IMG/VR virus record: IMGVR_UViG_3300042208_000036
Coordinates: 1 to 46,716 of that record
DNA from: a virus
Lineage: Duplodnaviria > Caudoviricetes
Reading direction: 5' to 3' (one strand)
Length of the DNA stretch: 46,716 bases
Shown here in pieces: positions 1-46,716 of this stretch; within the stretch, counting starts at the first letter, position 1, and each line of letters begins with the position of its first letter. Position numbers and translations under genes: made by a program. Below the pieces are notes generated by a model, which was not told the origin of the DNA, made no database searches, and saw nothing but the letters and a program-made list of their open reading frames with translations.

Positions 1-3
1 CCT

Positions 4-213
4 TTATAAATTTTTTAAATTCAATATCCAGTTTAAATCAATATTTTTATCTTTACAAACTTCTATTACTTGCTCATAAGGGATTTTATTTTCTCTTTTA
101 TATACAGCATAACTTGAAATAGGCATTTTTAAAGCTTCTGCAACTTGTTTATCTGTATTTAAATGCAATACAAATTTTATCTTTGAGTTGAATTCGTCGA
201 ATTTTTTAATCAT
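4..213 (-). CDS. Cro-like HTH regulator (phage CI-type HTH)
   Basis: HTH TDKQVAEALKMP, C-terminus IDLNWIL, divergent from the repressor. ATG at 213 has a GGAG RBS (the ORF track starts at 225). Confidence 0.75.
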   Translation of the reverse strand: MIKKFDEFNSKIKFVLHLNTDKQVAEALKMPISSYAVYKRENKIPYEQVIEVCKDKNIDLNWILNLKNL

Positions 214-371
214 TTGATACTCCAAATTTTAATTTATTTAAAATCATACTATTTTATATCTTAATATCCGTCATAACAAACTATATTTTAATTTATTTTT
301 TTAGTAGTATATGGAATATCAAATTTTAATTATGATTACGGTATAATATAAGAAAATTTCAAGGAGCATTT

Positions 372-1151
372 ATGAATACAATTTATGAAGCTTTGGAGAG
401 AGTTCAAGAATTATACGGTAAAAAAAGCATGACAGAAATGGCTGAATTATTGGGAATGCCTAAAAATACTTACTATGATAATGCACGAAAAGCCAAAGAA
501 GATTATGATAAAATCAAAGAATATGAAAAAGAGCAAAATCCAATTAAAAAAGATATTTTAAGTAATGCTCTTTTAAACAGTAAACAAAAAAACTACTCAA
601 ATGCACTCTATTATCAATTTATAGAATTAGCAGTGCGTGATAATTTAAACCTTAACTGGATATTTAATGGCACTCCACCTATCCAGCTTGGTTCTAATGA
701 AAAAATTGCAAGAATTGTACAAAATCACAATCTTAAAGAATATGTAACAGATGATACGGTTGCTGTTCCATATTTTCAAGACATAAAAGCAAGTGCTGGA
801 AATGGTTATTTAAATAGTGAAAATGATGAGCCTGATTTTATAGTTTTACCTAAAGCAATGATTAAAGGTAAGAATATCAATGCTCTTAGAGTTCATGGTG
901 ATTCAATGGCTCCAAATATTAAGCCGGACTCAATCATTTTTATTGATTTATCAAAGAAAAAATTAAAAAAAGCTTGTGTTTATGTGGTTAGGTATGAAGA
1001 TGAAGTTTATGTAAAAAGATTAGAAGAACTAGATGATTATATACTTTTAAGGTCTGACAATATTTCATATAGCACTATAACTGCAAAGAAAGAAGATGTA
1101 CATATTATCGGGCAAGTTGTAAATACCATGTCAACTGAAAATATTGAGTAA
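372..1151 (+). CDS. CI-like repressor with S24 peptidase domain
   Basis: N-terminal HTH, ASAGNG cleavage site, VHGDSMAP (Ser) and VYVKRL (Lys) motifs, AAGGAG RBS. Confidence 0.9.
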   Translation: MNTIYEALERVQELYGKKSMTEMAELLGMPKNTYYDNARKAKEDYDKIKEYEKEQNPIKKDILSNALLNSKQKNYSNALYYQFIELAVRDNLNLNWIFNGTPPIQLGSNEKIARIVQNHNLKEYVTDDTVAVPYFQDIKASAGNGYLNSENDEPDFIVLPKAMIKGKNINALRVHGDSMAPNIKPDSIIFIDLSKKKLKKACVYVVRYEDEVYVKRLEELDDYILLRSDNISYSTITAKKEDVHIIGQVVNTMSTENIE

Positions 1152-1393
1152 TGAATAGAATCAAGGCGACTCCGCCGCCCCCTCCGTTTGTTGCTAAAAT
1201 TCAAAGGTCACTAAGTATAGAGTTTCTTATAATATTAGTGATTTCTCTATGTTGTATTTGTTTGTATCTTTTTGATGATGATAATTTTTATAGAGATACT
1301 GTTTTTAAGGTTGGTTTTTATATGTATTTTGTAATTGTTATTTTTAGATTAACTGTTGCTGCAATAAAAACTATCTTTACTCCTAAAAGTTGA
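1151..1393 (+). CDS. Small two-TM membrane protein co-transcribed with cI (possible exclusion protein)
   Basis: Start overlaps the cI stop; two hydrophobic segments. Confidence 0.55.
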   Translation: MNRIKATPPPPPFVAKIQRSLSIEFLIILVISLCCICLYLFDDDNFYRDTVFKVGFYMYFVIVIFRLTVAAIKTIFTPKS

Positions 1394-2057
1394 AAAATTT
1401 TTTTAAATTTTTTTTGGTGTATGTATAATATCTATTTTTTAATATGATGTCATGCATTTATACACATACCAATTTTTAGCAAAGCCCAGCTTGGGGGAAT
1501 GGGTACCCCCTGAATTGAAACTTAAATTAATTTTTGATTTAGTTTTCTTTTTTTGGTTCTGCTGGTTTTTGTTTTTTTGCTGGTCCTGTTTGCTGCAGCT
1601 CCAGCTGGTGTTGTTGTTTCTTTTGCCGGGTATTTGCTGAGTAGCTGTGTTGAAACTTTTGCATGTGCCTTTGTTGTGGGATTTCTTTGTCTTCGTCATC
1701 CGGTCTAATTGGTCGGGGGACAAGAAAAATAAGGAATTTTCAAGAGTTTTGATGATAATTGAAGATTGATAAAAACTTTGTTTCGTTGACGAAAAACTGT
1801 TTTAGCTCTTCAAGTTCTGGTTAAAAATATTCCTAATTCTTGAAAAAATCAGGAACGACACGCAAATATACCCTTAAAACTAAAAACTTCTTTTTTAATC
1901 GTTTTTTATCTTCTTTTCTCTTAAAAATTTTCGCCAAATGGGGGGGGCGGTTTTTGCTTGGTGCGTAGCGATGTAAGTTACAGCTAAATTGATTGAAATA
2001 TTATTTTGTGTAAAATTTTACTGGGCAGAAATCTATCTTAGGATAGTAAAACTTACT

Positions 2058-2087
2058 AAGCCTTGCAGAAATGCAGGGCTTTTTTTT
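2058..2087 (+). terminator. Intrinsic terminator
   Basis: AAGCCTTGCA-GAAA-TGCAGGGCTT followed by a T run. Confidence 0.7.
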
Positions 2088-2298
2088 ATTTAATATGAGG
2101 TTTTACAGCTTCAACTACTTTATCCATATCTTTAGCTTTGATATAGTTTTTTAGCCAACTCTCAACCCACGGTGGTATTGGTCTGTCTGTATCGTTCCAC
2201 TTGGTTACCGTAGTGTATTTAATTCCTGTTAATTCTGCGAAATCTTTTCTTGTTTTGTTTATATCTTTTAATATGTTATCAAATACTTCTTTATTCAT
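2086..2298 (-). CDS. Small XRE-type HTH protein
   Basis: TRKDFAELTGIKYTTVTKW...IPPWV; AAGGA RBS. Confidence 0.8.
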   Translation of the reverse strand: MNKEVFDNILKDINKTRKDFAELTGIKYTTVTKWNDTDRPIPPWVESWLKNYIKAKDMDKVVEAVKPHIK

Positions 2299-2357
2299 AA
2301 ATAATCCTTTTAGTATGTAAAATTGTAATTAATTATTCCATAAAGTATTATTAAGCC

Positions 2358-2386
2358 TTGACAATTATTCCAAATCGTACTATACT
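2358..2386 (+). promoter_or_regulatory. sigma70 promoter
   Basis: TTGACA-17-TATACT; AATTATTCCA repeated at 2331 and 2363. Confidence 0.75.
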
Positions 2387-2416
2387 TTTAAAAATATAAG
2401 ACAAAAAGGAATAAAA

Positions 2417-2575
2417 ATGGAAAACTATCAAGAAGTAAAAAACGATATGGCTATCTTTATGCTAATACAAACAGTAAGTGATGAGTTAGCTAAAGCAAAC
2501 AGTTCAGACAATAAGGAGTATAAAGAATTTGTGGCAAAAATAGAAGCAATAAAAGATATGTTAGTTAATCTTTAG
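2417..2575 (+). CDS. 52-aa protein missing from the ORF track; paralog of 4976..5134
   Basis: AAGGA RBS; MENYQEVKNDMAIFMLIQ...DMLVNL; 39/52 identical to the second copy. Confidence 0.8.
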   Translation: MENYQEVKNDMAIFMLIQTVSDELAKANSSDNKEYKEFVAKIEAIKDMLVNL

Positions 2576-2672
2576 TGTTTGGGTTAACAAAAATTTAAGC
2601 TAAATAAAAATAGTATTTTATTACGGATTAACAAAAAGTTACTCCAAATACAAAAAAATAAAGGAAAAGAAA

Positions 2673-3104
2673 ATGAAGAGTAAAGAAGAGCTTTTTAGCA
2701 ACAGTCGTATATTTAGATGTGATGGTCAAGAACCACCTGCAATAGAAGCACTAGAGCTTCATAAAGTGCTTGAAATCAAGGAGTATCCAGATATGTGGAT
2801 AGATAATATGATTGAAAAATTCACAGAGGGTGAGCATGATGGTTGGGATTGTCAGCTAGTCGGTGGTTCGTACAATTTTTCGCTTGGGCTTTGCAAGGTT
2901 ATCACGATAAATAGTGATTCAAAAAATAAGAAACTTGTACTAAATGAGATAAAAAGGATAAAAAAAGAGCATATAAAATGTATATTTAACAACCCATTAA
3001 GAGGTAAAAAACAAATGCTAGGTCTTAGAATCAAACTAATCGAAGAAAAAGCAGATGAAAAAAGAGAAGAATTAAAAAAATTAGAGGCATTAAAGGAGTC
3101 ATAA
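2673..3104 (+). CDS. AntA/AntB-like antirepressor
   Basis: ALELHKVLEIK...WIDNMIEKF...YNFSL resembles the AntA N-terminal domain. Confidence 0.55.
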   Translation: MKSKEELFSNSRIFRCDGQEPPAIEALELHKVLEIKEYPDMWIDNMIEKFTEGEHDGWDCQLVGGSYNFSLGLCKVITINSDSKNKKLVLNEIKRIKKEHIKCIFNNPLRGKKQMLGLRIKLIEEKADEKREELKKLEALKES

Positions 3105-3105
3105 A

Positions 3106-4048
3106 ATGAATACTAATACAAAATACGAAATCATAGAAATAGACAACAAAGAGGTAACTTTTGATGTGAGCAACTTAGCTACATCAAAAAGTTTATATAT
3201 TAATGCGACTGAAATAGCTAAACAGTTCGATAAAAAACCTACTCACTGGCTAAGACTGAAAGAAGCTAAAGAGTATATGGATGCAGTATGTCAAGTTGCT
3301 AATCTGCAACTTGAAGATTTAACAAAAGTAATACACGGTGGAAATCATAATGGAACATGGATGCATAACAGACTTGCGATAAGATTTATGCAATGGCTCA
3401 ATCCAACCTTTGCAGTAATGTGTGATGAAAAAAATAAAAGAGATGCTAGAGGGTAACCCTCAACCAGTAGTATCAGAACACACCCTCACTCAAATACTAC
3501 ACTCAAACCAAGAAACAACTATGGCAATAGTACAACTTGGTAAAAACATGGAAACGATGTTTAAAACTATGTTAGATACCAACAACAACATGGTAAGACT
3601 AAAAAGTGAAGTAAAAGAGTCACTTGGAAGTATGGACAGAAAATTAGAACAAGTGGAAAACCGTACAAAAATAACAGCTGAAATATCGGTGCGAACCGAT
3701 AAGGTACTAGGAAAAACTTATAATTTCTTACGATACCAACCTATGACAAAAAAAGAGCGAAAAGCGATACAAAATGCAGTAGAAAAAAGAGCCAAAGAGA
3801 TAGCACCTTATCATAATATGACTCTAGAAAATACGATAGCTTCAATATATAGAGCTTTGAATAAGCAATATAATGTTACCACTTATAACGATTTGGAACA
3901 CAAAGATATATTAAGTGCACTTGATTGGATAGAGTTTTGTGAGCTAGGGACTTGGAAGGGAACATCAACTCTTAAAGACCCTCTTGAAGAAGAGTACGGA
4001 GAGAGTGAACAAAGTAGTGCAAGAGATATTTATGGAAATAGGTTTTAA
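3106..4048 (+). pseudogene. KilA-N + C-terminal (ORF6C-like) antirepressor split by a frameshift in an A7 tract (ORFs 3106..3456 and 3422..4048)
   Basis: KilA-N motifs INATEIAK and GTWMH..LAIRFMQWLNP. Removing one A at 3428-3434 fuses the ORFs (CDEKIKEML). The C-terminal half is nearly identical to that of 14405..15355. Confidence 0.7.
3575..3990 (+). repeat. 416-bp inverted repeat, copy A (partner 14505..14920)
   Basis: Colinear, near-identical reverse complement; 5 aa differences in ~138 encoded residues. Confidence 0.9.
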
Positions 4049-4058
4049 GGAGTAAAAA

Positions 4059-4292
4059 ATGAAACAAGATGTAAAGAATTATTTTGAAAACTACGGTTTA
4101 AATTTTGTAAAAAGAATTGCAAATATCAAAGATGATAGAGAACTGTGTCAAGAGCTGGAGATAGAACACAAAGAATTTGTCAAAAATGGATTTGAACCAT
4201 TTGTAAAAAATATCATTGCGTACTGCAATGAGAGAATCATAAATCTTAACTATGTATTTGGAACAAACTATGAAAGGAGGATAATATTATGA
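4059..4292 (+). CDS. Small degenerate CI/Cro-like HTH protein; paralog of 14218..14415
   Basis: RIANIKDDRELCQELEI...YCNERIINLNYVFG; AAGGAG RBS. Confidence 0.7.
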   Translation: MKQDVKNYFENYGLNFVKRIANIKDDRELCQELEIEHKEFVKNGFEPFVKNIIAYCNERIINLNYVFGTNYERRIIL

Positions 4293-4426
4293 GTTTTGGA
4301 AAGTATCAGTTTGAAAGCTTCCAGCAGTTTCAAGAGATTCAAAATTTGGCGATGGAGAATAATCTTAAAACTGCTGAAGAGTTCAATAAATATTTAGAGA
4401 AAAACTACTCTCACTTAAAAAAGTAG
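4289..4426 (+). CDS. 45-aa hypothetical protein missing from the ORF track
   Basis: AGGAGG RBS; ATGA overlap with the upstream stop; MSFGKYQFESFQQF...SHLKK. Confidence 0.65.
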   Translation: MSFGKYQFESFQQFQEIQNLAMENNLKTAEEFNKYLEKNYSHLKK

Positions 4427-4592
4427 ATTTTTCAATAGATAGCATCTAACCAGGTGCTATCGTTTGAGAGATTATAACAGAACTTTGATACAATATCAAG
4501 ACATAAGATATTTTGCTCCATACGGAACGGAATAACAAACTTTAAGTAGATGTGAAATATACTTTTATCACGGAAAATCAAAAAGGTAAAAT

Positions 4593-4841
4593 ATGAGTGA
4601 ATATACAAATATAGTAAAAAAGACTTGTAAAGAACTTGGCGTAACTCAAAAAGAGTTGGCGGAACTACTTGGTGTAAATGATGGAACACCAGCACAATGG
4701 AGCAGTAAAGGAGATATACCTTTAACATCTGTAAAATTTATGGAAACACTTATAGAAAATAAGCAATTAAAAGAAAAATTATCAAGTGTTTCAAATGCTC
4801 TTTCAATACTAGATAGTCTAAAAAATGATAATTTATCATAA
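4593..4841 (+). CDS. XRE HTH regulator; paralog of 15477..15713
   Basis: NIVKKTCKELGVTQKELAELLGV. Confidence 0.85.
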   Translation: MSEYTNIVKKTCKELGVTQKELAELLGVNDGTPAQWSSKGDIPLTSVKFMETLIENKQLKEKLSSVSNALSILDSLKNDNLS

Positions 4842-4879
4842 AAATATATAGAAATATTTATAATTTATCATAAATACTC

Positions 4880-4908
4880 TTGACAAATATTATAGTTTAT
4901 CATATAAT
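4880..4908 (+). promoter_or_regulatory. Consensus sigma70 promoter with TTATCATA operator-like repeats
   Basis: TTGACA-17-TATAAT; TTTATCATA near 4832, 4864 and 4896; palindrome ATATGAT..ATCATAT at ~4919-4937. Confidence 0.8.
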
Positions 4909-4975
4909 TACACTGTTAATATGATTTATTATCATATTTATTCTTTAAAAGAAAATCATTTTTAAGGGGAATACA

Positions 4976-5134
4976 ATGGAAAATTATGAGACTGTTAAAA
5001 ACGAATTAGCTATATTTATGCTTATACAGATTGTAAGCGATGAGATAGAAAAAGCAAATACATCACAAAACAATGATTATAAAGAGTTTGTAGCAAAGAT
5101 TGAAGCTATAAAAGATATGATTATAAATCTTTAA
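4976..5134 (+). CDS. 52-aa protein missing from the ORF track; paralog of 2417..2575
   Basis: AAGGGGA RBS; MENYETVKNELAIFMLIQ...DMIINL. Confidence 0.8.
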   Translation: MENYETVKNELAIFMLIQIVSDEIEKANTSQNNDYKEFVAKIEAIKDMIINL

Positions 5135-5145
5135 AGGTCTGTATA

Positions 5146-5922
5146 GTGAAACTTATTAAAGATTTAGGACTTGTATATCCAACTCCAAACAGTAAAAATA
5201 AAAGAAGATATGGGCTATATGAGTGTCCAATTTGTAAAAGTGAAGTGAGAACTGCAACTCATCATGTAAAAAGTGGAAGATCTACTATGTGTAGAAGTTG
5301 CTCTGTATCTAAAATCAAAACAACTCATGGCAAAAAGAATACTCGTATCTATAAAATATGGAAAGGTATAAAGAAAAGATGTTCAGATAATCCAAATAAT
5401 AAAAGAACCTATAAAGATTATTTTTTAAAAGGTGTTAGAGTTTGTGAAGAGTGGGATAATGATTTTATGGCTTTTTACAATTGGAGTATGAAAAATGGTT
5501 ATAGTGAAGATTTAACCATAGATAGAGAAAATAATGACTTAGGCTATACTCCAGATAATTGTAGATGGGTATCTAAAAATATTCAAGCAAGAAACACAAG
5601 GCAACTTATGAGTACAAATTCAAGTGGCTTTAGAGGTGTACATTTTTCAAGCATTAAAAAAAGATATATAGCTCAAATAAAAGTATCTAAAAAGGTAAGA
5701 TATTTAGGTGCTTTTGATGATAATCTTGAAGCTGCACTTGCTTATGATAATTATGTTACTATAAATAAATTACAACATACAACAAATAAGCTTCAAGCTA
5801 TAAAAGAACTAGGTTTAAAGCTTAGAGCTGAAGGTCTTAGCTTTAGAGATATTCACGATAGTGTTCTTGAAGCTGGTTATAAAATAAGCTATGATGCTTT
5901 GTTTAAATTGTTAAAGGATTGA
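5146..5922 (+). CDS. HNH endonuclease with AP2 domain (homing-type)
   Basis: CxxC zinc motifs, TIDRENNDLGYTPDNCRW, AP2 motif SGFRGV...YLGAFD...AALAYD. Confidence 0.85.
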   Translation: MKLIKDLGLVYPTPNSKNKRRYGLYECPICKSEVRTATHHVKSGRSTMCRSCSVSKIKTTHGKKNTRIYKIWKGIKKRCSDNPNNKRTYKDYFLKGVRVCEEWDNDFMAFYNWSMKNGYSEDLTIDRENNDLGYTPDNCRWVSKNIQARNTRQLMSTNSSGFRGVHFSSIKKRYIAQIKVSKKVRYLGAFDDNLEAALAYDNYVTINKLQHTTNKLQAIKELGLKLRAEGLSFRDIHDSVLEAGYKISYDALFKLLKD

Positions 5923-5923
5923 T

Positions 5924-6115
5924 ATGTCAAAATTAAAAATTAGAAAACTAAAAAAATACCGTAAATTTGAATTTTTTGTTTGGGGATTAGATAACACTTT
6001 TTCTAATAGTAAAAGTGTTTTTAGAAATACAGTTGTTTATTTTGGTGGGAGTGGGGATTATAAACTTCCTGACGATTCTTTAAAATTTAGGACTAATCTT
6101 AATTGTATATATTAG
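5924..6115 (+). CDS. Hypothetical protein
   Basis: AAGGA RBS, directly after the HNH gene. Confidence 0.5.
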   Translation: MSKLKIRKLKKYRKFEFFVWGLDNTFSNSKSVFRNTVVYFGGSGDYKLPDDSLKFRTNLNCIY

Positions 6116-6128
6116 ATAAGCGAAGCTA

Positions 6129-7961
6129 CTAAGCAGTAGCTCCAACTTTAGCTGGTGTATTTATATCAGATTTTATTTCTTCCTCTTTTGCTTTGTTTAA
6201 ATTAGCCTTACTTTGCATCTCTTCGATTTTAGCCATCATATTTTGCATCTCTAGCTGCATTTTTTGCATTTGTAGTTGTTGAGCTTGCTGTGCTTGTCCT
6301 GCATTTTGTGCTTGGGCTTGTCTATCTTCTTCTATTAGTTTACTAACTTGCATTGCTACAGGAGAATCTGTATCTAGTAAACTCATCTCAATCATTCTTG
6401 GTACAAGGTGAGGATGAGTAGTTTGTAAGGCTTTGATATATTCTGCCCATACTTTCTGTCTTTCTGCTGTGCTTCCTCTTGAATAAGGCATTTGCTGAAG
6501 GATGATATCATATCTTCCAACTTGTAAGCTATTTTTTCTTTTTGGTTCTCCACCAACTCTTACTACTGCACCGTTTGAATCTCTTTCAATTTCATTTGCT
6601 ATGAAGTATGCATCTGCTTCTTTCTTATCTGATATTTTATAAACCTGTTCTGCTGTGAAGTATTGCTGGATAAGTCCTAATGAAATTTCAGCTAAGTCTT
6701 TATCTTGTTCTGCACTTGTATCAATAAAATCTTGAAGTCCTACCAGTCCAGCATTTTGTCTATTTTCAATAGCTGCACCACTAAGTCTATTTACTGCACT
6801 TCCTAAAATTTCATTGTTTAACCCTACTAGCTCTTCTGCTTGATGTCTTAGGTCTGCTATTTCATTTCTAAGACTTGCTATTTCGTTGTATTGTTTAATA
6901 TCTTTTATTTTGTTGCTAGTTAAAGCTCCTGATTTTACTTCAACAACTGCACTGTCTTGAGAGTACTCTTCTATAAAAGTTTCAGCATCATCAACGGCAT
7001 CACTTTCAAAAAGCATTTTGTTTGTACCCATCATATGAATTGCTCTTAAGTGGCAGTTGTTTATTCTGTCTTGGATTGGTAAAAGGTTATAATAAAGCCC
7101 TCTTGTATCCCATGGTTCATCATGGTCTATTTCATCCATTCTTCTTATGCTAATTGGGAATCTTGTTATATGATATGGAGATTCTTTTGTCTCTAGTATT
7201 ACTTCATCGCTCCATACTGCATAATAAATTACATCTCTTTTTTTTCTACTGTCCCACTCTTTGAACCAGCTGTAATATATCAATGCTCTTTTGCTATATT
7301 GACTTGTACTTTGGTTTGAGTACTCACTACTTGCTTCTTGTGTATATGCTCTTAGTTTATCAACTTTTTCTTTTGGGAAGTGTTTATATAATCCCTCTAT
7401 ATCAAGAAGTCTTTCTCTGTGAAAATATCTCATATCGCTATAATCTGGATTTATAGCAAATGGATCTATATAGCACTGCGAAGTTGGGATATGATGATAT
7501 CTTATCTCTTTTACTTTTTTCCCTAAGATATCTCTTTCTCCAGTGTTTTTAACTTTTACTTCAACAACACTTACCGCACTTGTTCTAAGAGCTGCATCTG
7601 CTCTTTTTTTGTTTGCCCACCATTCAGTTGAGTCCATAGTTGTTTTTAAAATATTTGTAATAAGGTTAGCTTGAATTCTATCAGTTCCCTTTTGTCTTCC
7701 AAATGCTTGTATTTCTTGTCTTGAGGTAATTTTCAATCCTGATATTTTTGCATCAATTTTCTTGAAGATGTTTTCCCACATCTCTGGCTGTTCACGACCT
7801 GCAAGTATCTCTTTAACCTCTTGAGGGAGCTGGTCCCCTTTGATATAGTTTGTTATCCTTTTAGCTGTTTCTTTGCTTTTTTTAGAGTGAAATCTTGCTT
7901 CTTCAACTTGAAGCTTTAGCTTTTGTAAAAGGTTGAATTCTTTTTTTTGTTTATCGTTCAT
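6129..7961 (-). CDS. Portal protein (P22/N4-like)
   Basis: YIKGDQL, CYIDP..PDYSDMRY, LSGAAIENRQNAG, GRYDI and a Q-rich C-terminal barrel. Likely start MNDKQK (the track starts at 7985). Confidence 0.85.
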   Translation of the reverse strand: MNDKQKKEFNLLQKLKLQVEEARFHSKKSKETAKRITNYIKGDQLPQEVKEILAGREQPEMWENIFKKIDAKISGLKITSRQEIQAFGRQKGTDRIQANLITNILKTTMDSTEWWANKKRADAALRTSAVSVVEVKVKNTGERDILGKKVKEIRYHHIPTSQCYIDPFAINPDYSDMRYFHRERLLDIEGLYKHFPKEKVDKLRAYTQEASSEYSNQSTSQYSKRALIYYSWFKEWDSRKKRDVIYYAVWSDEVILETKESPYHITRFPISIRRMDEIDHDEPWDTRGLYYNLLPIQDRINNCHLRAIHMMGTNKMLFESDAVDDAETFIEEYSQDSAVVEVKSGALTSNKIKDIKQYNEIASLRNEIADLRHQAEELVGLNNEILGSAVNRLSGAAIENRQNAGLVGLQDFIDTSAEQDKDLAEISLGLIQQYFTAEQVYKISDKKEADAYFIANEIERDSNGAVVRVGGEPKRKNSLQVGRYDIILQQMPYSRGSTAERQKVWAEYIKALQTTHPHLVPRMIEMSLLDTDSPVAMQVSKLIEEDRQAQAQNAGQAQQAQQLQMQKMQLEMQNMMAKIEEMQSKANLNKAKEEEIKSDINTPAKVGATA

Positions 7962-7962
7962 C

Positions 7963-10900
7963 TTAGTTTTCCTCTTGTGTTTCATTTAATGCTTCAAGTC
8001 CTACGATTGAGCCACCAATCATATAAAGCGGTTGACCGTATTTCTTAATATCTTCTTTCATTTGAGGTGTTATATCAACACTCCACACCATCTCTTCTAT
8101 GTCATCTAGTTCTTCCATTTTTGGTTTTACTTTGTACTTTTTAAATAGTTTTTTTGCAATATTTGGAACTATATTGTCATAGAATGCTTTCATACCATCT
8201 CCACCAAATTTAAGTTCATCTCCTTTGAGAACATATATTTCATCTCTAGTTGAACTTTTTGGGTCAATAAGTCTTTTTGTAAGCTCTTTACCCAGCATGG
8301 CTTCTACTTCTTCATCTGATGCAACTTTTTTAAATACTACTTCATCTCCGTCTTTGCTCCCTTGGATATAACCTGTTTGTTTGTTGTAAACTATTGTATC
8401 AAGCTCTTTTTCAAGACTGTATCTTTTTGCTTGTTGTTTTCCTGTTGTCCATGCTATTTTGTCATAGTCGTTTGCTACTGCTTCTTGAATCATTCTTTTA
8501 AGACCTAACTCTGCCCAGTTCTTTTTAAATGGTGCGTTTGGTACTCCGTTGTTTAACTGTTTTAATCTTTGTGTATATTCTTCATATGATATTTCTTGCT
8601 CTTTATATAAGTCTATTAAATTCTCTCGTGTATCATTAGTTTTATATCCATATTTTCTCCCATCTTGATGCCAGTCGCTTTGTAGCTCTTCTATGAAAAG
8701 TGTATTTTTAGCATCTATCGTTCTGTCATCTACTCTTGTAAACACTAAAATATTTGATTCATCCCAGTGATTAGACTTGTATCCATGTTTTTCGAACATA
8801 TCATATTCTAATTGTATCTTGCTTTTAGCACTCATTAAAACATCAGTTCCATCATATGGAGCTTTTTCTGCATACCAGTATCCATCTCCACCATTTATAA
8901 TTTTGATATCTTTATCTCTTTTTATTGGAGTTCTATAAAGTAGCTCTCTATAATTATTGCCACCATCTAATTTGTACTCCTGATAAGTAGGAAGTTTTCT
9001 GTTTACAAATTTATCTATTACTTCTTCTTTTAAAGCATCTCCAACATCGTGGATTAGATTATGGTCTAAATTTGGATATTTCTCTGCCAACTTGTCCCAT
9101 TGCTTATCGTAAGTTCCATCTACTAATTCTCCTCTATCGAAAACAGTCATCATCTCTTCTGCAAGTTTTCTATCTTTTTCATCTAGTGCATCAAGATACT
9201 TTATAACTTCATCATCTAAGTCGTTATAATCTAAAACCAATGTTTTATCCATCATCTCTTCAGAATTAAAAGCAACTTTTTCAATAACTAATCTATTATC
9301 ATTTATCGTATTTTGAATCTGTTCTTTTGTAAGTTTCTCGTTGTTCTCTATAAGCTCTTTAAGACCTGACCATTCTATTTCATCTTCTTTTACTCCATTT
9401 TTCTCCAGCATTTTCGTCAACGAAACAGTATCTATTTTCCCACCTACTTTTTCATCAACTACTTTTTCTAAAACTGAATAGAATCCTTGGTCATCTACTG
9501 CACCTGTAATAACTGGTGGTTTGCCACCTCCAGCAGCTTTTGCCATTTCTTCTTCTGCATCATTAATAAAGTTTTGTATCTTAGTAGCTACCTTTTCTTT
9601 TATTTTGTCTCCATATTGTTTGTTTAAATATTTAGCTCCAGCTTTTGCAACTGTGTATCCACCCATTCCAACTATAAAGCTTTGCGGATCAAATCCTACG
9701 ATATTTCCATCTTCATCTGTTTCAACTCCAGCAAGTGTTCCAGCTAGTAAGTTGTCTCCAAATTTAGCAAATGGTACAAGTCCTGCTTTGTCTGCTTCTT
9801 CAAATGTCATTCCATCATAAGCTTTTTTATTTGCATCAATAAGCTCTTTGGCTTCATCATAAAGTTTGTTTAATTCATAAAATTTTTCTCTATACTTTTC
9901 TTCCATCTCTTTTGTAGTATTCGGAAGTTTATTGTTTTTTAATCCACGAACTAATGCTTTATATTCATTGTCATTTAAAACTTCATTTACTTTTGTGCTA
10001 TCAAAAGATTTCAATTCTTCTAACTTGTCAATAGCAGTACTATTTACTGGGTATTGGTTTTTTAATTTTGTTTTTTCTAATACTTCAGGGTCTATTTTAT
10101 TTTTAGCTTTTACATATTGCTCTATCTCATTTGGTGTAGCAGTTCCTTTTACAATTTTAGTAGTCATTTGAGAAAAACTTCCAAATCTATCATCTGGAGT
10201 GTGTGTTTCAACTGCTCTTATTTCATAAATAGATGGTGTTGTAAAATTTTCAATTTCATCATTTATTTTTTGTTGCATTTCAAATAGTCTGGTTTTTTCT
10301 CTTTCTGCTTCTTCTAGTAATCTTTTTGCTTCTGCATCATTTTTAGCCATCATTAATTTATTGTTTTCTTTTATTAGGCTTTTTAAAATATATTTGCTCT
10401 CATCTGATAATTCTGGGTACTCATAAACATTTGTTGCAAATTCTTTAGGTGTTCTACTTTTTTCTAGTGCTTTCCCTATGTGCCTTTGCAGTGCTAATCT
10501 TTTTGCATCATCCCCTGGTTTAATTGATTGAATAAATTGAAAAAACATATTTGCAGTTTCCATTTTTATTTTACCGTCAAGAGTAGTTGCAATGTTGTGT
10601 TTAGGTTTTGTGGTAATTCCTTTTGCCATATCAAGATAAAGTAAATCTTTATTTCCAAATTTATCCGCATAAGTAATTAAGTTTTCAATAGTTTCTTTCC
10701 CTAATTCACTTCTAACATTTCTTTTAATAGACTGTAACTCTTTCCCTAAATCTTCAAAAGCTATAGCTTTTTGACCTTGGGCAGTTTTGGCTGTGAAGGA
10801 ATCTGTTATATCTCTTATAACTGCAACTTCAACTGTTTGTCTAGCATTGGGTGACATTTTTGATAACACATCATCAACATAGCTATCGTCATCAGCCATA

Positions 10901-12735
10901 TGTTTTATTAGCTTATCCATTCTGTATTCACTGCTTTGAGCATCCCCCATAATTCCTTTGAAAACTTTGTTTTCACTCAATGCTCCCAGCTCTCTATATT
11001 TTTCCATTGATTTTGAAAATCTATCAATTAATCTAGTAGCTAATTCATCTGGTAGGTTATCATTTACAGCTTTGTAAATTTGGTTATCAAGATTTTCTTT
11101 TAGTGAAGTAAAAGTGTCTTTGTCTTTTTTATTTGTTAAATATTTTTCATTTTGACCATAAAATCTATTTAGTTGTTGTCTCAAATCAAGTAAACCATCT
11201 ATATCTCTTTCTATTCCTACTTGTGCATTGCTATCGTAAATAGTATTTTTAATTGATGTTTGAAGAGTTAAAAATCTTTTTTTAGCATCAGGGTCTTGAA
11301 CTCTTTTAGACATATCTCTAAATACGCTATTTAAATTTAAGTCTTCTAATTCAAATTTATAGTTTACTTCTTGAAATGCATCACTAAAATCTTTTCTCAT
11401 ATTGTTAAAATCACTTTTAACACTTAACTCATGCCCATTAAGATAATTTTTAATTTCTTCTCCACCAATTTTTGATGACTTGTTATTTAATTCATTTTGT
11501 ATATTTGTTGTTCGTTGATCTATTGTATCGCTTAAATTTCTAGCAGCTGTTTCGTTATTTGTGATTGCACCTTTAATTATATTAGCATCCCCTTTTTCTA
11601 ATGTAGCAGCTAAAAGTTCTTCTTGTTGTTTTGCTTTCCCAGTTATTCCTTTTGATGTATAATCTTCTACTTCCTTATAGTTTTGTTTTGCTTGTTCTAA
11701 AGCATCATCTATAAACTCTTCACTTATTTTTAAATCTTTTTTTAATATTTCTCTTGCACCGTTGATATTACCATTTACAATATAATCTTTTACTTGCTTT
11801 GGTAATTCTATTAGTTTACCGCCAACTTTGACTACTCCAAACCCAAGGGATGTTCCTGCGACATCAAGAACTGCACTTTTACTAAGTTCATTTAAATAAT
11901 CTTCTATATTTAAATCTTGATTTCCTTTTAGTTCATTTATTGCTGTGTCGTAAGCTGTTCCAGTTACTGCACCCACTCCACTTGAAGATAATATAACTAA
12001 TGCTCTTGCTATTGGATTCGGTATTTTTTTAGCAAGTTCAGCACCCTTGTAGGCACCATATGCTGCACCACTTATTTCACCAGCATCAGCAACAATTCCA
12101 TCTACAACACTTTCAAAAAAACCATTTGTTATTGCTTTTGTGTTTCCTTTATCATCTACTGCAACAAAAGTTCCATTTTTATCTTGTCCTAAATCATATC
12201 CACCACGATGTAAAATATTTGCTACATTATCAATGTATTTATCTTTTTGTTCTTGTGTTGCTTCTCCGATAAGTCTAATATCTGTTCTTGCTAGTGCTTC
12301 AATATTAGAGATAAGTTTGTCATCAATTTTATTTTCATTGTATTTTTTTGTGGCTTCTTTGTGCATTTGAGTATCTTCAACTACATTTAAATCTCCAGTA
12401 ATATCACTTATAGGATTTAAAAAGTTTACTCCTGTTTCTAGTCCATCTGCTCCAATATGTAAAAATTTTTTAGCTTCATCGATTCCACTAGATACAAAAT
12501 CTTTAGTTTTATCCCATAGTTTTTTTTCTTTTTGTGGTTCATTTGTAGGAACTGGGGCAGGATGTACATTTCCTACATCATTATATGATGGAGTTTTTGT
12601 TTCTTCTTTTTGAATCAAAGGATTATCTATTACATTTAAAGATACTTCTCCTTTGGCTATTTTTTCTCTAAGTTTTGCTTTTCTAGTATCATCAAGACTT
12701 AATAATACTTCTTTGTTGATGTTTATAGTTTCCAT
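7963..12735 (-). CDS. Giant (1590 aa) DNA-ejection/internal virion protein with a conserved C-terminal domain of large polyvalent-type proteins
   Basis: G/A-rich hydrophobic helices near the N-terminus, helical body, C-terminal FYSVLE...LFIEELQSDWHQ...GMKAFYD region. Confidence 0.6.
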   Translation of the reverse strand: METININKEVLLSLDDTRKAKLREKIAKGEVSLNVIDNPLIQKEETKTPSYNDVGNVHPAPVPTNEPQKEKKLWDKTKDFVSSGIDEAKKFLHIGADGLETGVNFLNPISDITGDLNVVEDTQMHKEATKKYNENKIDDKLISNIEALARTDIRLIGEATQEQKDKYIDNVANILHRGGYDLGQDKNGTFVAVDDKGNTKAITNGFFESVVDGIVADAGEISGAAYGAYKGAELAKKIPNPIARALVILSSSGVGAVTGTAYDTAINELKGNQDLNIEDYLNELSKSAVLDVAGTSLGFGVVKVGGKLIELPKQVKDYIVNGNINGAREILKKDLKISEEFIDDALEQAKQNYKEVEDYTSKGITGKAKQQEELLAATLEKGDANIIKGAITNNETAARNLSDTIDQRTTNIQNELNNKSSKIGGEEIKNYLNGHELSVKSDFNNMRKDFSDAFQEVNYKFELEDLNLNSVFRDMSKRVQDPDAKKRFLTLQTSIKNTIYDSNAQVGIERDIDGLLDLRQQLNRFYGQNEKYLTNKKDKDTFTSLKENLDNQIYKAVNDNLPDELATRLIDRFSKSMEKYRELGALSENKVFKGIMGDAQSSEYRMDKLIKHMADDDSYVDDVLSKMSPNARQTVEVAVIRDITDSFTAKTAQGQKAIAFEDLGKELQSIKRNVRSELGKETIENLITYADKFGNKDLLYLDMAKGITTKPKHNIATTLDGKIKMETANMFFQFIQSIKPGDDAKRLALQRHIGKALEKSRTPKEFATNVYEYPELSDESKYILKSLIKENNKLMMAKNDAEAKRLLEEAEREKTRLFEMQQKINDEIENFTTPSIYEIRAVETHTPDDRFGSFSQMTTKIVKGTATPNEIEQYVKAKNKIDPEVLEKTKLKNQYPVNSTAIDKLEELKSFDSTKVNEVLNDNEYKALVRGLKNNKLPNTTKEMEEKYREKFYELNKLYDEAKELIDANKKAYDGMTFEEADKAGLVPFAKFGDNLLAGTLAGVETDEDGNIVGFDPQSFIVGMGGYTVAKAGAKYLNKQYGDKIKEKVATKIQNFINDAEEEMAKAAGGGKPPVITGAVDDQGFYSVLEKVVDEKVGGKIDTVSLTKMLEKNGVKEDEIEWSGLKELIENNEKLTKEQIQNTINDNRLVIEKVAFNSEEMMDKTLVLDYNDLDDEVIKYLDALDEKDRKLAEEMMTVFDRGELVDGTYDKQWDKLAEKYPNLDHNLIHDVGDALKEEVIDKFVNRKLPTYQEYKLDGGNNYRELLYRTPIKRDKDIKIINGGDGYWYAEKAPYDGTDVLMSAKSKIQLEYDMFEKHGYKSNHWDESNILVFTRVDDRTIDAKNTLFIEELQSDWHQDGRKYGYKTNDTRENLIDLYKEQEISYEEYTQRLKQLNNGVPNAPFKKNWAELGLKRMIQEAVANDYDKIAWTTGKQQAKRYSLEKELDTIVYNKQTGYIQGSKDGDEVVFKKVASDEEVEAMLGKELTKRLIDPKSSTRDEIYVLKGDELKFGGDGMKAFYDNIVPNIAKKLFKKYKVKPKMEELDDIEEMVWSVDITPQMKEDIKKYGQPLYMIGGSIVGLEALNETQEEN

Positions 12736-12738
12736 TTG

Positions 12739-14130
12739 TTAAAGTCCTAAAAGTTTGTCAAATTCTTCTACGCTGTTTACGGTATTAGTTGTAAGTTGAG
12801 ATTCTGTTTTTGTTATAGAATTATCTTTTTTTCTAATAATAGTTACTTGTGAGTTGTCATTATCTGTAGTTTTGTTTTCTTCACTGTTGATAATTGATTC
12901 AAGCATTTTAATATTGTTTTCATATCCAGTTAATTTTATATAGTTTGGATGCTTGTTTGCATATTGATTAGCATTAAATAAGATTTGTTGAGTTTTATTT
13001 TTTAGTGCATTTGCTACAGCTTTATCACTCTGCCATAATGAAGCAAATGAATTTTCTAAAGTCTTCATATCTCTATCTGAAACAGTTCCAGTCATTGCAG
13101 TTTTTGCAAGTGGTTGTAAAGTTGATAAAAATGCAGTTCTTCCCTCTTGAGTAGTGTCGTCCCAATTTAAACCAGTCCACACTGAAAATTGATTTTTAAT
13201 TTCATCACTAACTCCAGCTCCACCGTTAGAAACTAATTTTTGAGCTTCATTTAGTTGGTAAACTGTTGGTGCTAAGTTTCTAAAAAACTTATCAACTTCT
13301 TTTGCATCTTTGTATATATTTGAATACATGTTTGCAGCTTCTGATTTTAAAGCTTTATCGTCTGTATTAAGTGCATTTGTTACAAATTCATTTGCATACT
13401 TCATATCTCTTACCCCTGTACCCATCTTTTTATTTAAACTGTATTCTTCATACCACTTTTTAAAAGAGGGGTCGCTATTGATTCTATTGTATATTTTTTC
13501 TTCCGTAGTTGGTGCGTACTCTTTAGGATTGTTTAAATCATAAAGATTTTTTTGTATTTCTGTTTGAGTTTTAAGTAAGCCTAACTTATCTTTTTCAGAT
13601 ACTCTCTCCGCATAAACCCCTGTCTTTGTTTTTTGACCAATCGTATCTACTACATTGTGAAAAGTATCGGCATCTATTTTTCCACTTTCATATTGTTTTT
13701 TTAAAAAACCTTTTGCCCCACCAATATCAAAGCTACCATCTTCTTTTGTGAACATACTCGAAGCCATAGCAAAATGTTTATCTTGCTGCTCTTTGCTCAG
13801 TTTGTTTTTATTTGTATCGATAAAATCATTTGTCAAGGTAACATATTTTGAAGTTTTAAAAGGATTTTTTTGCATATACGCTTTTGGGTCATCCGATGTT
13901 AAGAGTTCAGCAAATTTCTTATCATCTGCTAAAGTATCTGCCACACTTTCGTATTGAAGTCTTTTGGTGTCTGTTTCTATTTGTTTGAGTTCATTCTCTT
14001 TTTGTTGTTCTGCAATACCGCCAATATCAGTAAATGCTTTTGCAATAGCATGACCGTAGTTTATCCCTTTTGTTTTACCAACCATCTTAACTATATTTGG
14101 GTCTAGTTTAAATCTATTTGAGTCGCTCAT
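12739..14130 (-). CDS. Internal virion/ejection protein
   Basis: Helical, TGTVSDRDMKTL motif typical of podophage ejection proteins; precedes the giant protein. Confidence 0.55.
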   Translation of the reverse strand: MSDSNRFKLDPNIVKMVGKTKGINYGHAIAKAFTDIGGIAEQQKENELKQIETDTKRLQYESVADTLADDKKFAELLTSDDPKAYMQKNPFKTSKYVTLTNDFIDTNKNKLSKEQQDKHFAMASSMFTKEDGSFDIGGAKGFLKKQYESGKIDADTFHNVVDTIGQKTKTGVYAERVSEKDKLGLLKTQTEIQKNLYDLNNPKEYAPTTEEKIYNRINSDPSFKKWYEEYSLNKKMGTGVRDMKYANEFVTNALNTDDKALKSEAANMYSNIYKDAKEVDKFFRNLAPTVYQLNEAQKLVSNGGAGVSDEIKNQFSVWTGLNWDDTTQEGRTAFLSTLQPLAKTAMTGTVSDRDMKTLENSFASLWQSDKAVANALKNKTQQILFNANQYANKHPNYIKLTGYENNIKMLESIINSEENKTTDNDNSQVTIIRKKDNSITKTESQLTTNTVNSVEEFDKLLGL

Positions 14131-14157
14131 AAATAAACCTTTTTTATCATTTTAAAT

Positions 14158-14198
14158 ATGTTACTAAAAAGGTTTATTAAAAACTAGGTGGGTATTTT
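14158..14198 (-). promoter_or_regulatory. Putative late promoter, copy 1
   Basis: AAAATACCCACCTAGTTT-17nt-TAACAT; the same 18-mer occurs at 33425 and 40927. Confidence 0.7.
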
Positions 14199-14217
14199 TT
14201 GTGAGTGCTTGGGTATT

Positions 14218-14415
14218 TTACCCAAACACATAATGTAAGTTGATAATTCTTTCATTGCAATAATTCACAATATTTTTACAATAAAGCTTCACATCATTTC
14301 TTTTAAAAGTTTCCATGTCGATTTCAAGCTCTTTACAAAACTCCTCATCATCTTTGATATTGGCGATTCTCATGATAAAAGCTTTGCCATATTTGTAGTA
14401 GTATTCAGTTTTCAT
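14218..14415 (-). CDS. Small degenerate CI/Cro-like HTH protein; paralog of 4059..4292
   Basis: MKTEYYYKYG...RIANIKDDEEFCKELEI...YCNERIINLHYVFG; AGGAG RBS. Confidence 0.7.
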   Translation of the reverse strand: MKTEYYYKYGKAFIMRIANIKDDEEFCKELEIDMETFKRNDVKLYCKNIVNYCNERIINLHYVFG

Positions 14416-15355
14416 TCTTTTCTCCTGGACCTTCATCATCAAAATCATATATCCTATTGCCGTCAATATCCCTAGCATTTGTTTTTTGTCTATCAACATA
14501 CACATCTTCAAGAGGGTCTTTAAGAGTTGATGTTCCCTTCCAAGTCCCTAGCTCACAAAACTCTATCCAATCTAAGGCACTCAGTATATCTTTATGTTCC
14601 AAATCGTTATAAGTGGTAACATTATATTGTTTATTCAAAGCTCTATAAATAGAGGCTATAGTATTATCCAAGTTCATATTATGATAAGGTGCTATCTCTT
14701 TGGCTCTTTTTTCTACTGCATTTTGTATCGCTTTTCTCTCTTTTTTTGTCATAGGTTGGTATCGTAAGAAATTATAAGTTTTTCCAAGAACCTTATCGGT
14801 TCGCACCGATATTTCAGCTGTTATTTTTGTACGGTTTTCCACTTGCTCTAGTTTTTTATCCATATTGCCTAATGACTCTTTTACTTCGCTTTTAAGTCGT
14901 ACTATGTTGTTGTTGGTATCTATGGTTGTTTTTAAAAGACTCTCCATGTTTTTATTGATACTTACTATCGCATCAAAACTTTTCATCATAAAAGCTTGAA
15001 TATCTTGATTTACTGGTTGTATGTTGCCTTGTAATCTTTCTTTCATCATAAAGAAAGCTTTTACAAGATTTTTCTTAAATTCAACAACATTTCCCTTGTT
15101 TGATAGTAATGTCATTAAGAAAGTTGATTGTTGTTCATTTAGTTCTGCAACGGTAATATTTTGAGTTCCACCATTTGTTTCAAAGGGTGCTGTTTTAAAA
15201 AGCACCCTTCCAAATTCACTTATATTATCTTCATGTTTTTTTATTAGACTGATAATATCCTTGTGTCTTCTCTCTGTATGTTCCGATATTGTCATTGTTG
15301 ATACTACTGGTGTATCATCTATAACATCAATTTTAATTAGTTGGTTAGTTTGCAT
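14405..15355 (-). CDS. Rha-family regulator/antirepressor with ORF6C-like C-terminal domain
   Basis: VVSTMTISEHTERRHKDI...LNEQQSTFLMT...FKKNLVKAF. Confidence 0.85.
   Translation of the reverse strand: MQTNQLIKIDVIDDTPVVSTMTISEHTERRHKDIISLIKKHEDNISEFGRVLFKTAPFETNGGTQNITVAELNEQQSTFLMTLLSNKGNVVEFKKNLVKAFFMMKERLQGNIQPVNQDIQAFMMKSFDAIVSINKNMESLLKTTIDTNNNIVRLKSEVKESLGNMDKKLEQVENRTKITAEISVRTDKVLGKTYNFLRYQPMTKKERKAIQNAVEKRAKEIAPYHNMNLDNTIASIYRALNKQYNVTTYNDLEHKDILSALDWIEFCELGTWKGTSTLKDPLEDVYVDRQKTNARDIDGNRIYDFDDEGPGEKNEN
14505..14920 (-). repeat. 416-bp inverted repeat, copy B (partner 3575..3990)
   Basis: See copy A. Confidence 0.9.
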
Positions 15356-15396
15356 TTTTACTCCTTATTTGGTTCGTTTAACGAACTATTTAAGGA

Positions 15397-15425
15397 ATAT
15401 TAGCAATTTTAAATAACTTTGTCAA
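15397..15425 (-). promoter_or_regulatory. sigma70 promoter for the Rha operon
   Basis: TTGACA-17-TAATAT on the minus strand; palindrome TTCGTTTAACGAA at 15373-15385. Confidence 0.65.
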
Positions 15426-15476
15426 GTGTTTTTAGTAAGTTTAAGTAAATATTTTAAAAATTTTAGTATTTTAAAA

Positions 15477-15713
15477 TTACTTTGTGAAGTTTTTAAGTAT
15501 AGCTTTTAGTTGTTCTGTTTCTTGAAGTTGTTCTTTTAATTCCTTATTTTCAAGTAATATCTCCAATGCTTTTGTGATTTGTTCACTTACATTTTCTTTT
15601 ACTGCATTTTGCTTTATTGTACCCTCTGCAACCCCTATCTTCTCCCCAAGTTGCTTATAAGTAAGTCCAAGCTCTTTACATACTCGCTTTACTATGTTTT
15701 CTTCTTTTTCCAT
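15477..15713 (-). CDS. XRE HTH regulator
   Basis: NIVKRVCKELGLTYKQLGEKIGV. Confidence 0.85.
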   Translation of the reverse strand: MEKEENIVKRVCKELGLTYKQLGEKIGVAEGTIKQNAVKENVSEQITKALEILLENKELKEQLQETEQLKAILKNFTK

Positions 15714-15764
15714 ACTCTTTCCTATATTATTTGTTATTTCAAAATTTTATGATATAATACCCTT

Positions 15765-15846
15765 AAGCAAGTTGCTCTTGCAAGTGGATAAGATGTCGGG
15801 GATCATATCCTAGTTTGAAGCTCTATCTTCGGATAGGGCTTTTTTT
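15765..15846 (+). ncRNA. Putative ~80-nt antisense sRNA (or regulatory leader)
   Basis: TGnTATAAT at 15750-15758; terminator AAGCTCTATC-TTCG-GATAGGGCTT+T run; complementary to the RBS/ATG of 15895..15975. Confidence 0.6.
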
Positions 15847-15894
15847 ATGGTTGTTTGGCTGGGTTATGCGGTTAGAAAAAAACTAGGAGTGAAC

Positions 15895-15975
15895 ATGATC
15901 CCCGAACTCAACATTCACTTCATAGGCTATACCCTAATAGCTCTTATCTATATGATATTTGCTTTCAAATCTTAG
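15895..15975 (+). CDS. 26-aa hydrophobic peptide (type I toxin-like)
   Basis: AGGAG RBS; MIPELNIHFIGYTLIALIYMIFAFKS; followed by hairpin 15982-16010. Confidence 0.55.
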   Translation: MIPELNIHFIGYTLIALIYMIFAFKS

Positions 15976-16123
15976 CCTATGGACTGGAGAGATTCGCAAC
16001 CTCTCCAGTTTATCAAAGCTTTTCAAAACTTTCCAATAACCGTAATTCCAAACTAAAGTATATTTATTTATACCTTAATAGTTTGTTAGTCCAAATTTAT
16101 ATTAAAACCTATTTTTATATACC

Positions 16124-16152
16124 TTGATATTATATCCGAAATTAGATATAAT
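16124..16152 (+). promoter_or_regulatory. sigma70 promoter
   Basis: TTGATA-17-TATAAT. Confidence 0.65.
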
Positions 16153-16228
16153 TTTGACAATTAGTACTTGGTAGGTGCTAAGGTTGAAACAAGATGTTTC
16201 TCATTTTGTTGGCAACTTTTATATTAGC

Positions 16229-16261
16229 AAAAAGGCTAGGCTTCGGCTTAGCCTTTTTTTT
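16229..16261. terminator. Bidirectional intrinsic terminator
   Basis: AAAAAGGCTAGGC-TTCG-GCTTAGCCTTTTTTTT; downstream of dnaG on the minus strand. Confidence 0.8.
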
Positions 16262-16364
16262 AGGTGTTCAAAGTGGCAAGGTGGGCTAATATATGAAGTG
16301 TCTCTGTTATAGTTCTCATTGCAGAAATAGTTTTCTAGCAAAACTATTCTATCAAAAAAAATTT

Positions 16365-17969
16365 TTAAAGCTTATTAAGTCTTTTTTGTATTTGGTCCAT
16401 CTTTTCAAATACATCATCTTCAATACTTGAAGCTAGTCTTTTAAGTTCATTTGATAAATAGCTTTTTTGTTTTAGCTTACAAGCTTGAATAAAATCTTCT
16501 TTATCGTAAACAATGATATCATCTCGTATCAGTATTGGTCGTAAGTTTTCATCTTCTAGCCTGTCATCCATTATTGCTTGAAACATTTTATTATGTTCAT
16601 ACACTTCATAATCAATATTACCAAACATAAGGTTTACAAAGTCTGGTTTTTCAACAAGTGTTTTAAAGAATTTCTCATCTGCTTTTGTAAGTCCATTTGT
16701 TGTTGTATATGCTGTTGGTTCTTTTTGAATTTGTGTTTGCCCCAGTGTAATGTGATGTGATGATATACTTAAAAGTTTTGATAAAAACTCTTTATGCTCT
16801 TGGGCTATAAGTAAGTTTATTGTTTTTAAATAATCTACACACTCTTTTAAAGCTTGATTCTTACTATGTGGATTATTTAAATCAAATCCATCTGCTATAA
16901 ATTTCAAAGCATATTTTATAAGAGGGATTGGTTTTTTCATGATGTCATAAAGTTCTTGAACCTTTCCATCTTTTACCATATCTGCTGGATCAAGTCCTTC
17001 CTCAAAAAGAACCACTGCTCCATCAACTTCATGTTGACTAAGTAGCACACTTGCTTTATAAGCTGCAGTTCTTCCAGCATTGTCTCCATCATAACAAAGA
17101 AGTACCTTACAACCAATTTTCTTTATAAGTGGTATGTGTTGTTCTGTTAGTGCTGTTCCCATTGTTGCCACTGCTGTTTTAATATTGGCTTGGTGCATCA
17201 TCACCACATCAAGATAACCCTCTGTTATGACCATAGTACCTTTTTTGTATATATGCTCTTTGGCGATGTTGTAGCCATACAGATTTCTACTTTTATTAAA
17301 AAGTTTTGTATCTGGTGAGTTTAAGTACTTTGCTATCTCTTTGCTTTGTTTTAGAGTTCTTCCCCCAAATCCTATAAGTTTATTTGCATGATTTCTTATA
17401 GGGAATGTGATTCTCTCTCTTAGTCTTGCATATAGCTTATCACTATTCTTTGCAAGTACTCCAATGTCTACTGCATCTTGCAGGTTTAAAAAGTTGTCTT
17501 TTAGTACTTGAATTTGAACATCACTTCTTGGGGCATAGCCTATTTCAAAAGTTTTAATACTCTCTTTTGTGATACCACGGTCCAGCAGGTATTGAAGCTT
17601 ATCTTCTTTTAAATTTATCTCGTAGAAGTTATTGATTGTTTCCATGGTGCTTAAGTAATCTGTTTTATCTACTCCTGCTTCATACTCTAGTGTAAAGTTC
17701 ATATCAGCAGCTATTTTTTCAACTGCTTCTTGAAAGTTTAATTTATCATGCTCTTGTACGAATTTAATCGCATCGCCACCACACGAACACCCAAAGCAAT
17801 GATATATTTGTTTCGTTGGCGAAACTACAAAGCTTGGAGTATCTTCTCCGTGGAAAGGACAACAAGCTTTAAAATTTGCACCAGCTTTTTTAAGCTCTAT
17901 GGAATTACCTATAACATCAACTATGTCAATTTGTACTTTAAGTGCTTCAAGTGAACTTTTTTTAATCAT
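16365..17969 (-). CDS. dnaG: DNA primase
   Basis: CHC2 zinc finger CPFH..HCFGC, KYLNSPDT, TOPRIM EGYLDV and YDGD, DPAD. Confidence 0.95.
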   Translation of the reverse strand: MIKKSSLEALKVQIDIVDVIGNSIELKKAGANFKACCPFHGEDTPSFVVSPTKQIYHCFGCSCGGDAIKFVQEHDKLNFQEAVEKIAADMNFTLEYEAGVDKTDYLSTMETINNFYEINLKEDKLQYLLDRGITKESIKTFEIGYAPRSDVQIQVLKDNFLNLQDAVDIGVLAKNSDKLYARLRERITFPIRNHANKLIGFGGRTLKQSKEIAKYLNSPDTKLFNKSRNLYGYNIAKEHIYKKGTMVITEGYLDVVMMHQANIKTAVATMGTALTEQHIPLIKKIGCKVLLCYDGDNAGRTAAYKASVLLSQHEVDGAVVLFEEGLDPADMVKDGKVQELYDIMKKPIPLIKYALKFIADGFDLNNPHSKNQALKECVDYLKTINLLIAQEHKEFLSKLLSISSHHITLGQTQIQKEPTAYTTTNGLTKADEKFFKTLVEKPDFVNLMFGNIDYEVYEHNKMFQAIMDDRLEDENLRPILIRDDIIVYDKEDFIQACKLKQKSYLSNELKRLASSIEDDVFEKMDQIQKRLNKL

Positions 17970-17972
17970 TTG

Positions 17973-18188
17973 TCAACCTATAATATCATTGTAATCTGCT
18001 TGTGATTCAAGAATATCTTTTATCGCATCGCTTCTGATTCGTATAACTCTAAGGTGGCTCTCAAGCTTTTCAATGTTTGCTGTTTTTTCTTCAATGCTTA
18101 ACTCATTGCTAGTTTTGACTTGATTTAACATTCTTTTAAAGTCTTCTGGTTTTTTACCCTCTAGCTGTTCATCTGTGTAAACTCTCAT
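17973..18188 (-). CDS. Hypothetical protein
   Basis: Tightly packed operon; overlapping start/stop. Confidence 0.65.
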   Translation of the reverse strand: MRVYTDEQLEGKKPEDFKRMLNQVKTSNELSIEEKTANIEKLESHLRVIRIRSDAIKDILESQADYNDIIG

Positions 18189-18376
18189 TTTCTATAAACC
18201 TCTATATCTGTATATTCTAAAAACTTTAAATCGTATTGCTGGTGTTCTTTTATAAAATCTACTTTGTCTCTAAAACTTAATTTTTTAAACTTCTCTTTGC
18301 TTAATGGAGTATTGCTGAAGTCTATCTCTGTCTCGAGAAGGACTTCAAGTTTTACCTTGTGGATATCTTTTTTCAT
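18185..18376 (-). CDS. Hypothetical protein
   Basis: Operon packing; likely start MKKDIH. Confidence 0.6.
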   Translation of the reverse strand: MKKDIHKVKLEVLLETEIDFSNTPLSKEKFKKLSFRDKVDFIKEHQQYDLKFLEYTDIEVYRK

Positions 18377-18377
18377 G

Positions 18378-18581
18378 CTATACCTTTTGCGTGAACTCAA
18401 CTGTTGCATTTATGTAGTCTAGCTTGTATGATAAGTTAAAGTCTTTTGCTAATTTTTTTACATTTTCTTCTGTAAATTCCATATCTTTTTCTTCGCATAA
18501 AAACCATTCAGGCTTTTCTGGAAGCTCCAGCGGGAACCATAGTCCCATATAAATTGCTGTAATTGTAGATATCTTTGTCAT
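18378..18581 (-). CDS. Hypothetical protein
   Basis: Operon packing. Confidence 0.6.
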   Translation of the reverse strand: MTKISTITAIYMGLWFPLELPEKPEWFLCEEKDMEFTEENVKKLAKDFNLSYKLDYINATVEFTQKV

Positions 18582-19090
18582 TTGTTTTTCCTTTTTCTAT
18601 TATTGTTTTTTGGTCTTTTGTATTGAAGTTTTGTAAGAGAATCGTATATATCTCCTGCGACTCTCAAGTACTTACTGCTGTTTGCTTTTTTACTTAATAT
18701 AAATTTATCTATCGCATCTGTAAATGGTATAAATTTAAATTGTTTATAACCTCTAAGAGTGAACTCTTGGAGTACTGATAAAATAACTAGAGCAGGAATC
18801 CATCCCTCTCCAGTCTTTACATGCTTTTTAATTGTTTCTCCGATTGAATCATAAAACTTTTTTATTTGTGGAAATCTCACATATAAAATAAGCATATCAT
18901 CATAGGTGTAGTGCTGTTCTTCTACGATGCTTTTGATTGAAAGTAAGGTATTTCTTACAAAGTCATCTTTGTCTTCAATTACCTTTTCTCCTTTATCTTC
19001 TTTTTCTGCTTCTTCTACTATAAGTATTTCATTATGCATGTATGCACATACACTCATAAATTTTAGTTTTCTGTTGTCAATCAAAAACAT
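18578..19090 (-). CDS. Hypothetical protein
   Basis: 170-aa ORF within the operon. Confidence 0.7.
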   Translation of the reverse strand: MFLIDNRKLKFMSVCAYMHNEILIVEEAEKEDKGEKVIEDKDDFVRNTLLSIKSIVEEQHYTYDDMLILYVRFPQIKKFYDSIGETIKKHVKTGEGWIPALVILSVLQEFTLRGYKQFKFIPFTDAIDKFILSKKANSSKYLRVAGDIYDSLTKLQYKRPKNNNRKRKNK

Positions 19091-19093
19091 TAA

Positions 19094-19714
19094 CTAGCCT
19101 TTTATGATACACTTCTCATAGTCTGCTTTATACCAAAGCTTTTTATGCTCTTCATCTGTAAATTTTTCCCATTTGCCAGTTTCTGGATTTGTTGCACCTT
19201 TTCTACTGCTTACTTCTGCTATTGTTTCTTCCATGCATTTTTTTGCATCGTACCCTGCTTGTTCTGTAAAATTAATATTAAAAACATTCATATCACAACT
19301 TGCATCTATTACTGTATTCATGTTAAGTTCTTCTGGATAAAAATAGTACAGTCCCATAAATTCTTTTACTTTTCGTTCTATCTGTTCATCCCTGTAATGC
19401 ATCAACTCAAACAGTTCCTCTATTAAACATCTCACATGCGTTTTATGGTCATAGCCTTTTATTCCTCTATCTTTTCTCCAGCTCTTTAGGTTTTGAAATA
19501 TAGAAAATGATTTATCTTGTTTTAAAATATTTTCAAGTTGTTCATTGTAAGAATTTGCATCTGTACATTCTATAACTACCGGTTGACTAGAGACAAAGTC
19601 TCCAACATATATAATTGCTATTTGCAATAACTCTTTATTTGTTCCACATAATATAGGTGTCATCTTATCTTCTCCTAATTTTAGTTTGTTTCCCTCTAAA
19701 GAAATTTTTATCAA
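19094..19714 (-). CDS. MazG-like (all-alpha) NTP pyrophosphohydrolase
   Basis: LIEELFEL...IDASCD...MEETIAEVSSR...GKWEK pattern. Confidence 0.6.
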   Translation of the reverse strand: MIKISLEGNKLKLGEDKMTPILCGTNKELLQIAIIYVGDFVSSQPVVIECTDANSYNEQLENILKQDKSFSIFQNLKSWRKDRGIKGYDHKTHVRCLIEELFELMHYRDEQIERKVKEFMGLYYFYPEELNMNTVIDASCDMNVFNINFTEQAGYDAKKCMEETIAEVSSRKGATNPETGKWEKFTDEEHKKLWYKADYEKCIIKG

Positions 19715-19874
19715 AAGTTCCTTTTTTGGGTTTTTCTTCTTTTATTTCTTTTTCTTCTGGATGTAATTGTTCATTCCAGTATTTGTCAATATTAAGCCCA
19801 CACTCTTCGCAGTATGTAACACTTAAATTTTCATGCTGATGTTTGCATCTTGGACAATGTTTATAATTTGTCAT
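19665..19874 (-). CDS. Zinc-ribbon protein
   Basis: CPRC...CEEC; AGGA RBS before MTNYKH. Confidence 0.6.
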   Translation of the reverse strand: MTNYKHCPRCKHQHENLSVTYCEECGLNIDKYWNEQLHPEEKEIKEEKPKKGTFDKNFFRGKQTKIRRR

Positions 19875-19952
19875 TTCTTTTCCTCTTGTAAATGTATATA
19901 TACAGCTCTTGAAACTATGTATCCAAGAACAAAGTAAATAAAGCACTCCATT

Positions 19953-20222
19953 TTAATTCCTAACAATATTGTTTTTCAAATCTTCAAGTATAGATTCGAC
20001 ATCTTGATAAATACTTCCCTCGCTCATTAAAAGAGTTGTTTTTCTATTTGGAATATTGATTTGATATTCAATTTGAGTATCATCAAATGTTATGTTCATT
20101 TTTATTGTTTTTATTTTTCCTTGAATAATTTCATTTCCATGTAATATAAAAACAAAATCTTCAGGACTAAATTTTGTTTCAATTTTCATCTTCTTTTTCC
20201 TCTGGATACTGTATAAATCCAC
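19953..20222 (-). CDS. Hypothetical phage protein
   Basis: MKIETKFSPEDFVF-type small beta protein; true start probably ~20189. Confidence 0.6.
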   Translation of the reverse strand: MDLYSIQRKKKMKIETKFSPEDFVFILHGNEIIQGKIKTIKMNITFDDTQIEYQINIPNRKTTLLMSEGSIYQDVESILEDLKNNIVRN

Positions 20223-20622
20223 CCATCAGCTCTGTTATCTTTTCAAAGTCTTCTCTGCTGATATTATTCTTTTCGACATCATATGAACAGCAGTTTATGC
20301 ATAGCTCATAGTATTCATTATCTTCAAGCTCTTTGCTCTTTTTTGGATGCCATATCCTAAGCTGTCCATCTCCTAAGAAATGAAGAAGCCAACCATCTTT
20401 TTTAAATAGTTCTTGCTCTATAATGCTTATTGTTTCGTTTGCTTTTTCATGCTCGAAACATGCATCTGTTATAGAAGAAGAGATATCCCTTAGTACTTCA
20501 TTTTTTCTCTCTTCTTTTTTTTCTATATCATTTTTTATTCTTGTGATGCTGTCTATCAAAGTGCTAAGTTCATCTGTACTTATTTCGCTGTATTTGATGT
20601 CATCTATTATTCTATTTATCAT
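20179..20622 (-). CDS. Hypothetical protein
   Basis: Operon packing. Confidence 0.65.
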   Translation of the reverse strand: MINRIIDDIKYSEISTDELSTLIDSITRIKNDIEKKEERKNEVLRDISSSITDACFEHEKANETISIIEQELFKKDGWLLHFLGDGQLRIWHPKKSKELEDNEYYELCINCCSYDVEKNNISREDFEKITELMGGFIQYPEEKEDEN

Positions 20623-20869
20623 GCTGTTCGAACTCCTCTACAATATATTTGCTGTCTTTTTTAAACTTTTCTATATTCTCTAGTGTGCTGAATTTACCAT
20701 CAATTTTATTTTTAACTATCTCGTAACCGCTTTTGTGTTTTAGTATGACAATGTCTGCATTATGAGCTTTTTCGTTGCTTCCAAATACTTTATTTGCATT
20801 CGGCTGCATTATTACTAATACTTTTATTTTGTTTCTATTTTTAACTGCTGTTTCAATATCTTCTAACAT
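20612..20869 (-). CDS. Hypothetical protein
   Basis: AGGAG RBS; operon packing. Confidence 0.65.
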   Translation of the reverse strand: MLEDIETAVKNRNKIKVLVIMQPNANKVFGSNEKAHNADIVILKHKSGYEIVKNKIDGKFSTLENIEKFKKDSKYIVEEFEQHDK

Positions 20870-20870
20870 C

Positions 20871-21056
20871 TTATTCTCCTAATTCTTCTTTTATATCTCT
20901 AATTCTTAATTTTCTCAGTAGTCGTTGCTCTTCTCTAATTTCTTTTTCATCTTCAGTTTTATCTACAAAAAGGAAAGATTTCCCACCTCTTACATATTCT
21001 TTGTAGTCAATCCATGTCAATGTTGAAACTAATATCATAAATCCTATGTATGTCAT
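20871..21056 (-). CDS. Small membrane-anchored protein
   Basis: N-terminal hydrophobic segment; overlapping start/stop. Confidence 0.6.
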   Translation of the reverse strand: MTYIGFMILVSTLTWIDYKEYVRGGKSFLFVDKTEDEKEIREEQRLLRKLRIRDIKEELGE

Positions 21057-21235
21057 TTTTTATCTTTCTCTTTTTCTTTCACTATATATTTACCTTTTCT
21101 CCTGCTTACTGTTACTAGTTCTTGATTTAAGGCATGTTGTAAAATCTGAATAAAAGAATCTTTACTCATTGTTACCCCCCCCTCAAAAAACAAATTATTT
21201 ATATTTAATTCAATGATGTTGTTATTGTTTGCCAT
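21053..21235 (-). CDS. Hypothetical protein containing a G8 tract
   Basis: AGGAG RBS before MANNNN. Confidence 0.6.
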   Translation of the reverse strand: MANNNNIIELNINNLFFEGGVTMSKDSFIQILQHALNQELVTVSRRKGKYIVKEKEKDKK

Positions 21236-21236
21236 C

Positions 21237-22067
21237 TTATTCTCCTGTTTTAAAATGTTTGATAGCCACATTAATAGCTTCACTTTTGTTTAAGTGTCCA
21301 TCTGTATAAAATATACCTTGGTAAGATTTTTTATAACCTCTATATACCTCTACACTCCAATTTGTCATTTTTTGCCAACTCAGAGAAACATTTAGATCTC
21401 TATTTAAGCAGTATTCCTCAAGCTCTGCAAATATATCAGGAGTTTCTAAATTGTTTAATGTATTTTGAATAAGTTCTGGAGTCTCAATGTTTAAATATCT
21501 CTTTGTAATAATATTGCTTAACTCTTTTGTAGCTCTGATATCATCTAATGCATTATGTGCTTCAAGTTCTATATTAAAGTACTCGCATGTGATTTCAAGT
21601 TTATCACTTGGTGTGTCTATGAAGTCCATGTATTTTAAAAACTTTACAAGTGCAAAAACATCAAGCTCTTTATAATTGAAATAAGAACCATAAAACTTAT
21701 GATTATTGTCTTTAAACCATTCTTGAATAAATCCTGTATCAAAAGCTGTGTTATAGCCATTTACTATAAACTTATCCTCTTTATCAAATTTATCAATGTA
21801 CTTGTCTAGTATCTCAATAAATGTGTTAAAACAATCAACGCTATCTGCGTAATCATCTGATGTGATTTCATCAAGTGTTTTGTTGCTTATGTCTAGTGCT
21901 TTTTGGTCTACTTCTACTTCTTTATTGTATGTAAGTGGATTAATTTTAAATAATCCACTCTCAAGCTCTTCTCCATCAACTTCTATAATATAAGCTAACT
22001 CTCTCATGCCGTGTTTAACTTTGTCTAGTCCTGTTGTCTCCGTGTCTATATAAATTACTTTTTTCAT
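21237..22067 (-). CDS. DEDDh 3'-5' exonuclease (DnaQ-like)
   Basis: IDTETTGL, GYNTAFD, AHNALDD motifs. Confidence 0.9.
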   Translation of the reverse strand: MKKVIYIDTETTGLDKVKHGMRELAYIIEVDGEELESGLFKINPLTYNKEVEVDQKALDISNKTLDEITSDDYADSVDCFNTFIEILDKYIDKFDKEDKFIVNGYNTAFDTGFIQEWFKDNNHKFYGSYFNYKELDVFALVKFLKYMDFIDTPSDKLEITCEYFNIELEAHNALDDIRATKELSNIITKRYLNIETPELIQNTLNNLETPDIFAELEEYCLNRDLNVSLSWQKMTNWSVEVYRGYKKSYQGIFYTDGHLNKSEAINVAIKHFKTGE

Positions 22068-22579
22068 TTTGAATCCTCTTTAAAGTCTGGGTTATATTTA
22101 GTTTCAATAAATTCAACTGGCATAAAAATATTGTCAACTATTGGATTTTCTAGAAATTTATCTTTTACTGTAAATCTAAAGCCTTTACCTAATGTTTCAA
22201 ATAGACCATAACTCTTCCAGTTGCATATTTTTCCATCCTTATCTTTGTAACCGCTATTACACTCATAAGGACTTGTTTGTGTTTGTCCACACGCTGGGCA
22301 AATAAATTTTTTAGATTTTACTGCTTCCATTAATTCTTCTTGTGTTTCAAAAACTTTTACTTTGTCATCTAGCTTAGGGAAGTTGGCTTCTTGATAATAG
22401 TTTGCTGACCAGTAGTTTCTTTTGTCTTCAAAAGCTTGTAATATATCTCTTTTATCTATTTCTAAAAACTTGCTATAGCTTTCAACCATTTCTTTAATCC
22501 ACTCAAGCTTTTTATTAAACCGTTCATCATCATTTAGATTTACTCTTATTTGTTCTATTAATTCTTCGTATGTTTTCAT
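22064..22579 (-). CDS. Conserved phage protein with Cys cluster
   Basis: RNYWSANYYQEANFP, CPACG..PYEC..CNWKSYGLF; AAGGA RBS before MKTYEE. Confidence 0.75.
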   Translation of the reverse strand: MKTYEELIEQIRVNLNDDERFNKKLEWIKEMVESYSKFLEIDKRDILQAFEDKRNYWSANYYQEANFPKLDDKVKVFETQEELMEAVKSKKFICPACGQTQTSPYECNSGYKDKDGKICNWKSYGLFETLGKGFRFTVKDKFLENPIVDNIFMPVEFIETKYNPDFKEDSK

Positions 22580-22608
22580 ATTATTCCTTTCTATCTGTTC
22601 GCTTTCGC

Positions 22609-23634
22609 TCACTTCTCAAGTTTCAAGCTGTCACAAGCGAAACGAGAACCAATGTGCCAATACGAATACCAAACGTAATTGTTCCAAGCCGAGCAACGTG
22701 ACCCAGCATGCGCCCCACTGTCACGATTGCCACCAAGTATGAATCTGTCATCATCTTCACTTTCTTCGCCATAAGATGTGCTGCTCCATACCCACTGTAC
22801 CCCTGCAGCTTGTTCAATTCCATATTTAGATACAAAGTCAGGAATATGTTTTGTAGTGCCATCATCTAGGTCTCTTGCACTATCATTTTCTTTTACTCCA
22901 TCCATAGCTACTTGAAATTCATCTTTTGTTAAAAGTCTTTTTCTATGTGCTTTTGCTATCGCATCTATGACTGCACCTTTAAAATCTTCATAACCGTCTG
23001 GTATTTTTCTACCGTTATTGTTGCTTCCTGCTGCAATATGTTTACCAGCTTTTGATGTTCCATATTTTTTGTGTTCACTGTTAGTTAAATAAATATCTAC
23101 CCATATCTTTAGTTTTGGAATATAAACCATTCCTGATGGATCACATATTGGTCTATGTTTTTTATCCCAAATGCTATAGGCATTGATACCTCTTATTTTC
23201 TTGACTTGTTTTTGCGTTATGTTATTTCTAGCTTCAAAGTCTTCTGGTATAAGTCCATAGTGAAATCCACCGATAACTGAATATTCATCAAATTCTTCTG
23301 TGTCTGCTTGAGCAATAGAATATTTGTCATCTGCATCTTTTAAAACGCAATAATCTGTTCCAGCTTTTTTAAATTCATTTGTTTTTGGAAGATTGTTTAA
23401 CGATAGCCTAGTTCCATCAACTTCTATTGTGTGTGAATTTACTTTTTTGATAATTGCTTTTGATTTAAACGGTTTGTCTTCTTGAAAAAGACTTGATAAT
23501 TCAATTGTATTTACGCTCATTGGAATATTTTGCTGCTGTTCTATTCCTGTAATAAGTTTTACAATATCATTTGCATCAAAATCAGTTTTAACTGATACCT
23601 CTGTACCTTTTGTTTTTATATTGATTTTTGTCAT
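22609..23634 (-). CDS. Second (remote) DGR target: Mtd-like/C-type-lectin-fold protein
   Basis: Paralog of 30072..31181 (AGTDY, GGFHYGLIPE, IRGINAYS, GIEQAAGVQ); C-terminal VR. Confidence 0.9.
   Translation of the reverse strand: MTKINIKTKGTEVSVKTDFDANDIVKLITGIEQQQNIPMSVNTIELSSLFQEDKPFKSKAIIKKVNSHTIEVDGTRLSLNNLPKTNEFKKAGTDYCVLKDADDKYSIAQADTEEFDEYSVIGGFHYGLIPEDFEARNNITQKQVKKIRGINAYSIWDKKHRPICDPSGMVYIPKLKIWVDIYLTNSEHKKYGTSKAGKHIAAGSNNNGRKIPDGYEDFKGAVIDAIAKAHRKRLLTKDEFQVAMDGVKENDSARDLDDGTTKHIPDFVSKYGIEQAAGVQWVWSSTSYGEESEDDDRFILGGNRDSGAHAGSRCSAWNNYVWYSYWHIGSRFACDSLKLEK
22631..22740 (-). repeat. DGR variable repeat VR2
   Basis: 110 bp against TR with 8 mismatches, all at TR adenines. Confidence 0.95.
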
Positions 23635-23820
23635 CTTGTTTCTCCTTTTATTAGCTGACTTGAAGTCAACTTATAAGAGTACCTATTCAGTTTTTTTACA
23701 TTGAAACAAGATGTAAAGATTGTACGGAGGAAGAATTTATTCTCTGAATAGATACTCATATAAATAGACTTTAAAAGTTTCGTGAACGAAAAAAGCCGAG
23801 CTTCTGCTGACCGCATTTGG

Positions 23821-24118
23821 TCGGCAAAAACTCGGCAATTATTTTCCCTTTTTTGTCCTAGTTGTAGTGAAATTGGAGTGAAATCAAGTGTAAGTGCTTC
23901 TATGTTTTTAATATGTGTAAAAGTCCCGCTATTGCATTGCTTTTCGTGTTTTAGCTGTTTATAAGTTTGTTTTGATAGAATTTCGCCAATGAATGTCGCT
24001 TCGGACTCATAAGCCGGAGGTCGGGGGTTCAAGTCCCCCCCTTGACACCACTTCTTATCGGCTTCATAGCAATTTTCAAAAAAATCAAAAAACTTACTCG
24101 GCAAAAACTCGGCAATTA
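23821..24118. repeat. Integrase arm-type sites flanking the attP core
   Basis: TCGGCAAAAACTCGGCAATTA at 23821-23841 and 24098-24118; inverted AAAAGCCGAG at 23791. Confidence 0.75.
24001..24050 (+). other. attP core: 3' half of tRNA-Met(CAT)
   Basis: CTCATAA anticodon loop, GGGGG-TTCAAGT-CCCCC T arm, CTTGACACCA end. The 5' half is absent; the integrase is adjacent. Confidence 0.85.
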
Positions 24119-25327
24119 ATAACATGACTCTTGCTTCTCCTTTTCATTTACAATATAGAAAAAGTTGTTAGCCATTTCAATATCTTTTTTACTACTTTCG
24201 TGAGTAAAATATACATCATTTAAAACTCTTGAGCTTTGTGTCCATCCTCCAACAGATTTTAACCATGCTTCATCAGCTCCGTTGTTTTTCATGATAGTTA
24301 CATAAGTATGTCTTGATGTATATAAATCTTTGTCTTCGATTTTTGTTTTGTTTAGCAGTGGCTTCCAATAATATTTATTAACTGTTTTACTATCACTAAA
24401 GCAAGTATTATATTTGCTAACAAATACCCATTTATCTTGAGTTCTCTCTTCAAAATGTTTCATAAGCATATCTCTTGTTGTATGGTCCAACGGTATAAGT
24501 CTTGTGTGATTTTTAGTTTTATTAGTATTGTTGTTTTCTACAATTTGGTAGTCATTGTTTACAAAGTCTTCAATTGTAGAATTTCCAGACTTTTCTGTCA
24601 CTCTACCTTTTGTTATAGACCTTTTTAAATCAATAAAGCCATTGTTGAAGTCTATATCATCCCACATCAATCCTATAGCTTCTCCAGTTCTTACTCCAGT
24701 ACTAAAGATTAAATATAGGAATACTTTGAACCATCCCTCGCTCTCTTTGATAAGTGTAGTAACTTCTCCAGCTGTGTAAGGAACTCTTTTCTTTGTTGTA
24801 ACAGTTATTGCATCTGCTAGTGCTACATAATTTTTGTGAATAATATCATCGGCTACTGCTTTGTTCATTATTAGACTTAAGGTGTCTTTGCATTTTTTGG
24901 TTGTGCTTGTTGACCTTTTCTCAAGCATGAAGTTTTGCCACATTTCTATTTCTGTTGTTTTTATGTCTTCGATATAAAACAACTTTTTAGCTTCAAAATA
25001 AGGGAGTATATGATTTTTTAAATATCCCTCTTTTTCCTTTTGTGTATTTGTGTTTCGACCTCTTGCTGTAGCTTCAATAACTTTTAGACCATAAGATTCA
25101 AGATTTGTTTTTTCCTGTTTCGTATTTTCTTTATCAATAAGTTTTAAAAGAACGTCTCTGTGATTCTTTTTGATCCATGCAATATTTAATTTAGTAGCTT
25201 CTTTCCCTGTTGATTTTCTATAAAACTTTCCATCAACAGTTCCAAGAACATAAATTATATTACCGTCTTCAAGTTCTCCAGTAGTTTTGTTTCTCTTTTT
25301 TGGGATATCCCAACCTTTACCTCGCAT
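24116..25327 (-). CDS. int: Tyrosine integrase
   Basis: TGVRTGE (R), YTSRHT, GGW, VY catalytic motifs; beside attP. Confidence 0.95.
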   Translation of the reverse strand: MRGKGWDIPKKRNKTTGELEDGNIIYVLGTVDGKFYRKSTGKEATKLNIAWIKKNHRDVLLKLIDKENTKQEKTNLESYGLKVIEATARGRNTNTQKEKEGYLKNHILPYFEAKKLFYIEDIKTTEIEMWQNFMLEKRSTSTTKKCKDTLSLIMNKAVADDIIHKNYVALADAITVTTKKRVPYTAGEVTTLIKESEGWFKVFLYLIFSTGVRTGEAIGLMWDDIDFNNGFIDLKRSITKGRVTEKSGNSTIEDFVNNDYQIVENNNTNKTKNHTRLIPLDHTTRDMLMKHFEERTQDKWVFVSKYNTCFSDSKTVNKYYWKPLLNKTKIEDKDLYTSRHTYVTIMKNNGADEAWLKSVGGWTQSSRVLNDVYFTHESSKKDIEMANNFFYIVNEKEKQESCY

Positions 25328-25622
25328 AATGTCTCCTTATACGAAGCACCACATCTTGTTTCACGTATATTTTACCGCCTTTTTTCTTGTAGTCTTCTTC
25401 TGGTTCAAAGTTAGCTATTACATATTTTCTTAAAGTGTTTGCAGCTTTTCCAGTTAAATTTGATACTTCGGATAATGATAATTCATCTGGAATAAGAGAT
25501 TTAAGCTCTTGATGTTCAGCTTTAATCTCTCTAATCTCTGATAGTATGGTAAGAAGAAGTTCTTTTTCTTCGGTTATCATTTTTTGTTTCTCCGTACATT
25601 TATTACAATGTATTTTAAACAC
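25317..25622 (-). CDS. Excisionase-like HTH protein
   Basis: LSLSEVSNLTGKAANTLRKY; overlaps the int start; true start probably 25580. Confidence 0.6.
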   Translation of the reverse strand: MFKIHCNKCTEKQKMITEEKELLLTILSEIREIKAEHQELKSLIPDELSLSEVSNLTGKAANTLRKYVIANFEPEEDYKKKGGKIYVKQDVVLRIRRHYAR

Positions 25623-25656
25623 AATAACCTTAAAAGTTTGTTAATCCGTTTTAGTT

Positions 25657-26004
25657 TTAATTAATATTTGTGGTTTGTTTTGTGGTATCAGTTTGTGTTC
25701 CTGTTCCATCTTCGGTATCACTTACCGTACTGTCTGTATATGAATGTGTATGGTTTGTATAATTTTCATTTGCGATTGTTCCATCTGAGTTAAATGTAAT
25801 CGAAAATAAATCAGCTATTGACTGTATCTTTTCTTGAATAATTTGAAGAGATTGATTTATATTGTTTATACTTTGTGTATTTGCACTAACGTCTTCATTT
25901 AGACTACCTATTGTTGTGTTTTGTAGTTCTTCAATAAGTTTATCAAGTCTTTTAGCTCTCTTGTAAGCTAGTAGTCCTAATTTATCTTTTTTTTCATCTA
26001 GCAT
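25657..26004 (-). CDS. Hypothetical coiled-coil protein
   Basis: Overlaps the spanin stop. Confidence 0.6.
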   Translation of the reverse strand: MLDEKKDKLGLLAYKRAKRLDKLIEELQNTTIGSLNEDVSANTQSINNINQSLQIIQEKIQSIADLFSITFNSDGTIANENYTNHTHSYTDSTVSDTEDGTGTQTDTTKQTTNIN

Positions 26005-26272
26005 TTATAAATTCCTTTATGCTATATATTTTTTCTCTACATTGTTCAGCTGACTTATAAAGCCTTACCATATAATCAGCAGCTTCACTTTGCATAGTAA
26101 TATTTGGAACTTTTGGAATTTCACTGCATTCTAAAAGTTCATTTGGTACTTGCTGTTTTTCTATCTTGATTTGTGTTATTACTTTTGGTGTTACCACCTT
26201 GGAGTTGTTGCAACCTGTTAAAAGTATTAACAAGAACAGGAGCTGCAATCCCATCATCTTTTTCTTTAACAT
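25994..26272 (-). CDS. o-spanin (Rz1-like lipoprotein)
   Basis: Lipobox LLTGC, VPNELLEC; overlaps the i-spanin gene. Confidence 0.75.
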   Translation of the reverse strand: MLKKKMMGLQLLFLLILLTGCNNSKVVTPKVITQIKIEKQQVPNELLECSEIPKVPNITMQSEAADYMVRLYKSAEQCREKIYSIKEFINAR

Positions 26273-26609
26273 ACCTAATCTCCTCTATAATTTTTGAGTA
26301 TTCTATTGCTCTTGATAATTCTTTTTTATGTTGAGCTCTCATGATTTCAAATGCTTTATTTGTTTCTTGTTTAAATTTACTAAATGCTTTTTCATTTTCT
26401 TTATTTACCTGAATTGCATCTTCTAGTTTGCTGTTTAACACTGCATTTATTTCAGTTAGATTTAATATCTCTTTTTGTTGGTTTAATATTTTGTTTTTTT
26501 GATAATAAATATACCCACCTGTTGCAACAATTACTAATGCTATACCAATATATAACAATGTGTTTGATTTGTTAAAAATGAAGCTTTTTATTGCAGTAAG
26601 CCATACCAT
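26139..26609 (-). CDS. i-spanin (Rz-like)
   Basis: N-terminal TM plus coiled coil, after the endolysin. Confidence 0.75.
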   Translation of the reverse strand: MVWLTAIKSFIFNKSNTLLYIGIALVIVATGGYIYYQKNKILNQQKEILNLTEINAVLNSKLEDAIQVNKENEKAFSKFKQETNKAFEIMRAQHKKELSRAIEYSKIIEEIRYVKEKDDGIAAPVLVNTFNRLQQLQGGNTKSNNTNQDRKTASTK

Positions 26610-27151
26610 CTTTTAATCCTTTCAACATAAGTAATTGTCTCTTTACTATGATGTCCTGTAATATCTTTTAGGCATGGTTTTATATCATCCCATAATTTTG
26701 CATTGCCGCATTTCTTTTGTGCTTTTAAGATGCTTCCCATACCTGCATTGTAACTTGCTTGAGCTAACTTATTTTTTTCTATAACTGGTCTATTCCAACT
26801 CCATCCATTTCTAAGCTTTCTCATGTAGTAGGCACCAGCATAAATTGCATAGCTTGGTATAAAGGCATTTGAATAAACTGGATAGTCTAATTCTTTGCTT
26901 ATTTGTTCCCATGTTTTTGGCATAAACTGTGCTAGTCCCATGGCACCAACTGGAGATACTGCATCACTTTTTAATCTGCTCTCTTGATAAAGTTGTGCTT
27001 TCCAATACTTCCACTCTTCAAAATCTGCCCAGTAGAGCTTTACGCTCTTTTGAATCTGGGCATCATATTTTGAACTAAAAGAAACTGCTGACAATGATTG
27101 CGATAGCAATAAGCCTACCAGCAAAATAAATACCGAGTGCTTTTGAATCAT
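26588..27151 (-). CDS. Endolysin, SLT lytic transglycosylase with signal peptide
   Basis: QESR, SPVGAMGLAQFMP, ASYNAG, ETITYV; likely start MIQKH. Confidence 0.9.
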   Translation of the reverse strand: MIQKHSVFILLVGLLLSQSLSAVSFSSKYDAQIQKSVKLYWADFEEWKYWKAQLYQESRLKSDAVSPVGAMGLAQFMPKTWEQISKELDYPVYSNAFIPSYAIYAGAYYMRKLRNGWSWNRPVIEKNKLAQASYNAGMGSILKAQKKCGNAKLWDDIKPCLKDITGHHSKETITYVERIKRWYGLLQ

Positions 27152-27290
27152 GTCTAACCTTTTCAAATTCAGTTTTAAAATCAAGTCCTATCATTTTGTC
27201 TGATAGTCTTGCTGTCATCCAAGTAAACCCAAGGGTAACTAATGCGTAAAACAGTTTTATTAAAAAATCCATTAGTAAAAACTTGTCCAT
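27075..27290 (-). CDS. Putative holin
   Basis: 71 aa, two TM segments, upstream of the endolysin. Confidence 0.6.
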   Translation of the reverse strand: MDKFLLMDFLIKLFYALVTLGFTWMTARLSDKMIGLDFKTEFEKVRHDSKALGIYFAGRLIAIAIIVSSFF

Positions 27291-27299
27291 ATTTTTCCT

Positions 27300-27707
27300 T
27301 TATTTATATAGCCACCCTATGACGGCAGCTAAAATCATATTAAATAGTGTAAAGTATCCCATTGATTTGTACATAAACTTTTTAATATCTTCAACATCAA
27401 AAAGAATACCTCCACGCCCATCTTTTCCATAAACAGTTCTGTTTAAAGTAGTAACTTCATTTCTAAGCTCTTTTGTTTCAGCAATTTGTGTGTCTAGCTT
27501 ATCAATTCTTTTGTGAACTCTAGTGAAGCTCTCTCTTAAATTTGCATCCATGTTCTCAATTTTTTCATTGATAACTGCAATGCTTTTAAGAGATTCTGTT
27601 AAATTGTGAAGCTCTGTGACTACTCTATTTAAGTTTTCCGATAGAGCTTTAAACTCATAATCGTGCCTAATCACTTTCTCCCTTATTTCTTCATCTGATA
27701 ATGGCAC
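27300..27707 (-). CDS. Coiled-coil protein with C-terminal TM (lysis region)
   Basis: FTRVHKRIDKLD coil and hydrophobic tail. Confidence 0.65.
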   Translation of the reverse strand: MPLSDEEIREKVIRHDYEFKALSENLNRVVTELHNLTESLKSIAVINEKIENMDANLRESFTRVHKRIDKLDTQIAETKELRNEVTTLNRTVYGKDGRGGILFDVEDIKKFMYKSMGYFTLFNMILAAVIGWLYK

Positions 27708-27708
27708 C

Positions 27709-27957
27709 TTATTCTCCTATACTCTTCATGCAGTGTTCACTTTCAAGCATTCTTAAAAATTTGCATAACAATTTTTCGAATCTATTTGCTTTTCCAGCTT
27801 TTATTCTTCTTCCAACATGAGAGCTAATAGTTTCATCTTGGCTACCATTCCAGAGAAGAACATTTCCCATTTGGTCCAGCACTAAAAGAAATCTTAAAAG
27901 TCTAGATCTCTTCTGCATGTCTGTTTCAAATTTTAAAATAAGCTCTTCTCTATCCAT
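27709..27957 (-). CDS. Conserved phage hypothetical protein
   Basis: LDQMGNVL..G..DETISS..G...HC motif. Confidence 0.7.
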   Translation of the reverse strand: MDREELILKFETDMQKRSRLLRFLLVLDQMGNVLLWNGSQDETISSHVGRRIKAGKANRFEKLLCKFLRMLESEHCMKSIGE

Positions 27958-27967
27958 CCCTCAATCC

Positions 27968-28435
27968 TTACCCAGCAAAGTTAAAAGCTGGTAATTCTGC
28001 TAAAAACTCATCTTTAGCTGGTAATGTTCTAGTTCCTGCAAATACTGAAGCTTGAATCAATCTTGCTGTTTCCCAAACTGTAACATTCCAGTTCCAAACT
28101 GCTAAACAAAAACCTTGATGTGCATAATCAGTGTTATCTTTATAGTTTGCACAGCTATGAACATCTCTAAACTGTAAACCATTTGCTTTGTTATAAGCAT
28201 CAACTTCTTTTTGGATGTATTCTTCAACATATCCAGTAAACTCTTTTACAGTTGCTTCTTTTGTAGCAGCTGCTAACTCTTCATCTCTTTTAGCTATGGC
28301 AGTTTCAACTTCGTTTTTTTCAACTTCTGTTTTTGTATCAAGATAAACATGTTTCTCTCCACTCATTACAACTATTCTTTTTGTTTGTTCTGACAAAATG
28401 TCGACCAATGGTCTTGCGTTAATTTGCTCTTGCAT
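27968..28435 (-). CDS. Tail fibre assembly-like protein
   Basis: IQKEVD...SCANY...WNVTVW...FLAELP pattern; overlaps the RT stop. Confidence 0.6.
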   Translation of the reverse strand: MQEQINARPLVDILSEQTKRIVVMSGEKHVYLDTKTEVEKNEVETAIAKRDEELAAATKEATVKEFTGYVEEYIQKEVDAYNKANGLQFRDVHSCANYKDNTDYAHQGFCLAVWNWNVTVWETARLIQASVFAGTRTLPAKDEFLAELPAFNFAG

Positions 28436-29417
28436 ATTCTAGTTCTCCTCTTAGTAAATTTAGTAAATTAAAACTATCTGCTCTTACTACATGCCCAAGC
28501 CATGAAGAAAGAAATATTCTCAATTTCTCAAATAGCTTTAATCTAATAAATCTTTTTATATGTCTTCTTGCTCTTGTAACAGAGTCTTTTCTTATTAGTT
28601 TAAAAGTTGATTTAATTCTCATTCCCAAGAAGTTAATAAACTGAACATCTGCTTTTTGAATAAACCACTTGCTGAATTTCAACTTCATATATAAATTTAT
28701 AAACCTATTTAGAACTTTTTGAAGTCTTGTTAATTCTTCTTTGCTGTGGCTAAGAATTACAGTGTCATCCATATATCTAAAATAGTGTTTTATTCTAAGT
28801 TTCGTTTTTATAAAAGCATCAAAAATATGTCCATAAATATTTGCGAATAACTGGCTTAATAGATTTCCAATCATTACACCTTTTTCACAGATAAATTTAA
28901 AAATAAGCCTTAGTGTTTTTCTATCTGTAATTTTCTTTTGAATTTTTTGTTTTAAAAGATTTGAATAAATGCTATGGAAGTACTTGCTGAAATCCATTTT
29001 TAAAAAAAATACTTCTCCAGCTTTTTTCATTTTTCTCAATGTAGATTGAACTTTATTGATACCTTTGTGAGTGCCTTTGTTTTTTCTACACGCATAAGAA
29101 GTACTATAAAAAGTTTTTTCAAATATTGGTTCTATCACATTGTTTATTGCATGTTGTACAACTCTATCCCTAAATGGTAATGAGTTAATTATTCTCTTTT
29201 TTGGCTCATAAACTAAAAAGCTATAATACTCTCCAATTTTATATGTCTCATTTATCATCTTTTGTTGTAAAATATATAGATTTGCTTCAAGGTTTTCTTT
29301 GAATTTTAAATGACCACTGCTATATCTATTTCCACCTTTCAATGCTTTTTTATATGCATCTCTTAGGTTGTCAATATCAACAATTTTGTCAAAAAGGTTT
29401 CTATATTTTTTACCCAA
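28419..29417 (-). CDS. DGR reverse transcriptase
   Basis: FRDRVVQHA, KMDFSKYF, IGNLLSQLFAN (DGR-type SQ), YFRYMDD. Confidence 0.97.
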   Translation of the reverse strand: MGKKYRNLFDKIVDIDNLRDAYKKALKGGNRYSSGHLKFKENLEANLYILQQKMINETYKIGEYYSFLVYEPKKRIINSLPFRDRVVQHAINNVIEPIFEKTFYSTSYACRKNKGTHKGINKVQSTLRKMKKAGEVFFLKMDFSKYFHSIYSNLLKQKIQKKITDRKTLRLIFKFICEKGVMIGNLLSQLFANIYGHIFDAFIKTKLRIKHYFRYMDDTVILSHSKEELTRLQKVLNRFINLYMKLKFSKWFIQKADVQFINFLGMRIKSTFKLIRKDSVTRARRHIKRFIRLKLFEKLRIFLSSWLGHVVRADSFNLLNLLRGELEYARAN

Positions 29418-29578
29418 TTTCTTTTCCTTTTTTTTATGTGCTGTCTTCTAGTTTCGATGTTTCACTACTCTTAGTTTTACAGACCCATTACTTTGTTTGC
29501 TTACGCAGGACAAATAAGCTGACTATTTTTAGTCTCACTACTTAACCCGTAAGTTAAATAAGTGCTATGAATAAATAC

Positions 29579-29697
29579 TCACAAGCGAAACGAGAACCAA
29601 TGTTCCAATTCGAATTCCAAACGTAATTGTTCCAATTCGAGCAACGTGACCCAGCATTCGCCCCATTGTCACGATTGCCACCAAGTTTCACGGTTGT
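29579..29697 (-). repeat. DGR template repeat (TR)
   Basis: Lies between avd and RT; 29 adenines and 9 AAY codons; matches VR1 and VR2 except at adenines. Confidence 0.97.
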
Positions 29698-30047
29698 CTT
29701 ACTTGCCCTTTATTTTTTATCATTGTTCCTACTATTTTTCCAACTTCCGCAAGAAGAATAGAGGCTACTTGATGTCTTCTTGGACTTATAAGCTTTCGTT
29801 TTTCATCTGCTAAAAATCGCAAGTGATAACGAAGCAACACCAAGGAAGCATCTGCTTCATATAATTTACTGATATGATTTGATTTGGCTGCTTTATAAAA
29901 AAGGTCCACTTGTTTAAACACAAGCTTAATGGTCTCTTCTTTTACAATTCCATGTTTTCTAGGAATTTGTTGTAAAACTGGATAAATGTAATTTACAAAT
30001 TCATTGTATTTTTCAATTACCACCAAATCGCTATCATATCTTTTCAT
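29688..30047 (-). CDS. avd: DGR accessory variability determinant
   Basis: 119-aa basic helical protein, EVGKIVG motif, between target and TR. Confidence 0.9.
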   Translation of the reverse strand: MKRYDSDLVVIEKYNEFVNYIYPVLQQIPRKHGIVKEETIKLVFKQVDLFYKAAKSNHISKLYEADASLVLLRYHLRFLADEKRKLISPRRHQVASILLAEVGKIVGTMIKNKGQVRQP

Positions 30048-30071
30048 ATAAACTCCGTTCGCTTCCGCTCA

Positions 30072-31181
30072 CTACACAAGCTTCAAGTGGTCACAAGCGA
30101 AACGAGAACCAACGTTCCAATTCGAATACCAAACGTAACTGCCCCAATTCGAGCAACGTGACCCAGCATTCGCCCCATTGCCACGATCGCCACCAAGTCT
30201 CACGGCTGTTGGAGAGCTTGATGTTGCATATATTTGCCCTCTAGTGTCTGTGTAGTCAACCCATACGAATGTTGTTGTTCCATATCCATTCATAAGGTCT
30301 TTACCCCAAACATATTGAACTCCAGCTGCTTGTTCTATACCAAATTTCGAAGTTAAGTGAGGATAGTGTTCTACTTTTCCAGCTACTGTTTCATAACCAT
30401 CTGTGCTTGAAGATTTACCCTCTGTTACTCCATATGCAATTGTAGGGAATTCATCGTAACCAATCATCTTTTTGCCATGTGAAGCTGCTATCTCACAAAG
30501 TTGAAACCAAGTAAGCTTTCCATATGTCAAAGTTCCATCTCCACCATACATCAGAGGAATTTTTGGAATAAGTCTTCCGTATGATGCAGCACCTGCAGCT
30601 ATAAAAGCTCCAGCTTTTGAAGTTCCATTTGCGATGTGTTCACTGTTTAATAAATAGATGTCATACCATTTACCATTAATATAAACCATACCCTCTGGAT
30701 TACAATTTGGTCTAAATTTTAAATCCCACATAGAGTAAGCATTGATACCTCTGATTTTTACCATGTCAGATTCAGTTTTGTTTCCTGTTGGTGCTTCTGC
30801 TTCTGGAATAAGTCCATAATGGAAACCACCAACAAGCCTATCGGCAGTTATTGTTTTATCTGCACTTATATAAAAAGTACTATCTGCTTTAGCATATACA
30901 TAGTAATCAGTACCTGCGGTTTTTGCACCAGTATCTAAATTTGTATTTAAATCTAAAGTTACATTAGCTGCTACTTCTACTGCTGTTGAACCTACAAGTA
31001 CTTGAGTTCCTGCTGGAATAACAATGCTTGATGGACCAGCTTTTAAAAATAAAGCTTTGTCGTAATCTGGCTTTTTGAAATTTACTGTTAATGCAATCAG
31101 ATTGTTCGCATTTTCTATCTCTTGAAATGTTGTAGTACCGCCACTGTGAATGATACCACTGTCAGTTATTTGAATTCCCAT
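30072..31181 (-). CDS. DGR target 1: major-tropism-determinant-like tail adhesin
   Basis: Follows the tail fibre; CLec-like C-terminus GG...AGSRC...GSRFACD carrying the VR. Confidence 0.9.
   Translation of the reverse strand: MGIQITDSGIIHSGGTTTFQEIENANNLIALTVNFKKPDYDKALFLKAGPSSIVIPAGTQVLVGSTAVEVAANVTLDLNTNLDTGAKTAGTDYYVYAKADSTFYISADKTITADRLVGGFHYGLIPEAEAPTGNKTESDMVKIRGINAYSMWDLKFRPNCNPEGMVYINGKWYDIYLLNSEHIANGTSKAGAFIAAGAASYGRLIPKIPLMYGGDGTLTYGKLTWFQLCEIAASHGKKMIGYDEFPTIAYGVTEGKSSSTDGYETVAGKVEHYPHLTSKFGIEQAAGVQYVWGKDLMNGYGTTTFVWVDYTDTRGQIYATSSSPTAVRLGGDRGNGANAGSRCSNWGSYVWYSNWNVGSRFACDHLKLV
30091..30209 (-). repeat. DGR variable repeat VR1
   Basis: 119 bp against TR with 9 mismatches, all at TR adenines. 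Confidence 0.97.
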
Positions 31182-31191
31182 TTTGTTCTCC

Positions 31192-32862
31192 TTAATCGAT
31201 TAATTTAACTATCGCACCATCATTTACAGTTATGCTGTTAAATGTAACTGGATTGATGAATGCTGCATTTGTATTTGCTGGAATTACTACATCCCCAAGT
31301 GTGTTTGAGTGCATGAAGTCTCCCGTGTCCATGTTTGATAGAAGCTCATTTATTTTTTGTGATGAATAAGTTTTATCAGCTGCTGGAGTAGTGTCGTTGA
31401 TTTTTGCATTTATTGTATTATTAACTTTTTGTGATGACCACACATTTGTTGTATTTGTAACTGTGTCAATAACTAAAGAGCTGTTTGTCATATCAGCACC
31501 GTTATAAACTTGAATAGTATGTGTTGATGTATCACTAAAAGTTATTGTATATGTATCAGTTGCCCCTGACTGTCCAGCTTGTCCACTTGCATCTGTTGTT
31601 GAAGTAAAAGAGATGTCTGTTATAGAAACTCCTGTATCTCCTTTTTCTCCTTTTTCTCCTTGCCCAAATGGTGACCCGCCATCCCAATCTCCAGCTGTAT
31701 CACTTCTTTTAAAATATATTGTAGATGGTTGTACATCTGTTGCAAGGTATGAAAAATCTTTGCCTTGTGCATCATATAAAGAACGATTTGCAAAAGTTCC
31801 AACTGCATCTGGATTAAATGCTTCTCCTCTTTCTCCTTTGAGACCTTGTGGCATATAAAGTGTGTAATTACCACTGTTTTTATCATATGATAAACTTGCA
31901 CTTTCATTTGATGCAATCATTACTACTTTTGGATTAATAGCAATAAGTTCATCTCTTATTTGAATTACTTGAGTTGTTTTTTCTGGCACTTGCAACACTG
32001 TAGACATATTATTTGATACATTTTGCACAGATGCTATATCATTAGCTACAGTGTCTATATTTGTTTTATTGTTTGCAACACTGTCAATATTTGTTTTATT
32101 TAGATTTACACCCTCTATATTGTCAAGGTTTGCTTCTACATCTATGATCTTTTGGATATGATCGTATAGAGACTGTAAGTTTTGTCTAGTATTATAAAGA
32201 TACTGGATCTCATCCTCTTTGTCTGCAAGAGCGATGATTTTGTCTATCCTTTGACCAAGTGCAATAACATCTCCAACACGATTTGCTAAAGTTTGAAGTG
32301 AGCTTGTAGTCTTAGCCCAGTAGTATGTAGGAGTGGCTTCTTTGAAGCTTCCAAGATATGCAGTCAATTCCACTCTATCTATATTTGAAGCACTACCGTC
32401 TGCATCTCTAAATCTAATAAGCTGCGGAGTAGTTCTTATTGCATCTTCTACAGTTAGCTCCGTATTGATAACATTTGCAGCATATAGTGTATGATTTGCA
32501 ATATAGTTTTTGATATCTGCATGAGATGTTAGCTCTAGTGTAACCTCTGTCACACCATCCTCAAGCAATGTCACAAAATCTATATCAAGATTTGTACCAT
32601 CATTCAAAACCAACCTTGCACCGCTATAGCTTACATGCTCTGTATCGCTATTGTTATTGAGTGCTAGATCAATGTCTATCTTTCTGTTACCTAGATAGTT
32701 GCTTTTTTTGAGGTCTTCTGTGATTAGTGAAATATCTATCTCACTTAATTCTTCCAGCCTTTGAATAGATTCCTCATCAAATAAATCTTTAGCTTCTTTA
32801 ATAATCTCAAGGTTTGCTACAAGTTGATTGACATTTGCTATAAAGCTTTCACTTACTTCCAT
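31192..32862 (-). CDS. Tail fibre protein
   Basis: NIDSVANN repeats, collagen-like GEKGEKGDTG, WSSQK/YSSQKI repeats. Confidence 0.8.
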   Translation of the reverse strand: MEVSESFIANVNQLVANLEIIKEAKDLFDEESIQRLEELSEIDISLITEDLKKSNYLGNRKIDIDLALNNNSDTEHVSYSGARLVLNDGTNLDIDFVTLLEDGVTEVTLELTSHADIKNYIANHTLYAANVINTELTVEDAIRTTPQLIRFRDADGSASNIDRVELTAYLGSFKEATPTYYWAKTTSSLQTLANRVGDVIALGQRIDKIIALADKEDEIQYLYNTRQNLQSLYDHIQKIIDVEANLDNIEGVNLNKTNIDSVANNKTNIDTVANDIASVQNVSNNMSTVLQVPEKTTQVIQIRDELIAINPKVVMIASNESASLSYDKNSGNYTLYMPQGLKGERGEAFNPDAVGTFANRSLYDAQGKDFSYLATDVQPSTIYFKRSDTAGDWDGGSPFGQGEKGEKGDTGVSITDISFTSTTDASGQAGQSGATDTYTITFSDTSTHTIQVYNGADMTNSSLVIDTVTNTTNVWSSQKVNNTINAKINDTTPAADKTYSSQKINELLSNMDTGDFMHSNTLGDVVIPANTNAAFINPVTFNSITVNDGAIVKLID

Positions 32863-32864
32863 TG

Positions 32865-33395
32865 TTATACTCCTATTGTGGCTAAATATTTATCTAGCTT
32901 TTCCATAATTTCACTATCTCTTACTTTGTCTGCATATTTTATAAACTCTTGAATAAGATTATTTTCATCATTGTTTATGAAGATATTTTCGTTCACGAAA
33001 AACCTTTCAAAAATATCAAACACTATTTCTTTGAACTCTATCCTTGCATTTACATCTTCGTAGAACATTTGAAGTTTTGGCATAGGAAATAAAAGCTTTA
33101 AAAAATCTATTGATGTTGCTCCACTTTGAATAAATAGTTTAATGTCTTCGATATCATCATTGTCAACAAAAACCATTTTATAAAACATTGGTATTTCTGA
33201 TTCCTCTGTTTCATAAAGTGTTATTGAGAAGTTTCCAGTTGCATCTGTTTGGATTGTTTTTTTTGTAGCTATTTGCCCACTAACATCTAAAGCACTAAGT
33301 TTATTACCATACTTATCGCATAGTATAAATTGAAGTGTTTTGTTTGCATAGTCTTCATCTGTTAAAATTTTTATGTTTCCAGTTATTGTTCTCAT
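32865..33395 (-). CDS. Tail-associated protein
   Basis: TITGNI...TDATGNFSITL beta-sandwich pattern; ATG at 33395. Confidence 0.65.
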   Translation of the reverse strand: MRTITGNIKILTDEDYANKTLQFILCDKYGNKLSALDVSGQIATKKTIQTDATGNFSITLYETEESEIPMFYKMVFVDNDDIEDIKLFIQSGATSIDFLKLLFPMPKLQMFYEDVNARIEFKEIVFDIFERFFVNENIFINNDENNLIQEFIKYADKVRDSEIMEKLDKYLATIGV

Positions 33396-33401
33396 AGTCA
33401 A

Positions 33402-33442
33402 ATACTATTTAAAATATCTGTTTTAAACTAGGTGGGTATTTT
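33402..33442 (-). promoter_or_regulatory. Putative late promoter, copy 2
   Basis: AAAATACCCACCTAGTTT-17nt-TAGTAT. Confidence 0.7.
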
Positions 33443-33485
33443 TTATAATTTTTTTGATATATTATTTAAAAATTTTAGGATAACA

Positions 33486-34034
33486 ATGAAGTATATATTT
33501 TTATTATTGGTTATATTTTTTTTCATTGGCTGTAGCACTAAAGAGGTTGTTAAAAAGGAGCCTTTTAAATTGCCTTATTTTAATAAAGATAAAGCTAATT
33601 TATATATTTTAAATAAACAAGATTTATTTACTTTTTCAAGAGAAAGTGTGATTATTAACTTGGATTGCAATAACTCATCTTATGGTGCCATTGTAAACAC
33701 AATCCAATTTGCTTATTTTCCTTTAGAGCATGGTTCTTGTTCTCTTTTTGTAAATAACTATGATAATTTTAAAGCTGCTTTTGGTAGAAGAGATGGACAA
33801 AAATTAAATTTAAACCTTGAAGCTGGTAAGATTTATTTTGTTGATATTGATTTAAGTATGGATGTTAAGTCTTGGTTTAAATTTGTTTTTACTCCAGTTT
33901 GGATGGATATGGAAGATCCTTTAATTGAATCTTCTATTAAAAATGACTCATTTGAAAAGCTGGAAGATATAATCAACTTTAAACCTATGCTTGGTATAAA
34001 AAGATTATACCCTCCTGAGTCATCATATTTTTAG
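33486..34034 (+). CDS. Moron lipoprotein (DUF2846-like)
   Basis: MKYIFLLLVIFFFIGC lipobox, AGGA RBS, LEAGKIYFV; opposite strand to its neighbours. Confidence 0.75.
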   Translation: MKYIFLLLVIFFFIGCSTKEVVKKEPFKLPYFNKDKANLYILNKQDLFTFSRESVIINLDCNNSSYGAIVNTIQFAYFPLEHGSCSLFVNNYDNFKAAFGRRDGQKLNLNLEAGKIYFVDIDLSMDVKSWFKFVFTPVWMDMEDPLIESSIKNDSFEKLEDIINFKPMLGIKRLYPPESSYF

Positions 34035-34468
34035 CTTTTCCATACGGCATCATATTCTGATTGCTGTTTGTCTCTTTTTTCATACTCTTTTGCAACTCTG
34101 TCTTTTTCCATATCTAGCATATCTTCATTAAATTTCTTTTGTTCGCTGATACCATAGATACTTGCTAAAGCTCCACCAATTGCTCCTATTCCTTGAAGCG
34201 TTCCACCTATGTTTTTACCAGAGAATGCATCCCCAAAGAAATTAGTATCACTTTGCGTTGTTTTTGGCATATCAATAGCTGTGTTTTTAAAATACATGTC
34301 TGTAAATGATGTATTTACTCCTGCTCCTGTATCGATATTTGTTGTATCTAATAGATTATCGAAATTAAAATCTAATGCTGTTGCTGCATCTTCTGTTTTT
34401 GCTTTAGGTTTAAAAACCGTCCAATCTTGATTTGGTTCCCAGTCCATAAATGTTTTTGTCATACTCAT
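34031..34468 (-). CDS. Small internal virion/pilot protein
   Basis: G-rich hydrophobic helix followed by a coiled coil. Confidence 0.55.
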   Translation of the reverse strand: MSMTKTFMDWEPNQDWTVFKPKAKTEDAATALDFNFDNLLDTTNIDTGAGVNTSFTDMYFKNTAIDMPKTTQSDTNFFGDAFSGKNIGGTLQGIGAIGGALASIYGISEQKKFNEDMLDMEKDRVAKEYEKRDKQQSEYDAVWKS

Positions 34469-34477
34469 AAAATCTCC

Positions 34478-35380
34478 TTATACTTGATATCTAATAATTT
34501 CTGGTTTTGTGTCTTCAATATTTAATGCTGGATAATCGATATCCATTGGGTCATTAAAATACCTATCAAAATCAATATCTCTTTGGTTATCTATTCCTAA
34601 AAGATAAGTACTTTGCTCATGGATTGTACTTACACTGTATTCATTGCTTCCTGCTCCTGCATTAAATAAATATCCACCAGCACTTGCTGCATATAAGATA
34701 TCTGGTTCTCCATAGACTTTGTCCCATACTGTATTAAAGTATTCTGCTTTTTGTCCTACGCCTTGAAGCCATTTTTGATAGTCTGCCATAAGGCTGTCAT
34801 ATAAACCTTGAGCTTCTTGGAACTGCATATATGCATCTGCTACACTATATACTCCCATTCCAACTTGAAAATATTGTGAGTTTACAATTGATCCTATACC
34901 ACTTGCATCTGCAAGTAATCCGAATCCTTTTGCACCTGAATAAAGACTACCTACGATTATGATTGAGGCTGTAATGATTTCTAAGTTTTCAAGAATATTT
35001 TCTGAGCCGAATAACTCTCTTTCTATTTTACCTATAGTTCTTACAATATGTGCAGTTAATCTTCCTTCATTGTGCAGACCATCAAGTGCAACTACTGAAG
35101 CAGCAATAAGCCATGGGTTACCTGTTGCAATTCCTACAACTGCACCAAGAGCATATACTGCTGTTTGAAAAATACTTACAAAGGAGTCTCTAAACTTGGT
35201 CCAATCCCCCGTGATGATACCCTCTACCATCCCTACAACGCCTTTAATAACACCTTTAACTACATTAACTGCAAATTCTACAACAGTTTCTATTGTTTCA
35301 ACTACGAAGTCAACTGCCTTTTCGACAACATCTACAACAGCTTCAATTGCTTTTCCTATTGCTTTAACAATTCCGCCCAT
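34478..35380 (-). CDS. Internal virion/ejection protein with N-terminal MGG and amphipathic/TM helices
   Basis: MGGIVKAIGKAIEAVVDVVEKAV...; several hydrophobic helices. Confidence 0.6.
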   Translation of the reverse strand: MGGIVKAIGKAIEAVVDVVEKAVDFVVETIETVVEFAVNVVKGVIKGVVGMVEGIITGDWTKFRDSFVSIFQTAVYALGAVVGIATGNPWLIAASVVALDGLHNEGRLTAHIVRTIGKIERELFGSENILENLEIITASIIIVGSLYSGAKGFGLLADASGIGSIVNSQYFQVGMGVYSVADAYMQFQEAQGLYDSLMADYQKWLQGVGQKAEYFNTVWDKVYGEPDILYAASAGGYLFNAGAGSNEYSVSTIHEQSTYLLGIDNQRDIDFDRYFNDPMDIDYPALNIEDTKPEIIRYQV

Positions 35381-35811
35381 TGCATATCCTCTCGAAGTCC
35401 TTTGAACTGAATTATCTCATTTTCTGCAGTAATGTTAAAGTATCTTTTGTACATTTCATAGTTTTTATTTTTTTGTACAAAAATTGGTTTGTTTTTCATT
35501 TTGCTTAAGCAGTGAGAAAAAAAGAAAAAAGAACCCATTTTTCTCCTATGCTCACTATAAATATAATAATAGCTAAGACTAAAGTGTGTTTGAAATTCTA
35601 AAGCTAAACAAAATCCAGCAATCTCTCCATCACACTCAAGCTTTATTGCAATCCCTTTTTTTATATGCATTAAAACATTTTTAAGAAGTTTTCTATCCTT
35701 TAGCTCTTTTAAAAGAGCTTTATTTATCTTGTATGCATCTGCTTTGTTTATAGGCGTTATTTTATAGTCTAACATAGCAACTTCCATAAAAGTTTCCAAG
35801 TCCTGATGCAT
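35356..35811 (-). CDS. GNAT-like acyltransferase
   Basis: DGEIAGFCL...SYYYIYSEHRRK resembles GNAT motif A; true start probably MLDYKI. Confidence 0.5.
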   Translation of the reverse strand: MHQDLETFMEVAMLDYKITPINKADAYKINKALLKELKDRKLLKNVLMHIKKGIAIKLECDGEIAGFCLALEFQTHFSLSYYYIYSEHRRKMGSFFFFSHCLSKMKNKPIFVQKNKNYEMYKRYFNITAENEIIQFKGLREDMQWAELLKQ

Positions 35812-36646
35812 TTACTAATACTGACTTATTTTGATATTCATCCATTAATTTGCATATTTCAACTACTGCACTCACCCCTTGTGAGTGACCTATTTTGCTT
35901 TTATATTCTATTCTATCAATATTTCCAAATAGCTCATTTATCGCTTCATCTTCTGCAGTTGTATTTTGCTCTGTTCCAGAACCATGCATCTTAATCATAT
36001 CTATATTGTATATCTTAAATTGCTCCATGGCTTTTTTATATCCATCTTTTGTGACTTCAAATGGTGACCTATCATCGCTCCATACCCAGCTTACATCTCC
36101 AATATACGCTTTTGGCTCTTGACACTCCTTGGTTAACTGTATAATAAAAATACCGTCACTACATACTAAGTCTATATTTAGTTGTTTGAATAGCATAAGC
36201 TCTACTTCTTCTACCCATTCCTCTCCATAAATTAAAACATCATCAAAGCCTTGATTTAAAAGTTCTTTTGCTTCTTTTAGTGCATATAGACTACTTGCAC
36301 ATGCATTCGCATTTATTGAAAGATAAGATATATTTCCAATTCTTTTTGCTAACTTACTTGCAATATAACCTAACTGTGATTTAACTGGCATAGCTCCTTT
36401 TAAAACTTGTATGCAGTCTCTTGATGCTGAATGATGTTCACAAGCTCCAGCTATATAAAGTAGTGCTGTCTTGCCTGTTGTTTTAAAACTATCTATATCT
36501 TTTTTGTAAAGTTTATAAAAAACTTCATTCATATATGAGTTTCTATTTTCAAGTGTTTCGCTAATATATCTTGCTTTTTTATCTTTATTGAAAAAGTCAG
36601 CAGTTTTATAAAAATACTTTTTAACTTGCATTTTGTATTCTTTCAA
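35762..36646 (-). CDS. Beta-ketoacyl-ACP synthase (FabB/F-like), compact
   Basis: NACASS (Cys), MHGSGT..N...E (His), YKSKIGHSQG (Lys/His), NASGLGN. Confidence 0.85.
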   Translation of the reverse strand: MKEYKMQVKKYFYKTADFFNKDKKARYISETLENRNSYMNEVFYKLYKKDIDSFKTTGKTALLYIAGACEHHSASRDCIQVLKGAMPVKSQLGYIASKLAKRIGNISYLSINANACASSLYALKEAKELLNQGFDDVLIYGEEWVEEVELMLFKQLNIDLVCSDGIFIIQLTKECQEPKAYIGDVSWVWSDDRSPFEVTKDGYKKAMEQFKIYNIDMIKMHGSGTEQNTTAEDEAINELFGNIDRIEYKSKIGHSQGVSAVVEICKLMDEYQNKSVLVNASGLGNFYGSCYVRL

Positions 36647-36854
36647 TTAAATCTTTTAATTTGTATGTTTCATAGTCTATTTCATTTACATATTCAACTG
36701 AAAAACATTTATATTCTTCATTCAATTCAATCCATAAAATTGCATACCCAAAGCTATCAAGCTCACTATCAATTAATAGATCATTTACATCTTCTAGAGG
36801 CTTTGCATTTTCAGTAACTAATATTTCATTTACTTTATCTATTATATCTTGCAT
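36621..36854 (-). CDS. Acyl carrier protein
   Basis: 77 aa, acidic, ELDSFG phosphopantetheine motif. Confidence 0.75.
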   Translation of the reverse strand: MQDIIDKVNEILVTENAKPLEDVNDLLIDSELDSFGYAILWIELNEEYKCFSVEYVNEIDYETYKLKDLIERIQNAS

Positions 36855-36863
36855 TTTTCATCC

Positions 36864-37556
36864 CTAATTATTACATGCGATTGTAATACTTGGTATAACA
36901 TCACTCTCTATGGCTGGTTTATTAAGAGATACTTCACTTTGATAGCTTATCTTATCCGTTGGGATTCCATCAATTGTACTTTTTGAATCTGCCATTTGTT
37001 CTGCACTGATTGTAATGTCATCATCTGTTGCTATTGCTTGAAGTTGTTGCACTTTGAAGTCTGCTTTTTTCATAAATGCATTTTGATGATTTGCTTTGAT
37101 TGCTATGTGTCTTCTTGCTTCTTCGAATTTAGCCTGTTGCTGTGTAACTTCTAAACTTGCCATTTTTACTGCAGTTGATGACCTTAAATCTCTATGTCTA
37201 TATTTTTCAGATACTATTTGTTCTGCAAGAAGCATTGTTTTTCCTTTTTCTACGCATTCTTGCTGTGTAACTAAATCTGTCTGTTTTTCTTTTAGTGTTG
37301 TTTCTTTTACTATGTTCGCTTCTCTAGCTATTATTTCTGGTATCTCTTTTGCCATTTGCATAATTTCATTAATAACACCTACACTTACTTGAGCTTCATA
37401 GGTTGCTATCATCTTTGCTTTTTCATCATCTGCAACTTCGTACTCTTGGATGTTTTCTTTAAATGTTTCTCTTGCTTTTTTAATAAATACATTTTCATCA
37501 AGAGCTGCTGATATTAAATTGATGTTATCTATAATATTTTGTGTAGTTACTGCCAT
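36864..37556 (-). CDS. Putative virion structural protein
   Basis: Coiled coil, within the head-tail operon. Confidence 0.6.
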   Translation of the reverse strand: MAVTTQNIIDNINLISAALDENVFIKKARETFKENIQEYEVADDEKAKMIATYEAQVSVGVINEIMQMAKEIPEIIAREANIVKETTLKEKQTDLVTQQECVEKGKTMLLAEQIVSEKYRHRDLRSSTAVKMASLEVTQQQAKFEEARRHIAIKANHQNAFMKKADFKVQQLQAIATDDDITISAEQMADSKSTIDGIPTDKISYQSEVSLNKPAIESDVIPSITIACNN

Positions 37557-37557
37557 G

Positions 37558-38178
37558 TTATATCCTTACGAAAGGACTTCTTAGTCCTTTTGAGTGTCTA
37601 TTTTTATAATAAAGTTCACGTAAACTCAAAATCTCTTTATCATAAAGGTTTAAGTAGTGCGTTGATTTCCCTGTATTCTTATCACTTGTATAAATTTGAT
37701 AAGCTAGATGCATAGAATAAAAAAGTAATGCATTTTTAGCCATAAGTGAAATGGGAATATTGTCTGTTTTTAAAAGTACTTGCTCTACAAAGTTGTAGTT
37801 AACTTCTACTTTCATTCCTGCTTTTAATAGTTCTTGTGGGTACAAGAAAAAACTTTGCTCGTCCATACACACATAGTAATTATCATCATCTATTGTGTTT
37901 TTGTTTTGGCTCATCCAATCAAAGCTTTTTATTGTAACCGGTTCTTTGTCTATATTTACCGATATTACTCTCATACAGTTATGTGGAAGTTTGTATCTAT
38001 TTTCATTTTCTTTTATTGTATATACTTCTTGATGTGAAAATAATAATAACTCTCTTGAAAGGTTTGCAAGTGAAGAATTAATCATATCTATTAACTCTTC
38101 ATCACTCCATCTATATTTTTTTGGTTCAGTATCATTTAATCTACTTCTGATTGCTAATAAGATGTCGTTTACTTGCAT
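37558..38178 (-). CDS. Head-tail adaptor / tail tubular A-like protein
   Basis: IRSRLND...RWSDEELIDMIN...YKLP pattern. Confidence 0.7.
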   Translation of the reverse strand: MQVNDILLAIRSRLNDTEPKKYRWSDEELIDMINSSLANLSRELLLFSHQEVYTIKENENRYKLPHNCMRVISVNIDKEPVTIKSFDWMSQNKNTIDDDNYYVCMDEQSFFLYPQELLKAGMKVEVNYNFVEQVLLKTDNIPISLMAKNALLFYSMHLAYQIYTSDKNTGKSTHYLNLYDKEILSLRELYYKNRHSKGLRSPFVRI

Positions 38179-38186
38179 AATTTTCC

Positions 38187-38771
38187 TTAATTTTCTTTAC
38201 TTGGTAAATGTGGAAGCAATGTAGCTTTTAATGTATCAATTGTTTTTCTACCAATTTTGATACCAGCTTTAATACAAGCTTCTTTTATTTCTTCTTCTGT
38301 TAAAGTCTCTAAATCTTCTTTGAATGGAAGAATTGAACCAGCAGTTTCTTCTGAAGTATTTTCAGTTTCATTTTTTTCTGCTAATGATTCTGCTAAATCA
38401 TCTTTCATATTCTCAATACTTTCTCTTCTATCAAGTTCTACACCATGTTCTCTACCTAGTGCTTCTAACTCATTTTTGTCAGTAATCATTTCAATTTTTT
38501 CTGTAACTAAGTTTTCATCTGTATTTGTAGTGTTTTGTTCCAACTCTTCATCATTTTCTTCATTTTCGCTAACGAAAAGAGTTTCAATATTAACTCTCTC
38601 GAAATGCGGTTGTCTCAATAGAAGAGTTGATTCAATTTCATTTACAATTACAATGTCCCCAGTTGATAAGATAGGAAGCTTTCTAGCTCCTACCTCAAAA
38701 AGTTTTTTTTGAAAGTTACCGATGAATCTAATAGCAGCTAACTTTGGTGTATGTATAGTTGTTTTTTTCAT
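38187..38771 (-). CDS. Hypothetical head-associated protein
   Basis: Follows the capsid gene; ELEALGREHGVELDRR HeH-like motif. Confidence 0.65.
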   Translation of the reverse strand: MKKTTIHTPKLAAIRFIGNFQKKLFEVGARKLPILSTGDIVIVNEIESTLLLRQPHFERVNIETLFVSENEENDEELEQNTTNTDENLVTEKIEMITDKNELEALGREHGVELDRRESIENMKDDLAESLAEKNETENTSEETAGSILPFKEDLETLTEEEIKEACIKAGIKIGRKTIDTLKATLLPHLPSKEN

Positions 38772-38783
38772 CGTAACTCCCTA

Positions 38784-39938
38784 TTAAGAAACTGCATTTA
38801 CAATTGCAATCATTCCGAAATCTTTTCCATGATACACTGAAGATTGTTCTGCTGCAGTTTTACCTTTGAATTTAGTTTTATCGAAACCAGTTCCTCTATC
38901 AACTCCAATAAGAAGTTTTCTTCCACCCTCTTTAGGGTCTTCATAATAATCAAATCCTTCATCAAATGGTTTAAGTCCAGCAGTTGCACCTAAGAAAAGA
39001 TTGATTTCTGTTTTTTGACCAGCTGCACCTGCATAGCTATCAAATCCTGTAGCATATACAGTTTCAACACCATCAACTGTTGTTTTGTACTCTACTAAGT
39101 CAGAAGTGATAATTCCTGATTTTCTTGCACTCCAGTTGCTTCTTTCAAATACAACAACACCTTTATAAACACCGAATGCCCCAGTAAAAATTGGATTATC
39201 ATCTCCTCTAGCAGCTGCAAATTTTTGAGCTTCAATCCATAGTGGGTCTTCCCCAAGTTGTTCTGCTGCATTTTGTCCGATTACTAATAAGTGATACTCT
39301 ACATAATCAACAATTCCCTCTTTGTTTACTGTTTTAATTACAAATGGTTCTACGATTGGATGTGGGTTTCCAGCACCGTCAACTCCATTTTTAGCTCTTT
39401 TTTTAGCTTCAACAATTGCTGCAGTTGAGAATCTATCTCCAGCTGTAATCGATGCTGTTGAGTTTTCAGCATATACTCCATCTGCTGCACTACAAGCTAC
39501 GATATTTGTTGCATTTGCTGTTAATTTTGCAGTGATAATTCTATCTTCTCTTGTTCCTAACCATTTTGGTAAATCTTTATGTGCTTTACTTCTAAAGTTT
39601 TCAGTTGCCATTTTGCTCTCAAGCTTTTTAGCTTTTGATTTTAACGATTGACCGAAGATTCCATAATCAACATCTTGGTATAAAGTACTTTGACTTCCGA
39701 TATTATCTTCAAAGTCTTGATTTCCTGTAATACCTTCTCCCTCAATGTGGTCCCTAAAATAAACCCTAACTGTTCCACCTTCTTCATTTGGTGATTCTGT
39801 TCTAAGGTCAGTCATAATAACTGCACCCTCATCGTTGTTCATGAATTTATTCCACCAGTTAAGCTCTACTGTTTTTGCTGTTACTGTTCTTCCATATTTT
39901 TGTAATACCTGCGGATCTGTTTCTGCCCAAGTTGCCAT
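38784..39938 (-). CDS. Major capsid protein (N4 gp56/DUF4043-like)
   Basis: GITGNQDFEDN, NPIFTGAFGVYKGVVV, GKDFGMIAI. Confidence 0.85.
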   Translation of the reverse strand: MATWAETDPQVLQKYGRTVTAKTVELNWWNKFMNNDEGAVIMTDLRTESPNEEGGTVRVYFRDHIEGEGITGNQDFEDNIGSQSTLYQDVDYGIFGQSLKSKAKKLESKMATENFRSKAHKDLPKWLGTREDRIITAKLTANATNIVACSAADGVYAENSTASITAGDRFSTAAIVEAKKRAKNGVDGAGNPHPIVEPFVIKTVNKEGIVDYVEYHLLVIGQNAAEQLGEDPLWIEAQKFAAARGDDNPIFTGAFGVYKGVVVFERSNWSARKSGIITSDLVEYKTTVDGVETVYATGFDSYAGAAGQKTEINLFLGATAGLKPFDEGFDYYEDPKEGGRKLLIGVDRGTGFDKTKFKGKTAAEQSSVYHGKDFGMIAIVNAVS

Positions 39939-39966
39939 ATTTTTTCCTTTGTTTTAAATTTAATTT

Positions 39967-40164
39967 TTAGTCTCTACCGATACCAATACTTTTTAAGTAA
40001 TCAGTATCAAGAACTTTTTCCATTGCTTCTTTTTGCTTTTTAGCAAAATCTTGCACCTTTTTAAGTCTCTTCTCATCACTAGTTATTTCACTAGCTCTCA
40101 TTAGAGTCTCAAAATCCCTTTCTATCTCCCATCTTTGTTCTTGGGTGTCAGTTTCATAAATCAT
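39967..40164 (-). CDS. Small protein sharing its C-terminal motif with the scaffold
   Basis: WEIERDFETLMRA...YLKSIGIGRD. Confidence 0.7.
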   Translation of the reverse strand: MIYETDTQEQRWEIERDFETLMRASEITSDEKRLKKVQDFAKKQKEAMEKVLDTDYLKSIGIGRD

Positions 40165-40168
40165 TTAC

Positions 40169-40870
40169 TTACCTCCCAATCCCAATAGATTTAAGATATT
40201 TTTGTCTCTCTTCATCGCTACTGTATGAGTTGTCCCCAGTTGCACCGTTTACTCCACTTAGGTCTGGCGGTAAATTGTCATCTTCTTCGCTATTGTCTGG
40301 ATTTAATTTTTTATACTCTTCATGTGCCAGTTTTAAAAATTCGTATTTTGTTTTTGCAGTGTCTCTGAATTCTTTTTTCTTTCTTGGACTTAAGTCTTCT
40401 TGGATAAATTCAGCCAATGCTTCCATGTCAACATCTGGGTTCTCTTGTGAAAATTTATTTGACTCTGTTAAAATTTCAAATTCTCCACGTCTACCTTTTA
40501 ATTGCTCTTCGAATTTTCCAATTTCTTGTTTTTTAAGAGTCAGCTTTTCATCTCTATACTTTTCAAATCTATCTCTTAACATTTTGTTCTTTGCTGCAAT
40601 ATTTGAATCACTTGCTAATAATTCAAGTTCATCATCGTTGAATAGTGAGCTAGGGTTTTTTTCAAGTTGAATTTCAAACTCATCTGCTATTTTATCTGCT
40701 ACATTATTGTACTCTTCCTGTAAAATAGAAAGTCTTGCTTCATCTTTTCTGATACCCTCTTCAATAGCATTTACATCCATTTCTTGTGTATTTTCTTGGG
40801 TGCTAGTATCTGCTGTTGAATTTTCAGTTTGGGTTGCTTCTTGTGTTTGCATATTTACTTCATCTGCCAT
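40169..40870 (-). CDS. Capsid scaffolding protein
   Basis: Acidic coiled coil upstream of the MCP; LPPDL near the C-terminus. Confidence 0.7.
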   Translation of the reverse strand: MADEVNMQTQEATQTENSTADTSTQENTQEMDVNAIEEGIRKDEARLSILQEEYNNVADKIADEFEIQLEKNPSSLFNDDELELLASDSNIAAKNKMLRDRFEKYRDEKLTLKKQEIGKFEEQLKGRRGEFEILTESNKFSQENPDVDMEALAEFIQEDLSPRKKKEFRDTAKTKYEFLKLAHEEYKKLNPDNSEEDDNLPPDLSGVNGATGDNSYSSDEERQKYLKSIGIGR

Positions 40871-40903
40871 TCTAAGTCCTTTTAAAATTCTTGAGTTTGT
40901 AAA

Positions 40904-40944
40904 ATTGTAAAGAGTTTTTCAATTTTAAACTAGGTGGGTATTTT
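40904..40944 (-). promoter_or_regulatory. Putative late promoter, copy 3
   Basis: AAAATACCCACCTAGTTT-17nt-TACAAT. Confidence 0.7.
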
Positions 40945-40947
40945 GTT

Positions 40948-41400
40948 TTAAATAAATTGAATTAGTTTTTTTAACTCTATTTCATGACCATATTTTGAGT
41001 TATACCTTGCGAATAATAACTCTATATACTTACTTGCACTAGGTGTTGATTTGGAAGAATATTCTTTAATATCTTCTATTATTTGTGGATGAAGTGTCAT
41101 AACTGGTGTTCTTGTTTTTTTGTAAACTTGGTTATAATCTCTTTTTGAGGCTATAATCAAATTTGGATTTTCTAAAATAAAAAAGTTTTGAACAACTGAC
41201 TCAAAATATTTAGATTTGCTAACTCCATTTTTTTTAGCTCCCTCTTTAAGTCTTTTTATAAATCCTGTAGTAAAACTCCAGTCTGGGCATCTCACTCTTC
41301 TCTCTTCGTTGTCATCGTATATTGATGTTCTCTTTCCATAGTGCTTTGATATTTTTCGAGGAAAGTTTGTTTCACAACCGCTATTCGCTACTTTTGTCAT
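40948..41400 (-). CDS. Tandem ribbon-helix-helix-like DNA-binding protein
   Basis: Two RHH-like units (RLKEGAKKNGVSKSKYFE; DIKEYSSKSTPSASKYIE). Confidence 0.55.
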   Translation of the reverse strand: MTKVANSGCETNFPRKISKHYGKRTSIYDDNEERRVRCPDWSFTTGFIKRLKEGAKKNGVSKSKYFESVVQNFFILENPNLIIASKRDYNQVYKKTRTPVMTLHPQIIEDIKEYSSKSTPSASKYIELLFARYNSKYGHEIELKKLIQFI

Positions 41401-41401
41401 G

Positions 41402-41968
41402 CTACTGCTCCAGTAATTGGTCTAACTCTTCATTGCTCATAGATTCAAGCTCTTCATCTGTATAAATTTTTTGTTTAACTTTTGGATTGATATGTTTGAT
41501 TTCCCCATATAAAGTTTTTACTGTTGTAGTTAGCATATTATGGTATGTTGCATTTGTTCCAATATTTTTTGAGTTATCAGCAAATCTTTTTGCTCTTAGT
41601 AAATTTTCTCCCATGAGTGCTTGTAAGTTTTTTGCACTTAATACTTCATAACATAACTCTTTTGCCACTACTTTCCCGTATTCTTCGAGGTCTAAGTCGC
41701 TATATTGTGATTGCCCTTGGTTTAAAAGCTTTCCTTTAATTATCTCTTTTGCATCTTCCATTGGGAGTGTATCTTCTACTAATACTGTTATAGCTTCTTT
41801 TTCGTCAACGAAACGATTTTTTTGCCATTGCTCTTTGCTTACCCAGCTCTCCACTGTCTTTGGTGATACTTCACAATCTGGGAACCTATCTAGTACTTTT
41901 GCAACACTTAGATTGTTTGCTTCATATACTGCTCTTATCTCTAGTTTCAATGTTGGGTCTACTGCCAT
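41402..41968 (-). CDS. Putative terminase small subunit
   Basis: N-terminal HTH (VSPKTVESWVSKEQW), C-terminal LESMSNEELDQL; GGAG RBS before MAVDPT. Confidence 0.55.
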   Translation of the reverse strand: MAVDPTLKLEIRAVYEANNLSVAKVLDRFPDCEVSPKTVESWVSKEQWQKNRFVDEKEAITVLVEDTLPMEDAKEIIKGKLLNQGQSQYSDLDLEEYGKVVAKELCYEVLSAKNLQALMGENLLRAKRFADNSKNIGTNATYHNMLTTTVKTLYGEIKHINPKVKQKIYTDEELESMSNEELDQLLEQ

Positions 41969-41969
41969 T

Positions 41970-43607
41970 TTAAACTCCTCTCCATTTACCTGATTTTTTT
42001 GGTTTATATCTTTTTGCCACTTTTTTAACCTCTTTGGTAATTGTTTTTTTAGGTGTTGCAACAAGCCATCCAGAAGATACTGCATCTATGCAGTTGTCCG
42101 TTTGTTGTTTTTTGGCTGGATCAAATCGTAATAATTCTTTTGTGTACTGTTTTACAAAGTCTATATCGCACCCTTTGTAGATTTTTATTTGATGTTGCTC
42201 ATGGGGGGCAGTCATATAATCTTTTATTTTTGCCTGTTTACTTATCTCACGTGGAGGTTTAAAGCCATTGATTCCATTTTTAATAGGAGGTTTTCCTTTT
42301 GCTCTTCTTTTTGTATTTTCAATTAGTAACTCTTTTTTTAAAACTACAATTAGAGTAATTCCTCCTCCAGCTTCTTCAATCCATACAGGTGCTTCAGGGA
42401 ATTTAATCATCATTTCTATAAGTTGTCTCGCTGTTCCGTAAACATCCCACTTCCCCCTTTTACCATCCATAATCACGCACATCTCTATATTTTCTTCATT
42501 AACGCTCCATCCCTCACAAGCAATGGCTCTATCATCTGCTCCATCTTTTGTTGATTCAGCATTGTCAACAAGTATGTAAAAATTTTGTTCAGGCAAGTCA
42601 ATATCTGCTATGTATGTAATATCTTCTTTTTTAAAGTGTCCTGTTTCGGCAACAGTTACATTTTGGTTGTATTGTTTTTCAAACTCTTTTTTAGATACTC
42701 CTCTTTTGAGAAGTTCTATTTCTTCGGGTGTTTTATAGTTTCTATTTGGTAAAATCTCTCCAGCTGGTCTGAAATACTTAAAATCTTCATACTCATACGT
42801 GATGTCATCTTCTGTAATAAGCGGAAGAGTAATAAGTGTCCATATTCCGTCCTCTGTATCTAAGTTTCCACCAATATGTTTTTTTACACCCTGTTCTTTT
42901 ATAAATCTTCCTGTTGCATCATCTTCTGCTAGTCTTTGCATGATGTTTATGACTGAACCACCATTTTCAAGTCTTGTAAAAACAGAGTTTTTTATAAACT
43001 TCCATGCATTGTCTTTTTCTGCTTTACTGTCTGCATCATTTGCTTTTAAACTATCATCGATTACTGTGATATGTGAACCCTTACCAGTTGCTGCACCACC
43101 TATTGAAGTTCCAAAGTATTCACTCCCGTCTTTTAACTTCCAATTCGCTTTTTTGTTTTGGTCTTCACTAAATTTTTTATTTGGAAATATATCTTTATAA
43201 TATTCACTTTTCATGATGGTTTTAATATCAACACTTGTATCTTCTGTCAGTTCTGCACCATAAGTGAAGTATTGATTTTTTACAAAGTCCATAATTCCTT
43301 GAACATACGATATAAACTGTCTTACGGTAAGTTCTGTTTTGGCGAACCTAGGAGCTAGTTCTATAATTACTCTTTTTTCTTTTCCAACTATCACATTCCA
43401 TAAAACTCTTATAATAAGCTCGTGGTACCAATACTCTTCAAAAGCTCTTCCATAAACATTTTCAAAAACACCATGGATATAAAGTCTAAAACCTTCCCAT
43501 CCACCTTTTCTAATTTTTGCACGAACTACACGTTCCTCAAGGTCTCTTTTCTCTTTGAGTTTGGCTGCTTTAATTTTTTGCTGTTCTAGTATTTCGTTTT
43601 TGTCCAT
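41970..43607 (-). CDS. terL: Terminase large subunit
   Basis: APRFAKT Walker A, TGKGSHITVIDD Walker B, MQR coupling motif, nuclease IEE and DNCID. Confidence 0.92.
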   Translation of the reverse strand: MDKNEILEQQKIKAAKLKEKRDLEERVVRAKIRKGGWEGFRLYIHGVFENVYGRAFEEYWYHELIIRVLWNVIVGKEKRVIIELAPRFAKTELTVRQFISYVQGIMDFVKNQYFTYGAELTEDTSVDIKTIMKSEYYKDIFPNKKFSEDQNKKANWKLKDGSEYFGTSIGGAATGKGSHITVIDDSLKANDADSKAEKDNAWKFIKNSVFTRLENGGSVINIMQRLAEDDATGRFIKEQGVKKHIGGNLDTEDGIWTLITLPLITEDDITYEYEDFKYFRPAGEILPNRNYKTPEEIELLKRGVSKKEFEKQYNQNVTVAETGHFKKEDITYIADIDLPEQNFYILVDNAESTKDGADDRAIACEGWSVNEENIEMCVIMDGKRGKWDVYGTARQLIEMMIKFPEAPVWIEEAGGGITLIVVLKKELLIENTKRRAKGKPPIKNGINGFKPPREISKQAKIKDYMTAPHEQHQIKIYKGCDIDFVKQYTKELLRFDPAKKQQTDNCIDAVSSGWLVATPKKTITKEVKKVAKRYKPKKSGKWRGV

Positions 43608-43667
43608 CTTCTATCCCAGTGAAAAGGTTTATCCCAAGTCTTAAATTTAAAAAACTTTTCAAGAATC

Positions 43668-44144
43668 TTAAAAAGGAATTCCATCACTTCCATCTTCCAT
43701 CAAAGAACCTTGCATTTGTGGGACTTGATTGTTGTATGTTTGATTTGCACCTTGATTTGGTTGATGCTGTCCTTGGTTATATTGCTGTTGACCAGTTGAT
43801 GCTGTATTGTTGTCTGATGGTCTTCCATCAAGCATTTTCATGGTCTCTACTCTTAAAGTATGTTTGCTTCTATTCTGTCCTGTGCTATCGGTCCATTGTT
43901 CTAAAACAAGTCTTCCCTCAAGCATTACCGTTGAACCTTTTCTTAAATACTGATTTGCAGTTTCTGCCATTTTCCCCATTATGTTAAACTCTAAAAAGCA
44001 TACCTCTTCTTTTATTTCTCCAGAAGCAGCTTTGTATTTATGCGATGTTGCTATGCTACTTTTTGCTATTGCTAATGCATTTGGTGTATATCTTAGCTCT
44101 ATATCTCTTGTAAGATTACCTATTGTTATTACTCTATTAAACAT
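43668..44144 (-). CDS. ssb: Single-stranded DNA-binding protein
   Basis: NRVITIGNLTRDIELRY...DGIPF. Confidence 0.97.
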   Translation of the reverse strand: MFNRVITIGNLTRDIELRYTPNALAIAKSSIATSHKYKAASGEIKEEVCFLEFNIMGKMAETANQYLRKGSTVMLEGRLVLEQWTDSTGQNRSKHTLRVETMKMLDGRPSDNNTASTGQQQYNQGQHQPNQGANQTYNNQVPQMQGSLMEDGSDGIPF

Positions 44145-44194
44145 CTTCTCTCCTTTGTTCTCTTGCTTTTCTTTTTTTTCTTAGTTTCTTTTTT

Positions 44195-44395
44195 TCACTT
44201 GCTTTCATTTATCTCTCTCCTTAATAATTTTAATCCTATGCCACATCCTTCCACTTTTATATCTGGTCTCTGTTTATGGACTTGTTCTCTGTAAACTCTC
44301 AACATACTTGGATTGCACATCATTAAAAACTCTTTTAGTTCTTTTGGTGTCTTAAATTCAATATCATCTCCCCCTTGCCAGTGCTTTAAAATCAT
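44195..44395 (-). CDS. Hypothetical protein
   Basis: Overlaps the helicase stop. Confidence 0.6.
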   Translation of the reverse strand: MILKHWQGGDDIEFKTPKELKEFLMMCNPSMLRVYREQVHKQRPDIKVEGCGIGLKLLRREINESK

Positions 44396-45663
44396 AATAA
44401 CCCCATATCCGGAATCTCTACTTGAATATCTTCATCTTCTTTACTACTTTCAAATTCTGTAACTTCTGGTGGTAATGGATCTTCTCCCCCTTTATATTTT
44501 CTGTGAAATTCTAAAAGAACTGGATTCAGTGATATCTCTGTCTTAAAATGTCTACCATTTTGCTTGTTCTTTGAAACCTCAAGAAGTCTTTTGTGTGCAT
44601 TTGAGTCTATGTCGCTTCCATCTTCATATTTAGGTTTTAATTTATGGATGTACCATATTTGACTTGCTTCGTGAGCTCCTTTTTTTGTACCCATTGGTGT
44701 GTGTGTTCCACCTTTTGTGTCTTCTTTCCCTTGTTGTGCAATAAATAAAATTACAAGCTCTAAGCTATGAGCTAATTTTGCCAATCTGCTAAATTTTTCC
44801 GATTCCATTTGTTCTGCTGTTCCAGTATTTTCAACATTTTCAACTCTCATTTGAGAGTCGATACATACAAATCTTCCACCTTTTTTTGCAAATATTTTTA
44901 TTTCTCTCGTAACATCGCTTAAGTCGTATCCATCGTTTATGATAAAAAGATTCTTTTTGTTGATGTTCTTTTTTCTTTTTTTGTTGTTTTGTATATAATC
45001 TCTTACCGTAAACTCAAATGGGAAGAATAGTGTCGGGAATCCACTTGATACATTGTGAAGTACTTGAGTTGAAAGAATTGTTTTACCTGCTTCTGGGTCA
45101 CCCATTACTAAAATAAGCTGCCCTGCAGTCACTCCACCTTTTAAATAGTCATCAATAAAACTTACACCCGTTTGAAATATAGGAAGTGGAGGCATTGATT
45201 CAATCTCTTGTTCCCATTGTTCATATGTTTTTGCTCTTGAACCTATTGCTACATCAAGATTTATGGTTGAATCTTCAATAATTTTTACAATTGATGAACT
45301 GCTTTTTCTAATATTTAGTTCTTCTTGTATTTTCAAACTAAGTTTATAAAGCTCTCTTTTGTTATGCCACTCCACCAACTCAATAACAGTTATTTTTAAA
45401 TCACTTGTCGCATCTTCTGCTCCTACAAGTTTTAAAGCTGCTAAGTGTTCAGGGTCTATTTTTCTAAGTTCCTCTCCAACTGCAACAATACTCAGGTTCC
45501 TGTTTGTATCATCAAGATTTTTAATAGCTTTAAGTATTTGTTTATGAGCTTCTATTGTGAAGTGGTCATATTTAATTGTTTCACTTATTTCGCTAAAGTT
45601 GTTAGTTTTTATAATTGAAGCTAAAAAGTTTCTCTCAAGCTCTATATTTGATAGATTTTCCAT
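44392..45663 (-). CDS. DnaB-like replicative helicase
   Basis: DnaB N-terminal domain, GDPEAGKT, VCIDS, VSKNKQNG. Confidence 0.85.
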   Translation of the reverse strand: MENLSNIELERNFLASIIKTNNFSEISETIKYDHFTIEAHKQILKAIKNLDDTNRNLSIVAVGEELRKIDPEHLAALKLVGAEDATSDLKITVIELVEWHNKRELYKLSLKIQEELNIRKSSSSIVKIIEDSTINLDVAIGSRAKTYEQWEQEIESMPPLPIFQTGVSFIDDYLKGGVTAGQLILVMGDPEAGKTILSTQVLHNVSSGFPTLFFPFEFTVRDYIQNNKKRKKNINKKNLFIINDGYDLSDVTREIKIFAKKGGRFVCIDSQMRVENVENTGTAEQMESEKFSRLAKLAHSLELVILFIAQQGKEDTKGGTHTPMGTKKGAHEASQIWYIHKLKPKYEDGSDIDSNAHKRLLEVSKNKQNGRHFKTEISLNPVLLEFHRKYKGGEDPLPPEVTEFESSKEDEDIQVEIPDMGLL

Positions 45664-46677
45664 TTAAATCATTTCTCCTATGTAGTTTTGTAAGTATTCT
45701 CTTACCTCATCTTCATCAAATTCTTTGATGACCTCGAAGCTAAATTGTGCTTCATCTAAAACCGATAATTCAAACTCATTAAAAAACTCCGCCCCCTCGT
45801 TTGTTTTTAATTTTCTATAGTCAAATTTCTCAAAATCAACATCTAGTTTAAGAGTTGCATTGATTTTATTTATCAAAATTGAGAGAACATTTTTCGCCCC
45901 CTCATTTGTTTTTAATTTTTGAGTTTTTTCTTTTATTTTTTTCTCATAATCAAGAAAAACTTTTGAATTTAAAAAAGTTGCAGGATGTTCAAAAATTTCA
46001 TTAAGGCTTTCTTTGTGTTCAATATGCATTTGGGTGGCTTGTAATAAAAATGACTTATGATATTTTGTAAGTTTGTTGAATGCCTTTAGAGCTCTGTCTT
46101 TTTTTTCTTTTCTTGGATATATCTTATACCAATCCTCAAAAGAGAAAGTGTCGTCCAAATTTTTTTGGACATGTCCTTGGACATTATTTTTATTATTGTT
46201 TATATATAATAATGTAGAAAAGTCAATTTGACTTTTTGAACTGTCAATTTGACTTTTTGTGTCCTCATTTTTTATATTAGAAAAGTCAATTTGACTTTTT
46301 GAACTGTCAATTTGACTTTTTGTGTCCTCATTTTTTATATTAGAAAAGTCAATTTGACTTTTTGAACTGTCAATTTGACTTTTTGTGTCCTCACTATTTT
46401 GTTCAAAAGTTGCTATGTATTTTAATCGGAGTTGTCTGTCTAATTTTGTTCCAATATTTTCAATTATATTTTTTGCATATAATCTTTTAATTGTTGCTTG
46501 GACTGCATTTGTAGTTTTGCCTACATATTTTGCAATTATTTCATTACTTGCATAACAATATCCCTCTTTTGTAGAAAGTCCAGATATTAATCCACATAAT
46601 ATTTTTTCACTATCTGTTAACTCTTGAGATAATAAAATATACGATGGTATAATAGAATAATAATTTAAATCATTCAT
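45664..46677 (-). CDS. Replication initiator protein
   Basis: GYCYASN wHTH, FEDWYKIYPRK...HPATFLN, internal iteron repeats. Confidence 0.85.
   Translation of the reverse strand: MNDLNYYSIIPSYILLSQELTDSEKILCGLISGLSTKEGYCYASNEIIAKYVGKTTNAVQATIKRLYAKNIIENIGTKLDRQLRLKYIATFEQNSEDTKSQIDSSKSQIDFSNIKNEDTKSQIDSSKSQIDFSNIKNEDTKSQIDSSKSQIDFSTLLYINNNKNNVQGHVQKNLDDTFSFEDWYKIYPRKEKKDRALKAFNKLTKYHKSFLLQATQMHIEHKESLNEIFEHPATFLNSKVFLDYEKKIKEKTQKLKTNEGAKNVLSILINKINATLKLDVDFEKFDYRKLKTNEGAEFFNEFELSVLDEAQFSFEVIKEFDEDEVREYLQNYIGEMI
46215..46393. repeat. 63-bp tandem repeat (~2.8 copies), probable origin iterons
   Basis: Units start at 46215, 46278 and 46341; six GTCAATTTGAC palindromes. Confidence 0.85.
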
Positions 46678-46716
46678 CTATAAAACCAAATTTTATGAGT
46701 TCATTTATTGCCCCAT

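Follow-up and report, generated by a model that had tools for sequence, protein, structure and literature searches.

Background

Among described systems, the DGR of BPP-1 (mtd-avd-TR-brt) is the nearest to the one presented here. The two share gene order, RT family, Avd, the spacer RNA and adenine-only TR/VR mismatches, and in both the VR forms the C-terminal part of an Mtd-fold protein and is followed by a GRNA hairpin in the same register. BPP-1, however, has a single target, with a perfect GC stem of 8 bp, whereas the present system has two targets, a stem of six positions with tandem G-A oppositions and, instead of a GC-only tract, an adenine-free tract of 21 nt. The beta-prism of Mtd is described as serving in both fibre contact and trimer formation in the pertinent parts of two studies (PMC10743442, PMC6328139). 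The hairpin of DGRs has been modelled either as a cruciform (PMC3240598) or as an exposed single strand (PMC12875486), and the rule used by myDGR asks for a perfect stem of 7-10 bp (PMC6602519). The possession of two targets is itself common, being given for 13% of DGRs in the relevant part of Wu et al. 2018 (PMC5758913).

Here we describe a phage DGR with one template repeat (TR) and two targets, T1 and T2. Our preferred reading, to which we assign a probability of about 0.6, is that a single BPP-1-type DGR rewrites the adenines of T1, likely a tail-tip receptor binder, and of T2, likely an early, intracellular protein that stays off the virion and probably binds a host partner that varies.

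Results and discussion

The phage and its DGR cassette

The window, i.e. the whole stretch of DNA that we analyzed (46,716 nt), is a complete 46.7-kb genome of a temperate, podovirus-like phage; the features given below lie on its minus strand, with the exception of the attP core. The host is likely to be a bacterium of the Arcobacter family. Prophage relatives are present in Malaciobacter mytili, which is also the source of cluster members for T1, T2, the integrase and the terminase, in agreement with the earlier assignment to a Campylobacterota phage.

The cassette has the order target-avd-TR-RT typical of BPP-1, to which a second target gene is added. It had been recognized in the initial annotation, whose coordinates and counts hold, and it includes both an Avd protein and the Rfam Phage_DGR RNA. 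The avd gene (29688..30047; 119 aa) matches PF22296 and NF033474 above cut-off (97 bits against a cut-off of 80 for the latter), and its last codons overlap the start of the TR (29579..29697), which has 29 adenines and 9 AAY codons. Between the TR and the RT lies a full-length match to the DGR spacer RNA (29440..29564; RF03022, 80.7 bits). The RT (28419..29417; 332 aa) is intact, with YMDD and IGNLLSQ motifs; its best PDB match is the BPP-1 RT (chain 8ub7, E 2.5e-73), group II intron RTs being matched at E about 1e-13, and its dN/dS is 0.10 against L001, a relative 93% identical.

T1 (30072..31181; 369 aa) is an Mtd homolog (PDB Mtd, E 4e-48; PF21916) with the full Mtd domain set, its alignment to Mtd beginning at residue 36. 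It is encoded directly behind a tail-fibre-like gene (31192..32862; 556 aa; PHROG appendage and tail fibre matches) and is fused to the fibre homolog in two relatives (L012 and L056), which points to T1 as a likely receptor binder of the tail tip. The AlphaFold model of T1, with a mean pLDDT of 64, was left out of the analysis.

T2 (22609..23634) is separated from the cassette by a tyrosine integrase gene (24116..25327; PF00589) and by the attP core (24003..24050, plus strand), which constitutes the 3' half of tRNA-Met(CAT) and matches a Campylobacterota tRNA-Met at 47 of 48 nt. Judging by gene order in an M. mytili contig, integration takes T2 away from the cassette, such that its distance to the TR is 6.8 kb in the circle and about 39.7 kb in the prophage. 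A search with the att pattern matched 60 tRNA loci from Helicobacter and one further member of the Campylobacterota and none from Arcobacteraceae, so that the host attB was not seen among them. Two small ORFs (22623-22865 and 23631-24125) that overlap VR2 or attP and match no family are likely to be spurious, and promoter scans upstream of T2 and within the cassette returned no more sites than did shuffled sequences. The stretch was found in no RNA run.

One template repeat, two VRs mutated largely independently

VR1 (30091..30209) and VR2 (22631..22740) form the last codons of T1 and T2, respectively. Our recount agrees with the initial figures of 9 mismatches to the TR in 119 positions for VR1 and 8 in 110 for VR2 (against TR 29579-29688), except that one of the latter, at 29687, lies at the edge of the homology and the safe count for VR2 is 7 in 108. 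All 17 mismatches are indeed at TR adenines on the minus strand, with a chance probability of about 1e-6 for VR1 and 4e-6 for VR2. Only positions 29687 and 29616 are altered in both VRs, as against 2.5 expected under independence, which upholds the proposal that the two were mutagenized largely independently. The 9 AAY codons are likewise present, but the earlier estimate of about 4e10 combinations (15^9 = 3.8e10) covers these codons only; with all adenine codons counted, about 8e14 protein variants are accessible for VR1 and 2e12 for VR2. An adenine-tolerant scan of both strands revealed no third VR in the genome. The homology to the TR stops at 29579, from where both VRs run on with mutually similar sequence in the manner of an IMH/IMH* pattern.

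The same picture emerges from 10 two-target systems. In every one of these VR2 is closest to the TR of its own genome, with 0-6 non-adenine mismatches to it as against 2-30 to other TRs, and mismatches at adenines outnumber others by 96 to 5 in VR1 and by 90 to 9 in VR2. Positions mutated in both VRs number 44, with 38 expected, and 23 of these carry the same base. In L001 a two-base, non-adenine change of the TR recurs in both of its VRs. Thus, both VRs derive from one TR and vary almost only at its adenines, largely independently of each other. As a side observation, the two VRs are on the same strand in all systems that lie on a single contig, which fits replication bias (PMC12875486); we do not count this as evidence because most genes are on that strand and BPP-1 homing is independent of orientation (PMC3240598).

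Contigs from 2025 wastewater and bioreactor metagenomes (8 runs, possibly of one campaign) provide a view of natural variation. The 13 polymorphic sites listed for VR1 are all TR adenines. Contig X11-1, which spans all 421 nt around VR2, represents a natural VR2 allele with 11 differences, each of them at a TR adenine (11/11), and protein P0122 is the same as T2 outside the VR while differing at 8 TR-adenine codons. Adenine changes can account for 142 of 144 residue differences from the TR in T1 (15 sequences) and for 46 of 48 in T2 (7 sequences). The TR itself appears, in the contigs that cover it, as the window's version or as one strain variant; a search of metagenome contigs with a degenerate TR pattern gave no matches, in a search set that may leave out near-identical records. 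Within-sample variation of VR2 was read from short contigs, in which contamination by VR1 is possible. VR2 is therefore not invariant, and its variation across samples falls at TR adenines; together with the RT nearest to BPP-1 Brt, the Avd and the Phage_DGR RNA, this supports the earlier claim of an active two-target DGR.

Hairpins with tandem G-A oppositions

Each VR is followed by a hairpin, GT-GA-GC[GGAA]GC-GA-AC after VR1 (30057..30072) and GT-GA-GC[GAAA]GC-GA-AC after VR2 (22597..22612). These are the only two occurrences of the motif in the genome, none being found after the TR, and the loop keeps the register of the BPP-1 hairpin. They do not form a perfect 7-10 bp GC-rich inverted repeat of the BPP-1 type, which can fold on both strands, but have 4 Watson-Crick pairs and two G-A oppositions, which would become T-C oppositions on the opposite strand. 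Such a tandem G-A hairpin with a GRNA loop occurs at 32 of the 55 VR ends examined, as against a mean of 0.06 in shuffles and 0/55 on the other strand; 10 more of the 55 have perfect stems in the same register, and the flanking pairs covary. The myDGR rule would thus miss the hairpin at those 32 ends. Sheared G-A pairs are stable. In DNA folding with ViennaRNA, however, the hairpins of the window reach just -0.8 kcal/mol and do not stand out from shuffled sequences. Our prediction is that stability of the tandem G-A hairpin is confined to the sense strand. This would make a structure on one DNA strand more favourable than a cruciform, so that recognition would be of single-stranded sense DNA. 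This hairpin offers a natural probe of the question of cruciform versus exposed single strand.

By analogy with BPP-1, RT and Avd would copy the TR-spacer RNA, making errors at its adenines, to yield a cDNA that would replace either VR. The mark of a recipient would, on the same analogy, be its own 3' end together with the GRNA hairpin, and with such a mark the distance between T2 and the TR, in circle or prophage, would be irrelevant.

T2 belongs to an old clade of shortened Mtd paralogs

T2 (341 aa) is a shortened paralog of Mtd, 42% identical to T1, and heads a run of exonuclease, MazG and primase genes. Its alignment to Mtd begins only at about residue 100, as against 36 in T1, so that the N-terminal anchor region is absent, and its PF21916 score is below the cut-off. 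Many T2 proteins are just 274-287 aa long and lack three segments of T1, these deletions being common to the clade. The predicted fold is nonetheless that of Mtd (Foldseek E 5e-19, TM 0.63), and PHROG labels the protein 'tail protein'. We found no hydrophobic signal or membrane stretch in T2; charged residues make up 29% of it as against 17% of T1. PADLOC leaves it unmatched. The N-terminal 45 residues, a segment missing in many T2 proteins, gave no usable match in the Atlas, and GenBank phages have only distant relatives, at most 32% identical. In a quick-search, midpoint-rooted tree computed with the VR removed, 14 T2-type rows (6 flagged for composition) form one clade (SH-aLRT 100), apart from 15 T1-type rows (SH-aLRT 98). 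The dN/dS of 0.10-0.28 indicates that, outside the VR, the entire body of T2 is under purifying selection. By these sequence criteria T2 is no recent duplicate but part of an old clade of shortened Mtd paralogs maintained by purifying selection.

Neighbourhoods at 15 of 16 T2-type loci include DnaB, initiator, CI/CII, integrase, ParA/B, SSB, exonuclease, primase or Lar-like genes, and at none of the 16 is T2 behind, or fused to, a tail-fibre gene. T2 thus lies outside the structural module. Most of its neighbours serve replication or recombination, although some loci also have Lar-like, MazG-like or methyltransferase genes. In Campylobacterota phages of podo-, myo- and sipho-type alike, T2-type genes occupy such positions among replication and early genes, and T2 is present in the myoviruses G003 and G004. 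Taken together, the lack of an anchor, the setting among replication, recombination and regulatory genes and the purifying selection outside the VR argue for a functional protein whose job is separate from adsorption. From the gene context, early expression of T2 is likely, as is an intracellular role in which it binds a host partner that varies. Accordingly read, T2 is likely a non-virion variable binder, most likely employed in counter-defence or host take-over. Against this reading weigh the T1-bearing records that have no T2, the missing PADLOC match, and L006 and L096, in which T2 forms part of the cassette.

Alternative roles of T2

The main competitor, which we consider rather unlikely, is that T2 is a second receptor binder of the virion or a co-subunit of T1 trimers, with the DGR doubling the adsorption repertoire. 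The retained Mtd fold and the PHROG label are in keeping with this, as is the Lagaffe_CP study, in which two Mtd-like targets are each interpreted as a receptor binder (PMC11792537). Moreover, T2 is found between DnaB and the gene preceding the terminase, at the early/late border, in L002, L012 and L056, and follows a minor-tail-protein match in L094, a possible late-module case; nor is gene position proof that T2 is absent from the virion. Yet the anchor region is absent, fibre association is missing at all 16 loci, early placement is alike across the three virion types, and in the lambda-like phage G006, whose tail has a non-Mtd fibre, T2 is the sole DGR target in the absence of T1. This last phage also weakens the notion that T2 is a soluble decoy made in the cytoplasm and acting after lysis, masking receptors on debris or blocking competing phages. 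A decoy would fit the lack of a signal peptide, and, since T2 and the likely receptor binder use a single TR, the two explore the same space of surface-binding sequences; but with VRs mutated largely independently, as the 44 shared positions against 38 expected indicate, T2 would match the receptor of T1 only rarely, and we deem a decoy improbable.

A passenger role, with T2 as an old duplicate which kept its recipient signal and whose VR2 varies without benefit or stores VR sequence, appears to us quite improbable. Consistent with it, 4 T1-bearing records (three of them possibly incomplete) have no T2, G004 has lost TR and RT but still has T1, avd and T2, and the VRs of L001 share 9 mutated positions, 7 with the same base. 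Against it stand the purifying selection seen along the entire T2 body, the intact frames and hairpins conserved across distant phages, and the position of T2 inside the cassette, as the cassette's own target, in L006 and L096. Ordinary gene conversion, by which VR2 would follow VR1 without being a DGR target, is the least credible explanation and hardly tenable: although the VRs plus about 35 nt downstream are 87% alike, VR2 has adenine changes that VR1 lacks and keeps TR adenines no longer present in VR1, the number of shared changes is close to chance, VR2 has a hairpin of its own, and L056 has a VR2 whose 3' end departs from both TR and VR1 while its body follows the TR. Within our preferred reading of T2 as an early, intracellular binder, a bolder version is possible though somewhat doubtful: T2 might act as an intracellular phage 'antibody', an anchor-less Mtd paralog diversified by the DGR to about 1e12 variants, some of which would let progeny disarm host defence or replication proteins, with the tandem G-A hairpin showing recognition of single-stranded sense DNA and no cruciform being needed.

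Conclusions

The system is a clean case: the prophage is found in a host of a culturable genus, the two targets are paralogs encoded in separate modules, and the relatives span phages with T1 only, T2 only, both, and both without the RT. If T2 is cytoplasmic, the reach of DGRs would extend beyond tails to binders used in counter-defence or take-over.

Two-target phage DGRs are already known. A literature search, with most subscription papers, figures and most supplements outside its scope, found nothing on DGRs of Campylobacterota phages, the T2 clade or G-A oppositions in DGR hairpins. Wu et al. 2018 describe DGRs with adjacent and non-adjacent targets in which, as here, the second target is within 50 kb and in the same prophage; their section on non-adjacent targets gives no clade or function for second targets, and one supplement contains no Campylobacterota genus name (PMC5758913). 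The nd4/nd12 tentaclins (PMC10743442), Toutatisvirus (10.1101/2024.10.15.618418) and Lagaffe_CP (PMC11792537) likewise have, in the accounts' relevant parts, one TR serving two proteins, which in Lagaffe_CP are two Mtd homologs as in our phage. In these two-target gut phage DGRs the targets may persist once the DGR is gone, as in G004, but, unlike here, both are read as likely structural or receptor-binding, and the tentaclins differ in having Ig domains and an N-terminal VR. The Quimbyvirus DGR comes closest in concept, since the corresponding part of Benler et al. 2021 (PMC8008677) pairs a structural target with a distant C-lectin target for which a non-structural role in phage-host conflict is proposed. 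However, Quimbyvirus is a Bacteroidota phage with a frameshifted RT, and its second target lies within a methyltransferase island and is encoded on the opposite strand, whereas our second target is a same-strand Mtd paralog of an old clade that spans three virion types. What appears to be new in the present system is T2 as a member of an old, anchor-less clade of Mtd paralogs situated among early genes.

A BPP-1-type DGR with two live targets

The core of the system, in the order T1, avd, the template repeat (TR), the Rfam Phage_DGR RNA and RT, is that of a BPP-1-type DGR, and every test run identifies the system as a DGR. The accessory gene avd (29688..30047, minus strand) matches NF033474, the intact RT (28419..29417, minus strand) has the BPP-1 RT as its best relative of solved structure (E 2.5e-73), and the targets T1 (30072..31181, minus strand; 369 aa) and T2 (22609..23634, minus strand; 341 aa) are both Mtd homologs with a mutual identity of 42%. 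Pairwise comparison on the minus strand recovered TR (29579-29697) and the variable repeats that end T1 and T2, VR1 (30091-30209) and VR2 (22631-22740), where the initial annotation had placed them, along with its mismatch counts of 9/119 and 8/110, every one at a TR adenine. The chance of all-adenine mismatches is near 1e-6 for VR1 and 4e-6 for VR2; one of the eight VR2 mismatches lies at the edge of homology, giving a safe count of 7/108. The proposal that the two repeats mutated largely independently is also borne out, with two co-altered positions against 2.5 expected under independence. The earlier figure of about 4e10 combinations was too low: with all adenine codons counted, VR1 can yield ~8e14 and VR2 ~2e12 protein variants. 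The whole 46.7-kb genome holds no third VR.

Both VRs are live, as seen in contigs of wastewater and bioreactor metagenomes dating from 2025, which may belong to a single campaign. VR1 is polymorphic at 13 positions, all TR adenines, among 40 differences listed of 376 over 10.5 kb in four runs. An invariant VR2, which the initial annotation had held would tell against its reading, was not seen: in four further runs a single contig across the full 421 nt around VR2 carries 11 differences, 11/11 at TR adenines, with unchanged flanks, and the allele of the window recurs unaltered in another run. Of the VR2 positions listed, 18/20 are TR adenines and 2/20 match the variant TR of another strain, though short contigs here may derive from VR1. 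Likewise, in protein clusters, 142/144 differences from the TR translation in T1 proteins (n=15) and 46/48 in T2 proteins (n=7) are reachable via adenine changes.

The use of one template by both targets extends to related phages. In the relative L001 a two-base non-adenine change in TR acts as a natural tag, being found in both of its VRs, and in 10/10 two-target systems (three of them joined across contigs of a single MAG) VR2 is nearest to the TR of its own genome. Over these ten systems mismatches to TR number 96 adenine versus 5 other in VR1 and 90 versus 9 in VR2, with 44 positions mutated in both VRs against 38 expected. We consider this a real, active, two-target DGR, as initially proposed, with a probability of about 0.97. 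In another related locus (L056:10707-10821) VR2 tracks TR for 97 nt and retains an older 3' end with five non-adenine differences, which marks a natural limit of sequence transfer.

The T2 clade and its genomic placement

In a quick, midpoint-rooted tree of 54 rows with the VRs removed, 14 T2-type proteins, six of the T2 rows being composition-flagged, form a single branch on a long stem (SH-aLRT 100), and 15 T1-type proteins form a separate one (98). Purifying selection acts on the body of T2, with dN/dS of 0.10-0.28 in five pairs. Alignment to Mtd begins at residue 36 in T1 and only at ~100 in T2; three deletions relative to T1 are common to T2-type proteins, many of which are just 274-287 aa long with an N-terminus within the beta-sandwich. 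T2 has no hydrophobic stretch and a charge content above that of T1. In Mtd the beta-prism reportedly touches the fibre and favours trimer formation (PMC10743442, PMC6328139). T2 is Mtd-like in fold, yet lacks both the anchor and the placement of a virion Mtd.

A tail-fibre gene precedes T1-type genes or is joined to them in one reading frame, whereas 0/16 T2-type loci drawn from viral and genome scans come after a fibre gene. At 15/16 of these loci (1/16 being uninformative) the neighbours are replication, recombination or regulatory genes, including DnaB, an O-like initiator, CI/CII, integrase, ParA/B, SSB, exonuclease, primase and a Lar-like gene. The same placement is seen in the podovirus-like window, in the myoviruses G003 and G004, both complete, and in the lambda-like prophage G006 (record rated 34% complete), whose sole DGR target found is T2 and whose tail has a non-Mtd fibre. 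Against this, T2 lies at a DnaB/terminase border in three loci and has a tail-gene neighbour in L094; it is absent from four T1-bearing records, the majority of short metagenome loci gave no information on placement, and PADLOC found no match for T2. We infer an early protein with a hypervariable, predicted binding face, which is probably not a virion component and, with somewhat less assurance, acts as an intracellular binder; counter-defence or take-over would be its likeliest role.

The samples also contain a second, co-occurring allele of the middle of T2 (22912-23378), with ~50 differences. The gene behind T2 (22064-22612, minus strand) is absent in a co-occurring strain, whose contigs join 22060 to 22573 in 4/4 runs, and also in L001, where T2 runs directly into the exonuclease. 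The myovirus G004 carries a frozen two-target DGR: T1, avd, T2 and the two hairpins persist, with an HNH gene in place of TR and RT. In a distant phage (L119:7779-8609 and 13103-13828) a second Mtd-like target, short at 277 aa, lies close to the integrase; adenines account for 11/11 of its mismatches, and this arrangement may have arisen independently.

A predicted strand-asymmetric hairpin at the recipient ends

At both VRs the end of TR homology is followed by GT-GA-GC[GRAA]GC-GA-AC, present in only two copies in the genome. Its loop fits the GRNA consensus and its register is that of the perfect BPP-1 hairpin, described with this consensus in PMC3240598. Among 55 VR ends (a hand-made list of related, not independent, rows, excluding near-duplicates and some T2 ends for which no TR was located), 32 have the tandem G-A form, 10 perfect stems and 13 neither; for the tandem G-A form the shuffle mean is 0.06 and the other strand gives 0/55. 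When 21 hand-picked ends are aligned, pairing across the four flanking pairs reaches 96%, and each of the four shows changes on either side. Tandem G-A oppositions form stable sheared pairs in DNA. ViennaRNA assigned the window hairpins just -0.8 kcal/mol, with no advantage over shuffles; the G-A pairs, if formed, would give a good hairpin on the sense strand alone. Such a hairpin would suit the single-strand model, as set out in the available text of PMC12875486, better than a cruciform, and we predict single-strand recognition of a sense-strand-only hairpin. That T2 is a counter-defence library whose recipient is recognized as a single strand is a tentative and rather unlikely combination. 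The lone exception among the 55 ends is a perfect hairpin with its GAAA loop on the antisense strand (L043:1829-1883).

Genome, probable host and putative integration site

The window, which is the entire virus record, encodes a CI repressor, integrase, P22-like portal, SU10-type adaptor, capsid and terminase, together with a replication initiator, DnaB, SSB and primase. Joining its ends sets a Cro-like ORF directly before the initiator, which fits a circular genome. A 48-kb contig of Malaciobacter mytili supplies members of the T1, T2, integrase and terminase clusters, which makes an Arcobacteraceae species the likely host. A tRNA-Met 3' half between integrase and T2 (24003-24050) is the likely attP. 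After integration there, T2 would lie at one end of the prophage and the cassette close to the opposite end, their distance computed as 6.8 kb in the circle and ~39.7 kb in the predicted prophage; the order T2, terminase, T1, integrase on the M. mytili contig, inferred from accession numbering, fits integration between T2 and the cassette.

Iteron-like 21/63-nt repeats within the initiator gene (46215-46403) are the likely origin. A 524-nt inverted repeat (3524-4047 and 14448-14971; 87% alike), comprising two ORF6C antirepressor C-terminal regions, brackets the portal, a 1590-aa and a 463-aa gene, and could allow inversion of the 10.4-kb segment. At 3106-4048 (plus strand) KilA-N and ORF6C ORFs overlap, each in its own frame, close to a run of adenines, resembling a split antirepressor. 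An AT-rich, solitary opposite-strand gene in the tail region (33432-34034, plus strand; weak DUF2846 match) looks like a moron.

Comparison with known systems

In the available text of PMC5758913, 13% of DGRs have two targets and a single non-adjacent target is frequent in phage DGRs; remote targets reportedly lay outside the scope of a large survey (PMC8144416). Our literature search, of limited coverage and including one supplement, found nothing on the T2 clade or G-A hairpins. For Quimbyvirus a remote and probably non-structural target is reported (PMC8008677), for Lagaffe_CP a pair of Mtd homologs (PMC11792537), and for nd4/nd12 (PMC10743442) and Toutatisvirus (10.1101/2024.10.15.618418) two targets each. 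The two-target feature is already known; what appears new is that T2 belongs to an old clade placed in the early module, and that the predicted hairpin is strand-asymmetric.

Follow-up and report, generated by a model that had tools for sequence, protein, structure and literature searches.

The window, by which we mean the whole 46.7-kb stretch of DNA analysed here and which makes up an entire virus record, contains a DGR with two targets, one of them (target 1) adjoining the tail fibre and the other (target 2) lying among the early genes. Target 2 is a real second target of the resident DGR. Most plausibly it is an early-expressed, soluble binder with a C-type-lectin fold, working off the tail tip and neutralizing variable host defence proteins inside the cell, a reading to which we would give a probability of about 0.5. 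Taken separately, a location of target 2 other than the tail tip is likely from comparison with relatives, and we regard an anti-defence or host-takeover ligand as an even bet. The features discussed are collected in Table 1.

Table 1. Coordinates in the window of the two targets, the DGR cassette and the attachment region.
Feature	Position	Strand	Remarks
Exonuclease, small genes, MazG-like gene, primase	16365..22067	-	co-oriented with target 2
Primase	16365-17969	-	
MazG-like gene	19094-19714	-	
Exonuclease	21237-22067	-	
182-aa gene	22064..22612	-	variably present; overlaps target 2 stop codon
Target-site hairpin 3' of VR2	22597..22612	-	short stem, GAAA (GRNA) loop
Target 2, 341 aa	22609..23634	-	beta-beta-alpha N-terminal module (about 1-35), linker, shortened Mtd beta-sandwich, slimmed C-type-lectin domain with VR2
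VR2 of target 2	22631..22738	-	7 adenine-only differences from TR
Inverted repeat in target 2 leader, conserved	23663..23771	-	109 nt; encloses -10-like hexamer
Arm-type direct repeats of attP, target-2 side	23820..23838	.	inferred integrase arm sites
attP core, 3' part of tRNA-Met(CAT)	24003..24053	+	
Arm-type direct repeats of attP, integrase side	24097..24115	.	
Tyrosine integrase	24116..25327	-	annotation
Excisionase-like gene	25317..25622	-	weak match
DGR reverse transcriptase (RT)	28419..29417	-	annotation
Phage DGR RNA spacer	29440..29564	-	Rfam RF03022, 80.7 bits
Template repeat (TR)	29579..29686	-	
Avd	29688..30047	-	annotation
Hairpin after VR1	30057-30072		
Target 1, full Mtd-type protein adjoining tail fibre	30072..31181	-	
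VR1	30091-30198		
Tail-fibre-like gene, upstream of target 1	31192..32862	-	

Annotation of the window gave a P22-like portal, capsid, terminase and lysis genes, a tyrosine integrase, cI/cro, an O-type initiator and DnaB, and the phage is temperate. Near-identical copies of both DGR targets are found on 48-kb contigs labelled Malaciobacter mytili, so that the host is an Arcobacteraceae species. At least half of the window was present in 22 of 24 sequencing runs among those listed, all of them from wastewater or bioreactors. The cassette has the order target 1, avd, TR, DGR RNA and RT; hence the cognate RT, Avd and TR all reside in the same genome as target 2.

VR2 differs from the TR at 7 of the 22 TR adenines scored and at no other position. 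Two non-adenine bases distinguish the TR of a relative (L001) from that of the window; in both phages VR2 has the allele of its own TR, and in L001 so does VR1. Since VR2 follows the non-adenine alleles of the resident TR, it has been overwritten from it. The same emerges from nine sets of TR, VR1 and VR2, in which non-adenine differences to the own TR numbered zero in six and 1, 2 and 6 in the others, the own TR always having fewer than any other TR. Two further relatives had VRs with 11 (L006) and 15 (L037) adenine differences from the TR and none elsewhere. The hairpins behind VR2 and VR1 are near-identical; that of VR2 has a shorter stem, poorer in GC, than in the published definition of the GRNA-loop hairpin downstream of VRs (7-10 bp), as given in the accessible part of that paper (Guo 2011).

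Diversification is also visible at the population level, as the VRs were all distinct in the six members of the target-2 90% cluster. In six out of six target-2 clusters (6-13 members each after length filtering, drawn from at most 15 listed per cluster) the diversity of the VR was 0.27-0.33 vs. 0.03-0.06 for the body. Ahead of the VR, the codon differences between target 2 and its L001 counterpart were 48 synonymous vs. 24 non-synonymous; judged by these changes, the body is under purifying selection. The two VRs appear to vary independently of each other: at TR adenines, VR1 and VR2 of the same genome were 0.46 identical vs. 0.43 across genomes (permutation p 0.20 and 0.17, 9 genomes), which argues for independent ligands. 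This bears on the decoy function that the earlier note had entertained and that we take here as a soluble protein with the specificity of target 1 that is released at lysis against receptor debris or masks the receptor. The scaffold and template that target 2 has in common with the adhesin would fit, as would the 7 of 11 VR2 substitutions in L001 that equal those of VR1. However, besides the lack of VR1/VR2 correspondence, neither a signal peptide nor a membrane segment is visible by eye in target 2, and one provirus described below (G001) carries a target of this type without a matching adhesin. The decoy has lost ground and we now hold it to be distinctly improbable.

The proposal that both targets share a Mtd/C-type-lectin body and have unrelated N-termini was borne out. 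Residues 30-339 are 42% identical to target 1 (E 3e-67) and residues 1-29 cannot be aligned. Structure prediction, one of the checks proposed earlier, was run for target 2 and recovered the Mtd-type beta-sandwich and the C-type-lectin fold (mean pLDDT 79, falling below 50 for residues 37-56 and in places within the VR region; pTM 0.74); the match of the predicted fold to Mtd has a Z of 22.9 and an rmsd of 3.2 Å, with model residues 55-339 on Mtd 60-380. The N-terminal beta-prism anchor is absent, the rigid Mtd match starting from residue 60, and the N-terminus is predicted as beta-beta-alpha. Target 1 aligns with Mtd only from Mtd residue 36 on, so that both targets have non-Mtd N-termini, and because target 1 also lacks the full Mtd N-terminus this difference alone says little. 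Among the relatives of target 2, 48 of 92 hits begin directly at the beta-sandwich without any N-terminal module. Others have the short beta-beta-alpha module, and among 22 proteins scanned three carry PF18909 and one a weak DUF6378; neither of these two families is known as a virion part. These modules align poorly among members, so a common ancestry of all of them is not established, and no usable atlas match to the N-terminal module was obtained. A representative search with the module gave three long proteins, whose many short matched stretches we took as noise.

Alignment of target 2 with target 1 and Mtd revealed three recurrent losses. The first comprises about 16 residues of the beta-sandwich (also missing in one tail-type row, L017). 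The second is an insert of about 11 residues whose PKIPL-type motif was found in none of 93 target-2 hits vs. 26 of 26 tail-type ones, scored with slightly different patterns in the two sets. The third takes away about 20 residues of the loop that precedes the VR, equivalent to the beta2-beta3 loop of Mtd, whose Tyr322 and Tyr333 brace the binding site of the neighbouring protomer according to the accessible part of Miller 2008. This stretch has 26-32 residues in 88 of the 93 target-2 hits vs. 49-54 in 9 of the 26 tail-type proteins (those measured), and a RGxxY motif kept in target 1 is absent in target 2. The composition of the shared body differs as well, with a fraction of charged residues of 0.29 in target-2 vs. 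0.18 in tail-type proteins and of A+G+S+T of 0.25 vs. 0.38, a contrast that holds in six of seven same-genome pairs and is marginal in the remaining one (L048). Within the window, target 2 resembles in composition the replication proteins, and also the portal and putative ejection proteins, and is unlike target 1 or the tail fibre.

The search with target 2 gave 797 matches, and among the 120 listed the best 93 are 269-430 aa long and carry Sulfurimonas, Arcobacter or Aliarcobacter labels where named. In a quick body tree of 86 rows, from which the VR was left out, all 17 labelled target-2 rows and 22 unlabelled hits fell on one side and 37 tail-type rows on the other (SH-aLRT 99). By this tree, target 2 and its Campylobacterota relatives form a clade of their own that spans Sulfurimonadaceae and Arcobacteraceae and is distinct from the tail-type Mtd proteins. 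The family is uncommon in the genomes searched, as only 2 of a 401-genome sample of the phylum contained a match. A separate long-branch group is formed by tandem pairs of short and divergent Mtd-like targets right before Avd-RT in two other loci (L087:9019-10891 and L092:710-2589), one of them near a cI-like gene.

In the window, target 2 is outside the tail module and, as had been described, heads the exonuclease-MazG-primase run at ca. 370 bp from attP (369 bp from start codon to attP core, with the genes downstream on the same strand). The 182-aa gene behind it is missing from L001, in which its start is fused to the exonuclease, and a joint skips it in all four sequencing runs compared. 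Among 25 non-redundant target-2 loci, 16 could be interpreted and 15 of these had early, replication or regulatory neighbours; nine could not, one (L108) with Avd-RT downstream and no upstream DNA and eight without any annotated neighbour. The early slots are of several types (att-exonuclease, DnaB-SSB, CII-O, small genes-SSB, Lar-like and HNH), and replication genes predominate among the neighbours, accompanied by the MazG-like gene in the window and by methyltransferase, dUTPase, Lar-like and PAPS-reductase genes in relatives. A single locus (L106) follows tail genes, and in three of the 15 (L002, L003, and L048) the terminase comes two genes later.

The location of the gene has a bearing on whether target 2 is nevertheless a virion protein, be it an alternative adhesin, a partner of target 1 in mixed trimers or a protein carried inside the virion and ejected with the DNA. 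The Mtd fold with its beta-sandwich retained and a VR2 as rich in aromatic residues as that of target 1 would agree with this, together with the L106 gene, the composition shared with portal and ejection proteins and the interpretation of similar second targets as receptor binders in the accessible parts of two reports (Baykov 2023, PMC10743442; Egorov preprint). Against it, the trimer-bracing loop is shortened in 88 of 88 hits measured, about half of the hits have no N-terminal module, nearly all interpretable loci are early slots, and in G001, a siphovirus without a Mtd-type tail gene, this is the only target found. We consider a virion protein unlikely. Thus, of the suspicion in the earlier note that target 2 is not a virion protein, the part concerning the tail tip is well supported by comparison (clade, shortened loop, non-surface composition, early slots, and the sole target of G001), and an internal role in the virion is possible.

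The G001 provirus has a lambda-like module that extends from the terminase to lysis genes and includes a tape measure, a tail fibre and a chaperone for the fibre. Its sole Mtd-like gene and sole VR found are of target-2 type, with Avd-TR-RT directly behind, in an early leftward run towards xis-int; the record is rated 34% complete by CheckV, and a part of the provirus could be missing. Another relative, the integrated G506, illustrates a different situation. Its DGR is a different one (RT 43% identical) with an unrelated target family, and the first gene after attR combines the N-terminus of target 2 (67% identity over 47 aa) with a body of that unrelated family, the VR of which has 13 adenine and 2 other differences from its own TR. 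The unrelated family itself splits, by alignment, into long tail-type members and short ones that have neither the N-terminus nor ca. 50 internal residues (16 and 14 aligned), the charged fraction being 0.26 in short vs. 0.15 in long members. VRs of the short members are hypervariable in three of three clusters. All four of their loci examined are early slots, with adenine/other differences between VR and cognate TR of 13/2, 18/1, 15/1, and 21/4, and one of them lies between CII and O, the slot that the Mtd-derived target-2 family occupies in L004.

It could be thought that target 2 is a bystander or a reservoir of spare VRs, that is, a degenerate duplicate that mutates only because it has retained the target signals. 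Its derivation from the adhesin with deletions could be read in this way, and one complete phage record (G005, L275:2175-3183) has both targets and Avd with an HNH gene at the expected place of TR-RT; no RT or TR match was found in it and its DGR is possibly frozen. However, the body is under purifying selection, the clade is old enough to include Sulfurimonadaceae and Arcobacteraceae, the hairpin has been kept with changed stem sequences, a second origin and a body swap have taken place independently, and G001 has no other target that we could find. These data make a bystander very improbable indeed.

The relative G506 also suggests how the genome of the window would integrate. The attP core matches tRNA ends in 143 of the 151 family genomes searched. 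In G506 the core is present twice, about 47.5 kb apart (attL and attR), with one arm at each, and the copy on the integrase side is a complete tRNA-Met. Its gene order cI-cro-DnaB spans the two ends of the window, and the slot of target 2 is the first inside attR. These att sites and gene order uphold the integration geometry that had been deduced earlier. The distance from target 2 to target 1 is 38.1 kb in the prophage form, as compared with the ca. 38 kb to the DGR cassette that had been predicted, and that from VR2 to TR 39.8 kb, which falls to 6.9 kb in the circular form (ca. 7 kb predicted). A terminal repeat was not found in the window, and it is G506 that suggests circularity; contigs bridge an intact attP in two sequencing runs. 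The location across attP turned out not to be special, as relatives use at least five other slots and non-adjacent targets are common in prophages, as far as the accessible part of Wu 2018 goes. An ORF of 164 codons at 23631-24125 (-) runs through attP as an open frame and overlaps both the stop of the integrase gene and the target 2 start. It is also open in L001 and L227 and its frame is broken in G506. With 13 non-synonymous vs. 4 synonymous differences to L001 it is probably non-coding and we did not retain it as a gene.

The leader of target 2 contains a conserved inverted repeat, in which a tract of 11 nt (23703-23713) is complementary to the ribosome-binding and start region of the gene (23632-23642). 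Its folding z ranges from -4.6 to -6.4 in four of four sequences. Among the 26 outer pairs, 21 are unchanged and none is broken, with three two-sided and four one-sided changes, and the pairing with the ribosome-binding site is retained in G506 despite changes on both sides; conservation was judged here on only four related sequences. The pattern suggests tight control of expression, timing apart; alternatively, the two halves of the repeat could be DNA operators on either side of the -10-like hexamer. Rfam gave no family match for the leader, a viral scan returned just two known relatives among 10 matches, and a sigma-70 scan was at chance level (15 vs. 17 expected). The 11-mer itself occurs exactly five times in the window (0.08 expected, chosen post hoc), at 4061(+), 16186(+), 23632(-), 23703(+), and 25352(-). 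It lies at the starts of both target 2 and ORF 4059-4292 and just upstream of the integrase start, and in antisense orientation in the target-2 leader and in the gap between primase and HTH, with no Rfam match. We take this layout to resemble a control circuit of the P1 C4 antisense type.

How might such a protein have come about and what could it do? Target 2 would descend from a duplicate of the tail adhesin, given that one TR can serve two genes only if their scaffolds are read in the same frame. The duplicate may then have lost the parts needed for a braced and exposed trimer and gained a charged surface. Avd, RT, and TR would act on VR2 in trans, so that its distance from the cassette would be immaterial. 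Once the cell is infected or the prophage induced, the gene would be transcribed together with the exonuclease-MazG-primase run, and the leader, by masking the ribosome-binding site, may gate the product. The ligand would be a fast-changing cytoplasmic protein of the host; given the gene neighbourhood and the sustained diversification, our guess is defence proteins. There are arguments against this soluble early binder. The fold is still that of Mtd, which needs avidity (Miller 2008, accessible part), something that a soluble monomer lacks. The composition of portal and putative ejection proteins leaves room for an internal virion role, and the gene after tail genes and the three loci close to the terminase do not fit well. 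Furthermore, a gut-virome survey (2026 preprint) reports, in its accessible part, no DGR on a known anti-defence protein.

The same evidence for a non-virion protein would serve a role in conflict between phages, where a cytoplasmic binder made in the lysogen or early in infection recognizes proteins of rival phages, either blocking them or setting off exclusion. The position as first gene within attR and a conserved leader of its own would suit this role, and a part of DGRs in immunity has been proposed (Belalov 2023, in its accessible part). However, in most loci the gene is translationally coupled to lytic replication genes, unlike a stand-alone moron, and no effector domain was found in the 22 proteins scanned. 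We regard this alternative as quite unlikely and prefer the intracellular binder of host defence proteins.

What is known of other systems can be compared as far as the accessible parts of the publications allow. The DGR of BPP-1 (PMC2408619, PMC3240598) has the same target-avd-TR-RT order, adenine-only mutagenesis, a GRNA hairpin after the VR and the Mtd fold. Unlike BPP-1, the window has a remote second target that does not adjoin tail genes and is shortened in the beta2-beta3 loop, in one insert and in part of the beta-sandwich (Handa 2016 provides the general nomenclature of the inserts). Quimbyvirus (Benler 2021, PMC8008677) also has one DGR and two C-type-lectin targets. The second of these is encoded outside the structural module and has been proposed to be a non-structural protein with a part in the conflict between phage and host. 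However, Quimbyvirus is a Bacteroidota gut phage, and the accessible part of that work reports neither a clade of paralogues nor a lost loop, a swapped body or a phage with this kind of target alone. The tgt2 DUF6273 targets of gut phages nd4/nd12 (Baykov 2023) and Toutatisvirus (Egorov, 10.1101/2024.10.15.618418) are likewise small, stand-alone second targets with a lectin fold; they lie at distances of up to 17 kb from the TR, some have a DUF3310-like N-terminus, and VR1 and VR2 are uncorrelated as here. They differ in scaffold and host phylum, and their authors read them as receptor-binding proteins. Adjacent and non-adjacent targets within 50 kb in the same prophage, as in the window, were described by Wu 2018 (PMC5758913), the accessible part of which assigns the second target neither a function nor a class of location. 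Viral DGR targets were classed mostly as tail proteins by Roux 2021, where remote targets were outside the scope. We found no report of the Campylobacterota target-2 family in the literature searched (subscription journals lay largely outside it, and supplements such as Wu 2018 Table S1 or Cornuault 2018 may list such targets). Remote non-structural second targets were known already from Quimbyvirus, and what is new here is a Campylobacterota family in which comparison speaks with unusual strength for a role outside the tail.

Phage DGRs usually figure as switches of host range that act on tail proteins, and the few distal second targets published rest on location alone and are often still taken as adhesins. 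The target-2 family adds comparative support for a separate function under selection, in the form of structural losses across the clade, a second family that has converged on the same pattern, a body exchanged in step with the resident DGR and a phage in which it is the only target found. One could go further and propose, as a tentative idea that may well prove wrong, a second general job for phage DGRs, an intracellular antibody-like library against host defence. It would have evolved at least twice in Campylobacterota phages by stripping the trimer brace of a duplicated adhesin, with the body re-fitted when the DGR is exchanged and the DGR sometimes kept for this purpose alone. Since there are cultured Arcobacteraceae species among the source labels, the function of the second target can be tested in a lysogen. 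A monomeric DGR scaffold adapted to the cytoplasm, if real, would be useful for the evolution of binders in vivo.

Several other features of the window deserve mention. Iteron-like repeats of 21 nt at 46215-46403, within the O-type initiator gene, mark the likely origin. A 14-bp palindrome has five perfect copies (1781, 9412, 23778, 32987, and 41800) at a spacing of 7-14 kb, some intragenic, and eight matches at up to two mismatches vs. 2.0 expected; the G506 prophage also has five copies, and it is possibly a binding site for a partition, packaging or host factor. The portal and two large putative ejection genes (6129-14130) come after the primase run, apart from terminase and capsid, an order repeated in G506. 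They are flanked by two ORF6C-type antirepressor genes, inside which lies a 524-nt inverted repeat (3524-4047 / 14448-14971, 87% identical) that could flip the 10-kb block. Within the virion module, a beta-ketoacyl-synthase-like gene, a possible acetyltransferase and a small carrier-like ORF (35356-36854), a region kept in G506 at 84%, may lipid-modify a virion protein. The same module contains a single opposite-strand gene (33432-34034, +), lipoprotein-like with a weak DUF2846 match and a homologue elsewhere in G506, which is a candidate superinfection-exclusion moron.
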